Assembly (NCBI GenBank): GCA_047967505.1
Contig: CM106538.1
Source of the DNA: Dipteris shenzhenensis
Lineage: Eukaryota
DNA length: 64,000 nucleotides
Reading direction: 5' to 3' (one strand)
The position numbers and the translations under genes are program-made. The notes under the pieces are model-generated. The model was not told where the DNA came from. It searched no databases and saw only the letters and a list, made by a program, of their open reading frames with translations. Positions 1-64,000 of this stretch are shown here, piece after piece (positions within the stretch are counted from its first letter, which is position 1; each line of letters opens with the position of its first letter).

Positions 1-800
1 CCTTTACCCCAACAGATCGCACAAGAAACTTTCATTGAAGTCCTTAGAGTTGTTACTAAATAGAATGTTTATTAATTCCTCATTTTGGCGAATGAAAACT
101 TGCTTCTTCCGGTGTGCTAGATGATGGTACTGTCGTATCGTGCGTCGGAACACGATGTGTAGTCTTGAATGTGAATTGTTGGCGTAAAGCCTTACACTCC
201 TCATCATAACAACAATTATAGGGTACTGAGCCATAAGAGAGGTCATATTAATGAGGGGGGGTTTGAAAATGACCCATGGGACCAAATAGAACTTGATACC
301 ACTAGATGTCCCCTCTCTGGGGTGTTAGTTATTAGTTGATCTCTGTGCTCCGTGTACCTCGTGCATACAAGTGCAAAGTTTTCTTCTGTTTCAAGCATAT
401 TCAGATGACATAGGGTGCAAGTCCTTTTAGTTACTTCAATGTGCATCCATCCCCCACAGGCTATCCTCAGACTATGTCATGTAGTCCTCATAAGGGTGAT
501 TGCATGTCTCGCACGTTGTGACATTGGTGTCTTGATATGCATTTGGGCTTCCAATTTGCAAGTGAGGTATGAATTCCAATACTCAGGATTTATGTGCTTA
601 ACGTAGTATTCAAATCTCTATCTATGTTTTGATGTCCTCCACTTGTTATGAAGACCCTTAAAAAATGCATTATAGAAGCCAGTCTCACCAAATCCATGTC
701 CCTTGTTGCTATTTACAAGTAGTTTGCTACACCCCATGTCGGAAACTGTTTCCTCTCATCTTAGGATATACTCTTGTGTGTCTTTTTGGGGTTTGGACCC
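1..800 (-). mobile_element. Degenerate RTEX-type LINE fragments in the upstream MED16 intron
   Basis: Minus frames give RTCTLCHLNMLETEENFALVCTRY (C-terminal CxxC..E..C motif) and HRKKQVFIRQNEELINILFSNNSKDF, which resembles RRKKLAFLRQNEDTLLNILFSSNSKDF in the element at 51907-58050. Confidence 0.6.
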
Positions 801-930
801 CACTTCCCATGGTTTCAAATGCATTCGTCATGATATGAACATGAATGTTGATGTCAATGTGATGTGTTAACTCTTAATTTTTGGTAGATTTTTATTTGCA
901 TGCAATATCTAATTTTTTAGTGTAATGCAG

Positions 931-1019
931 CTCGTCTTCAAAATATGCTTTTTGGATTCCAATCCATATCGTCAATCCAGAACGCCCTACTGAACATGCT
1001 GTGTTCAATGTGATCGCTG
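931..1019 (+). CDS. MED16: MED16/SFR6 internal coding exon (first in window)
   Basis: Acceptor tgcag at 926-930, donor gtacgg at 1020. Encodes SSSKYAFWIPIHIVNPERPTEHAVFNVIA, matching the plant MED16 FWIPIHI..PERPTE.AVFNV motif. Its final G joins the AT that opens the next exon to give Asp. Confidence 0.92.
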
Positions 1020-1061
1020 GTACGGACTTTGCATTGTTTCGAGAGAGTCATTTGTTTGCAT

Positions 1062-1163
1062 TTCGATGTATGGAATATTTTTTCTATAAATGTGGTAAAA
1101 GGATTTCTAATCTTCGATGTATGGAAATCTTTTTCTATAAATGTGGTAAAAGGATTTCTAATC
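1062..1163. repeat. 51-bp direct tandem duplication
   Basis: ttcgatgtatggaa...ggatttctaatc occurs at 1062 and again at 1113, near-identical. Confidence 0.9.
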
Positions 1164-1935
1164 AGAATAGAAATGGTTAAGCCGAAATCATTAGTCACTG
1201 TAGGCTATCTCATGGGCTATCCATAGATGCCACTTCTACCTTGGTATGAGCCTTGTAGGCCTAGTTATAGTCAGTTAGGACTATTGGTACAGTTAGTTTA
1301 TGTACCATCTAGGTCAGTTAGGACACTTAGTCTGGTTAGGGCAGTTAGCCTTAGGGTTTTGTTATGTTGGCTCTCCCTTGAGCCTCCACACTTCAGTTTT
1401 GCAGCAATCTATTACAGCATCTTGTTTTTCTCCATTGTGTTTCAACTTTCCATTGCTTCCAACACCCAACAGTGGTATCAGAGCAGGTTGGGAATCCATT
1501 CCCTCAGCCATTGACAGCTTTCCCAAGCAGTTTGGCAGCCTTTGGAGCTCTCATTCTTGCTGGTCTTGCTGGTTTTCACACTCCCATGAGCGTTTGAGAC
1601 CTTTCCAAGCACTTCTGTCGTGAAAAACCTCCCCGAGGCAGCCCGTAGTGTAGTGAATGTACTGAAATTCTGACAAACCGGATAGAAGTACGGAATTTTC
1701 TCACAGATGTACAGATTTCCATACAATTTTTGACGCATGTATGGATTTCCGTACAATTTTTGACGCATGCACCTCCCCCCCCCCCTTCCGGCCGGGGACA
1801 GGTTTGAAATTTCGTACAAATGCTGTAAATGCTTGCATGTGGTCGTTTTTTGCTGCAGCAGGCTGAAAAATGCACTGAAAAATAGTTCCCTCGCGAGAGT
1901 TGCTTCAAAGTGCGGTCTTCTCGCGACAAAATGTT

Positions 1936-2070
1936 CGCGCCAGCATTTCGGAGCTACCTCGAGCTACGTGTCAGTATTTTGGAGCTGCCTCGAGCTGCGT
2001 GCCAGCATTTCAGAACTGCCTCGAGTTGCGTGCCAGTATTTTGGAGTTGCCTCGAACTGCGTGCCGGCGT
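1936..2070 (+). repeat. About 31-bp tandem repeat (about 4.5 copies) in the Copia-A leader
   Basis: Unit resembling cgtgccagcatttcggagctgcctcgagctg repeated head to tail. Confidence 0.8.
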
Positions 2071-2524
2071 TTGGAGCCATATGGAGCTGCTGAATTGATC
2101 CGGAGACTTCTCTTTTAGCCATTCCCTCCTCATTTGGCATCCCTTTGCCTCAGGCTGCGAGCTTCTTTCCATTGGATCTCTTTCTCTCCATTTCTACGTG
2201 CTCTCCTCCTCGTGGGAGCACTTCTTTTGCTGTAATTCTCATTTCCAGCCCTCATTTGCTCGCTTTCAGAGCCTGTCACTGCTGTTCATCATTGGGTAAG
2301 CCGTTGTTGCATTGGCTTTTTTCAATTTCTGCTTCATTTGCATTTTGGAAAGGCCTCGTGTTGCCTTTGGGGATTTTTCTTGCAACAGGTACACCTTGGG
2401 ACAGCAGAGTCTTTTGTAGACATAAGCTTTGAAGCTTGGGTAGTATTTTGGCACTTGATTCGGAGAGGTTGCCTTTCTCTCATTTGCTTTACCAGATGGT
2501 GCATTTGCCTTGTATTTCAGCACC

Positions 2525-5500
2525 ATGTCTGGTGGCAAAGATGATTTGTTTGGGCTGATTGGGGCTAATGACAAGCCTGATGGCACCAATTACCCCATGT
2601 GGTCATACATGATGGAACATGTTTTGGTTGCTAAGAATCTATGGCATATTGTTTCAGGTTTTGAGCCTAGGCCCACACGCACTGTTACTGGTGCTACACC
2701 TGTAGCCTCTGCTTCTTCAGGTGATGGTTTTGCAGGTATGGTTCTACTGCTATAGCCAGGACTCCTGCACCTGTGCTTTGCCTCCTTCAGAGGAGCAAAT
2801 TCAGTGGGATGGTCGTGATGCCAAAGCATATGCCTTGATTGCTCTTTCAGTGAAACGGGCTATTATTCCTTACATTCGGTCTTGCAAGACAGCTAAGCAA
2901 GCATGGGATCAGCTTGCATCTTTGTATCAGGTGCGGAATGAGGCGAGGGTTGCCTATCTCCACAAGCAGTTGAAAGATTTAAAGCTTGATGAGGGTGGTA
3001 ACATGGATGCCTATCTCACTAATGTGAAGGATTTGAAAGAGCAGTTGGCCAACATTGATGAGATTATGCTTGTCTCTCAGCTGGTTTCTAATACCCTTGA
3101 TGGGTAGCCTGATTCATATCAAGGCTTTGCTACTACATTGAGGTTGGTTGCAGGGGGTGATGCCAATCATTTCTCATTTGACCAACTTGTTGCTCTTCTT
3201 CTTCAGGAGAAGCAAAGTCATGTGAATCGCAATGCTACTATGGCTAGTGATCAAGCATTTGCTACCCATCATAAACACAAAGGTAAAGGCAAGGTTTCAA
3301 CTGGAAAGCCCTCTCATTCCCATGCTGATCATTCACATGGTGCCTCTTCTTCAGGGGATAACAAAAAGTAGAAGAGATGTAACTATTGTAGGAACCGTGG
3401 GCATGATATTTCTGAATGCAGGAAGCGTATAGCATCTGAAAAGAAAAAGGAAGAGTCTGGTCTTGCAGTATCTGGTTCTTCTAGTGCAGAACATCGACAT
3501 GAGTCCGCTAATTTCGCACAAGACCACCATTGGGCTTTCTTGGTTACATGTCAGTATAATCCTAATGTTCATGATGCTTGTATGGCAGTTTCAGATGTTT
3601 CTTTGATAGTGGTGCTAGCAAGCACATCACTTCTTGCAGGAAGTTATTCAGCTCATTGGAGCTTACATCTAAGGGGGGTAGTGTCACATGTGCCAATAAT
3701 GCATCATATACCATGAAAGTCATTGGGCAAGTTGCTCTTACTTCTATCTCTGGTGGTATTGTCACTCTAGAGCATGTGCTTTATGTTCCAGGCATTCGGA
3801 AGAACCTCATTTCTATTTCAGCCATTGCTACATGTGGCTTTCAGGTTATTTTTGATGGTGTGAGGTGTGCAGTGTATGATGTTACACATGCCTCTACCCT
3901 GGTTTTGACTGGCACATTGTCTAGCGGTCTTTACAGACTTGATGCTTATGACAGATGTTCAGATGATGATGCTGCACTTGCCGATTTACATGCCTTTGCT
4001 ATTGATTCTACCACAGCAGATACTCATTTGTGGCATGAGGGGTTTGGACATCTCAATTTTGGAGCCCTGGTGAAGTTATATAAGGAAGATATGGTCGTGT
4101 ATCTTCCCAAAATGCATATGCCTACCAAACATGTTTGTGAACCATGCTTACTTGGTAAGATGCATTGTGCTGCGTTTCCCAAGGATGGGAGAGTTGGTGC
4201 TTCACGTAAGCTTTATTTGGTTCATAGTGATGTTTGTGGACCCATGAAGGTTGCAGCTCTTGGGGGGTTCTACTATTTTGTTACTTTTTTTGATGATTTC
4301 ACCAGGTACACTTGGATTTTCGCATTGAAATCCAAGTCTGATGTTTCTTTATGCTTCAAGCACTTTATTGCCTTGGATGAGAATGAGAGTGGGCTGCACA
4401 TTGCTCACATTAATACAGACAGGGGGGTGAATACATGTCGAAGGAGTTTGCTGTTTTTTTGGCTTCCCGTGGCATTAATCATCGATGCACGGAGCCTTAT
4501 ACTCCTCAACATAATCCCGTGGCTGAGTGGAAGGATAGATCAACGATGGAAATGGCTAGATGCATGTTGAAAGGCAAACATTTTCCTAATAAGTTGTGGT
4601 TGGATGCGGTCATGTGTGCAAATTACATCTTGAATAGATGTCCTACAAAGGCATTGCAGACTATGACACCTTATGAGGCTTGGACGGGTTGTAAGCCTTG
4701 CATTTCCCACCTGAGGACTTTTGGATGCTTAGGTTATGCTCATGTGCCTTCACAGAGACGCACTAAGTTGGATAATAAAGCTATTAAATGCATTTTTCTT
4801 GGGTATAGTTCAGAGAGCAGGGGCTATAAGCTATATCAGCTCCGCACGGGCAAGTGTTTTGTCAGTCGGGATGTTGTGTTTGATGAATCTTCCACTAAGC
4901 CTTTGCTGGACTGTAAAAGAAAGCTTGTTGTTGATGCCCCAGACATATTTGATAGCTTAATGCCTTTGTTTCCATCCGATGCTCGGGATGATGTTCCATC
5001 TGAGGTTGTCCCTCCTCCATCTATTGGTCATTTACAGCCCCATGTGCATGCAGAAATTCAGCCTGATATGCCTATCATTGATCAGGATCATTTGCACCGG
5101 GCTCTTGACTAGGAAAGAGCAGAAATTTAGGAGCCTAAAAAGGTACCCCGTTGGTTCCTTGACACATTAAAAGACAGCAAACAAGACACTCCTCTGCCAG
5201 CCCGTATGAGAGCAGCTGTCCGGAAAGAGCATGCTAGTTTTGTTGATTATGCTTTGGTTGCTACAGCATGCCATGAAGCGCCATTATGTCCTCAAGATGC
5301 CTTTCAGAATGATTGTTGGATGAAGGCCATGCAAGCTGAATTGGATTCTATCCATCAAAATGACACTTGGGAGTTGTGTGATTTGCCTTATGGCAAGAAT
5401 GCCATTGGAACTAAGTGGGTTTACAAGATCAAACGGAAAGCTGATGGTTTAGTGGACCGTTACAAAGCCTGTCTTGTTGCTAAGGGCTATGCTCAGCAGC

Positions 5501-6808
5501 ATGGCATTGACTTTGAGGAGACTTTTGCTCCCACTTCCAGGATCACTACCATTCGCATTGTTATTGCCTTTGCTGCCCACTTTCATTGGCAGATACATCA
5601 GCTTGATATTAAGACAGCTTTCCTTCATGGGCATTTGCAGGAAGAGGTCTATGTTTCCCAACCTCCTGGGTTTGAGGTTGAAGGTTCTGAAAGCAAGGTA
5701 TGCCGCTTGAAAAAGGCCCTCTATGGATTGAAGCAGGCACCTCGGGCTTGGTATTCGAGAATTCATTCTCACTTGCTCACACTTGGCTTTCAGAACAGCC
5801 CTACAGAGGCTACCCTTTACATCCGCAAGCGTGGGACAGATTTGCTGATTTTAGTTCTTTATGCGGATGACATGCTTGTAATTGGGACGCATGCTCAGCA
5901 AATTGCAGAATTTAAAGTTGATTTGCAGTAGACATTTGCTATGTTTGATCTTGGTCTTCTACACTACTATCTGGGCATTCAATTTGCTAGCAGTGAGGGG
6001 GGCATATTGATGTCACAATCCAAGTACATTGGACAGATTTTGTAGCGTTTTCAGTTTGAGGATTGCAAGCCAGTATCCACACCATTAGAGACTGGTTTTC
6101 ACTTCTCTTCTGAGGATGGCAGTGGTACATGTGATGTCACTCTCTATCATTAGGCAGTTGGTTGTTTATGCGAGACCTGATCTCGGTATGCTGTCTCACA
6201 GTTGAGTAGATATATGCACAGCCCATCCATCTATGCACCATTGGCATGCCGTGAAGCGTGTTTTCAGATATCTTAAAGGCACTCAGCATTTAAGCCTTCT
6301 TTATGGGACTGATACTTCACTTGTTATGCATGGGTTCACTGATAGTGATTGGGCTGGTTGTTCTGACACTCGTGTGTCACATAGTGGCAATTGCTGCAAC
6401 TGCTTTATGCTTGGTACTTCATGTGTTTCTTGGTTCAGCGAGAAGCAGAGTACAGTTGCTACTTCTAGCTGTGAAGCTGAGTACAGAGCAGCTTTTACAG
6501 CTACAGTGGAGTGTGTTTGGCTTCGGAAGTTACTTGCAAATCTTTGTGCATGTCAGACTGCTCCTACCATCATCTTCACTGATAGTCAGAGTGCATTGGC
6601 TGTCGCACTGAATCTAGTTTTCCATGCTCGCACAAAGCACATTGAGGTTCACTATCACTATGTCAGAGAGTGATTATCACCATGTGATATTGAGTTGTCT
6701 TATGTTCCCACTGAAGACAACTTAGCATATCTTTTTACAAAGGCTCTATCTCGACCTAAGTTTGAGGCTTTTCGGCAAGCTTTAAACTTAGTACCTTTTG
6801 TAACTTGA
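2525..6808 (+). pseudogene. Copia-A gag-pol, broken by stops and frameshifts
   Basis: DKPDGTNYPMW gag start, CNYCRNRGHDISEC knuckle, FFDSGASKH protease, LVHSDVCGP integrase, [11 protein letters not shown] and LYADD RT, FTDSDWAG and HARTKHIEVHYH RNase H. Confidence 0.95.
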
Positions 6809-8599
6809 TCTGTTGTACTCTGTACAGTCATAGGTTGGTATATCCTACGGGACGAACATGTGCAACCATGACACTAGATATTTAGGTATCCTGAGCCATG
6901 TCCAGGATACTTCAGCCCATACCATGGAGGGGGGTTTGTAGGCTATCTCATGGGCTATCCATAGATGCCACTTATACCTTGGTATGAGCCTTGTAGGCCT
7001 AGTTATAGTCAGTCAGGACTATTGGTACAGTTAGTTTATGTACCATCTAGGTTAGCTAGGACACTTAGTCCAGTTAGGGTAGTTAGCCCTAGGGTTTTGT
7101 TATGTTGGCTCTCCCTTGAGCCTCCACACTTCAGTTTTGCAGCAATCTATTAGAGCATCTCGTTTTTCTCCATTGTGCTTCCATTGCTTCCAACACCCAA
7201 CAGTCACTACATGCCTATTGCAAGCTTGTTGGAAAATATCTAATCATGTACATCTCCGAACTTTTCTACTATGTTAGAATAAGGAGCGGAAAATGAATCA
7301 CTTGTGAGATCACTAGATCCTACTCAGGATGTGCACACATGCATGTAAATGTAAACCACACTCAGATTTGGAATAGACAGCAAGGTATAGCAACCAATGA
7401 CTGAGTAAGAGTCACCAAAGATAGGACCCAAATGTAGATACAAAAGGTGCTTCACAAAGCACATTGTGGACAGTGGGTACTGCCCCCTGCCCACTAATGC
7501 TTGTACTGAGGCCATACACGGTTTCCCAATCTACTGCTGTGTTCCTGCTCTTCAATACCTATCAACGAGGTCTAAGGAGCCCCAAAATGCCCATGACTCC
7601 TACTTTCCCGCACACCTGTGTTGTGCTCACCTGATGAGGTCTACACAAGTACTGAAGTTAGCTGCTGCTTGTGCCTCTGTTGCTTTCTGTTGTTACTATC
7701 CTTTCCTAGTGGGCCCTGCTGCACTTCTGAGGGCTAGAGCACTGCCTTGTTTCCTAGAAAAAACAGATGTAGAATGCTTGTTGTAGCCAACATTCCCGCA
7801 GGGACAGAATATTGCGCAGGGACTAGACCATTCTCACTTTGATAAACTTGTGCACACAAGCATTCATGGCGTTATTCACATATACAAATCTCATGAAGTA
7901 GAATAGCCAAAACATAATATAGACAAAGTAGGGAAACCCTCTTACAACTGTTGTTCTCAAACCACCACCATCTTTGTAGCCTTGTGCTTTCTAGATGTAG
8001 ATTGTTGGTTCTTTGTCAACCTGTGTGCTCCAATGTAGCTTTAGCAGGCTGGAAAGATCCTGCTTGTCCAACTCTTTTGCCTGCCCTTCTTCCAGCTGAA
8101 GATCTACTGCTGCAGAGAGTGTTCTCTGAGACCCTGGCCTCCCTTCTGCTTTGGATGCAGCCCAAACCTGAGGCAGAAGGTGATGATCACAGGCCTCCCT
8201 GCTGCTCTGGATGCAGCCGAAATCTAGGGCACATAATGGTATCTGGGGTTTCAACAATGTGGCCCTTTTATAGGGAAAATGCCCTGCTGATCTGGCCACC
8301 CAAATTTGGGCACACGCGACCAGACCCGCAGACTGTGCGGATCCAGTATGTAACTGCTGACTAGTCTCCAAATGTCAATTGACTGGAATGCCATGTGGCA
8401 GGTGCCTACTGTCCCGACCACCTCCTGTGCTGACCTGACTACTGTCTGCAGTCTGCTGACTTGTCCTTTTCAGACTGCATGTGTGGGCCTGATCAGCTGT
8501 AGTACTGACCAGACCCGCTGTCTGACGACCTTATCTTGGGCCTATGAACACCCCCTCTCACTGATATGCCGTGGGACAAACACCCACATGTTGATGCAG

Positions 8600-9660
8600 A
8601 CGCTCTGATAGAGAAGCTCTCAAGAACAAGTTGGGGATGTCCTCAATCTTCTGTGTGGAACCCGCAGCTCCTGTTCCTCCGGAGCTCGCCTCCAGGTCGA
8701 GCTCCACCAAGTTGAGCCATCTTAAAACACAGGTACAATCCAGGTAGCACACCAACCATCCATGGTACCACCCTCCTCAAGCTATCCTGGTTCTATTATC
8801 TGGTTCATCCATCTGTCCCCCTTAGAACTCAAGGAGTGCCTCACGTGCAAGCTTGGTAACTCTACAAAGATTGGAGGAGAGGGTGCTACGGAGTCCTTGG
8901 GTGGTGGAGAGGATGCAAATTGCAGTGTAGAGATTCATGAGGCCAGATTGGAGTAGACGTTTCATGCCAGGGTGCCATTCTGGACTCAGAGCGGAGATCG
9001 GGTTACTAGAGGCTTCTTGACCCAGGCACTCGAGGGAGGACATCAGGTGATTGAAGAGGGCAGATGACACCATTGCAGCTAGCCCATAGGATGAGGCACA
9101 TATGGCCACAGACTTTTGCGTGGCACTACTTCACGACCTCAGAGATACTTGGCAGCAAGTGAGGAGGTTTAGAGGAGTACAAGATATGAAGGAGATGAGT
9201 ATTGGTCTTATGAGGCTTTCATTGCCGATGAGCTCGAGAGAGCGATCATAGCGATCTTTTTTGAGTCTCATTACGAGCTTATGAGCTCAGGCATTCTCAC
9301 AGCTTTTCAAGACATCATGGAGACTAAGGATATGCCACATAGACTTTTAGAGGGGTTGATTTACCTAATTCTTAAGGGCAGCGGGTACATGCTTGAGATT
9401 CACAGTGGAGGCCCATTAGCTTGCTCTGGATATGCTTACGAGATCCTAGCTAAGGCCATCATCCTAAGACTCGCCCCTTTCTTACTAGACATTATTCAGC
9501 CCACCCAGACAAGCTTTGTGTAGGACCACAACATTTTAGATACCTCTTTACTTTTTGGGAGGCCACAACTTTTTCATGGTTCTGCCGCCAAGAGGATTTA
9601 TTGGTTTTGTTTCTTGATTTTAAGAAGGCCTCATGATAGGGCCAACTAGGTTTTGCTTGC
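8600..9660 (+). mobile_element. Degenerate L1-like LINE reverse-transcriptase fragment
   Basis: GLIYLILKG...YEILAKAIILRLAPFLLDIIQPTQTSFV, followed by an LFLDFKKA-like motif. The left boundary is approximate. Confidence 0.6.
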
Positions 9661-11553
9661 TACTATGTGGTACATAACCTCTTGCTTTCCAGATCTTGGG
9701 TGAAGTGACTCATCAAGAACTTCATCTGTACAGGAGGGGATGGTCACCTAGCTAGGGCGAAGGTGGCTTTGACTTTATAGACTTCATGGGAACCGGCTAG
9801 AGGTGGGAGGCCCTTGGCAGCCAAGTACTAGGTGGATTTTTTCTAGGATAAGGGCTACTCGCTTGGGTAGGAGCTTAGAGGTGAGATTTGGAGCGAGCTT
9901 TTTTTTCACCCGAGTAAACTTATTGGGGTAATGATTCACCATTTGTGTGTCCTCTTGGCGCATCTCAAAGAACTGACTTTGTAGTCTTTTCAGGTACTGA
10001 GGTGGCAGGAACCGTGTTCTGATATCTTTTACGAACTCCGTCCACCCACAATAAGGTGTCCCCTTGTCTACATCATAGTGGTCCCGTCGTCCTCTGGGGG
10101 CACAACTGAAAAATAACTATCGAATTGTTTTAGCCATGAACTCAATGCTAAAGGTTCAGTCTTACCATCATACCGAAGAAAATCGAGCTTCCCAGGAAAA
10201 GAAGCTTTGACGGGCTGCTGGGCTCTCTCCCTTCCTTCATCTACATGTGGGCGGAGTAGAGAAATGAGAAGCCGGTCTCGTACTTCTCTCTCCTCCCGAG
10301 CGGTGCACTCTGTAAGCTCCCTGGCTTCACGAGCCTTTGTCTCTCTTAGACGATCCTTGTGATTGCACTCTTCTTTATGCTCTCTTGTGCTCTTGGGCCT
10401 CGCGCTCTTTGCATTCCTTGGCTCCTGGGAACTTCGATCTCGGATTCCTTGGCTTCCAGAGCCCCACGATTGCATTCTTCTTTGGCTCTGGAGCTGCTCT
10501 CTCGCGCTCTCTAGCGGCCTGTTCACGATCATCCTGCATCTCCTGGAGCTGAACCATGCGGATAAAGAGACTCTCGGACAGTTGTTGCTGCATTTGCATC
10601 ATGGCCATGGGCGTCTATGGGATTCTATGGTGGTGAGGCTTGGGAAGTGGACCCCTCTTCCCCACTGGTGTTGGACTTGTCACTAGAACTCATGGTGTCT
10701 TTTCTGGACCTCGTCTGGACAATAAAAATGGCTGTCCCTAAACTGAACCTACCTACTCTCAAGAAAGAAAATCTGAAGCTCTGATACCAATGTAACTGGA
10801 AGAAAGCTTAACTCACTCTTTCTTGTGCTCACTACTACCTGAATTAACAGAATAATGCACCCAAAACACATGTGGAACTGTGGAGTGAGTGTGAGTCTGA
10901 GGGATGCATATAATGGGCCTCTGAAGAGGGAAATAGACAATCAATAAATATATGCCCAATACAACTAAAATAATAGATACTGTAGAGGGAACAACCCTCA
11001 CTGCAAAAAGGACCAAAGAATACTGTATAGAGGGTATAACTCTCACTGGGCTGCTATGGGGCAGTCCATCTTTGCTGTTGTACTAGATTGAACCGGGCTG
11101 AGGAAACCTGTGAACTGAAGGAATAAAGGAGTTACTCTGATGCAGACCCTTGCTATTGCTGGCTGGAGCTGAACCCACCGGGCCTGTAGGTGCCAGGGAT
11201 GGGGCAGACCTGGTGCTCCCTGATGCTGCCCCATTTTGCTGTTGATCCCTGCTACTAATTTGTGAGAACCGCTATCCCAAACCAATCTTGGAAGTGGATG
11301 AAGAATGAGGCCCATGGGGGCTGCTTACATAGGATTTTAGGGCAGACTAGCTGACCCCAGGTCGTCTGCTCAACGCCAACTATTGACCAAGTCGGAAAAA
11401 AGCCAAACGTTGATCAAAAGTCAAAGCGTTGACTTATAAGCAAAAAGACAACTCCGGGTTGTTGACCTGTGCTGTTTTCTGAGGCTGCCTGGCGGTATTT
11501 AATGGTGTTGCAGCTTATAGGCAGCATGCCACAGGGTGTGGATGCCCGTTACA
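9660..11553 (-). mobile_element. 5' part of a Ty3/gypsy element (LTR, PBS, gag), truncated
   Basis: LTR 10791-11553 with TGTAAC..GTTACA termini, reverse-strand Met PBS at about 10778-10789, gag-like LRYDGKTEPLALSSWLKQFDSYF. Confidence 0.8.
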
Positions 11554-13019
11554 CAACTATCGTGTTATAGAAATGAGAGCGTGGGTACTTGTTATTATAT
11601 TGAGCTTGAGTTCCTCTAAGGGAACTATTCTTGAGTTTAAGATTGCTTCCATTGTTGTGTTCAAATGCATTGTGGTTTCTCTCACATGGTATTAAAGCCA
11701 AGTGAGTTCACCTGAGAAGAGGTTTGTGGAAGACATCTTGGAGAAGCTATCTAAGATTGACCGAGACCTCTAGATCGTCTGTCTCAGCACAACTGATTGG
11801 TGCTGGGGGGGTTGATCCACCTTTGCCAAGTATTGATGAAGACTTCCTAGGGCAAGCATTACTTGTTTGGAGAAGGGATGTATGACTAGCTTATGGAATT
11901 TAGTTTGCAATTGTATTCAATCTTCCTTTTATCTAAGAGAAATATGATGGATATTGGATGTAAGAGAGTATGGCTATTCTTATTTTCATCTAGAGAAAAT
12001 ATAACTACTTCCAAATTGTATTGGACTGATACTAACTTAGAATATGCCTAATGGCTATGGTTGCTTGGGAATTTTCCATCTCTCACCCATTTAAAAGAAG
12101 ACATTTGACTGTCTTGATGTTTATACACCTAACCAAGGAATTAAGACAAATCTCCTAGGCCTACTTGCCGCTTATACATTTTAGGTCTTGCTCTTGGTTA
12201 GCTTATCTATCAAGGAAAAAGCAAGGCTCTTAATGTACAAGGTGTGATCAAGACCGTGGGTATCCTACTTGTAACATTTTTCCTACAATTATCATGGGAC
12301 TTGTTTGAATTTTATTTCAAATTGGGAAAAGATAAGTCCCTTTATCAACAAAAAAATGATGCTATTCTCATAGAGTGGAGACCCAAGGAAAATATTAAAA
12401 AGAAAATCCTATGGGTTCAAGCGAAAAGGGAGGCAAGGCTCTTTTCCTCTCTGCCCGTGGAAGAAAGAGCTTTCAATTCATCTCTAAGCATGCAGACATG
12501 TTACTCTCTGAACAAAAGGCAATTTATTCATTGGTTTGTAAATGATGTTTACAAAACAAATGAATGGCTTTAACTGGGAGACTATATTGGTTAGCGAAAC
12601 CCAAGGAAAGTTTTTGTAGAACGAACGTTCTTAGGAAAATGGGGCATTTTTCAATAAGTTCCAAAATTTAGCCAAGCTTGCTAGAATAGAATACAACGTC
12701 CAATAGACCTTAATTCTAAGAATATTTAGGGTCAGTTAGAATGAGATGCAACTGCTGGTCCTTAAGATACAAGTCTATCAATGAATTTTGAAAATCCTAC
12801 AATCAGCAAATGACATGTGGCACAAATCAGCATGGGAACGCCAGCTCAGGCTACCATAGGGCACCTAGAATACCAGACACATTCCACCTCCACCAAAGAG
12901 CATCTCACATGGACTCAGTAGAGAGATGAGTGCATGAAAAATAAAATAGATACCACAAAACTGATCTTGGGACCCTACCCAATGAAGAAAAGACACAAGG
13001 ACAGAGTGGACCTAGTGGT

Positions 13020-13568
13020 ATTTTCAGTACAAAGAGAAAGAGAACTCTTGAAGCTCTGACAACCATTTTGCAAATATCCCCCCAAGATTAGGCTTGCGAA
13101 CTAGATATGCTAATACAAACTGAGAGGTAAGGAAGAAGAATGGTTGAGTCAATAAATAAGAGCGAAACTTTCTGATTGAAAACACCAAAGAGAGAGCTTG
13201 CTGCTCCATTTCTTCATACCTTGTTTTAACCTCTGTAAGCTGTCAGCTGGCATAATAGATGGGTTACATTCTTCTTGCATCTCCTTTCTGTAGCAATACA
13301 GCACCAACTAAATGCAAAGATGCACTTGGATTTACATAGAAGTCTTGGGACCAATCAGGGGGCTTCAATATTGGGACCTTACTCATGGCTTCCTTAAGTT
13401 GCTAAAAAGACACTTGTTGCTCCACACCCCATTGGAAAGAAACTCCTTTTATTGTTAACAAGTTCATGGGATGCACTATCTCTGTGAAATCATCTTATAA
13501 GCGTTGATAATACTTGCTCTTTCCTAGAATTTTGCGAACACCAGTCACACTGTCAGGATTTGGCAGCT
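13020..13568 (-). mobile_element. Ty3/gypsy RT-RNase H remnant
   Basis: LPNPDSVTGVRKILGKSKYYQRL, ILKPPDWSQDFYV, VGAVLLQK, ALSLVFSIRKFRSYLL...AKWLSELQEF. Confidence 0.75.
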
Positions 13569-16500
13569 TCCTCCAAAATGCTGGGCGGTGCTGTCTGCAC
13601 GCTGGGGCATACACGTTCAGGATCCCAATCCTGGACTCTCCCGTCCGAACTCCCATCCAAATTGCCCGTCCTGGAATGAGCTCGCTCTGATCGTAGACCT
13701 CTGGAGCCAAAGACTGTGAGACTCAAATGCAGACCCCTTCGCTTCGTCCTACTGCGGGGGATCACTCCTCTGGACCTCTCTCTGGGAGAAGGTGATGGCG
13801 TCAACTGATGTTTGAGGCTGAAAACATGTGCTCCCGAATCAAAAGTATGTCCACCACTATCCGCCCTACCACTGCCCTCTGCAGCTTCTGTCGGAGTATC
13901 AGGTACTGCGGCTGGCTACGAACACGGTCGTGGAGCCCGTGCACGTTTCAACTCACTATGGTCTAGCTCATGAGGACGGGTGTGTCGAGAACAAGGCTCT
14001 CCTGTGAGTGGGTGCATGTTCCTGAAAGACTGCCTTGTGTGACTTTGCCGGGGGTTTGGAGGGCGAATAGTCCGTGTCTGTGCAGCGACGTACTAGGGTG
14101 GATACCGGCTCAATACCGATCTTCCATTCGCACTTCATCATGAAGGAGGCTTCCATCTCGAACAGCTCCGCACACTTCTGGAGGGGCCAGAAGTATGCCT
14201 GCTCCACCTTTGCCTCTACGCGGCAATCTGATAACTCCTACCGCCAAACCACACACCGGCTCCTTGTGCGTGAAGCTCAGCTGAAAGTTCACCTCCGTGC
14301 CATGGGCGTGCCAGTCCTTGTGGCCCCATCCACTCGTCCATCATGCGTGATATCTGATCTCCCATAATGGCATCAAACACCTCTAGGGACCACTTCTCCA
14401 ACCTTGTGGAGACAAACTGGAATCTCTAAACGGGGTGTGTTTGAGATCCCACTGCACTGATCAAACCCCCCTTCCGGGGTTGAAGGACCATGAGCGTTAC
14501 CTTCAGTCCTAGAGGATATGAGTCCAGGATCTCCAGATAGTTTCAGGGTCCTAACCTCCAGAACTCCCGGGGACACCCAGACTGGTGGAGGTTGGGAGTT
14601 GCTGAGCGGGAGGACGAGCCCCGTCCTTTAGGATCCCTCCTTGAACAGACTGACTGCTGCGATGAGGAAGCAGAACGGGGTGTCATCTTTTCCTTGCCTT
14701 TGGCAGGGGTGTTGAGGCTGAAGAACCTGCTGAGGAGGTGGAGAGGGGGGCGGCCGGGGAAGGGGGGTATGGGCGCGGGGGGTGGGTGGTGAGAGTGATC
14801 ATAGCAAGGGGGATTGGGGAGGGGGGAATTTTGGAGGGGGAGGGGGAGGTGGAAAGAAAGCGAGGGAGAAGTCTGGAGGGGGAGGGGGAGGAGGAGGAGG
14901 AGGAGGAGGAGGAGGGATAAGGACGACCGCAAGCCTCCCCTGTTGATCAGGCTCGTCGGGGCTCTGGGTTCGCTCCTCCGAAGTCACTGTCAAGCTAGCG
15001 TCCGCGGCTTCTGCCATCGCCGCATCAGGAGCTCGAGGGACTCGCTGCTGCTGCAAGGGTGAGTGTGGATGTTGAACCTCTGAAGCAGGAGGATTATCTG
15101 GATGGGCGGTGGCCGTTGCCACCGCTGGGGGAGGTGGCTCCTGCTGTTCGTCCTTGGAGGCCTCTTGATCAACCTTGTCCCTCTCTCTGCGATTGGCCCT
15201 CTGCCTGCGACGCTTGTGGGCCTGTTTGCTTGGTTTCTTTTTCTTTTTAACTTGGGTCCAGTCCCCTTCTGAGGGGGTAACCCATGGGGTCTTAGACTCC
15301 TATTGCTCCTGCCTGAGAGGGCGTTGGATTCGGGCCTGTTGACTCTGCCTTCTCTGCAGGGGTGGGGGGGGAGGCACTCGGCCATGGCCACGGGGGCAAT
15401 CTCTGGCAAGGTGACCCATCAGTTTGCAACGGAGACACTGGCCTGGTAACCCCGAAATCTCCACTCGTTGGCGAAGTGTACCCCCCTCAAGGGTCTCTAG
15501 AAGAATCGACTCTGGGCTCTCAACCACCAGTCTAATCCTGGGGACCCCGTCATTTGCTACCAATGCTGCGGACGAAATGAGCGGATACTCGAGCACTGTG
15601 CCAAATGCTCGACCAATGGATGGAAGGATGGCTCTGTACTCCTTTGGGAGCCCTGGGAAGCACGAAGCGTAACCGGGAAGCGGAGAACATGGTGTGTCGT
15701 GTCCATGTCCTCCACTGTAAAGCCATGGTACCACGGAAAAAGGTACACAAGATGCGGGCCAAGGAGGATGGGGCTTTGCTTCATTAGTGTCAAGGCTGTA
15801 TCGGGGGAGCTCAGCTGGATGAGGAAAACGCCTCTCCCATAAATGGTGACCTCTTGAATGTGGTCGCCCTCTAGTGCCAAGCTTGCCTGGGTCCACTCTC
15901 GCACCTGTCGCCTTGTGGGTGTGAGGCCCACAATTCTGCCCACAATTGCCTTGTTCTAAAGTCCCAATTGCCTTGTTCTGAAGGGAACTGCTTGCTATAC
16001 CTGCTGTTTGTTGGCTGGAGAAAGGACCTTAACGGCTGTGGGATTCGAGGGTGTTGCCATAGAGCCCCTCTGGCGAGACCAAAGGTCGCTACCAAGATCC
16101 TCTTCCTTCTGACAAACACGAATGCTCCTGTTGCTGGTGAAGAAAGGAGGGAAAGGGGGGAGGTGGGCGAGGGGAAAGGACAATGCGGGAGAGCGGAGGC
16201 AAATAGGGCGGAAGAAAGGGAGAAGCGGAGGGGGGTGGATGAAGAAGCATTGGGAGGGGGTCAGGGAGAGGGCGAAAGGGAGGTGGAGGGGGAAGGAAGC
16301 CCGAGGGGGCGGAGAGAAGGCGGGAGGGGGGTGCAAAAAGGGGGGGAGGTGGGGATGAAGGAGTGAAGGGGCGGGAGGGCAGTGAAGAGAAGGCGGGGGA
16401 GGGAAGGAGGAGGCGAGCGGGAGGTGGAGCAGAGGGCGGAAGGGGAGATGCAGGCGGAAGGGAAGGCGTCGGGAGGAGGGTGGAGAGGCAACGGGGCCGA

Positions 16501-16620
16501 GCAGTGGCCTAGGCGGAGGGGAGGCGAGGCGGAGGCAGGGGTGAGGCGACGAGGAGGCGGAGGGGAGGTAGAGTGGTGATGGCGATGGCGGATAGCAGGA
16601 GCAGCCAGGTCCGGGCGCCC
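13569..16620 (-). mobile_element. L1-clade LINE (5' UTR, ORF1, start of endonuclease), 3' part missing
   Basis: Pyrimidine-rich 5' UTR. ORF1 has a DUF4283-like GRGVFLIQL...VYLFPW segment and a CLRCKLMGHLARDC knuckle. ORF2 endonuclease reads NVHGL...ILNVYAP and then stops abruptly against gypsy sequence. Confidence 0.85.
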
Positions 16621-16699
16621 TCTGCTCTATGATCTAATAGTGTCTACTTACGAGCCCTTGCTATAGCAACGGGCTCTTGAATCCAAGCGTTAGTAGGCC

Positions 16700-19420
16700 G
16701 TTTCTACTCCTCTCTTTATAAAGCTGGCAACTGCTTAGGAATATCAACCTCCTTTCTTAGAATCTCCCGTCTCTTGGCACTAGCGATAGAATGATAGAAA
16801 TCACTAATACTTTCACAATTTAGGGAGAGGGCACTGCCCCTGCTTATGAGAAACCAAAATTTGCAAGGCTGCCTCTGTGAGACCCTCCTCTGCATAAAAG
16901 GCTTCCAGAATCTTGATATTCATAAAGCGTCCTCTCAAGTGGGGCTCAGAAACCGTCAAAACCACTGGAAAATGATTAGAGGTGGAAACAGTCGGAGTAA
17001 TGCACACCGAGCCACCTCTATGCAATGCCCAATCATCAACATAAATTCTATCAATGTGTGCATGAATAGGCATCTACATTCTCCCATTTGACCAAGTGAT
17101 TGAGAGGGAGTGTGAAAGGCATCATCAAACGGCACATCTTTGCTACTAACCGAAAAAGAGAGGCATCCTAGGATGCTCTCTCTAGAGAGTGAATCCCCTT
17201 TATTGTTGGGGGCATAAAGATTGAGAAAACTAACCTTACATTCAAGTTCCTCCCTAATGCCCAAAGCAGACAACCAAAAGGTGTGTTCAGAAAGCAGTTT
17301 ACTTGACTTTGCACAATCTTTGGCATTCAATTTGTGTCCGTGGATAAAGAGAATGTGAATAGCTCCTCGAGAGACACCCCTATGGAGCTGATTATGAATC
17401 ACCTACTTGCGGCGGTGATGATGCATACCACTTAAACCCTCTATGTTTCACTTGACAATCCTCAGTGGCAGGAGGAAGCAAGGTGGAACACCTTACCTAA
17501 CCTAGTGGCGGAAACCCTCTCCTGGGAAAGAGACCTTCTGCCATAAGTAGAAAGAGGAAGAAGTCCATTGGAGATGCCCTGTCAAAAAGAATACCAAACA
17601 AAAAGTAAAGGGCACAAACCCCTCATCACCAAAATCCTGGCTAAAAACGAGTTCCTTTGAAACAAGTCTGGCATTGTGGTGCGCAAGATAAATAATAACT
17701 TACTTCCTTCCCTCTATCAATAGCAACTTACTTCCTTTCTTCTATCAATGAATGGAGAAGTAGCCGAGGAAGGGATCTAGTCGGATGAAGGATCAGGACC
17801 AAGAGGAAGATGTTCAAGGACACCAACAGTGGCTCTATTTAGGACTGGATTGGGAGAAACATGGCCACAATCTGACAAGAAATGGGAGCATCACTAGTCA
17901 CGACAAAGACTGGAGAAGCCTCAATAGGGGCAAGGTCTGGGGCTAGAGAGGGCCCCTCTTGATCTGCAGGTGCTGGAGGAGCAGTAGCTGTAACCGGAAC
18001 CTGATGTGTGTCTCTGGGTAAGCCTACACTAGCCACTGGCTATGAAGTCACGACCAAACCTTGAATGTTTGAGGTGCCAATAGGTGCAAGATCTGGTATG
18101 TGAGAAGGCCCCTCCTAATCTGAGTGTGGCGATGGGGCCCTGACTCCAACTTGAACTCAGCAAGGGCAGCCGGTGCAGGATGGTAGAGCTGGGGTCGGAC
18201 GACAAGTCCTTTCTTGCTCTTAGGGCCAATCTCTAGCAAAATGCCTGAAGACCCTCATATCAGACACTGGTCTTGCCTACCCGCGATCCCAACTTGCTGC
18301 TGGAAAGAGAGCCATCTGAGCGCTGAGCATGATATGATCATCAGAAATGTTAAGGTCAGAGCCAATGACCCTAACTCTAGGAACCCCATCCGATCTAATC
18401 GCCTCTGTTGTTGAAGAGGGTAATCCAGGGAGTGGGGGGATCTCGGTGACCACTCCAAAAGTAGCTCCGATCATGGCAAGGAGCTGATGATACACATGGG
18501 ACATATGTGGAATTTGATGAAGAGAAATTTCGTCTACTTGTCCTCCTCTACTGGGTTGAATCCAAGAGAGGAGGGCTTGAGGAAGATCTTCGTGGAATGA
18601 AGTGCCAAAGGGCTGGCATTGAGCACATTGCTCGTAGCTCCAAGAGTGTCAAAAGCCACTTGAAAGAATCCTTGTCCCAATAATCAAATGTCCGTGAGGT
18701 GCAGGGTGATATCCTCATGTAAGGCTCCAAGCATTAAGTCCCTAGTCTGTGATCTCGAGGGGTGGGACCCATGAATGCGTGCGAAGAGTGTGGTGGAGCT
18801 CTCAAACTCCACATCCGTTTTCAACTGCAACAGCTCGTCTTTTGAAAAGATACATGTTCTCGCGGCCGGTGGAAGTGGACGAGGATTGACTAAATAGGTT
18901 GCCATTGGTCAATCAGTGGTGAGGGGCTGAGTCAAACGTTGAAAATGTGTCTGTCGTTCAGAGAAGATAGTGTGGAGAGGGTAGGGCAGGAACTGAGGGG
19001 AGGGCTGAGAGCTGAGAGGGAGGTCTGAAGGGGGAGGGCTGAGAGGGGAGGTCTGAAGGGGGAGAGGGAGAGGCTGAGAGGGTGAAGGGAAGGCAGGGGA
19101 TCTAAGGGAGTAGCAATGGAAGGAGATGCTGAGTTAGGGGCTGAGGGAGACGGACTAATAAGGGAGGGGAAGGGGCTGAGAAGAGATGGAAGGAGAGGCT
19201 GGGTAGGGTCCAAGAGGGTGAAAGAGAGGGGCAGAGAGGGGAGAGTAGACACAGAGGGGGTGAAAGGGAACTGAAGTTGCTGAAACTGCCTCGGTCAGGA
19301 GCTCTGCAAAGAATTGGAGCCTCAAAGTTGAGGCTAGAATCGAACACTGCAGGAGCCAAAAGGGAGCTGGAAATTGAAATGAAGTGTAAATTGTAGCCAG
19401 CATTTTAGGGCTTCTAGCAG
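16700..19420 (-). mobile_element. Second, more decayed L1-clade LINE (5' UTR, ORF1, endonuclease), no RT
   Basis: CT-rich 5' UTR at 18960-19270, ORF1-like TLFARIHGSHPSR...GFFQVAF, endonuclease motifs NIEGL, FLNLYAPNN, HIDRIYV and SNHFPV. Confidence 0.75.
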
Positions 19421-20078
19421 CCCATTGTATGTCCCAACACAGAAGAATGAACCTTGAGCTTCTGGCCTGGCTCAGAAGCAGTAAAATATCACAAATGACA
19501 GGAAATCAGTCGACACTGAAGACAGCAGAAGCATGGCCTGATGTACTGCTTTCTGTATGGCCAGTGTATGGATTGGACCTCAATAAATGCGCTGAAAGGG
19601 ATGTACCAACAGAGGCGAATCAATTGAGGAGGAAAGCTGAGGTGCAGCCCTGTGTACGGCCCAAGGTACAGATTTCTGTACGACCTGGTGTACAGCCAGT
19701 GTACTGATTGCTGTACGGCCAATGTATGGCCTGAGGACCTCACCAAAAGTGTGATTTCTGCCCTGAGGAACCAGCTAGGAAGAGAGAAGGTGTCATGGGA
19801 AGTAAACATGGTGTTGCGTTCACTCTTCCTTACAATCATTGTATCTTCCTTGAAGAAGCCTGTTAGTTAAAGACTGAGCTCACTTGGACTCTTGAATTGT
19901 GATGTAAAGTCTTTGTTTGCTTGTGGCTTCTTTGTCATTACTTGACAGTAGAAGTTTGTTCAAGAGTGATAACATTCAATGTTTCTTCTAATGGCTACGT
20001 AAATCTTACTGCCTTTCCATGCTTCATTTATGGAGAGTAAAAAACTTCCACGAATGTGATTGTTGCCTTGTTTTCCAG

Positions 20079-20191
20079 ATTCCCCATGTGATTTGGTACA
20101 ATTTCTGGAATGGTCTCCTATTTCTTGTCCACGGGCATTGTTAATCGGCACTTCTTCTGGAAGAGTGACTGTCTGGACACAGCCAACACAA
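20079..20191 (+). CDS. MED16: MED16/SFR6 internal coding exon
   Basis: ttttccag acceptor, gtaagc donor. Encodes (D)SPCDLVQFLEWSPISCPRALLIGTSSGRVTVWTQPTQ, a conserved MED16 block. Phase 1 in, phase 0 out. Confidence 0.95.
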
Positions 20192-20551
20192 GTAAGCTTT
20201 GTTTTTTCTGTGCTGATTGATTGTTTGTATCAAAACAGGGAAACGTTGAAGTTTTACTTATGTAAATGAAGGGATGACCTGGCTCATAAAGTTTATTTTG
20301 CCTCGGAAGTCTGTATTATGATGGTATTCTGATAGAGTCTCTCTCTTTGCTGCTATATGTGTATGCCTTTGGTTGGAGGGAGGATTTCTGAGGTTTGACA
20401 TAGGTTCTGTTCTTGCTTTGTTTAGACTGCATCTTCGGTCATTACCACTTTTCTGGATTTGTGGGAGCTTCCAAGATAACAGTAGAGGCCTTTGTAGGTT
20501 GTGATACTTGAATTATAGCATGGGTTGTGTGGAATTTTTACTGCTTTTTGG

Positions 20552-20628
20552 AAATTTTCATTGTCTGACAGCTGAGTGGTGTCAGCGAGAATTTTCATTG
20601 TCTGACAGCTGAGTGTTGTCAGCGAGAA
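20552..20628. repeat. About 37-bp tandem duplication with internal CTGACA..TGTCAG inverted repeat
   Basis: aattttcattgtctgacagctgagtg(g/t)tgtcagcgag present twice. Confidence 0.85.
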
Positions 20629-20984
20629 TAAGATAAGTACATGTAATGATGGACACCTCGTGTGGCTAAGTGGATTAGAGGTTAAGTAGATATCTCAAAT
20701 CCGGCATAAAGCTTCTTCCTGAATCTAGTGAAATGGATCTTAACTTTGGACTTTGCAAATATAAAAGGCCAAATGAGTCATGTACAGGATTTTTTTGGAA
20801 TGGATGAGTCCTATTGGTAGATCTGTTCTCTTGTTGAATTCTCTCGTAGGCCTTAGGAATGTAACATGCATCATTGAGTTTGAAAAATGCGACTCACTAT
20901 GAGGCACTTGACACTGCATTTTGTAGTAATATGGCAGTTCTTGTATTTAAGCGATTGGCTATATTTTTGTCTGATCTATTAGGA

Positions 20985-21081
20985 TGTAATTTGATGATAG
21001 GATGTTGTGTATCTATGACGTATTGGGATCCTGTTAATGTAATTTGATGATAGGATGTTGTGTATCCATGACGTATTGGGA
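20985..21081. repeat. About 53-bp tandem duplication
   Basis: tgtaatttgatgataggatgttgtgtatc(t/c)atgacgtattggga present twice. Confidence 0.85.
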
Positions 21082-21518
21082 GATTAACAGGACCTGTCTT
21101 ACTGAAGTGTTTGGGCATAGGTCACTTGTCAAAATGCCATGTTAAGGCTTAGAGAGCTTGCAATAGGTAACCGCCTTTCTAGGAAGCATTTCTTACCTGC
21201 CAAGAAATGAATGCCAAGGACTCATCCAGTATTTCGGATAAAGCCCCACGTTGCACATATGCTCTTGCTGAGACAAGGTATGGATCATTGGAGCATTAAG
21301 GGACTCTTAGACTGATTCTTGATGGTGGTGAAAAAGGGGTTAATATTTGGTGATCATGGTGGTGAGACTAGCAGACAGTGTGCCAGCAATCGAGATACTA
21401 ACTTTATGTGAAGATAACTGTATGTCGGGCGACTGATCATCATTGAGCTCATGAAACGTTGATGAATATCTCATGGATGACCAATGAGCAGAAAGGGAGA
21501 GATTTAGATACACTGCTA

Positions 21519-21957
21519 ACGTGCTACACTCTTGGAACATGGCTGAGCAGCTATGGAGCTAGAACTCCAACAATATGATTCCACTATGGATATGGTTAAC
21601 ATTGAGCGAGAGATGCAACTGAAATGAGCCATGGACTCAAGCAATGCATAGATCCTCCTTGAAGAAGGAAAGGGAAGTCCTGCAGAGGAGGATCTAGCCG
21701 AATGTGAAGACTGAGTTCTTGGAGAGTTCCCTAGTGACGTGCTACACTCTTGGAACATGGCCGAGCAGCTATGGAGCTAGAACTCCAACAATATGATTCC
21801 ACTATGGATATGGTTAACATTGAGCGAGAGATGCAACCGAAACGAGCCATGGACTCAAGCATTGCATAGATCCTCCCTGAAGAAGGAAAGGGAAGTCCTG
21901 CAGAGGAGGATCTAGCCGAATGTGAAGACTGAGTTCTTGGAGAGTTCCCTAGTGACG
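21519..21957. repeat. 218-bp direct tandem duplication
   Basis: acgtgctacactcttggaacatgg...gagagttccctagtg starts at 21519 and 21737 with a few substitutions, and ACG microhomology at the junctions. Confidence 0.92.
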
Positions 21958-23549
21958 AGTTGACTCAAAACTTGAGCTTGATGAGGATGTAGTTGCCTTG
22001 TTAAGAACGACAAGGAGAAGACTCCAAAGGAGCCTAAGGGACCGGACGAGTATAAATTTTAGGCAAGGAAGATCATGTCTTACCTTTGCCAACCCATGAG
22101 GAGGTTGATGTTGTAGGTAAAGCTCAAGAAGATTGGCTCCTCAAAGCGTACCAAGGTAGGAGGAGGCCTTGGATTAGAACCTACTCATGAAGAGGAAAGA
22201 AGCAAGGGCAGAGACCTCATACAACCTTCTAACGACAAGAAATAATGTCCATAGGGTAAGGAGAACCCAAACATGCAATTAAACTCACCCATGAGGGAGT
22301 AAAGGTGACAAGACCCCATAAAACAGCAGCTCTTAGCATATGGCTGACTATAGCGCCCAGGCAGTAAGGACGACCTCCCTCAAGAGCGAGGGCAGCTTTG
22401 CCCCTGAGTATAATCAACACCTAGGACATGCATGGCATAGAAAGAATGTTGCACTTGAGGATCAAAGTCGAATTCCAAAACTTTGTGTGTTTGGAAGATG
22501 AAGATCCTTTCAGCTACCTTCAGAGTTTTTATAGAATGTTGGAATAAATGGATGCAATATTACGGAAGAATACTTGAGCTACTTCCCATGCACACCTTTG
22601 AATAAGGTGGCATAGCAATGGTTTTATTAATATCTAGAAAGTTATTTCCGCAACTAGGATCAAATGAAGGACACTTTCGGGAGGAGATACATGAAGGATC
22701 TACATGGAACATGTTAGGGCTTGGTTGAACAACATGTTAGGGCTTGATTGAACTACATAAAGAAGAAGAAGGAGTCTGCTCAGGATTCAGTTACAAATGA
22801 GGGTACTAATTCATGATCTTAACATTAAATCTAATGACATACTATGCACACTTGGCTGCTACATGGATTAAAACTCGAACCTCTGATTAATGGAGATATT
22901 GAACCCCCACAAGGATTTACGAGGAAGTGCTATACCAGGCTATTGCACTCGAAAAAGATAGACCCCTTTTAAAGGCCAAAACAACCTCCAAGGAAATGGG
23001 AAACGACGAGGAAAGTGATGCTTATACCTCGCTATGAGCCAAGGATAGCTTGGCAGCTTAGCTACACGAGACTTGTTGAGCTCGGCATTAGAGGGATTGG
23101 TGTAGTAAATGTACCAAACTTGGACATATTGAAACAAAGTGTTGTGCTAAGTATTGCCATGCGTGTTGAGCTAGGCGACAATGGTGAGGAGTTTTGGTAC
23201 CTAAAGAAGAGGAAATTGCTACTAATGAAGTCCCTTGAGATAAGAAGGGGAGTAGTAGGGGTCCTGTATGATTGGCCAAATTAGGACCGAAACCCATAGA
23301 ACGGTATTGAGAAGGGAATGATCCTGGTAAGATGAAGGCACCAAGTAGGAGGAGACCTTGGATTCGAATCTGCCCACGAGGAGGAAAGAAGAAACAGCAA
23401 GGATCTCATGCAGTTGTCTAAGGATGAGAAATAATGATGAGAGGGTGAGAAGGTTTTTGAGCAAGCAATTAAAATTGCCCACGAGTGAGTAAATAGTGAC
23501 AAGACCCTACAAAAAAGTACCTCATAACATATGAAGAGCGCCATAGCAG

Positions 23550-23787
23550 TGTTGGAGATATAATAGCCATAGTGTGTGAGATGTGTTGTACTAGGAGATC
23601 TAGTACTAGTTCATGTGTGAGTGCCACGTGTCACTATGAGACTTATCTCATATGCACTTGGTGCTAGTGTGTGAGTGTGTGGCCTATATAAGGCTTGTAC
23701 TTCACTTCTTTCATTTAGTGATGATGTTGAATGAATGAAAGCCTTCCATGGTTTCTACATTTGTGTATCATTTCATCACTCCCTAGC

Positions 23788-23822
<35 letters not shown>

Positions 23823-26013
23823 GCACCATGTTTCTAACATGGTATCAGAGCAGGTCAGCCCTGCCCTAATCCAAATCTCCAGCCCTAACCCTAATTTGTG
23901 TATGCAGTCTCCTTCTCTCAGCCTCCTCAATCTTGCATCATTCTTCTTCCTCCTTTTAGCTGCTCCTACCCAACTAGGGTTACTGCACAGCCGCCCCCTT
24001 CTCCATAGCTTGCTGCCTCCATTGCCACCTCTTTCCTCATAGCTAGATGCCTTCATTCGAGTCCCTCTAGAGCAGTAGGCGGCCCTATTCCTTGCTGGTC
24101 GGCAGTTTCTGCAAGGTCACACCTGCACGTGTGGTTTCCAAGTCTGGCTTGGAGCTCGTCATTGCCGATTGCCTGCATAACCGCCTTCAATAGAGGCATT
24201 TTCGAGCTGCTTCGAGGCCTTCAACACATCTACATCAGCTGTCTTCTGCATCAGATACCTGCTACAGCATTCGGAGCTGTTCTAGGGAGCTGCCTCTTAC
24301 TTCAGAGACCTACTTTTGCATTTCAGAGTGCCCTGGTGAGCTGTTTTGAGGTGTTTGAACCTGCTGCAGCACTCAGTTCTACATTATTTGTTGCTCCTTG
24401 ACCACTAGGCATTTATATCTGCTCTTTTGCACACGAGGAGATTGCTATTGTGTTTTGAAGCTCGAGACCAGCCCATTCCTTTGCTGGTTCTTCATCTCAG
24501 CCTGCTGCCCACCTTCATCATGGTCGTTGCCATCATGACTTCGTTGTCTTCTAGTTCCTTGCTCGTGGAGACATTCAAGGGAGAAGGTTTTCCCACATGG
24601 CACACCAAGATGCAGCTCCTCCTTATGAGTGAAGGAGTTTGGGATGATGTTGAGGACGACAAAGTTGAGTTACTTGATCAGCAACAACACAAGCTTTGGA
24701 AGCAGCAGAATGCAAAAGCCATTGTCCTCACTGATCTTTGCTTGGCCGACTCTCTCATCCATCATGTGGACGTCAAGTCAACAACTAAGGAGATTTGGGA
24801 TCGCCTTGAGACGTTCTTCGGTAAAATCACCAACTCCAAGTCTTTTTGAAGCTCAAGTTCTATGATTCGAAAATGGAAGAGAGTGATGAGTTGAGTGATC
24901 ATCTAGCAAGGTTTCAAGCTCTTGTTCAACAACTTTCGAGTTTGAAAAGCGCGCTTGATGATGAAGATAAGATGGCTATCCTTATGAAGAGTATGCACGG
25001 GATATCCCGCTTTGAGCAAACTCTTGAAGTTCTATGCCTTGCTACGATCACGTTTGATGATATGGTGGCTCTACTCATTGAGAAGGACCGTTGTAATAAG
25101 GAAGCCACTCTTGCCTCTCCTGGTGATCAAGCATTTGCTTCTACGCAAATGGAAGACCAACAAGAATATTATTTGCAAGTTTTGCAAGAGGAAATGACAT
25201 ATTGAGGCTCATTGCTTCAAGAAGGAACATGAAAAAGAGAAGCACCATGCCAATCTTCTTGCTGAAGAAAGAACATGCTGAACCTGAAGAGCCCCCTGAC
25301 GGGATACATGCAGCCACAATTGAGGTTCACGGCCTCTCTCTTGAGGACCCCTATGATACGGATTGGGCTTTCTAGGCCCTATATACGATCTGTTTTTGTG
25401 TTGAGTCAATAAAGGTTCTCAGCCATGAGTTGTCCATCTAAAGTGAATGTATTTGGAGTCAATAAGAGGAACTTTGCCGTGGGTTGTCCCAAAAAAATGA
25501 ATGTATTGTCTTTTACTTTGGTATGATGGTATTGACCACCTAGTTCATAGTAAGGGGGGTTGACGAGTGATGATCTACCCTTGCTGACCGGTAAGCTGAC
25601 TGAGAAGTCACTATCACACGGGAGGTGTTGGATAGTTGGACTTGCTCTTTGCAAAATTGTGGTGGAGGGGGGATTGGTCTACTCCTTGTGTGTTGGGTTT
25701 CACACTCTTTACTCTGAAGGGTGTTGGATATATCATAGCCGAAGAGTGTGTCACATGTGATGTGTGATGCATTGTACTAGGAGATCTAGTACTAGTTCAT
25801 GTGTGAGTGTGCCACGTGTCATTATGGGACTTATCCCATATGCACTTGGTGCTAGTGTGTGAGTGTGTAGCTTGTAAGGCTTGTACTTCACTTGTCTCAT
25901 TTAGTGATGATGATGAATGAATGGAAGCCTTCCATGGTTTCTATATTTGTGTATCATTTCTTCACTCCCTAGCCTATCTCTCTCTCTCTCTCACTCACAC
26001 CATGTTTCTAACA
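23550..26013 (+). mobile_element. Non-autonomous gag-only LTR retrotransposon (TR-GAG-like)
   Basis: LTRs 23550-23839 and 25722-26013, TSD AGCAG, Met PBS at 23840-23851. Copia-type gag (ETFKGEGFPTWHTKMQLLL...; ICKFCKRK*HIEAHC knuckle) and no recognisable pol. Confidence 0.9.
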
Positions 26014-27940
26014 AGCAGCAAGGATGAGCTGCAATCATGGGAAGGACAATTTTCCCTCCTTTACAATCAATCCTTGGGACATTCACATATAATCATATAG
26101 ATCTGAATACCATCTGAAGCTCCTCCATAGAAGCGAACCTTGATGTAGGTTGTGGGTGGGTGCTCACTGAGGTAAGTTCGGCACGATAATTGGGAATCAA
26201 TGACACGAGAAAAAGAAAGAGACTTTAGCCATCATGAAGGAGCTTAGATAGTATGACTTCGTCACTCCATTTCAAATGGCAACCAAACTTTGCTAGAGTA
26301 GTGATGTCTACGGGGAGAAAGTACCCATCAAATGCCACATCGAATTGAGCATTCTATAAATAGTTGCATTTTGCAACATGATTTCTTTCAGCTTTTAACC
26401 AAAGCGTCAAAACTTTGCTTTGGAGCTTAGCCTTAGCTTAGGAATATTGAGCTAAAGCAATTCGACATATGACATTGAGATTTCCAATGCCTAATAGTTT
26501 TTGATGGCTTTGCTTCTACTTGTGTCTTCATTGTAATCTCAACTTTAGCATGAGAATACTTTCAAGCTACTTTGCTTTCACTTAGACCGGCCAAACGTAG
26601 AGTCCTAGTCTCGAATGGTGCTGCATTATTAATATACACGAATTTCCAAGATATCATTTGCTCTATATGTCTGTCCTTTTCCAAAAGGATCTCTTTGTTG
26701 CTTTCCATAGCAAGAAGCATGATAAACTCTTTTGACCTATTACATACGTTTACAAAGGATAAAAGCGATGGGTGCCACTTTGGCACCATTATTTTAAGCT
26801 GTCCTCAGCTGCTTTCCCATGTGTGATGCATGCCTGCACTCGCGTTGTCACACTCTTTGACGAGGTGAGCGTATCGACGCATGCATGTGTGTTGATGCAT
26901 TTTTATTGGGCACATTTTGTGAGTGTCACATAGAAGGCGTTGAAACTCTAGCTTTATGTGTAGCCACATGCACCTTCACTCTCTTACATCCTTGCGAATA
27001 GATTTAGGGTTTAATGAGTATTTGTGGATTCATCGTGTGGACTGATTAGTTAATGTTTGTGCACTATAGCCAGTGTTTGGTAATTCTATCGTAGTAATAT
27101 TCTTTGTGCTTGTATTGATGTGTGCATTTATGGGAGGGCATCACTAGTGTAATGATCCTACCTTGTGTTGGGAGAGAATAACACCAAAAGGGGAAATGTA
27201 TTGAGAATGCACTAGGTGTGTTACCAAAATGAGAAATATATCCTCTACAAAGTAAGCTAACCCTAATACAAACCCTAGGGGAAAAATCTTCGAAGTGGAG
27301 GGAAAGGCGTCCCAAGGGTGCACACTACACCTCCATTGTTGACATTCTTGAACATACCGTTTGACATTAGAATCTTGCTTGACCAAGGCTAACTTTCGTT
27401 GACCAAGGCTAACTCTCTGTGGAACTCGATGCTCTTGCTCTACATGTGTCACCTTCAGAAAGCTCCCAAAGATGAGGTTAAAAAAAAACGAAGAAATTGC
27501 AACTTGCTTGGCAAGTGAGAGGAGAGGCGAATGAACACACGGGTGTCATGTGGCGATTTAGGTGTGCATAGGGACTAGAGCAAAGAAGGCGGCCGCACAC
27601 GCTTGCCATGTGGCTGTGCATCTCCCACCAGAATTTAAATCGCGGTGTGAACCCTTAGGGATTGAACCTAGGACCACTTTTATGCACCAATAGTGATACT
27701 CTCCTTTGCCATGTAAATTATAATCTAAGACTATTCCTTCATTTTGTACATCCTTCATCACTTGATAGGAACTCCACTTGCCATTAGGTGCAATCATTTT
27801 GTGCTGCAGCAATGCAAGGTTACCCTTCTTGTGTGTGCGCCGCGTGCGTTTCTTTGCTTGTTTTATAAAAATTTCACTTTTTAAGATTGGATATTTTCTA
27901 GTCTAATGAAGGTATGTATATATTATCCAGTCTAATAAAG

Positions 27941-27987
27941 GTATGTATGTATGTGTATATGTATATGTATGTATGTATGTATGTACG
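27941..27987. repeat. Imperfect (GTAT)n microsatellite
   Basis: gtatgtatgtatgtgtatatgtatatgtatgtatgtatgtatgtac. Confidence 0.8.
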
Positions 27988-29048
27988 TATATTGACAATT
28001 TTGTATGCATCTCATGCGGGGAGAAAGTAAGCTCAAAATTGAGCTTTGGGATAGTATGGCCACCTTTTTGACCCAGGAAGCACTGGAAATATGTTGAATT
28101 ATGCACATGCTCCGAAAAGTTTCATTTTCAGTGAAAATGTTTGTTGTAACTGAGTGTGCAATGGTGGGTCTCTTTTGGATGCTCAGGCAAAGTGCGGCTG
28201 AACCAAATCAAAACACATATCCAACAGCAGATTTCCCGTCTTTCGGACGAGGCTGCCAACAAAGTGTATATTTGATACTATCCACACTAGGTTTAGAAGA
28301 GACAGTGTCAAACCTCGTTTCCCTAGAGTAATTGCAAGTATGTTCTGTATATCTCGGGATTTTATGCCAAGACAAATATGAAGGGGTCCGGTAGTGTTAG
28401 CTTTTAGATTAGAAGACTATACTTAGTCTGGCCTCATTGAGTATTCATGTGAGGTTGTTTGGACAATTGTCGAAACACTTTTTGTATTTGCAAACAAGCT
28501 GTCTGTTGTTCTCTGCAATGAGCCATAAGTCTATTTGACATATACAACTCCTTTTCAAGAATGCTTCACTCTTCATCCAGGTGGTGAGAGCAAAATGACA
28601 GAGTGGTTGCTACTCACTCTGATGGTAGTTAATTTTTACAACAGGAGCAAAGACTATGCATAATATGCACTTTCTCTTTCTTTAAAGATTGCTCAACGTT
28701 GGGTCATTCTTAGCAACCTCTAGCTTTGTACAGACTTGAGAGTACGTGCATGCATGCTTAACACTTCATTTTGTTCTCCTTATGTATCTCTTCAATATAT
28801 GTTTTCTCTTTGTTCCCTGCTTGGGGTAACAATTTTTGCAATCATTATCATGCTATTGACAAGGGCAGCGACATTTTTGCTGAAAGAAATTGTGTGCGCA
28901 TGGAATGGTGGCAATGTTTTAAGTTAGAATGACATTATATGATTATTGATCTGAATAATTCAATCCATAAAATATTTCTTTTTGCATGTTTGCAATTTGG
29001 TGTTTCTTAGTACCTCTTAGATTTTAAATATCCTCTTTGCTAGGCCAG

Positions 29049-29150
29049 GGCGGGTACAATGTTGCACGTGCAATGAATCGCTGGAGTTGTGGATATGAAT
29101 GGCGGCAAGACCAAACAATTAACATCAAATGGCTTGCTGGAGTATCTCCT
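29049..29150 (+). CDS. MED16: MED16/SFR6 internal coding exon
   Basis: cag acceptor at 29046-29048, gtaagc donor. 102 nt encoding GGYNVARAMNRWSCGYEWRQDQTINIKWLAGVSP (EWRQD...KWL.G.SP motif). Phase 0/0. Confidence 0.92.
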
Positions 29151-29539
29151 GTAAGCTTTCTCCATCGCACAATGTATTTCTAAATTGGAAATTTAATTTC
29201 ATTTCTATGCGGAATTTTATTGTATACAAAAAAGACGTATTTTGTTATTCCATGGGACACTGTTTCAGGATGATTTTCTGTTCGTGGTGCTTATTTCAGT
29301 CCTTTCACGGTCTTTACTGTATAGCAAGTATACTCTTCCTGTGGATGAAAAGGTTACTGCTTTGATGTTTTCAAATGCTTCTTTACATGCCGGCTTCACC
29401 TAGTCCACTCTGTTTTCCGTAAAGTGGGTGACCTGTTTAACCAGGTTGTGGAACTATGTGCATATTTGGATTAAAATTCCATATACTTGAAGGTTATTGT
29501 TATGCTCTGCTCCTTCATGGCACTCCCATCAGACCTCCA

Positions 29540-29700
29540 TTTGTGAACAGTAAGGGGAGGCAGGTGAAATTAAGGGCTTAGATTGGCCACAAAAGGCAGG
29601 ATATATGGAAATCTTGAATACTTTGCGTGAACAGAGGATATATTGTTGCTTCGTGGCCTTCAAAAAAGCATTTGACACTTAACTCTATTGAATTCCGGTG
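29540..29700 (+). mobile_element. Short RTEX-type RT fragment
   Basis: IYCCFVAFKKAFDT, compare VYCCFVDFRKAFDT at about 54040-54080. Confidence 0.6.
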
Positions 29701-30029
29701 GCTACTTAGTTGCAAGAAATCATACCTACATGGGGAGCATGAGAACCAGAATTCCAGCATAAGGAAGCCAAACACATTGTAAATTGGGAGATGGAAGATT
29801 TGATTGCTTAAGAGTCAATCTACAGCACACAAAGCGAAACATGGTTTGCAGTCTCTACAGCCTTAAGTCTGATCAAAATGGTAGCTTAAATCAATTAAGC
29901 ATTCAGTTAAACTTCCTTTGACCTATGCCTAACCTCAATACGTCATTCTAGAGGATAAAATACAATCATATTTATGATTTTAAGCAATCATCTTCTTGCA
30001 ACTTGATTTCTTTGAGAGTGAAAAATGTG

Positions 30030-30210
30030 GTGTGATGCAGATGAGTTGCGACGGGAACATGACATGACAAATCTTGATGATGCAGTAGTTGTTCAGATGT
30101 ATGGGGATAGGTATTATAAAATTCGAGTCCACAGCAAGGGGACCTCTAAGTTCTCACTCCCAAACGGGACCCAAATCCTGGTCATGTGCGACGTACGACA
30201 TCTGGAGCCT
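30030..30210 (+). mobile_element. Copia protease-region fragment
   Basis: VQMYGDRYYKIRVHSKGTSKFSLPNGTQILVMCDVRH resembles the segment after the copia DSG motif. Confidence 0.45.
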
Positions 30211-30296
30211 ATACATCGTCTCTGGCCCTCCCCTTATGAAGTTTCAGTATGGAATCCCTCACAGTTCCTGCATCAACGGAAAGGCTGGGATGGGTC

Positions 30297-31712
30297 TGTA
30301 GGCCTTCTTCTCCCGGTTCTAGTGATGCCCTATGGGCCCTGGTATGTGCCTTGTAGGCATAGTTATAGGCACTTTAGTGTTTAAGTGCCTTTTATGCCAC
30401 ATAGGACATTTAGTCCTATGTGACACCTAGGACACTCAGTCCTAGGGTCTACCTTCAAGTACCTTGTACTTTCATTTCTCTAATTCAGTAGACGTGACGG
30501 CTAATCACTTGAGTCTTGTACTTGCTCCCACGCTCATCGCCCCTACAGTGGTATCAGAGCGCTATTGGACCTGTTCCCCTACCTCTGGATCTGCATTGCT
30601 CACAGCCTTTAACAGCTTCAGTTGCGCTCCATCCCTACAGTCCGTACGACTATACGGACTTACGTATGGATCACATACAGATCTTGCGCTTTGCTGTCCA
30701 GCTACGCTTCTTGTTGCTTTGCCCGTCGCTTCTTCCTACGTATCTGTGCCGTACAACAACACCTACGCAGTACAACTGTACGTGCACCGTACAACGATAC
30801 ATGTGCAGTAACTCCTCCGTACAAGGTACTTGTGTCGTACATCCTTCGTACAGATGTACTTGCATCGTACCTGCTCCGTACTCGTCTTCCATACAGGTGT
30901 ACTTGCACCGTACCTGCTCCGTACTTGTTTCGTACGACTTCCGTACGGTTATACATGCAGATCAGCCGTACACATGCACTTGCAGAACAACTGACTGTAC
31001 AGCTTGTACTTGGTCCGGGTGTTCCGTACAATTTCACACGTGCGAATCTATCTACAGACATTTGCAATTTGGGGCTTTTGCAGGACATTGGTAAATTTGG
31101 GGCTTTCGGTTGTTCTCACTTCCTTTGGTTGCAATTTCTTGCAAGACATTGGAGCTTTGGGATTTGGTATGCAATTTCTTGTTTAGATTGCAATACATTG
31201 GGTCAGATTGCAGGACATTGAGTCACATTTGCAGGACATTGGGTCAGATTGCAATACATTGGGTCACATTTGCAAAAATCTCAGCAAAATTTGGAGCTTT
31301 TCTATATTTGCCCTCTTTTTGGCCTCTTTGCCCTCATTAAATTTGGGGCTTTTGCCAGATTTGCTATTTTTGCAGTGAACATTGCCTGACATAGTCACAT
31401 TTGGGTCAAATTTGCATTTGCCCTTTGATTTGGGCTGGAAATTTGTAACATTTACTTGCAGACATTTGCTGTCATTTTTGGACAGCCAGTTCTTTGCAGT
31501 GATAGCCTTGAGGCTTTTGTGTTTTTAGGTCTTTTCTTTTCAGGGTATCCCACTTGCAATGGCTGGCAACAATCATGATCTATTTGGCATTCTTCGTGAA
31601 GATGATAAGTTGGATGGCACCAACTATCTGATGTGGTCTTATCTCATGAAACATAATCTTGTTGCAAGGCATTTTTGGAATATTGTTTTTGGGATTGATC
31701 TGTGCCACAGGG
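30297..31712 (+). mobile_element. 5' fragment of a copia element (Copia-B: LTR, PBS, leader, gag start)
   Basis: LTR 30297-30547 (TGTAGG..CCTACA) shares ccttgtaggc.tagttatag with the Copia-A LTR. PBS at 30549-30560. Gag MAGNNHDLFGILREDDKLDGTNYLMWSY from 31559, truncated at about 31712. Confidence 0.88.
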
Positions 31713-31748
31713 GCGTGAAATTCTAAGTACTTTAATGTACTACAAGAC

Positions 31749-34700
31749 CGTGACAACCTTGGTTTTAAAAGTCCAAGCATGGGCTTAATAATGTGTAATT
31801 AAACGCGGCATGGTGCCTAGCACATAAGCGTAATTAATCCCTAGGCCCAAAGGCATTCCAAGGAATTAAAAGAGTGGTTGTTGGGAAATGATGAGGTGGC
31901 ATTTTTAATGGGCCCTCCTAGAGGGCCATGTACCTTCAGTGGCCCCCCTAGAGTTCCAGGTGGCTCTAGTGCCTTCTACATGCTCCTTTGCCATTCCTGG
32001 ACCTTCCTGGGCCTTCTAAACTTCACATGTGTGGTTTTCTCTCTCATCTTCTCCCTTTGTTGAGATTTTGGACTGGTTTTTCAGCCTCCTTCAGCTGAAT
32101 TCCGTTTTTCTTCATAACTCCTCACTCGTTTGGATTCCTCGACTTCCGTTTGGCCCGATGGCTTCCCCTCTACCTCCCGTTCGTAGTGATATGCTTTTCC
32201 CTTCGTGCGTTTGGTAGAACGGGCAGAGCTGAGCACTTCTTTTGCTGGTCGAATTTGCAAAAGTGGTTTTTTCTGGATCTTTTTGCTTGGTTGAATTTGC
32301 AAAAGTGGTTTTTTCTGGACCTTTTTGCTTCTACCGCCTCCTGGGCCTCTCCTCTTGCAAAGCTACAGCTTTCTGTTGAATTTCGAGTGGCCCCACACGC
32401 TGGTTGACTGGTTTTTCTCAGTTTTGGAGGACTTTCTGGCGATGAAACTTCTCCAAAACCTTCTTAATGCATTCATCTCTGAAGCATGCTTCTTTTGAGC
32501 CCAATAACTCCCATTTCTTCGCGACAAAAGTGCTTCTTTTCACATTTTTCAGTGGAATTCTTGCAGGTCGGCTCTTGTAAATGCTCTTTCTTCATGCCTT
32601 TGCACTTCTCTTTGGCCGAGAATGCAATTGGGCATTGGCTACTATGTCCTCTTGGCGATTGAGGACTTGGTTCGAGTTTTCAGGGCTTGGTGAGTTGTGA
32701 TTTTGCTGCTGCAATTTATTTTTGCCATAAGCTATTAGTTGGCCTCGTGTGCCGCCTCTTTCTTGGCTCACAGGTGCCGAGGCAGTGCTACATGAGTCAT
32801 TCTTTGGTTGGTTACTTTGCTGATTTTATTTTGGAGCTTTGAAAAGCTTTGTGAATGCCATCTGGAAACCACTCAAAGAGAGTGCAGCTGGGGTGCAGTG
32901 TGATTGCATCTGGACAGCCAATGGAATTGCACTCGGAAAAGAGAATGCCTTTATGTGATGGTGTTCTATGCTTGAAAGCCTTGCAAAGGCTTAGTGAATT
33001 GGGGCTGCATGCTCAGTTGCAGGGAAGGTCTCCCAGATGCTTCATTGTGAAATATAAAGAAATACCGAAAGGGGCGCCACGGTGTTTGGGGCCAATCGGG
33101 TGCACTTGTCTATGTTTGTTGAGCAGGGGCATTCTAGCCTCCATCCCTTTTTTAGTGGTTTTGTTTGTGAACAAATGGGTAAATGCCAAATGGTGATCAT
33201 GCAATGGTTAATGGTTGTGATATATGCTTTGGGAGCTGTAAATAAGTGATGAAGTGATTAAAGGTTTAGTTCAACTGCCCTCTGAGTGATTAGAGGCCGG
33301 TTTCAGTCTAATGGTAGAAAAGGACTTGGGTTGTGTGATGAGATTGGAGATGTTGAGGTACCTTGCAGTTCCAGCAACATCAATCCTTCAAGACAACGAT
33401 TGGCTTGCAAGAGGTACCCACATGCTCTTACTTTCCTTTAAAAGTAGTGCATTTTCTCTGAAAAACCAAAGAGCAGCTTGATAGCATGGAGATAGAGCAA
33501 GGTAGCAAATGTTGGCTCCTGAAAGATCTAGAAGACTTTAAGAAGGATATAGGAACTATGTCGTTTGACATACAAGTATTGTGTCCCTGTATTCAAACTC
33601 TTAGAAGCTTTTGGGCAACTAGCTACAAGGCCTATCTGATGAAACATGTACTTAAGTCTAAGTGCATTTCATTAAGCATGGATCATACTTATTGTTGTTC
33701 CTTTGCTTGAATGACGATTCTTGTATTACTTTCCATCCAATGCTGAATGAAAAATGAGAATGAGTACACTACACAACAAACGCATGAAAATCTCTGAAGT
33801 ACATTACAACTATAGGAAGTCGATGTCTTCAACACTCATGAAAGTCCATCATGAGACATTTACTTTGACAGAGAGTAGATGAATCATACATCTACTTTGG
33901 ATGCATCTCTTCTAGGCCTAAAATTTATAATAAAACTAGCTCCGAAGGGAAGACCAACTTGAGGACATGCAGCCCTAGGATGGCTGCAGAGTCAGTCTTC
34001 CAAGCCCAGTTCCAACAACTACAGACAAAACCCTCCTGTTCTATTCTTTGGTACATCATCCTACAAGATGACGGATGGAATGGATTCAACCACCTACCCC
34101 TGTTTCAAAGGAAGCAGCCCATCTCACATGGAATAGTGTTGGCAAAGTATGTAGGAACCCCTCTGCATACGGGCACCTTCTTCAAGACATCAATGACGGG
34201 GATCACGGTCATCAATATGAACAGTCAAAGCCAGGATGGTATGGGCTTCCTTGGATGTCACTTTCGTGGTTCATGCAGGTAGCGGCAAAGGGAGATCAAG
34301 ACAGTTTGATCAATTGGTCTTACTCACAAGGTCTCCTACATATCAACATTCCTGGATGGAGCCATATGTTGCGTCTGACTCATTAGGAGATCCATTACGT
34401 TATTTAGCGATGCGATGTGGACGTTTTACATTGATTCAACCTGGATCTCCTTGCCGGGAAATTGAGTTTTATTGTTTCAATTTGAGAGATGCACTAGGCC
34501 TCATGGGGGGCTTTTCAGCTTACAACCTTTTGGAGATTGATGTCACATTGATCACCACATCTTTCTAGGGGAGTTTGTAAGATTTCCATGAACTTCATAC
34601 TACTTGGAACTCTGAGGCTCTTCTTTTATAGACTTGGCCTAGCAAAAAGCTAAACCTGCTTTCTAAAAGCTACTTTGTACAAAAAGCTGGCTTTTCTGCT

Positions 34701-35020
34701 CTTGCCCATCTTTAGGGCACTTTTAATGGCCTTTTTAACCCCAATGGTCCCTTCATTAAATGGGGCGCCACTTTCTAGGAGCTCTTGGTGGTTTTTGCCT
34801 TGTGGGACCTACTTGCCCCATTAATTATGGCCCTTTTTGCACTCTTCCAAGTCCATCATATCAATTAAACAAACACCAACACTTTAACCTATTAAAGGTT
34901 AGTCAAACGAATGCATTCTAGTTCGAGTTCTTAGACTAATCCTAGTCGCCTAATCCTAGTCCCTTGTGGGCGTCTCCATAGTCCTCTTACCTAGGAGCAG
35001 TTTTTTTGGGCCAGTCTTCA
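31749..35020. other. Unclassified 3.3-kb TE-like block with a decayed unknown ORF
   Basis: Begins cGTGACAACC (LTR-like start), shares gactaat.ctagtc...gtgggcgtc.ccat with 50765-50795, and has coding-like broken frames at 33480-34570. Confidence 0.35.
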
Positions 35021-35049
35021 TGATGGCCTAGTTATCCAAGGCACGTCTT

Positions 35050-36600
35050 AAATGAGGGTAGGGAGCCCTAGCTCGATTGGAGCGGCAGTGGTTTTTAGGC
35101 ACACTTTCAGGACCCCCCAATGAAAGGATTACTATTTGACACATTGGTGAGGCCGACAACCATGTACGTAGGTATGGGATGTGACCTGACATCGACGCTT
35201 CAAGATATTGCAGGTGACAATGGGATCTAGGATGATTCAGAGCAAGCGTTTAAACCCTTGCCAAATCATACATTTGCTATGACACTGCTTGAGATCTTCG
35301 AGACGGTTACTTATTTGAATAGGGTATGGGCCTTACCTACAGGGAGGCTACCTAAGGTGGCATTGGAGTCATCCATGCGACTGAGAGTGGAGCTCGCATG
35401 TCCTACTATGCACACATTTCAAAATGGTTTGAGAGATAGGGCATTCAAATGGATGATCTCTCCCCCTTTCAGTATAGCTTGGATGCTCCTGATCCCTTGG
35501 TTCCACGAGATGAGATCAACCATATCATACGGTTAGATTTACTTCAGCTTTATACGTCACGGACTTGGGGAGGGGACCAGGAGTTCCCCACCAAGAGTTG
35601 ATTCTATCGCGACCATTTCTTGAGAGTGTCGGAGGATGGAGTGATCATCAGGCCCTAGTATTTGGAGGACAGGCTAGTTTCTCATGCTGTTGGGATTGCC
35701 ATTGGATAGATGCAGATCTTGTTCCATCAGCTAATGATGGAGACAGGGAGAGCCGCAGGTACACCTAGGGAGCAACGGGTCTGCAAACTATGCACTTTAG
35801 GGGAGATAGAGACGGAGGAGCATTTCTTATGTATCTACTAGGTTAACTTTGAGATGCGAGGACGCTATCACTGCCTCTTCTAGGAGGGCCATGGCTTCGA
35901 ACCTCTCTCCCGATCGATTCACTTCGAGGACCAGGTTTGCGTTGGTCTCTACCTGATGGAGATGAGACATCATAGAGGGATCTTTCTATGTACATCACAA
36001 AGCAGGAGAGGGCTACTCAACAGGAGACATGAGTAGATCGAGCTTAGCAACCCGTCATAGATTTCTACACATTCGTCTCAGCTCCTGGGCATGTTGGTGT
36101 AGAGGAGGAGGAGATCGATGACATGAGGACAGTATGGACCAATGAGACAAGACAACGACATGGAGAGATGCATCAAGAGATGCAAGAGCCACACACGATG
36201 CAGTGGCGGCTGAGAGCACACACGATGGGGAATCAGCCCATCATAGTTCTATTTAGAGGAGACTGCCTGGCCCACCGATATAGAGATCTCGGCGGAAACC
36301 ACGCCATCCACCACAGCATGAGATGACCAAACAGACAGATCCAAGATATTTTCGCAGCTCATGGGAGAGCCACCATGGCACTTGCCTATATCTTCTGACT
36401 CCTACTTTGAGTTTGAGTATAGCTATCAATCCCACTTTCGGAATTTGAGTTTGTGTTTTGTAATTTCTGATTTTAGTCTACAGCAAAGGGTCTTATTGAG
36501 CCCTTTGCCTCACCCCACACCGGCTTGTATGAGCATGAGTCACTTTGTTACTGTACTTCTGCTCATAGATGTGTGAGGTCTCCTGAAGACGTTACTACAT
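35050..36600 (+). mobile_element. RTEX-type LINE 3' fragment, decayed
   Basis: LFDTLVRPT, RLPKVALESSM, RVCKLCTLGEIETEEHFLC, paralleling the ORF2 C-terminus at 52586-53500. Confidence 0.75.
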
Positions 36601-36719
36601 CTTCTCTCTCCCCCCCCCCCCCCCCCCCCTTCTCTCTCTCTCTCTCTCTCTCCCCACCTTGCTCATTGTCACTCTTCTCTTTGTCTCATATACACCTATG
36701 TAGGGGTAGTCTTTGCAGG

Positions 36720-37260
36720 GCCGGGTTTCACGATGACTCATGCAGCTAAAGCATGACTCACGTGAGGGTAGGGAGTTCTAGCTCGAGTAGAGTGGCAATG
36801 CTTTCAGGCACATTTCCAGGGCCCCTCAATGGAGGGATAGCTATTTGACACACTTGTGAGGCCAACCGCCATATATGTAGCACCTTTTGGGGGAGCGACC
36901 TATCGGCGACCGATTGGCGGGATACGGGTGACTATGGGGTCTAGGATGATTCGGAGTAGGCCCTTGGTCCCACATCACATCATACAAGCAGAGGTCGCTT
37001 TGACACCACCTCAGCTTGATGCCATCTTCCAAATAGTGACATATCTTCATACGGTATGGGCCAAGCCTAGTTGGAGCCTACAGGTATGTGAGCATATTTA
37101 GATGGTTTGACAGTCAGGGTATTCATATGGACCGCCTTCCCCCTCTCAGTACAGCTTGGATGCCACGTTCCTTCAGATCCCTCGAGATAAGATTAACCGT
37201 AGCATACCATTGGATCTACTCTAGCTCTATACATCACGGACTTGGGATGGGAACCATGTC
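36720..37260 (+). mobile_element. RTEX-type LINE internal fragment
   Basis: RMIRSRPLVPHHIIQAEVALTPPQLDAIFQIVTYLH and WFDSQGIHMDRLPP. Confidence 0.75.
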
Positions 37261-38663
37261 ACCTTTTACGGTTAGACAAAACCTTAGAAATAGCTTATAA
37301 TTTATTATAAAATAAAACCTTGGCTATCTGAATATGGGAGAAGGAAACTTAGGGTTGAAATGGGAGGCTTTGTAAGGAGCCAAGAAGCTGGAAAAGGAAA
37401 TCAATTTGAGTAGACAAGCTTACCCTAATTGGTTGAAGTTTTTGTGCAGAAAAGTAGGCGGCTGTCAAGGCCAAGATGGGCGACCAGATATGCAGTGATT
37501 TGGCGACCAGCAGGGTGCTGTTTTGGACTGGGTAGGTGGCTGATTTGCTGGGCGGCAGATCAGGAACAGATGTGCAGGAGATAGGCGGCAAATCAGGCCA
37601 GTTTTGGTGACTGAAAAAGACTGCTAGGCTGGCGGCAAGATGGGGAAGGACAGGCGGCTTGGAAAGGCTGATGAACAGCAAGGGTAGGAGAGTGGGTGGA
37701 AATAAGGTTGAGGCTGGTTGGAAGGGAGGCTTCCCCCACTTGTGATTTGTTGCCCTGTAGCTTTTGGAAAAACTTATTGGGATTTTTTTGAGCTTCTCAA
37801 AATGCTCAAACTGTTTTCTCTTAAAAACCTTCTCCTCTTCGTTCTTACTAGCTGCTTTTATGCTCTTTCCTTGTTTCTTTCCCTGCTGTGCTTACTGATT
37901 TCCATGATTTGTTGGCTGTTTTGCATTCCTCATCATACCAGATGTTGTGAGGTGTGAGGCATTTGGAAATCTTGTTTAAGCTCTAGGCTATTTGTAGATG
38001 CCCGTTCAAAGCCTCCAAATTTATGTCCTAGGGGAATGGTAGGTTAGGTGAATCGATATATTTTAGTGAAACAGGGTCTAGAGGGGATGGACATAATTGC
38101 ATGGTGTGGTTGACCACACTAGGCTCTCAATCAAATGCCCACGCGAGATCCACCCATAGGTCTGCCATAGGCCTAGTTGAAACCCTGCCTGGTAGAAGTG
38201 GGGTGGCACGATAATTGATTTTGTAAGGATGCTTGTTTGTGTCACCTCCATGGACTTACCTTTGCAAGTAGGCCATGTCGTGGAGTTGGTCACTTTGTAT
38301 GGGCATTTGAGCTGTAGTTTTGGTGACATCTCTTTTGCAGGCATTATCTCAGTTATACTCAACAAAGATAGATGAGTATTCATGCCAATATCAACAAAGA
38401 TATTATATATGAATAAATGGGTTAATGCTTTTTGATTCATGTCAGGTTGTGGCCATTAAAATTGTCTTAAAGTATTTATCAACGTGGCAAGCACGATCAC
38501 TATCTATGATGGTTCCAGTTGATCTAAAATGTGAAACCTATATTGCTCTAGCTATGTTCTATATTGTCTAATGTTTGCATTCAACTTGTTTGAAAAGAGT
38601 TGACGTATGCACTAACGGCACTTGAAAAATGTTCTTAATGTGTCCTTGTGTTGTGGTTTGCAG

Positions 38664-38748
38664 TATCGTTGGACTTCTACCTCGGCCAGTTTGTTGTCAA
38701 AGTCATCTTTCGAAGAGAGATTTATTTCTCACCAACCTCGTGCATCAG
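38664..38748 (+). CDS. MED16: MED16/SFR6 internal coding exon
   Basis: tttgcag acceptor, gtaaca donor. Encodes YRWTSTSASLLSKSSFEERFISHQPRAS plus 1 nt (YRW...KS.FEE.F motif). Phase 0 in, phase 1 out. Confidence 0.93.
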
Positions 38749-38879
38749 GTAACATTGCTTTTCCAACTGTTTGCCTGTTTTTATCCTTCATAACAATGAA
38801 AAGGAATGCAATGACAATAAACCTGTTTTTTTGAGTAGAAATAATTGCTATGTAATGATAGCTGTCTGTGAGGTTTCTC

Positions 38880-39812
38880 TTTGGCTCAGCCCCTCGGAGA
38901 TTGCTTTATAAAATTTTGGGCTCATTGCCTAAAACAACCTTACTTCAGTTGCATGCCCACATTCATGTGTACTGGGTTTTCAGTTGAAGGTGTAAACTCA
39001 TCACCTTGTTCTTGGCTAGTCTCATTTCTTCTTTCATTACGAAAGGAGAACTCCCTATCAAGAGGTTCTTGAAGGAGAGACTGCTGTAAATGTATTTGTG
39101 GGTTATCATACTCAAGATGCGTATAACTCTCACCTAATCCATCCTCTTCAAGAGGGGGTGAAGGTGTTCTTTCTCTCTCTCCTTGGGGTAATGGAGGAAA
39201 AGGAATAAGTTCATTGTTATATGTCCCTTCCCCTTCCATTCTTTCCTTTTAGTAATACAAGAGAGAAAATGTCTTATTGTAATTAAAAAAAAAAAGAGGT
39301 TTATTTTACAGCAAAAGTCAAGTGTTGTAGAGTTGGTGGTACTTATCCGACTCCCGCTTGGTTTGTGTTGAGAAGACACTTAAAATGACCTCCTTTCCCT
39401 TCTCTTTCAAGCTTTTGTTCTTGTATTTCTGCTGTAAACTGGTACGCTTCGTTTGGGCTACTTGTTTTGAGCGGATTGGAGCTCTAGATACCGTTATAGG
39501 GGGTACTTGATGGGTGGATCACCCCCCTTAAAATCTTATTCCGAACCGACTTTCCGTTGGGGAGAACGGGGGATCCCTTTTCCTCACGGTTTAAGGATTT
39601 TAAGGGTACATTCACGTGGGGGGGGGGATTCACCTGTTGAGGACACCCCGTTCACCGTTCAAGACCAGAAATTTTCAGAAAAATGCCTTGTCTCAGAACC
39701 TCGGAGATCGGTCGGTCGTGCTCCTCTTCGGCAACTTCTCTTGCGACTTCCGTCGTCCACAACTGTCGCCCTCTTCTCGTCCCGCTTGTGGATCGTCACC
39801 GCTCTGATACCA
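38880..39812 (-). mobile_element. PBS, leader and gag-like start of a second, truncated internal region following the LTR at 39815-40338
   Basis: Reverse-strand TGGTATCAGAGC at 39801-39812, 2 nt from the LTR end, followed by a purine-rich leader and an acidic Pro-rich ORF fragment. Confidence 0.6.
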
Positions 39813-42800
39813 AATGTGAAGATCCACACTTTTCGAAAATCCAAATGTGTGCAATGCATGCAGAATTTGAATGCCGATTGGCCCTCCAATGGGGAAGAGC
39901 GCCCTCGTGAGAGTACTTGTTTCTTTTTCGATCTACATGCAAGGTGCGAGAGAGATGACGGATGAATTCAATGTGGTAGAGAGAATGCTACATGAGATTT
40001 CCAATGAAAGGGTGATACCCTTTCATTAATGTCCCTTGAGATCACTCAAGTTTCATCTTCCCATTTACACCTACCCTTATCCTATGACCCATATACCTAC
40101 CATTCAATGCACTCTAATGCACCCTTTCCCTTTCCTATTGCCCCTAGGACCTAGACACGTGTGTGCACATCTTTATTACTAATCATTGGCCAATGTTACA
40201 TAGTTTTGACGGTACTATTTGCACCGCTTGATTGATCATAAATACAAACATATAACCGCACCATCAAATTGGCGCCTAACAATAATAAGGTTCTAATGAC
40301 TATTAATTAACTAAATAATCATTTCTCTTGTCATGACACTCCCTCCTGCTTGAATGAGCAGAAGTCCTCGTTTGGATTATTGCTTGTCTCTTCCTCTTAC
40401 GTGCACTTTCTCTTGTTACCTCTGCCATTGCATCGCCTCTTTGTAATCTGCGAGTATTTGTGGAAAATTTGTAAAGAACTCTTCTTCCATTCATTGTGCA
40501 TCCTTAGCTGGCTGGTTTTTAAACTTCAGTAAATCCATATATCTCTTCTTTCCACGAGTACTCTCCTCTTTATGGTACACGATCTGTTCCGGAGTAAGAA
40601 CTTCAGTCCCATCTTCAAGTTCAGGTTCTTCTTGATGCTGAGTATCCAAAAACACAAAAGTATCGCCATGGTATCTCTTCAAATTGCTCACATGAAAGAT
40701 GTTCTTCATACGCCAGTGGGCTGGTAACTTCAGCTCATACGCTCTGGATCCTTCTTCTGGATATAAAGCTGCTGAAGTCTGAAATGGACCATAAAACTTC
40801 GGTGCTAGCTTGACATGTTTTGTACTTCCTCTCACTGACTTGATTCTTCTTTTATCAATCTTCAATAAAACCCAATCACATGGCTACACATATGGCACGT
40901 CCCGGAAATAAGTATCCATCCACGATGGAATAAGCCTCTAAATCTCCGACCTCATTACGTCGAATCTTCCCATAAATGTGAGCGAAGTGCTTGAATATAT
41001 TCAGCCCATTTGGTTGCCCAAAAGATTGAATATATTGAGCCCATTTGATTTGCCTTGAAGAGACAATAGGTTGAGAAAACAAGTGCTTGATACTTTGATG
41101 GTCAGTCTTAATCTTGAAAGCAGAACCATATAAATAGTGCTTCCATAACTTTAGAGCATGAATGACTGCCAATAACTCCTTCTCATATGTGATATATTTC
41201 AATTCAGCCCCTTGAAGTTTTCTACTCTCATAAGCAATGGGATGCCCTCCTTGCATCAACACTGCCCCAATCGAGGTACCAGTCGCATCCGTACAGACAA
41301 CAAAGAACTCTTTGTCCATGTCCGGAAGTGTTAACACTGTTGCAGTCACGAATGTTCTGTTAAGCTCCTCAAAAGCTACTTGGTGAACCTCTCCCCACTC
41401 ATACAAGGAATGCTTCTTCAACAAATCTGTTAGTGGGGAAGCAAGACGTGCAAAATTCTTAATGAATCTGCGATAATAACTACACATCCCTAGGAAGGAT
41501 CTCAGCTCATGTATGTTTTTGGGTATTGGCCATTCAATTATGGCCTTGACCTTTTTAGGGTCAACCCGAATTCCCTCAGCAGACACAATGTGTCCCAAAT
41601 ACTCTATTTCTGTCTTGAAGAACTCACTCTTCTTGGTATTTAGGAACAATCGATCCTTCCTTAGGAGCTCCATCACCTTAGCAAGGTCATCCTTATGCTC
41701 TTCCTCATTCTGGCTGAACACTAAAATGTCGTCAAAAAAGACTATGACAAATTTTCCCAAGTAGGGTCGCAAAACCCTTCTCATTAGCCTACTAGGAGTG
41801 GCTAGAGCATTAGTTAGGCCAAAAGGCATGACCAAAAACTCATAATGTCCAGTGAGAGTGCGAAAAGCAGTCTTATGTTCATCCCCAGCTTTCATACGAA
41901 GTTGATGATAACTAGATTTCAAATCCAATTTGCTAAAAACTTTAGCACCTTTAAGCATATCCAATAAATCATCCACTCTTGGAATCGGATAATGGTTCTT
42001 AATCGTAAGTTTATTTAAAGCAAGGTAATCTATACACATACGATATGATTCATCCTTCTTGTTAACCAATAATACAGGTGCTCCAAATGGAGAAGTGCTT
42101 GGTCGAATCAGGCCTTTTTGCAACAGATCTTCAATTTGTTTTTCTACCTCCTCCATTTCTATCCTGTTCATCCTGTATGGGGCTCTACATGGAGGAGAAG
42201 CTCCTGGCTCTAAGTCTATGGCATGATCATCTTCTCTCTCCATAGGCAATTCGAATGAGTCATCTCTTGAAAATCGATCCTCATAAGCTCTAAGGAACTC
42301 ATTTCTCTTCCGATCTTCTTTTGAGATATGAAGATCTCGTGAATCCCGTATATACACAAGATTACAATCTACCCCTCTTTTTACCAATCTTTTCGCTTGG
42401 GTAGGAGTAATCAATGGAATTGTATACATGTCTTGATCCCCTACGATCCTTATGTACAAAGCAACAATGATGAGTATGAGGATGAATAGTAGGGTTAAAA
42501 TCATACCACCATGGTTTACCTAGAATCATGTCAACGTCTTGTAAAGGGGCTACTAGAAAATCCCTTCGATCTCTATATTTTTGTATACGAAAAGGAATAT
42601 TCCGTACTATGGATGTGTCTTCTTCATTGTGTTCCCTAAAAGCTCCTGAAAGCGACATGTTTTTTATAGGTTCTGGTTTAAGATGGAGTAATTTTGCCAA
42701 TCTATCACTTACTAAGTCATAATTACATCCATCATCTAGGAGAACCACTATTCTCTGTGCATTCACGAATCCATACACCTTAAAAAGATCATGAGGCCCA

Positions 42801-43436
42801 AAGGTATTGGCTGAATGGACAATAGTCACAGTAGATTTCGAGGGTGACAAGGTAGAAGCCTCACCCTCCTGCTTGGATCCCTTGGCTTTCCCTTTCACTG
42901 AATTCGTCTTGGCAATCTTAGCCAAGAGAACGGGACACTTATGCCATACGTGCCCTGGCTTATGTTTCTTACACCCGAAACATTTTCCTTCCTTCATCAA
43001 CTTCCTCTTCTCCTCGTCAGTCATAGAAGGAAATGGCACCCATCCAGGACGTGATTGGCTATTCACGTTCCTTACAAGAGCTTTACCCTTCCCTTTTTTA
43101 TTCTTAAACCGGTTTGGTTTCCTAAAAGTGGGTATATTGTTGGTCTTAGATGATGACCCATACTCCTTATTGAAGGGTTTACGAGGATTCAATTTTCTCT
43201 CGGCTATTTCAGACAACTTAGTGAGGTCCTTAAGCGTGGTCGGGTTAAACATTTTAACCTCGTACCTTACTTTTGGGCTTAAAGCTGCTAAATACTTCTT
43301 TCTCCTATCTTCCTCACTCTTTTCGAGTAACTCTAGAGAGAGTTTCCAAAATCTGGCTGTAAAATCTGCATTACTCTCATTATCGAATTGCCTAAACCTC
43401 TCCCAAGGAAAGGTTAGGTTCTCTTCATGCCTCGGT

Positions 43437-46400
43437 TGTTAGAATTATAGATATAATTCAGCAGTGACCAATGTAATTTAATAAGCTAGTTAGGGGCACT
43501 TTTCCCTCTTTAAGAGGTTTTTTCCCCTAACCGCAGTTAGTTCACTAACTATGGTTAGTGACTACTAAGGTTTTGTCACTACGACAAAACCTTATCTCTC
43601 ACTCATTGAGTTGTACTCTACACACTCTTCTATTGCAACTCAGCTTTCGGCTTCCAAGCTTTCAGCTCTCACTCTCTTGCTGTCTCTCACTGCCCATTTT
43701 CTCACATTTGGTATCAGAGCATTTGATCCCGCTCCCTGCTTCTTCCGTGTTCAGCTCCAGCCTATAGCTTGCCGTACTGCTCCAGCTGCATCCGTACCTT
43801 CCGTTCATGCAGACTCGAAATTCGTACCGTACCTGCTCGTCGTACATCGCGTACCGTACCTATCATAACTTACCTGCGTAAGTACCGTAACATCCGTACA
43901 TCGCGTCCGTATCGTACCGTACCTGTCGTACCATACCGTCCGTACAGCTCGCAGAGGTTGTCCGTACATCACGTCCGTACTTTGCCGTACCAGTCGTACA
44001 GCTCGCTGTCTTCGTCCGTACCAGCACATGCGTCATCCGTACTGTCAGCCGTATAGTACTTCCTTACTGTCAGCCGTACAGTACTTCCGTACAGCAGGTA
44101 GTCCTTTGATTTCGTACAGCAGAACCTCGCAGGTGATCTTTGGCAGGCGCATTTTGCAGACAGCCATTGTTTGGCTCAGTTTTTTGGGAGTACATTTGGG
44201 GCATTTTGTTTGTTGCAGACACTGCAATCATTTTGTAGCTTCGGAGCTACACTTGGAGCAAACATTGCAGATTTGGTCTGAAATTTGGGGCTTTCTGCTG
44301 AAATTGCAAAATTTGGGGCTTTCAGTACTTCTGCCCCTATCTGGTTGCAATTTAAAGCTCGAAATTTGGGGCTTTCAGTTCTGCAGTACAATTTCTTGAA
44401 GAAATTTGGGGATTTTGTAATTACACTGCAATCTCGCAGTGAAATTTGGGGCTTTTGCAAACAGAGCGCAATTCTTGCAACATTTTGGGCTTTTGATCAA
44501 TTTGCCCCTTTCCGGTTGCAATTTCAGGCCTATTTTGGGGCTTTTGTGTTGGGAGAGCAATTTCTGGAGTTTTCAGTTCATACTGCCTTTCTTGGAGTGT
44601 TTTGCAGCACTTTTGGCATTTTGGAGAGTTTTTGATGCTTGGACAGATTTCTGACAGTGCAAGTACAGAAATCTGAGTTGCATTTACAGCAAGTACTTGG
44701 CTGTGTTTTTTTTTTGGGAGTTGTGCATTTCATTCCCAGTAAGGGAATTCAGTTTTGTATCTACTTAAATCTCTTTCTCAGATATGGCCCAGCAAAATCA
44801 GAATGACTTCCAGTTCGGTGGTCTTTCACAGGAAGACAAGTTGGATGGTACCAACTACTCCCTCTGGAGTTTTATGGTACGCAATATTCTGATTTCTCGC
44901 AATTTATGGGATTATGTGAATGGGGGTGAGATCCGACCAGCAGGTATGGCACCTAATACCCCTCCTCAGCAAGGAGGTGGAAGAGGTCGTGCACAAGGGG
45001 CAGCTGCAGAACAAGTTGTTGGTGCAGCTATAGCCACTACTGCAGAGCAGAAGAGATGGGATTCACGGGATGCCTTAGCTTTGTCATGCATCTCTCTTTC
45101 AGTGAAAAGATTTATCATTCCGCATATCCGGTCGAGTAAGACCTCCAAGGCAGCGTGGGATATTTTAGAAAGCATGTATGCAGCCCGGAATGATGCAAGG
45201 GTATCTTTCTTGAAAAGAGAGTTAAGTAATACACATATGGAAGAGGGTGACTCCATGTCAGTCCACCTCACAAAGCTTCAGGATCTCAGAGAGCAATTGT
45301 TAAATATAGATGAAATTATTCCTGATTCAGAGATGATTACAACCACTCTGAATTCTCTTCCTGAGTCTTATCTCAGCTTTCATACCTCGCTGAACTTATC
45401 ATTGAGGGGGGGTGCAAATCCTCTCACTTTTCATGAGTTGATAGGACTTCTGCTTCAGGAAGAGCAGACCAGGAAAAACTTGGCTTCACGTGCAGGTGAA
45501 CAAGCCATGCTCTCAAAGTTTAAATAAAAAACAAAGGGACAGGCAAAGACATCAGTAAATCAGCCTTCCAGTGGGTCAGGACAGCCTTCACAAAAGGCTA
45601 AAAATGATGCAAGTAAGCCCAAGAAGAAGGGTTTTTGTCACTACTGCAAAAAGCCAGGTCATCACATTGCAGAATGCAGGAAAAGGCTTGCAAAAGAGAA
45701 GAAAAACAGCTCCGGTATGGCTGTTTCAGATTCAGCTCCTCATGCATCTGACAGTGGGGATGCTGCAGCCAACTTTGTTGGACAGGATTATGCCTTTTTA
45801 TCTTGCATTTCAGATTCTAGGCTGGCTGCTCCAGATGCTCGGGATAGTACAGCCACTTGCAGTGATGATACATATGCATTTTTGACTTGCAGTTATGACT
45901 CTTCTACGGATGCATTTGCTTTCAGTGTCAATGAAACACTGAACACTTGGTATTTTGACAGCGGTGCATCCAAGCACATCACTTCTAGGAAGTGTCTTTT
46001 TACTTCCTTGCATCCACCTCCCGTTGGTAAGAAAGTCACTTGTGCCAACAACTCATCATATTTAGTGCGTGGCACAGGAGATGTTGAGCTCACTGCCATT
46101 GATGGCTCAATTTTCAGACTTTCAGATGTCTTATATGTGCCTGGTATAACCAAAAATCTTCTTTCAGTGTCCACTCTTAACAGAGCTGGATTTCAGGTCA
46201 TCTTTGAGGATGACAAATGTGCTGTCCGAGACAGGGAAGATGACTATGCCTTAAGGTTATCTGGTACTCTGTTGCGTGGGCTTTTTCAGCTGGATCTTTT
46301 TGAGAAAAGAGCAGCCCATGCTCTTGAGTTTCTACCCCTACAGCTGCCATGCAGAATGCAGAATTATGGCATGCCCGATATGGCCACATGCATTACAACA

Positions 46401-49397
46401 GCTTGATGACACTTCAGAAGTATTCCATTGTCTTGCATTGCCACCTCTTGAGATACCTCCACCACATGCCTGTGAAGGGTGCATTTTGGGCAAGATGCAT
46501 TGATTTCCCTTCAAGAAGGATGGTTTAGTTAAAGCTGTCCGCAAATTACCGCTTATACACAGTGATGTCTGTGGTCCCATGAGGACTTCATCATTGGGCG
46601 GTCATCTCTACTTCGTTACATTTATTGATGATTACTCCAATTTCACTTGGGTTTTTGGGCTGAAACGCAAATCAGAAGTATTCACGGTGTTTAAACACTT
46701 TTCAGCCATGGTTGAAAATGAAACGGGACTCAAGATACAGACATTGCGCACAGATAGAGGTGGGGAATACTTGTCTGCAGAATTTGATGCTTTTCTGAAA
46801 GGCAAAGGTATTGTGCATCAGCTCACAGTCACAGGCTGACCCCTCAGCAAAATGGCAAAGCTGAGAGGAAAAATAGAACTCTCATGGAGATGGACAAATG
46901 TATGCCGAAAAGCAAACACATGCCTCACAAATTCTGGCTTAAGGGTTTGATGTGTGCCAATTACATTTTGAATCGGGCTCCCACTAAGGCTTTAAAAACA
47001 AAAACTCCTTATGAGGTCTGGAATGATAGAAAGCCTTTAGTGGATCAGTTCCGAGTCTTTGGATGCCTTGCTTATGCTCATGTGCCAGTTGAATTTAGAC
47101 ACAAGTTGTCAGATAAAGCCATCAAGTGCATATTTGTTGGGTACAGTGCAGAAAGCAAGGGGTACCGTCTCTACAATCCTGCTACACGCAAGATCAAGAT
47201 CTAATATTTTCTGAAAATTCAGCTCACACTCAGGCTAAATTTCAAATGCCTTCGTCTTCAGAGGATGTCTTTGAGGGGTTGCTACCCATTGCCTTGGGTT
47301 CCCCTGCTGATTTTTCTGATGCAAATCAGAATTTACAGCAACCTCCAAATGCTTTAGTTCCGCCACAGGATGTCTTGGCCCCTCCACAGGCAGTGGAACA
47401 TGCAAGAAATTGCAGACATACATGCAGCAAAAACAGTCCCAAACTGGCTGTTACAGACTCTCAGGGAGAGTAAAATTGATGCTCCGTTACTTGGCAGGAC
47501 TCGCAGTGCAGCAAGGCACATGGAAGGTGCTAATTCAGTGGAATCAGCATATGCAGGTACTCTTCTTGATGAGGAGGAACCTGCCACATTCGAAGAGGCA
47601 AAGGACAATGTGCATTGGATGAATGCCATGCACGATGAGTTGCAGTCCATTGCAAAAAATCAGACTTGGGATGTGGGTAAACATGCCATTGGCACACGAT
47701 GGGTTTTCAAGGTCAAACGGAAGCCAGATGGCTCCATTGACAGATGTAAGGCAATGCTGGTTGCTAAAGGCTATGCTCAGAAAAAGGGCATAGATTATGA
47801 GGAGACATTCGCTCCTACATCCCGGATGACCACCATCCGATCAGTTATTGCAATGGCTGCACATTTTGAGTGGAATGTTCATTAGTTGGACATAAAAACA
47901 GCCTTCTTAAATGGGGACTTGCTGGAAGAGGTGTATGTCAAACAACCTCCGGGCTTTGAAATTACAGCAAATGCACTTCAAGTATGCAAGCTCAACAAAG
48001 CTTTATATGGGCTGAAACAGGCCCCTCGTGCATGGTATGCCAAGATCCATGCCTTTTTGACCAGCAAGGGGCTGCACAATAGTCCTACTGAGAGCACCCT
48101 CTACATCAAGATGGATGGGGGGGAAATTTTAGTCATCCTTCTTTATGTCGATGACTTACTGCTCACAGGGTCCAATGAAGACAAAATTGCAGATTTCAAA
48201 GCTGATTTGCAGACCAACTTTGACATGTCAGATTTGGGGCTGCTTCACTTTTATTTGGGGATCCAGTTCTCTCATGAGAGACGTGGCACTGTTATGTCTC
48301 AATCCAAGTATGTTCAAAAACTCTTGGACAGATTTAACATGCATGATTGTAAGCCCATAGCCACTCCCATGGAGCCGGGGCTGAAACTCACAATGCATGA
48401 TGCAGGAGAATTAGTTGATGCCACACTTTACAGTCAGGCTGTTGGATGCCTCATATATCTCTGCAACACTAGACTTGATATTCAGTTTGCAGTATCTCAA
48501 GTGAGCAGGTACATGCACATCCCAAAAACTATGCATTGGCAGGCAGTTAAGCGCATCTTCCGTTATTTGCAGGGCACGAAGTCTTTTGGCTTGCTATTTC
48601 CCAGGGGGGGTGACTTGCAGATGCATGCCCACAGTGATTCAGATTGGGCTGGTGATTATGACACTAGGCAGTCCACTAGTGGCAATTGTTTCTTTTTGGG
48701 TAAATCTTGCATTTCCTGGCTGAGCAAGAAACAATCTACAGTGGCTACCTCATCATGTGAAGCTGAGTACAGGGCAGCTTTCAGAGCAACAGTTGAATGT
48801 GTCTGGCTGCGACGTCTATTTGCTGATCTTCATCTGTCTTTGGATGGTCCTTCTCCAATTCTCATTGATAGTCAGAGTGCCATTGCAGTGGCAAAGAATC
48901 TAGTGTTTCATGCTCGCACGAAGCACATTGAGGTTCACTATCACTACGTTAGAGAGAAGTTGCATGCAGGAGAGATCAGTATGATCTTTGTGTCCACACA
49001 TGACAACGTTGCAGATATTTTCACCAAAGCACTACCACGTGAAAAGTTTGAGGCATTTCGCAGTGCCCTGAACTTATATCCGTTTGGTGATTGATCAGCC
49101 TTGTACATGACATTGGCACTGCAGGGGGATGTTAGAATTATAGATATAATTCAGCAGTGACCAATGTAATTTAATAAGCTAGTTAGGGGCACTTTTCCCT
49201 CTTTAAGAGGTTTTTCCCCCTAACCGTAGTTAGTTCACTAACTATGGTTAGTGACTACTAAGGTTTTGTCACTAGGACAAAACCTTATCTCACTCATTGA
49301 GTTGTACTCTACACACTCTTCTATTGCAACTCAGCTTTCAGCTTCCAAGCTTTCATCTCTCACTCTTTTGCTCTCTCTCACTGTCCATTTTCTCACA
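43437..49397 (+). mobile_element. Full-length Ty1/copia element (Copia-C) inserted into the gypsy gag
   Basis: LTRs 43437-43706 and 49130-49397 (about 8 substitutions plus a 2-bp indel), TSD TCGGT, PBS at 43709-43720, PPT before 49130. The host gag reads KATFMPP|RHEENL across the insertion. Confidence 0.97.
44784..49094 (+). pseudogene. Copia-C gag-pol with several stops and frameshifts
   Basis: DKLDGTNYSLWS, CHYCKKPGHHIAEC, WYFDSGASKH, IHSDVCGP, LRTDRGGEY, LLYVDD, SDSDWAG, HARTKHIEVHYH. Confidence 0.95.
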
Positions 49398-49859
49398 TCG
49401 GTGGCATGAAAGTGGCTTTCAAATGCTCCACGAATTTAGCCCATTCATGAATAGGCTCTTTTCCTGTCTGTGACAAGGACCACCACATTAGAGCATGCTT
49501 CTATAGATGCAATGTGGCAAGAGCAAGCTTATCTTGCTCGGTCTTGTGTTGATGGCCAAAGTATAGCTCAAAATGGCGAATCCAATTGAGGATTTTGTCA
49601 GCCTTCTTTGCCCCATCATATTTGGGGAACTCAATTCTCTCTCGTGCTTGGAATTTGGACCTCTTAGAAGGGGTACTCAACTCTTCATCCCCGAAGTTTA
49701 AAGTCCTCTTAGTCCCTAATGACAGTGATACTCTCTCATCCTCAGTGTCGGAATCAATGGAAGAATTAGACGGGGGGGAGGAGTTCTCAGAGGAGGAAGT
49801 TTACATGATGGGGGTGTCTCCGACCCCGCCACCTGCAGAAACGGTAACAGCTAGTCCTC

Positions 49860-50146
49860 AATAGCTTGAATCTATGCTTTCCCCAGACCTCACTCCAAGT
49901 GAGAAAGATGAGTTCCTAGAAATGTTCAAAGATTTCCCTGACCTCTTCGCAACTAGCTACCACCACCTTCTCCATGTGATTGCCATAGAGCACAAGATAG
50001 AGCTGAAGCCTGATGCGAAGCCTGTGGCTCAGAAGTATCGGAGATTAGGGCCCCTACAGATCGATGCTTTGTGCGCAAAGCATACAAATTATATGATTCC
50101 GTCAACCGCAAGGTCATTATCTCTAGAGATGTAATCTTTGATGAAA
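49860..50146 (+). other. Filler made of a gypsy RT N-terminal fragment and a copia integrase-tail fragment
   Basis: LSPDLTPSEKDEFLEMFKDFPDLFA...IEHKIELKPDAKPVAQKYRRL, then AYKLYDSVNRKVIISRDVIFDE. Both are opposite in orientation to the host gypsy. Confidence 0.75.
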
Positions 50147-50645
50147 TGTGTGCAATGCATGCATAATTTGAATGCCGATTGGCCCTCCAATGGGGAAGAG
50201 CGCCCTCGTGAGAGTACTTGTTTCTTTTTCGACCTACATGCAAGGTGGGAGAGAGATGACGGATGATTGCAATGTGGTAGAGAGAATGCTACATGAGATT
50301 TCCAATGAAAGGGTGATACCCTTTCATTAATGTCCCTTGAGATCACTGAAGTTCCATCTTCCCATTTACACCTACCCTTATCCTATGACCCATGCACCTA
50401 CCATTCAATGCATTCTAATGCACCCTTTCCCTTTCCTATTGCCCCTAGGACCTAGACACGTGTATGCACATCTTTATTACTAATCATTGGTCAATGTTAC
50501 ATAGTTTTGGAGGTACTATTTACACCGCTTGATCGATCATAAATTCAAACATATAACCGCACCATCAAATTGGCGCCTAACAATAATAAGGTTCTAATGA
50601 CTATTAATTAACTAAATAATCATTTCTCTTGTCATGACAGATGCT

Positions 50646-51900
50646 TGTTAGGCTTCATAGCGCTTAGGAAAATAACCCTTCCTAGTACCTGCAACAATTA
50701 ATTAAAGCGCACCACCATGGCACCTATTATTTGTTAGCGCTTTGCATGCAAATAATACACTGTGGACTAATTCTAGTCACGGTGGGCGTCCCCATTGAAC
50801 ACGTGCACACATAACAAATATATAAATATATTTATTATTTGGTTGACCGGAGTCAACGCTCTTGATCATAATTAAGGGTCTTTGACCAAGGGTTGAGGCG
50901 CCTTAACTATAGCCAAGTCTCTCCAACCGAAGTTGGCACATCTTGGGTAACCGCAGTTAACCTTCTTGGTATAAACCAAGTCTTCCTGATCGAAATCAGG
51001 CTCACTTGACCGAAGTGAAGTATCTTTGACCGTAGTCATTTCTTTGACCAATAGAAAAACTCTTTTGACCATAATTAACCTAGATGGAGAACTCTTTAAT
51101 TATGATCGCATTATCACATCTAGCTTCGTGTTCTTTAATCTCTGCTTGAATATCAGACTTACTTGCTTTGGTGTCGACTTCCACAGTCACTTGCTTCTTA
51201 GCAGTTTGTACTTCAATGTGAACAAGACCTTTGACTGTAGAGACTAGCTGCGGAGTAGGGGGGGAAATCCTTACAAGATTTTACAGCCTCTTCAATCATT
51301 GCCTGCTTATCAGGCCCTTCTAGAATATCAAGTCGAGCCTTTACTTTTACCAGTTCCAATCGTAGCTCTCTCACTACCTACTGCGGATAAACAATCAGAT
51401 CTTGTTGCCCAAGGATGGGTCGTTTTGAGCCTTCTTGTTGGTAATTTTGTGCATATATAGAGGGTGTCATGGCTGCAACTGTAGAGTACCGAGTCCTGAT
51501 GGAGGTCGAAGGGGGACTTGGAGAGGGTAGGCCAATCCACAATTGGCTGTCTATTGAACCCCCTAGCTTAACCTAACTCCCGGGTTGGGTTGGGGATTTA
51601 GCCCAACTCAAGGTTAGGGTTAGCGTGTTTGTTGCTAGCTGAGGTAACTGCTGGCTGAGGCAAAGGGCTGACAGGCTGCGCGGAGAGGTACGGACGGAGA
51701 GGTATGGGGAGGTACGTGTTGTTGATGGAGAGGTACGGGCTGCTGATGGGTTGTACGGAGAGGTACGGGCTGCTGATGGGCTGGTACGGGCTACTGACGG
51801 AGAGGTGCGGGCTGTTGTACGGAGGGTTACGGACCTGCTGTACGGGGGGGAGAGAGAGAGAGAGAGAGATGTATTAACGTCTACGGGAGGCCTCGTGGGC
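50646..51900 (-). mobile_element. Probable partial or solo LTR of another family
   Basis: Ends CCTAACA on the minus strand at 50646, has no long ORF, and contains a TTGACC cluster, an about 21-bp CCGTAC-containing repeat and a (CT)n tract. It is cut off by the RTEX tail. Confidence 0.4.
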
Positions 51901-52585
51901 CTATGAGAAAGAAAGAAAGAAAGAAAGTTTAAAGTCTTCGGGAGACCGTGAAGGTCTATGAGACTAAAGATAACTGATACAATGAGCATAACGGTGGTGG
52001 TCTCAAAACGGGCCAACCAACCGTTTCTACAAAAAAGAGGTTATGAAGGACTATGTGTCTAGTCCTGATACAAAAAATATGTGTCTACCTCCAGATGATA
52101 CAAAGAAGAAGAAGGGGGGGGGCACAGAAAAGTGGGGCAGAGGGGGGAGATACAGTAGTATACATGTGCAGGTGGTGATCGTCAGAGACCAATCATAGAG
52201 GGGCTGTCAAATGGGAAGTCAGAAAAAACCCTGCGATAGATAATTGGCCTCTGACGTCACTCGGCCTAGTCGAGCTCGATCGTCGGGGGCGGCGGGTGGC
52301 CCTGTGGATGAGGGCAACGGTAACCCCAGTGGGGCGGGCCGAGAGCAGAGACGAGATGTCATGGACCTGGATGTGTGAGTCTGTCCGCTGACGCAGCTGT
52401 CGTGACTTTGGCTCTCGCTCACGTCCGCGTCGTCGGCTAGACTGAGAAGAGGTATCCTGTGGCTGAAAGAAGTCAGTGATAGGCCGCTGGGTGTCCTCAC
52501 GCTGTGTGTGCTGCTCGTGTCGCCGTGCTCGGAGAGAAGTATCTCGGTAGCGGGTGATCTCATGTAAGAAAGCGGCAAGGCACCG

Positions 52586-55500
52586 CTAATTCGGGAATTG
52601 TAGCATGTGTGGGAGGGAGCCGAATCCGTTGCGGAAGAGGCAGTGGTATCGGCCTCGAATGGCATAATAGATAGGACATCTGAAAGCAAAATGCTCCTCC
52701 GACTCGATCTCCTGTAAGTTGCAAAGTGGGCAAAGGCGGTCCTCTCGTGGGATACCCTCTGCGCGTCCACTCTCGATCGGTAATCGGTGTGACGAGACCC
52801 TAAACTGAGCGAGGGAGATCCGGAGCGTATGTGGTAGATGAAGTTGTGTGTAACCCGGAGGTGTGATGAAGCCCTCCTGTGAGATCTGGAGGCAGTGTCG
52901 GCGGTAGAAGTTGAGCTTCACAGGAAGCTCGGAGTGAAGAAACCATGTCCGCCAGGTGTGGAGCTGGAGCAGATTCGCCCGAATGAGCCGGTTGACCTCT
53001 TGGTCAGTGGGGGAGAGAGGAGATGGTGGAGCATCGAGGCTGTACTGAAAAGGAGGCAACCGGTCTAAGTCGAGGCCCAGCCGGGTGAACCAATTGGAAA
53101 GACGACTATACCAGCATCGCTGGTCCCCATCAACGGATAAGGCCATAGAGGAGGATAGGGCTAACCAAGGTAGGCGGAGGCGACCGTCAGCGGAGGAGCC
53201 AAAATCCCTGACTCTGTGGAGGTAGGTGATAGCTTGAAAAGCCGCATCAAGCTGTAGGGGTGAGGCGCCGAACTCTGCTAGAATGATCTGGTGTGGTACC
53301 GATGGTTTGCTACGGATCATCCGAGCAAACATCAGTATCTGCAGGCGCTCAACTCGACTCCCCACCAAGGGCTACCATACATGCCTGCTGGGCGGACCAA
53401 AGAAAAAAAAAGGAGAGACTTGGTCCGCGGGTCCTGGAAGTGGGAGTGGTAGCACTGTCGCTCCAGCCTGGCAAGAGCGGCTTATCCCCAGTTGATCCTG
53501 GCCTACATGGCCGGGCGCATCGTGAAGATCGGGCCTGAGAAGACAACGCCCGAGTATGTGTAGGAGTCAACTATCTCAACAAGGTCGCCGGCGAAGGGGA
53601 ACTGCTCTCGGTGCATAGTGGGTCTGGAAGTGTTGAAGATCATCACCTTGGTTTTCCCAAGGTTGACCTTTAAGTCATGTGTATCACAGAAGGCCTGAAG
53701 TCCATCCAAGTGTCGCTGAAGACCAGTAGCAGAAGAGGATAGTAGTACTACATCGTCTGCGTATAGGAGAATCTGGATGGCAGTCTCCGCAAGAGAGCAG
53801 CCTGCACCTCCGAGTGTCCTGATGGTGGTCTCGAGCTCGTTGATGTAGAGGTCAAATAGAGTCGGTGACAAGGGACATCCTTGTTTGACTCCGATAGTGC
53901 TCGTGATCTCTGGGGTCCAGCTGGTGCCAATCCTGACGTGCCCCGTCACCCGCTTTAGAGAGCTACTACTGCCTAGATAATCGCCGAGTCGTAGCCTAAC
54001 TCCTGCAGACGTCTGATGAGTCGGGCGCGGGGAACGGTGTCGAATGCCTTGCGGAAATCCACAAAGCAACAATATACTCTCTGTCTCCTGTGTCTGGCCT
54101 CCTCAATGATCCCTCTAAGTGTAAAAATGTGATCGTAAGTCGAGTGATCCGTTCTGAAGCCGGCCTGTCCGGATGCCCTGAGCCCCTGTATCTCTGCGCG
54201 AGCACTGACCTCGCCTTCTAACACTGATGCATAGATCTTGGACATAACATGTCCAACCATGATGGTCCTGTAATTCCCTGGATCCATGGGATCTCCTGCT
54301 TTGTGGATGGGTGTGATAGTGTTTAGGGTCCAGGCTCTGGGGAACCCGTGACAGACAGCTTCATTGAACAGCGTTGCCAGGATGGGGGCTAGAGTTTTGA
54401 TGCCATAGGCAACAAACTCTGTGCATAGGCCCTCATGATCCTTAGCTCGACCGTTATGAAGCTTATGTGCTGCGTGGGTGACTCCCTGGGTTGTGAAGAG
54501 GATACAAGAATTGGGGCGGGGGGTGGCTAAGAGGTCGGGAGGGGGCTGATCAGGGATATCATAGAGTGTGCCTGCGTAGGTGTGCCAGAGGGAAGTGTCC
54601 GTGAGGGGGGAGGGGGATCGGCGTTCTAGGAATTTCCTCCAGAAATCCTTGGAGTTGCTACTAAACAGAATGTTCAGTAGCGTATCCTCATTCTGGCGCA
54701 GGAAGGCTAGCTTCTTGCGACGGACTAGTCGACGATAATCCCTGGTGAGACGTGGGTTGGCCCTAGCGTTTCGCTGGGTTCTGAGTCGGAGTGTGCGGCG
54801 TAATGCTTTGCACTCGTCATCATACCATCTGTTGCAAGGGGTAGAGCCAGCGGGTGGAGGGCGGGTGGACCGGGCGGTGGAAGGAAAGATGTGGCGGGCT
54901 GCATTGTGAAGGGAGTGGGTGATAAGGGTGGCTCAGTGATCTAGAGAGGGTATGGTGCCTATGTGTCTGAGGAGGGAGGCTAGGTGGGCTGAGTAATCAG
55001 GTGAGAGGTTATGATCGAAGTGTATATTATGATAGGTAGTATAGTGCGGGGTGTGGCTGGGAGGGGCTCGGGACGCAAGTATATGAAAGAAAAGGTAAGT
55101 GTGATCGGCTCCTGGGGGTGAGGGTGTAGTGCGGAAGTCAGTGATCTATGGGGCTAAAGCAGGAGATCCCAAAATATAGTCGACGACACTGGCTCCTCCG
55201 CCATGTGGGAAACATGTGAAACCAGAGGAGGCAGGCCACCGATCTAGTCCATTGTAGATGACCAGATCATGTATACGTCCAAGGTCCAAAAGAGCCTGCC
55301 CATACCCAATAACGGGAGCGCGACTGTCAGCCGAGGAGCGAGGGAAGCCCGAGTCCTCTGTGTCCATCTCAGGTAATAGGACCGGATCTGAGTGGAAATC
55401 CAGGAGTGATGTCTGACGTGCACCTGTCCTTGCGTTGAAATCCCCGACTAGGAGGACCTCTCCGCGTCTGGAGAACTCCACAATGTCTGAGTAGAGATCT

Positions 55501-55937
55501 AGATGGGGGGATACCCCCGTATCCTCGCGAAGCATCCGTGCGAAATGTGACGTCTCAGGAGGAAAATAGCAGACTGCAATAAAGAGGTCGCGTGTGGAGG
55601 GGCATCGGAATCGGAGCCATAGGTAATGGGCATGGGCATCCCATCTAACCACGGATGTCAAGCTCGTGAGCGCTGAGCGAAGGAGTACTGCAACTCCGCC
55701 TGACCCTCGGACCCCCCCGGTATATCTGGTCTCCTCACGGAATACTGACTCCCAGGTATAGCCATTGACCAAGGGGAGAGGGCGCTCGGGGCTCTCATGT
55801 GTCTCTGTATAGAAAGCGATGTCGCGTCCAGTGTATGACTCTGAGAAGTTCCCAGGGTCATACGAGAGGGTACCATTACAGTTCCATACGGTGCATGCCA
55901 AGGGTACTGTGTGCTGAGTCTGAGTCTCATAGACCAT
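52586..55937 (-). pseudogene. RTEX ORF2 (endonuclease and reverse transcriptase), interrupted
   Basis: VWNCNG, YTETH, GGVAVL, GDFNAR, VVDY, ADH (endonuclease); NYRTI, QAGFR, FVDFRKAFD, GVKQGCPLSP, LYADD (RT). In-frame stops and frameshifts are present. Confidence 0.92.
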
Positions 55938-55943
55938 GTCTCC

Positions 55944-56924
55944 CTATTGGGGGGGGGAGTCTGCTACCATGTCTGGAGTACCTGGTGGGGCTCGGCGGCG
56001 GGGGCCAACTAACAGGCGGCCATCTCGGACGACAGCCCACTTCCCCTCCTGACGGGCTACATCTCGCTGCTGAAGCAGGGTGCGCCGCTCTTCCACCTGC
56101 ATAGGTGTGAGATCCTCATCCATGAAGATAGTAGGGTGGTCCCATAGTGTAGCACGCTGCCTGAGAGCTGCAAGTCGAGCCTGAGTATCCCTGAATCGGA
56201 TGATGAGTGGCTGTGGGCGCGTGGGATCCCGTCCTGTGTGCCATGCATGCTCGATCCCATGCTCGACGAGGCCAAGGGTAGAGGTCACAAAAGCAGTCGT
56301 GTCCGCTAAGGGGGTGAGTGAATCTGGGCGGGGGATACCTCGTACTCGGATGTTGAGAGCCTTACTGGCCCTCTGTTCCTGCTCGGCGATGGTGGCTGAG
56401 ACTGCTGCTTTGGGTGCCCGTCTCGCAACGTCCACCCATTTGGTAGTCTCCGCAATAGCAGTCTGGATAGTAGCGATCCGCTCCTCTACCTCTGGTGTAG
56501 TGCGCGGGGCCGCTGTGACTGTAGCAGTGAGAGAGACAACCTCCTGACGGAAAAGAGTGATCTCCTGGCGCATGCTCTGAATAAGCTGGTCTTGTGCTAC
56601 GGTGTGATCCCGTAGTCGATGTAGCTCCGCAAAGATGTAATCTATCGTCTCAGGTGGGACCCGGGGGGGTGCGAACTGGGACATGGCGTATGGCTGTGGA
56701 GGCGTGGGCGATAGGCTAGCTGTATATGGCAGAGGAGTGGAGAAAGGCTGCTGGGTGAGGGGAAGGGGGGACATAAGAGTGGTGGAGACAGAAGGAAGCT
56801 GTGTGGGGGGTGAGGGACTGTGACCCTCTCCTGTGGGGGGCAGGTTGAGTGGTACAGTGGTGGGGGGGGCAGTGATTGGAGTAGAGATGATGGCTACGGG
56901 AGAAGGAACTGCATTGGTGTCCAT
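55944..56924 (-). CDS. RTEX ORF1, 326 aa (coiled coil plus L1/CR1-type RRM-CTD-like region), intact
   Basis: Pro/Thr-rich N-terminus, heptad region, NIRVRGIP...PLIIRF...IFMDEDLT..VEERR...GKWAVVRDGRL. Confidence 0.85.
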   Translation of the reverse strand: MDTNAVPSPVAIISTPITAPPTTVPLNLPPTGEGHSPSPPTQLPSVSTTLMSPLPLTQQPFSTPLPYTASLSPTPPQPYAMSQFAPPRVPPETIDYIFAELHRLRDHTVAQDQLIQSMRQEITLFRQEVVSLTATVTAAPRTTPEVEERIATIQTAIAETTKWVDVARRAPKAAVSATIAEQEQRASKALNIRVRGIPRPDSLTPLADTTAFVTSTLGLVEHGIEHAWHTGRDPTRPQPLIIRFRDTQARLAALRQRATLWDHPTIFMDEDLTPMQVEERRTLLQQRDVARQEGKWAVVRDGRLLVGPRRRAPPGTPDMVADSPPQ

Positions 56925-57169
56925 TGCACCCTATGTTTTCAGGGCTGGTTGGCTGTCAATTGCTAATCCACTCGTGGAGATGCGCTTTGTGATCTCTCCC
57001 ACAATTGGCTTCGGAGACTGTTCGGGTTTGTGGGCCATTGTAGGACTTGTTCAAGTGCACGATTTCCAGGGGAGGCAGATCTTGTGCAGCATTGCTGTAG
57101 GGATGCGTAGGCCTGCGCAAGGCCAGTGGCAAGCCAATGCTTGCAGCAGACAAGGGCCCTCAGACCACG

Positions 57170-58050
57170 GGAAGGCTGCGGGAGGGTGTGGGGCAGAGGC
57201 TACGGGAGGGGGGGTGGTGCAGAGGTTGCGGGAGGGGGGGGAGTAGAGTGGAGCTACGGGAGGGGGGGGGCAGAGTGGAGCTACGGGAGGGGGGCAGAGT
57301 AGAGCTACAGGAGAGGGGGGGGCTGAGCGACGAGGGAGGGGGAGGCTGAGCGACGAGGGGGAGGGGGCTGAGCGACGGGGGGGGGGGGGGGCTGAGCGAC
57401 GAGGGGGGGGGAGGGGGCTGAGTGGCGAGGGGGGGGGGGCTGAGCGGCGAGAGAGGGGGAGGCTGAGCGACAAGGGAGGGTGCTGAGCGGCGGTGAGGGG
57501 GAGGGGGCTGAGCGGCGGTGAGGGGGAGGGGGCTGAGCGGCGGTGAGGGGAGGGGGCTGAGCGGCGAGGGGAGGAGAGACGACGAGGGGAGGAGCGAGGG
57601 GAGCGGCGAGGGAGGGGAGCGACGAGCGAGGGGAGCGGCGAGGGAGAGCGACGAGGGGGGGCGGCGAGGGAGGGAGCGACGAGGGAGAACGGCGAGGGGG
57701 CGGCGAGGGGGCGTCGAGGGAGGGTAGTGGGAGGGAGGGTAGCGGGAGGGAGGGTAGCAGCGGGAGGGAGGGTAGAGGGAGAGCGGCGAGGGGGCGTCGA
57801 GGGAGGGGGCGGCGAGGGGGCGTCGAGGGAGGGTAGCGGGAGGGAGGGTAGCTGCGGGAGGGAGGGGGCGGCGAGGGAGGGTAGCGGGAGGGAGGGTAGC
57901 AGCGGGAGGGAGGGGGCGGCGAGAGAGAGAGAGAGAGACGGGGGGTAGAGGCGGGGGTAGGGAGCGGGTAGAGGAGAGGGGTGTAGAGGCGGGGGGGAGG
58001 GTAGTGGCGAAGGAGGGGTAGAGGCGGGGGGAGGGTGTAGAGGCGGGGGA
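57170..58050. repeat. G-rich minisatellite array (about 20-bp units) in the RTEX 5' UTR
   Basis: Repeated gggggctgagcg(a/g)cgagggg and gggagggtagcgggag units. Confidence 0.85.
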
Positions 58051-58199
58051 GAGAAAATGCAGAACCCAAAAGGTAACTCATACAAGCCACTAAGGGCTGA
58101 AGCAAAGGGCTCACTAAGGCCCTTGCTGAAAGCTAAAGTGCAAAGCTAGTGAACAACATAGTAACCATGGCAACCTCTGTCTCCCTGATGTGCAGTCTC

Positions 58200-58810
58200 C
58201 ATATGATCTAACCTGGTGTAGATATGTGATGCTCTGAAAGGTTGCATCTAGCTGGAGTGGAGAAGCACCAAGCTCGGCCTGAATGATGTGATGTGGCTTG
58301 AATGATGTGATGTGGTACAGACGGTTTCCCCCGGATCATCCGTGAGAGCATGAGGATCTACAAGCGCTCCACCCGTGTCAACTCTATCTCTGACATGTCA
58401 GGCCCCCAACAAGGGCTGTCATACATACCGGCTGGTCAGACCAAGGAGTCGAAGAGAAGAGCCTTGGTCCGAGGGTCCTGGAAGTGGGAGTGAAAGCACT
58501 GTCTCTCTAGCCGAGCCAGTGAGGCGTATCCCCTGCTCAGTCTGGCGTGCATCGCTAGTCTCATCGTGAAGATCGGGCAGGAGAAGATGACCCCTAAGTA
58601 AGTGTATGAGGATACGATCTCAACTGGTGACCCACCCAAAGTAAAAGTAAACTGCTTCCGTTGCATGTTTGCTCGAGAGGTGTTAAAGATCATGACCTTG
58701 GTCTTGCCAGGGTTGACCTCCAAATCATGGGATAAACAAAAATCCTGCAGTGCATCCAGGTGTCGCTGGAGCCCCTCGGGTGTGGACGACAAGAGTATGG
58801 CACTCCCAGA
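58200..58810 (-). mobile_element. Older RTEX-type RT C-terminal fragment
   Basis: LLSSTPEGLQRHLDALQDFC...VNPGKTKVMIFN...SYTYLGVIF...HFQDPRTKALLFDSLV. Confidence 0.85.
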
Positions 58811-58829
58811 AAAAACATGAAGAATCTGC

Positions 58830-60026
58830 AATCCTAAATTCGTGTATAGTCTCTGCAAAGCACCTCTGGTGGTTCAATGCTTGGTGGTTTATCAGTTCAT
58901 TGGGAAAGGCTTCTATCAAGCGTCAATTAAGAATATGGCGAGAGGGAGTGGTTGGTAATTACAGAGGTAATCTGGTGTATGCCATACCTTGGAGTGCGGA
59001 TTTCACTCCTGAGGGGGATTTATAATCAGAATGCCCAGTATGGATTCAATTTCCTAACATTAATGAGCTTCTCGTCGTTGAGCTGGAGAAGATTGCCTCG
59101 CTCCTTGGGAGAGTGTTATACGTGCCACCAGTTTAGGTAAAAAAATCTTCCCTCGAGAGTTTGTCCCTTGTGGGATAGGAGGAAGGACCCTCCTGAAGGC
59201 TTGGAGTTGCTACTTCCAAATGGGTGGAATGCGTTTGTGGAAGTGCGCTTTAGTAACTTTCTTGAAGCCTGTTATTTGTGTAGATCATTATGCCACTTTG
59301 TGCAGGATTTTCCAACTTGACATGCAGAAGTATATGATGTTTGGATGCAAGAGAAAACGAGGAAGGACAGTCTGCATGAAGGAGTTCTGGTCATGTCGAA
59401 CACCATTGCTCAGGGAAATGCTTCATAATCAACTTCTAAGGGAATACATGGAAGAGCGAGCAGTAGATCTTCCGAGAACTAAATGTGAGCAAACTAATAA
59501 AGATGGTAGCAAAGGCAATGGTAATCAATTACCAAGAGAGGGAAGGATCTTGTTTCTGGATTGGTGGAAAGTGCTCTTGATAGAGCCCAGGCAAATGAGA
59601 AGAGCCTCGAGCTAGTGAAGGTGGTATGGCGGAGAGGTCTAAAAAAGTGGAGTCTATTCGTGTTGCCAAAAACAAGGCTTAGAAGGGTAGCTTTGTGAAT
59701 ATTAGAGGCATATGTCCGGCTTGGAAGAAAATATATGTTAAAAAGCTTGTTCGTCAAAAGAATCCATCGGTGCTGGTTTTGCAGGAGCTTAAAGTAGGTA
59801 AAGCGGGGCTTGATGATTGGATGGTGCTGTGTTACCACCATGTGTTTTGCAATTGTCCGTTCAATGGTAGAGGAGGTATGGCTCTCTTGGTGTCGGCAAA
59901 GTACTTTGTTGTTTCTATTGTAAAGGACAATGCAAGTGAATACTTGGTGGTCGAGTTAGAAACTCAAGGCCATAAGTTCTTTGTTGCTTCTATGTATGCC
60001 CCGAGTCTTCCTCACAAAGGCTTCCA
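58830..60026 (+). mobile_element. Decayed L1-clade LINE (ORF1 and endonuclease start)
   Basis: PWSADF, CPVWIQFP...IASLLGRVL, NIRG...VLVLQELK...GGMALLV...SMYAP. Confidence 0.7.
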
Positions 60027-60370
60027 ATGAAGCTGAGTTTCTACAGAGATTACTGTCTTCGCATTTCGGAGGAGGGATTCATCACATCACCGGGGTACAC
60101 TGAGCTTCATATGCCTCACTCACTACGGATCTGCATCGGACCATTTCGGGTATCATCACACCGCATCCGCATAGAGAGCCGCAGAGCAGAGGGGATTCCT
60201 AGGGAGCATCGCTTATGCATATTGTGCGACTGTTAGGAGGTTGAGTCGGAGGAGCATTTTATTTTCAGGTGCCCAGTGTACTACGAGATCCGAGGTTGCT
60301 ACCACTGCCTCTTCAGAGACCGGCTCCGGGCTCCTTTCCAGATTCCTCGCCTACCCAGATCAGACCAAGT
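60027..60370 (+). mobile_element. RTEX-type ORF2 C-terminal fragment
   Basis: KLSFYRDYCLRISEEGFITSPGY...FRVSSHRIRIESRRAEGIPREHRLCILC. Confidence 0.85.
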
Positions 60371-60763
60371 ACTTGCCCAGGCCACATATATCCAGGTAAC
60401 CTAGTGGCTCTGTGATGAGATGTGAGGAGCTCTCATATCTGTGTCTGTCGAGCTGTCTCTCGACGCGGTGGAGGGCGTGGTCTCCTCGATCTCTGTATCC
60501 GATGGGCTACGTGGAGGGTGACGCCTCGTCTTTGGCGGTCACCTCTGAGGAGGGTTGAAATAGATTGGACCTCGATAGTGCGTGCTCTGGTCCCTCTCCA
60601 TGTCACATGTGGAGTGCGTGTCTCTCGTCTGGCAGCATCGTGGTGGAGACTCCCACTGCTGGCATCGTGGTGTCGACTTCACTGCTAGTCCATGATGCTC
60701 TCATCTCATCAAGCTCCTCTTCCTCAGCCTCACCGGTGGCTGACTCAGTTGCATAGAGAGAGA

Positions 60764-61030
60764 GAAAGAAAGAAAGAAAGAAAGAAAGTTTATCAAAGTC
60801 TTTGGAAGACCAATGGGTCTATGAGACTGTGAAAAAACTGGTACAAACAAGTTGTGGTGGTGGAGCTATTAAACAAGCATCCACACCAATGCAAAATGCA
60901 AAAAATGCAGAATGGTAGTACTAAGTCCTAAGTACAACATAGTCATGTCGGTAGTCGACTGTATATCAATCTCATCATTATCATCATCATCAGGACATCG
61001 AGGTGGATGAGGCAATGGGGGCATGAAGTT
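60764..61030 (-). mobile_element. Short RTEX-family 3' end with (TTTC)n tail
   Basis: (GAAA)n followed by gtctttggaagaccaatgggtctatgagact, matching the 51907 terminus. Confidence 0.7.
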
Positions 61031-61486
61031 TAATAAGCATTAGGTTTACGGAAGAGATTCCAGAAATCTTTTGAGACCCAGATGGCAGTTTATGCTTTGG
61101 TACTTGATGAGCACATAAGTGTAGCTTTGCTTTCTAAGTTATTGTTTTAACTTTTCTTTTCTTAGTTACTCATAAATTTGTCTAAACTTGCTTACTAACT
61201 CCCTTCTTTCCTTTGCTCTTTTACTTGTTTTAGATGTTCTTTTTCAATGAAAAGACTTCTATAAAGTACCAGCTTGGAAAACGGATAGAAGTGTACTTCA
61301 ACATTAAGATTAGGCATCTCTCTTGCTTGTGTGAGTCTAATGGTTGATATTAATTAGGTCGCCATGTATAGATTGAATGTCCTAAGAATATGGTTATGAA
61401 CTGCACATTTTTATGAAGGTTTTGCCAGGTTTAAAGGCATGCAGACTTGTGGATTTTTAACAAGAAAATGGCATGAATTTGTGCAG

Positions 61487-62137
61487 CTCGATGGCCCAAT
61501 TTTCTTTGTATTTGCTCGATATTTACTTCAGGATCCATCCAGCTGCATTGGTGTCAGTGGCCTCCATCACAATTATCATCACCAGAAAAATGGTTTTCTA
61601 CGAGCAAAGGTGTCCTGGGGGCGGGACCAAGTGGTATGCTATCCGCTGATGCAATTGTAAGTGAGACAGGTGCGTTACATGTTGCTGGAGTTCCTATTGG
61701 AAATCCATCAACTGTTGTCATATGGGAGATCAGTCCATTCTATGGGGATAATAGTCAAGGGAACAACCATCAAAGCCCATCGAAATTTGGGATGGGCAAT
61801 CACTCATCGCCTTCAGTGTTTAATGCTGCTTCCTGCCCGGGAATTGCTCCACTGCCTGCATTTTTACTAACTTGGCATGAAGGTTTAGGCTTTGATTTGA
61901 AGCAGGGTTCAGACCCTTCTAACATAGATGGGAAAACATATGCTGATGTAAGACCTCGGCAACCCCATATAGATATCGAAAATGAAGATGGCCCAATCCT
62001 GCAGTGCTCACCGGTATCTAATTTGTCTGCATATGTGGCTCCTGAAACAACAACAGCTGGATGGGGTTCAGGAGTTGGTGCTGTTGCTTTTGATCCATCA
62101 AAAGGAGGTTCAGTCTTGGTGCTCTTGATAACGGAGG
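61487..62137 (+). CDS. MED16: MED16/SFR6 internal coding exon
   Basis: gtgcag acceptor, gtaggt donor. Encodes (A)RWPNFLCICSIFTSGSIQLHW...KWFSTSKGVLGAGPSG...CSPVSNLSAYV...WGSGVGAVAFDP...ITE. Phase 1/1. Confidence 0.96.
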
Positions 62138-62580
62138 GTAGGTCATTTGGTTTTTCCTTTCGTCTTTACCAAATCCTGAATTTCAGTATATTCAACCTTT
62201 CCTAGTTTCACCTTAGCTATTTTTAAAAAAGCGTATAATATTTCTAACAGCATCCCAACAGCATATTTCTAAGCATGTATGCTGTTGTATCAAGAAAGGT
62301 TTGCGCTCTTTTTTTGAAAAAAGTAGACTGGGCTGAAACTCTATGTTTTTTGATAAGCATCAGACAAGCCTTTGCAAATGGATTATATTTGCTTGTTGGA
62401 AGAAAATCTAGTGAATGAGCAGATAGTTTGATCTTCTCATTATGTCATAACCGTCAGTTGACTTTCTGTATGTTGTGCTTGACGGTGCAATTTGCTTCGT
62501 TCCGAATTTATAAAGATTTATTTTGTGCTTCTAACTGGTCCTCCAAGTATCTTATTAAAATGATTGCAAGCTGATTACAG

Positions 62581-63172
62581 GCCATTATTTTTCACCGACT
62601 TATCCTGATGAGAGGTCTTCCATCACGGGATTTAGAGTGCAACGCTGGGAGAGTTCACAGCAAAAAGTGGCTATACATCCACTGTTTGAACCTGCTGCCA
62701 CAAGCTATTCTGGTTCATCACCTCCCACAACAACAATGTGGAAGGCCACTGCAGAGAAATTCATCCCAGCTATTAAAAGTTTCACAGGGGAAGAAACAGC
62801 TGCAGGCGATTCTGGTGCTAGTAACGAATCACGTTGGCAGTTGGCAGCAGATCGACCAAGCACTGTTAGACCTCGTTCAAAGCTGACGTTTTCAGCCCAT
62901 GGAGCAGAATTGTCTGCAGCTACTCCTTTTGGAGATGTTCATATTTACTGTGGTTCTAGTCTTACTCCTATGGACAGCTATTGTATTAGAATGGGCCTTT
63001 TGTGTGCTGCTCCCGCCTTTTCACCAACTGGGTGCTGTTTGAGTACAGTTTGGCATGACCGTAAGAGGGATTGCAGTGCCTTGAAAATAATTCGGGTTAA
63101 TCCACCAGCAGTTCCTGGTGTGCAAGCAACCAGCACTTCTACTACAGCTTGGGAACGTGGCTTAGCTGATAG
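62581..63172 (+). CDS. MED16: MED16/SFR6 internal coding exon (last in window; the gene continues)
   Basis: ttacag acceptor, gtagac donor. Encodes (G)HYFSPTYPDERSSITGFRVQRWESS...SAHGAE...APAFSPTGCC..VWHD...WERGLAD(R). Phase 1 in, phase 2 out. Confidence 0.95.
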
Positions 63173-63787
63173 GTAGACTCTTCACTTGCTTTCAATATTT
63201 AGTTATAGTTACAGAAGAATACTGATAACAAATTTGGGTTCAAAGCAAAGATGTGTTAATTGGAATTGAATCTGGAATGAATGCAATGGCAATATCCCTT
63301 TAAGATTTTCCAAGGGGTTAATGATTTATCATTTCTAAACCCCTTTAAGATTGTCGAAGGGGTTTCAAAGGGTTAATAATTAGTCATTTATGAACCCCAA
63401 AGTAACAAACGTCATCATTTGAACAAACAAGCATTTGGAGCATCCTCATGGTACAAGCTTTATGAGGTCTCAGGTCAAGGAGAGCCTACATTGGCTTGGT
63501 TTAGACCTGTTCCATCTTCGTCTTCAATGCTAGGGTTGGTTGCCTTGATTTGTGCTAGAGTCTCACTGTACGTATCCTCCTCATTTTGAGCTAGCCTTCA
63601 GGGAAGCCTCCTATTCTGATCTTCAATGGCTTTGTACTCCTTAATCTCAGACTGGATGTCCGTTTTTTGCAGCCCATAGCTGAAACTAACCCCTAGGGTC
63701 GTGCTGGGGGTGGGAAGAGACCGGGGACCTGAGTGGAGAGACTGCACAAGGACTTGAGCGGGGAATTAAGCTAGGCGGAGCTCGGGA

Positions 63788-64000
63788 GAAAGAAAGAAAG
63801 AAAGAAATTTTATTAGAGTCTTCGGAAGACCGATGGGTCTATGAGACTGAAAGAAAACCTGATACAAATCACAGTAAGGGTGGAGCTACTGAAGTCTGAA
63901 ATGAGCATCATCACCCGTGCTGAACCCTAAGTCTGATCATACATAATCAAATACATCTGGATGTAACCACCGTGACTCCCATGGGATGTATCCCGGCTCT
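63788..64000 (-). mobile_element. RTEX-family 3' end with (TTTC)n tail, running off the window
   Basis: (GAAA)n followed by gtcttcggaagaccgatgggtctatgagact. Confidence 0.75.

What the first reader, a model, noticed from the sequence alone, without database searches (positions are those of the whole stretch)
51940..55946. RTEX LINE 3'-end motif is complementary to its own ORF1-stop/ORF2-start junction: candidate long-range RNA switch
Seen: the element RNA (minus strand) at the junction reads UA-GGGAGAC-AU-GGUCUAUGAGACU (55946-55923; UAG stop, 6-nt spacer, in-frame AUG). About 4 kb downstream, 13 nt before the tail, it reads AGUCUCAUAGACC-UUCACG-GUCUCCC (51965-51940). These pair over 13 bp plus 7 bp, with only the A-U of the start codon looped out. 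Each site can instead fold locally (AGAC-AUG-GUCU with the AUG in the loop; AGACC-N5-GGUCU in the 3' UTR), so the structures are mutually exclusive. The 13-mer is invariant in the two other, diverged 3' ends (60804-60828, 63824-63848), whose GGAAGAC variant would still pair via G-U. Established: tombusviruses use 3' UTR pairing with sequence just after an amber codon to drive readthrough, and several LINE RTs recognise 3' stem-loops. Inference: the pairing could license ORF2 translation (readthrough or reinitiation) only on full-length RNA, or deliver the 3' end to nascent ORF2p (cis preference). I do not recall this being described for LINEs, but cannot check the literature.
Basis: partly seen in the sequence, partly recalled or inferred. 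Interest (0 to 1): 0.85.

Follow-up and report, generated by a model that had tools for sequence, protein, structure and literature searches.

The report
LINE readthrough stop paired to 3' hairpin
A jumping gene of the LINE type seems to make its copying enzyme by reading through a leaky stop codon, and the RNA just after that stop can pair with the element's own 3' end about 4 kb away, an arrangement otherwise known from some plant RNA viruses.

Summary
On the minus strand the stop junction reads UAG-GGAGACAU-GGUCUAUGAGACU (55946-55923). The 3' end reads AGUCUCAUAGACC-UUCACG-GUCUCCC (51965-51940), 12 nt before a (CUUU)n tail. They pair over 13 + 7 bp. The 13-mer occurs 4 times in the window against 0.09 expected.

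Seventy-seven related metagenome loci show more.
- ORF1 and ORF2 lie in one frame, separated by a single stop with a leaky context: UGA-CGG, UAG-G, or UAG-CAA-UYA in an outgroup.
- An AUG at ORF2 codon 3 is present in only 3 of 18 distinct junctions.
- Nucleotides +9 to +20 after the stop are conserved at third codon positions while the amino acids change.
- All 4 diverged lineages that hold both ends carry a 3'-end match to this 13-mer. It beats every mock 13-mer in 3 of them, with compensatory changes.
- Two outgroup loci with the hexanucleotide signal lack the match.

Best reading (0.5): programmed readthrough stimulated by a long-range helix that starts 8 nt after the stop and competes with the 3' hairpin. 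This resembles tombusviruses. The evidence is comparative only and rests on three independent lineages, with one weak case. Ten literature searches found no description in LINEs.

The parts
55947..56924 (-). ORF1, 326 aa (P0001). Proline-rich N-terminus, probable coiled coil, C-terminal ..VVRDGRLLV.. motif shared with relatives. No Pfam family.
55944..55946 (-). ORF1 stop codon UAG, in frame with ORF2. Proposed readthrough site.
55936..55943 (-). 8-nt spacer GGAGACAU (+1..+8). Together with the G of the stop (55944-55938) it is the 7-nt strand GGGAGAC of the second helix. It also forms the 5' arm AGAC of the small local hairpin.
55923..55935 (-). Proximal 13-mer GGUCUAUGAGACU (+9..+21 after the stop). 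Its first G is the G of the ORF2 AUG. Third codon positions are invariant among relatives.
52100..55937 (-). ORF2 (endonuclease, reverse transcriptase, Cys-His tail). Broken in this copy by in-frame stops and frameshifts. APE piece 55937-55149; RT pieces 54932-53976 and 54102-53506.
51953..51965 (-). Distal 13-mer AGUCUCAUAGACC, the exact complement of the proximal 13-mer. It is also the 5' half of the local 3' hairpin: outer strand AGUCU 51965-51961, inner arm AGACC 51957-51953.
51933..51952 (-). 3' half of the 3' element: loop UUCAC (51952-51948), inner arm GGUCU (51947-51943), GUCUCCC (51946-51940, strand of the second helix), outer strand AGACU (51937-51933).
51906..51927 (-). (CUUU)n microsatellite tail, the 3' end of the element.
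60767..60846 (-). 3' end of a second, diverged, 5'-truncated copy. Same 13-mer, hairpin AGACC-CAUU-GGUCU, (CUUU)n tail.
63786..63867 (-). 3' end of a third, diverged, 5'-truncated copy. Same 13-mer, hairpin AGACC-CAUC-GGUCU, microsatellite tail.

Best explanation
This LINE family and its relatives most likely make the endonuclease-reverse transcriptase (ORF2) as an ORF1-ORF2 fusion, by programmed readthrough of the single in-frame ORF1 stop codon.

A 13-nt element begins exactly 8 nt after the stop. It base-pairs with the 5' half of the element's own 3'-terminal hairpin 3.8-4.0 kb downstream. This long-range helix cannot coexist with the small hairpin at the junction or with the 3' hairpin, which is the presumed recognition site of the reverse transcriptase. 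It sits where readthrough-stimulating structures sit.

The likely consequence is that ORF2 is made, at a low ratio to ORF1, only on RNAs that still carry an intact 3' end. The nascent enzyme would then emerge beside the hairpin it must bind, which favours acting on its own RNA (cis preference).

Shown here: the complementarity, its conservation with compensatory changes, the in-frame stop, the leaky contexts, the lack of a conserved AUG, and the RNA-level conservation.

Inferred: that readthrough happens, that the helix forms in vivo, and that it stimulates readthrough.
For: 1. In-frame stop. In all 20 near-clade rows that have upstream sequence (19 metagenome loci and the window copy; L010 begins at the stop), the ORF2 frame continues upstream of one stop codon into the conserved ORF1 C-terminus. 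In L020 this holds for only 9 codons. Twenty of the 34 rows listed have 100 or more in-frame upstream codons.

2. The context tracks the stop codon.
- Of 17 UGA loci, 16 are followed by CGG and 1 by CGA.
- All 4 UAG loci of the near clade are followed by G.
- Nine outgroup loci read UAG-CAA-UYN, of which 7 fit CAR-YYA.
- UGA-CGG occurs in two separate clades of the APE tree, with the window copy (UAG-GGA) as sister to one of them.
- These are the published leaky contexts of types I-III (PMC11166343, Introduction passage).

3. No conserved start codon. AUG at codon 3 occurs in 3 of 18 distinct junctions. In L001, L002, L014, L019 and L021 there is no in-frame AUG before the WNCNG start of the endonuclease fold.

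4. RNA-level conservation. Third codon positions +9, +12, +15 and +18 are conserved in 17, 18, 18 and 18 of 18 distinct junctions. Second positions +8, +14 and +17 vary. Conservation ends at +21.

5. No local partner. RNAalifold on 14 junctions over 150 nt finds only a 3-bp hairpin.

6. Long-range match in loci that carry both ends. The four lineages are under 76% identical or not alignable.
- Window copy: 13 Watson-Crick (WC) pairs.
- L001: 11 WC and 2 GU.
- L008: 12 WC and 1 mismatch.
- L011: 10 WC, 1 GU and 2 mismatches.
- The match lies at +3819 to +3978, just before the microsatellite tail.
- Mock 13-mers that reach the observed score: 0/3678, 0/3519, 0/3590 and 131/3548.
- Mock 45-nt windows that reach it: 0/242, 0/232, 0/236 and 25/234.

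7. Changes on both sides at 4 of 13 pairs: +10:t12 G-C/A-U, +11:t11 U-A/C-G, +13:t9 U-A/C-G, +21:t1 U-A/A-U.

8. Energies. Cofold prefers the long-range form by -19.5, -12.9 and -9.8 kcal/mol in the window copy, L001 and L008.

9. Natural control. Outgroup loci L029 and L030 carry the linear UAG-CAA signal and a homologous 3' hairpin, but no junction complement. Mock windows reach their scores in 63/194 and 103/197 cases.

10. Geometry. The 8-nt spacer equals the spacing described for type II and type III signals.

11. Precedent. A tombusvirus needs a roughly 3.5-kb pairing between an element just after the stop and a 3'-terminal replication structure that has mutually exclusive folds (PMC3234231, abstract).
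Against: - Only three independent classes carry both ends. L001 and L011 have near-identical 3' motifs. Swapping them gives a better total than the true assignment, so the true assignment ranks 2nd of 24 permutations by my count from the matrix. The test has little power.
- L011 is weak: p about 0.04-0.1, and cofold gains only -1.1 kcal/mol with no long-range helix in the minimum-energy structure. In the unbiased duplex scan its 3' end is not among the top five hits.
- L006 has an intact 1241-aa ORF2 but no 3' motif anywhere in its contig.
- Bases t9-t13 also pair within the local 3' hairpin. Two of the four compensatory pairs are therefore equally expected if both sites only had to keep the same stem.
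- The 60-nt duplex-energy test on the window copy is not decisive.
- The L003 group has a second complement at +424 inside ORF2, so the 3' end need not be its only partner.
- Variation among the thousands of copies of the window's own family could not be read. Only 40 of 924 variant rows were shown, none inside the motifs.
- The window copy itself is dead.
- There is no experimental evidence of any kind.
Confidence: 0.5

Rival explanations
1. Readthrough is real, but the complementarity serves another step. The junction-3' helix would circularise the RNA for RNP assembly, or mask the 3' hairpin or the stop region. It would then act as a timer between translation and reverse transcription, or as a repressor, without itself stimulating readthrough. 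The leaky contexts alone would set the level of readthrough.
For: UGA-CGG and UAG-G contexts are leaky by themselves. The outgroup manages with a linear signal and no pairing. In the tombusvirus the same pairing also down-regulates replication (section headings of PMC3234231). The helix sequesters the 5' half of the hairpin that stringent LINE enzymes are reported to bind (PMC4176376 and PMC1636434, search listing only).
Against: The helix starts 8 nt after the stop in every lineage, with no indel in +1..+21 across 18 distinct junctions. That constraint is expected for a ribosome-proximal stimulator and is not needed for mere circularisation. Lineages that lost the pairing are exactly those with the strong hexanucleotide signal.
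Confidence: 0.2
2. There is no long-range pairing in vivo. The junction and the 3' end each carry a copy of the same small hairpin plus flank because one protein (ORF1p or ORF2p) binds both, or because the junction sequence is a linear readthrough context. The complementarity would be a by-product of two sites keeping the same stem.
For: In each lineage the junction hairpin and the 3' hairpin share the core stem: GAC/GUC in the window copy, GGU/ACC against GGU/GCC in L001, and GGC/GCC in L008. This explains the covariation at +10 and +11. Four kb is a long way for a 13-bp helix.
Against: The flanks are reverse-complementary, not identical. The 8 nt 3' of the junction hairpin match the 8 nt 5' of the 3' hairpin. 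Pairs outside the shared stem (+13:t9 and +21:t1) change on both sides. +14..+16 (RUG) is conserved opposite the conserved CAU (t6-t8), whereas the corresponding spacer in the 3' half of the 3' element is free to vary (CCCGA, UUUGA, UAGA, UUUAA). In L008, t9 is G, which weakens its local pair (G-U) but makes a G-C pair with the junction.
Confidence: 0.17
3. ORF2 is made by termination-reinitiation or independent initiation at the AUG 6 nt after the stop, as proposed for SART1 and human L1. The stop is an ordinary stop.
For: The window copy has an in-frame AUG at +7..+9. So do L007/L008 and L009. Coupled termination-reinitiation with a downstream structure is described for SART1, and an unconventional form for L1 (PMC5972666, passages).
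Against: AUG is absent from that codon in 15 of 18 distinct junctions. Five lineages have no AUG before the endonuclease fold begins. Reinitiation does not require ORF1 and ORF2 to share a frame, yet all do. The stop contexts match known leaky signals and change together with the stop codon.
Confidence: 0.08
4. Chance or history: an inverted partial duplicate of the 3' end that happened to land at the junction in an ancestor and has no function.
For: A 64-kb window holds many 13-nt inverted matches at arbitrary distance.
Against: The match is retained in lineages whose surrounding nucleotides are saturated, with compensatory changes and with synonymous-site conservation. Mock controls give 0 of about 3500 in each of three lineages.
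Confidence: 0.03

Closest known systems
Tombusvirus readthrough switch: the proximal (PRTE) and distal (DRTE) readthrough elements of carnation Italian ringspot virus. Cimino et al. 2011, PMC3234231; abstract and outline seen.
   Same: A leaky stop is followed by an element that pairs, over about 3.5 kb, with a structure at the very 3' end. That structure is also used by the polymerase and has mutually exclusive folds. The proposed benefits are quality control of 3'-intact RNAs, cis preference, and coordination of translation with copying.
   Different: The host here is a nuclear LINE retrotransposon, not a plus-strand RNA virus. The proximal element is a 13-nt stretch that starts 8 nt after the stop beside a 3-4 bp hairpin, not a large stem-loop. 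The stops are UGA or UAG. The distal partner is the 5' half of a LINE 3' hairpin next to a microsatellite tail. Nothing has been tested experimentally.
Type II and type III readthrough signals: UGA-CGG plus a stem-loop 6-12 nt downstream, and gammaretroviral UAG plus a purine-rich octamer and a pseudoknot. PMC11166343, Introduction passage.
   Same: The stop contexts match: UGA-CGG in 16 of 17 UGA loci, and UAG-GGAGACAU in the window copy. The spacing to the helix is 8 nt. A Gag-Pol-like low ratio of the downstream enzyme would result.
   Different: No local stem-loop or pseudoknot is predicted. The helix partner lies about 4 kb away, or at +424 in one subgroup.
Stringent-type LINE 3' stem-loops: eel UnaL2, zebrafish ZfL2 (PMC1636434 and PMC4176376, listing and abstract start only), and a monocot L1 lineage (PMC3472496, part 1 of the text).
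   Same: There is a conserved hairpin directly upstream of a microsatellite tail, with compensatory changes in the stem. It is retained by 5'-truncated copies.
   Different: Those hairpins are described as protein-recognition sites only. In what I could read, none is reported to pair with the ORF1/ORF2 junction.
Bicistronic LINE translation: SART1 UAAUG coupling and human L1 unconventional termination-reinitiation. PMC5972666, passages.
   Same: Both solve the same problem, making a little ORF2 from an ORF1-ORF2 RNA. SART1 also needs a structure downstream of the stop.
   Different: Those systems restart at an AUG and give separate proteins. Here the AUG is not conserved, the ORFs are always in frame, and the contexts are those of readthrough.

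Membership tests
Programmed stop-codon readthrough (types I-III) | The downstream ORF is in frame with the upstream ORF, separated by one stop, and bears a coding signature directly after the stop. | tested here: met
   All 20 near-clade rows with upstream sequence (19 loci and the window copy), and 6 outgroup loci with ORF1 of 289-302 aa. The endonuclease fold starts 13-25 codons after the stop.
Programmed stop-codon readthrough (types I-III) | Leaky stop context: UAG-CAR-YYA, UGA-CGG/CUA, or UAG plus a purine-rich octamer. | tested here: met
   UGA-CGG in 16 of 17 loci (1 CGA). UAG-G in 4 of 4. Outgroup UAG-CAA-UYN in 9 loci, 7 of which fit CAR-YYA. Definitions are from PMC11166343.
Programmed stop-codon readthrough (types I-III) | A stimulatory RNA structure about 6-12 nt downstream (types II and III). 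| tested here: inconclusive
   No conserved local structure beyond a 3-bp hairpin. A conserved helix-forming 13-mer starts 8 nt after the stop, but its partner is distant.
Programmed stop-codon readthrough (types I-III) | The readthrough product is demonstrated. | not testable with these tools
   No proteomic or ribosome-profiling data were available.
Tombusvirus-type long-range readthrough switch | The element next to the stop is complementary to an element in the 3'-terminal structure. | tested here: met
   All 4 lineages with both ends carry a 3'-end match. It is above mock controls in 3 (0/3678, 0/3519, 0/3590). The fourth is weak (131/3548). L006 lacks a 3' motif.
Tombusvirus-type long-range readthrough switch | Covariation maintains the pairing. 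| tested here: inconclusive
   Four of 13 pairs change on both sides across three independent classes. Two of them are confounded by the local hairpin. The permutation test has too few sequences.
Tombusvirus-type long-range readthrough switch | A mutually exclusive local fold of the distal element (the switch). | tested here: met
   The local 3' hairpin uses t2-t5 and t9-t13. Compensatory changes: t11:a3 A-U/G-C, outer U-A/C-G in L030, inner C-G/U-A in L076. Prediction only.
Tombusvirus-type long-range readthrough switch | The element belongs to a plus-strand RNA virus genome of Tombusviridae, and the pairing is required for readthrough. | tested here: not met
   The element is an APE-RT LINE with ORF1. 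It therefore works like this system but is not a member. The requirement for readthrough is not testable here.
Stringent-type LINE 3' recognition hairpin | A conserved stem-loop lies next to a microsatellite tail, is kept by truncated copies, and has compensatory stem changes. | tested here: met
   Seen at three ends in the window and in L001, L008/L067, L011, L032, L029 and L030.
Stringent-type LINE 3' recognition hairpin | Bound by the element's ORF2 protein and required for retrotransposition. | not testable with these tools
   No reference LINE library is on hand. PDB hits are generic (R2 2e-24, L1 ORF2p 6e-22). Pfam gives only Exo_endo_phos and RVT_1. RTEX families of green algae end in microsatellites (PMC3472496, Table 1), which is compatible but not diagnostic.

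The most novel reading that the evidence does not exclude
A whole group of LINEs expresses its endonuclease-reverse transcriptase as an ORF1-ORF2 fusion through programmed stop-codon readthrough. In one clade the readthrough is gated by a roughly 4-kb RNA switch, in which the sequence 8 nt after the stop captures the 5' half of the reverse transcriptase's own 3' recognition hairpin. This would be a convergent reinvention of the tombusvirus strategy. It would give a retrotransposon built-in proof-reading of 3'-intact templates and a physical basis for cis preference. A sister clade has replaced the switch by the linear UAG-CAA-UUA signal.
Probability: 0.45. Interest if true: 0.88.

Novelty: new variant of a known kind. 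Interest (0 to 1): 0.8.

Why it matters
How LINEs translate ORF2 from a bicistronic RNA, and how ORF2p finds its own RNA, are old open questions. They have been studied almost only in human L1 and SART1.

This case offers comparative evidence for a different solution: Gag-Pol-like readthrough. It comes with a ready-made, testable RNA mechanism that links translation of the enzyme to the integrity and proximity of its template's 3' end.

It would also extend long-range RNA-stimulated recoding from plant RNA viruses to cellular retroelements. It gives annotators a reason not to demand an AUG for ORF2, and to read in-frame ORF1-stop-ORF2 as functional rather than broken.

Tried and rejected
- Own genome: none is held. 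Genome-wide copies of the window's family could therefore not be extracted.
- Earlier findings of this scan: three look-ups returned nothing.
- Read laying (runs X1, X2, X4, X8; 80% likeness). The family is very abundant: 38865, 154, 2223 and 3135 contigs were laid. Only 40 of 924 variant rows were shown, none inside 51940-51965 or 55923-55946. This says nothing firm about conservation within the family.
- Viral contigs: the protein scan and the pattern scan found nothing.
- Genome contigs: the protein scan found nothing. The degenerate 3'-motif pattern gave 35 hits, all in bacterial or archaeal contigs without tails. I estimated about 65 chance hits, so I read them as chance.
- Rfam: no match in 51800-57200 at E up to 1.
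- ORF1: no PDB relative, no Pfam family in the window copy or in 6 relatives, and uninformative Atlas neighbours.
- Local partner for the 13-mer within 150 nt: none beyond a 3-bp hairpin.
- 60-nt RNAduplex scanning as a significance test: too noisy.
- L031: no recognisable 3' end.
- L006: no 3' motif.
- Internal +424 helix in the L003 group, counted with the tool. 90.4% of cells are paired, but there is only one both-sided change in one sequence, and 57 of 500 shuffles reach it. This is suggestive only.
- Rejected readings: a reassigned genetic code (both UGA and UAG occupy the site, and intact ORFs of 1241-1249 aa contain none), and an intron spanning the stop (no indels and no splice-like motifs in +1..+21).
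- Clade label RTEX: it could not be tested.

Full report
**Observation.**
- Junction, 55946-55923: UAG GGAGAC AUG GUCUAUGAGACU.
- 3' end, 51965-51940: AGUCUCAUAGACC UUCACG GUCUCCC. Then come 12 nt (GAAGACUUUAAA) and a (CUUU)n tail at 51927-51906.
- The 13-mer 55935-55923 is the exact complement of 51965-51953. GGGAGAC (55944-55938) is the exact complement of GUCUCCC (51946-51940).
- With up to one mismatch the 13-mer occurs four times in the window. Three are at LINE 3' ends on the minus strand and one is on the opposite strand at the junction. The expectation is 0.09, and 0 of 100 shuffles reach 4.
- The two other 3' ends (60767-60846 and 63786-63867) belong to diverged, 5'-truncated copies. 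The window holds only one junction.

**Anatomy.**
- ORF1 (56924-55947, 326 aa, no Pfam family), the UAG, two codons and the ORF2 AUG lie in one frame.
- ORF2 carries an AP-type endonuclease domain (Exo_endo_phos, 3.5e-08), reverse transcriptase pieces (RVT_1, 3.2e-09 and 8.1e-18) and a weak zf-RVT-like tail. In this copy it is broken by in-frame stops and frameshifts.
- The neighbourhood is a nest of copia- and gypsy-type LTR elements.
- The family is very abundant in public runs of at least four coded organisms and in air metagenomes.
- No genome is held for the window.

**Relatives and the stop codon.** A scan of metagenome contigs with an alignment of ORF2 N-termini gave 77 loci at 23-50% amino-acid identity.
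- In all 20 near-clade rows that have upstream sequence (19 loci and the window copy), the ORF2 frame continues across a single stop codon into the conserved ORF1 C-terminus (..YRDGR..).
- The context follows the stop. There are 17 UGA loci, 16 followed by CGG and one by CGA. There are 4 UAG loci, all followed by G.
- A more distant clade of 9 loci has UAG-CAA-UUA, -UUC or -UCA. ORF1 is again in frame, at 289-302 aa in six of them.
- On an APE-domain tree, UGA-CGG occupies two separate clades. The window copy (UAG-GGA) is sister to one of them with support 90/89. Stop and context therefore changed together at least twice.
- These are the published leaky contexts (PMC11166343, Introduction passage): type I is UAG-CAR-YYA; type II is UGA-CGG or UGA-CUA, often with a stem-loop 6-12 nt downstream; type III is UAG with a purine-rich octamer and a pseudoknot.
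- An AUG at the third codon after the stop is present in only 3 of 18 distinct junctions. L001, L002, L014, L019 and L021 have no in-frame AUG before the WNCNG strand where the endonuclease fold begins.
- A still more distant locus, L057, has ORF1 and ORF2 in different frames. This marks the limit of the arrangement.
- I conclude that ORF2 of this LINE group is most likely made by stop-codon readthrough as an ORF1-ORF2 fusion. This is inference from comparative anatomy; no product was seen.

**An RNA element after the stop.**
- Among the 18 distinct junctions, positions +9, +12, +15 and +18 are all third codon positions. They are conserved in 17, 18, 18 and 18 sequences.
- Positions +8, +14 and +17 vary and the peptide changes (MVYET, ETYGT, AHVT, AAYET, AACGT, PTSET, TTYET).
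- Conservation stops abruptly at +21, and there are no indels in +1..+21.
- RNAalifold on 14 junctions over 150 nt finds only a 3-bp hairpin (columns 5-7 with 13-15, U-A/C-G/U-G) that overlaps the start of the 13-mer. It finds no local partner for the rest.

**The 3' element.** All 3' ends found share one architecture. These are three in the window, plus L001, L008/L067, L011, L032 and the outgroup loci L029 and L030.
- It has an outer stem GUCU/AGAC and an inner stem RGRYC/GGYCU with a 4-7-nt loop, then about 10 nt and a microsatellite tail.
- Compensatory changes support it: t11:a3 A-U/G-C, outer U-A/C-G in L030, and inner C-G/U-A in L076.
- This is the look of the 3' stem-loops of stringent-type LINEs. 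I saw PMC4176376 and PMC1636434 only as search listings, and read part 1 of PMC3472496.

**Long-range complementarity in relatives.** Four lineages carry both ends on one contig. They are under 76% identical or not alignable at the nucleotide level. In each, the best or equal-best complement of the junction 13-mer lies at +3819 to +3978, immediately before the tail.

| Lineage | WC pairs | GU pairs | Mismatches | Mock 13-mers reaching the score | Mock 45-nt windows reaching it | Cofold gain over local folds, kcal/mol |
|---|---|---|---|---|---|---|
| Window copy | 13 | 0 | 0 | 0/3678 | 0/242 | -19.5 |
| L001 | 11 | 2 | 0 | 0/3519 | 0/232 | -12.9 |
| L008 | 12 | 0 | 1 | 0/3590 | 0/236 | -9.8 |
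| L011 | 10 | 1 | 2 | 131/3548 | 25/234 | -1.1 |

- An unbiased duplex scan puts the 3' end first in the window copy, L001 and L008, but not in L011.
- Four of the 13 pairs change on both sides: +10:t12 G-C/A-U, +11:t11 U-A/C-G, +13:t9 U-A/C-G and +21:t1 U-A/A-U. Each junction pairs best with its own class of 3' motif.
- In the cofold structures of the window copy, L001 and L008, the 8-nt spacer pairs with the 3' arm of the 3' hairpin. This second helix has 7 bp in the window copy, 6 bp with a bulge in L001 and 3 bp in L008. It is kept as an arm swap, not as sequence.
- Cross-locus hint: the 3' motif of L032 would pair with all 13 bases of the junction of L014, its nearest relative with a junction (73% identical). 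The pairing would be 11 WC and 2 GU.
- Natural control: L029 and L030 have the type-I hexanucleotide context and a homologous 3' hairpin, but no junction complement. Mock windows reach their scores in 63/194 and 103/197 cases.

**Results against the reading, and limits.**
- Only three independent classes exist. L001 and L011 have nearly the same 3' motif. By my count from the matrix, swapping them scores higher than the true assignment.
- L011 is weak. It is also a decayed copy, with a stop in ORF2 and a short ORF1.
- L006 has an intact ORF2 of 1241 aa but no 3' motif in its contig.
- Bases t9-t13 also pair locally. The covariation at +10 and +11 is therefore equally expected if the two sites merely had to keep the same stem.
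- The energy scan with 60-nt windows is not decisive.
- Variation inside the window's own family could not be read.
- In the L003 group (11 loci) the junction also matches a site at +424 inside ORF2, in a subgroup-specific insertion. There are 10 contiguous WC pairs and one compensatory change (U-A in ten loci, A-U in L004) at a third codon position. The tool's count gives 90.4% of cells paired, but 57 of 500 shuffles reach the single covariation. That subgroup may use a nearer partner, or both.

**Mechanism proposed.** When the ribosome has the ORF1 stop in its A site, a helix that begins 8 nt downstream sits at the mRNA entrance. This is the geometry described for type II and type III signals. 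The helix is made with the 5' half of the 3'-terminal hairpin, so it can form only on RNAs with an intact 3' end. It excludes both the junction hairpin and the 3' hairpin. A small fraction of ribosomes would read through, giving an ORF1-ORF2 fusion at a Gag-Pol-like ratio. The passing ribosome then melts the helix, the 3' hairpin refolds, and the new enzyme is beside it. The anatomy is shown. The occurrence of readthrough, the formation of the helix in cells and its stimulatory effect are inferred.

**Comparison with what is known.**
- The closest system is the tombusvirus readthrough switch. There, an element just 3' of the stop pairs over about 3.5 kb with a 3'-terminal replication structure that has mutually exclusive folds. 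The proposed roles are culling of truncated genomes, cis preference and coordination of translation with copying (PMC3234231, abstract). The LINE works like this but is not a member of that family.
- It differs from the two LINE systems described in what I could read, SART1 stop-start coupling and L1 termination-reinitiation (PMC5972666, passages).
- A large recoding review mentions non-LTR elements only for frameshifting in HeT-A and a separate start in TART (PMC5009743, passages in the first 300,000 characters).
- Ten searches found no paper describing readthrough or a junction-3' pairing in LINEs.
- Subscription journals, older plant LINE papers and all supplements were out of reach. An earlier remark that some LINE ORFs are separated by an in-frame stop may therefore exist. 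I have a vague, unverified recollection of such remarks for plant LINEs.
- The clade label RTEX could not be tested. Microsatellite tails fit both RTEX and algal L1 families (PMC3472496, Table 1).

**Verdict.** It is a new variant of a known kind of mechanism, in an unexpected host. Confidence in the full mechanism is 0.5. Confidence that ORF2 is expressed by readthrough is higher, about 0.8 by my judgement.

Noticed in passing
L008:1550-1562; same place (+403 to +424 after the stop) in L003-L007, L009, L012, L013, L020, L022: In one subgroup the junction 13-mer also has a complement inside ORF2, in a subgroup-specific insertion (..HGPSPY). It has 10 contiguous Watson-Crick pairs. The third base of the preceding codon is A in ten loci, where the junction has U, and U in L004, where the junction has A.
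   Followed up: partly
window 57184-58053 (minus-strand side upstream of ORF1); L031:146-1019: Arrays of tandem repeats lie directly upstream of ORF1: units of about 24-27 nt in the window and 57 nt in L031. They may be monomer-type 5' UTR or promoter repeats like those of mouse L1. The 344-aa 'ORF' at 57051-58085 has no Pfam family and is probably an artefact of the repeat.
   Followed up: no
L024, L025, L029, L030, L031, L049, L050, L037, L043 (stop positions listed): A sister LINE clade (about 33% APE identity) has ORF1 and ORF2 in frame, separated by UAG-CAA-UUA, -UUC or -UCA. This is the tobamovirus-type hexanucleotide readthrough signal. L029 and L030 keep the homologous 3' hairpin with an (AUC)n tail.
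   Followed up: partly
L027:114-160: Another relative has UAA-CAA-AUA at the junction, followed 12 nt later by the palindrome GGGGGGCCCCGG. This may be yet another readthrough arrangement.
   Followed up: no
window 3575-5931, 40876-43438, 44769-49094: Copia-type elements (Pol_BBD, gag_pre-integrs, rve, RVT_2, Retrotran_gag_2) and a gypsy-type element (RVT_1, RT_RNaseH) fill much of the window. This is a repeat-rich, probably plant, genome. The nearest named ORF2 relative is from a fern, at 36% identity.
   Followed up: partly
window 51900-56000 (table 1): Differences between this copy and the thousands of family contigs are dominated by transitions. In run X1: A>G 133, G>A 146, C>T 65, T>C 61, against 6-27 for each transversion. 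At many listed sites nearly all family contigs disagree with the window copy, as expected for an old, decayed copy.
   Followed up: no
window 58296-58774 and 60020-60314: Two further fragments of related LINE reverse-transcriptase regions (about 70% identity) lie here, one of them inverted. They are not part of the element studied.
   Followed up: no
L008:307-4872: This metagenome contig carries an apparently intact copy: ORF1 of 272 aa, one UGA, ORF2 of 1249 aa, a 3' hairpin and a (CUUU)n tail. It was assembled at about 103-fold coverage, which suggests a young, possibly active family.
   Followed up: no
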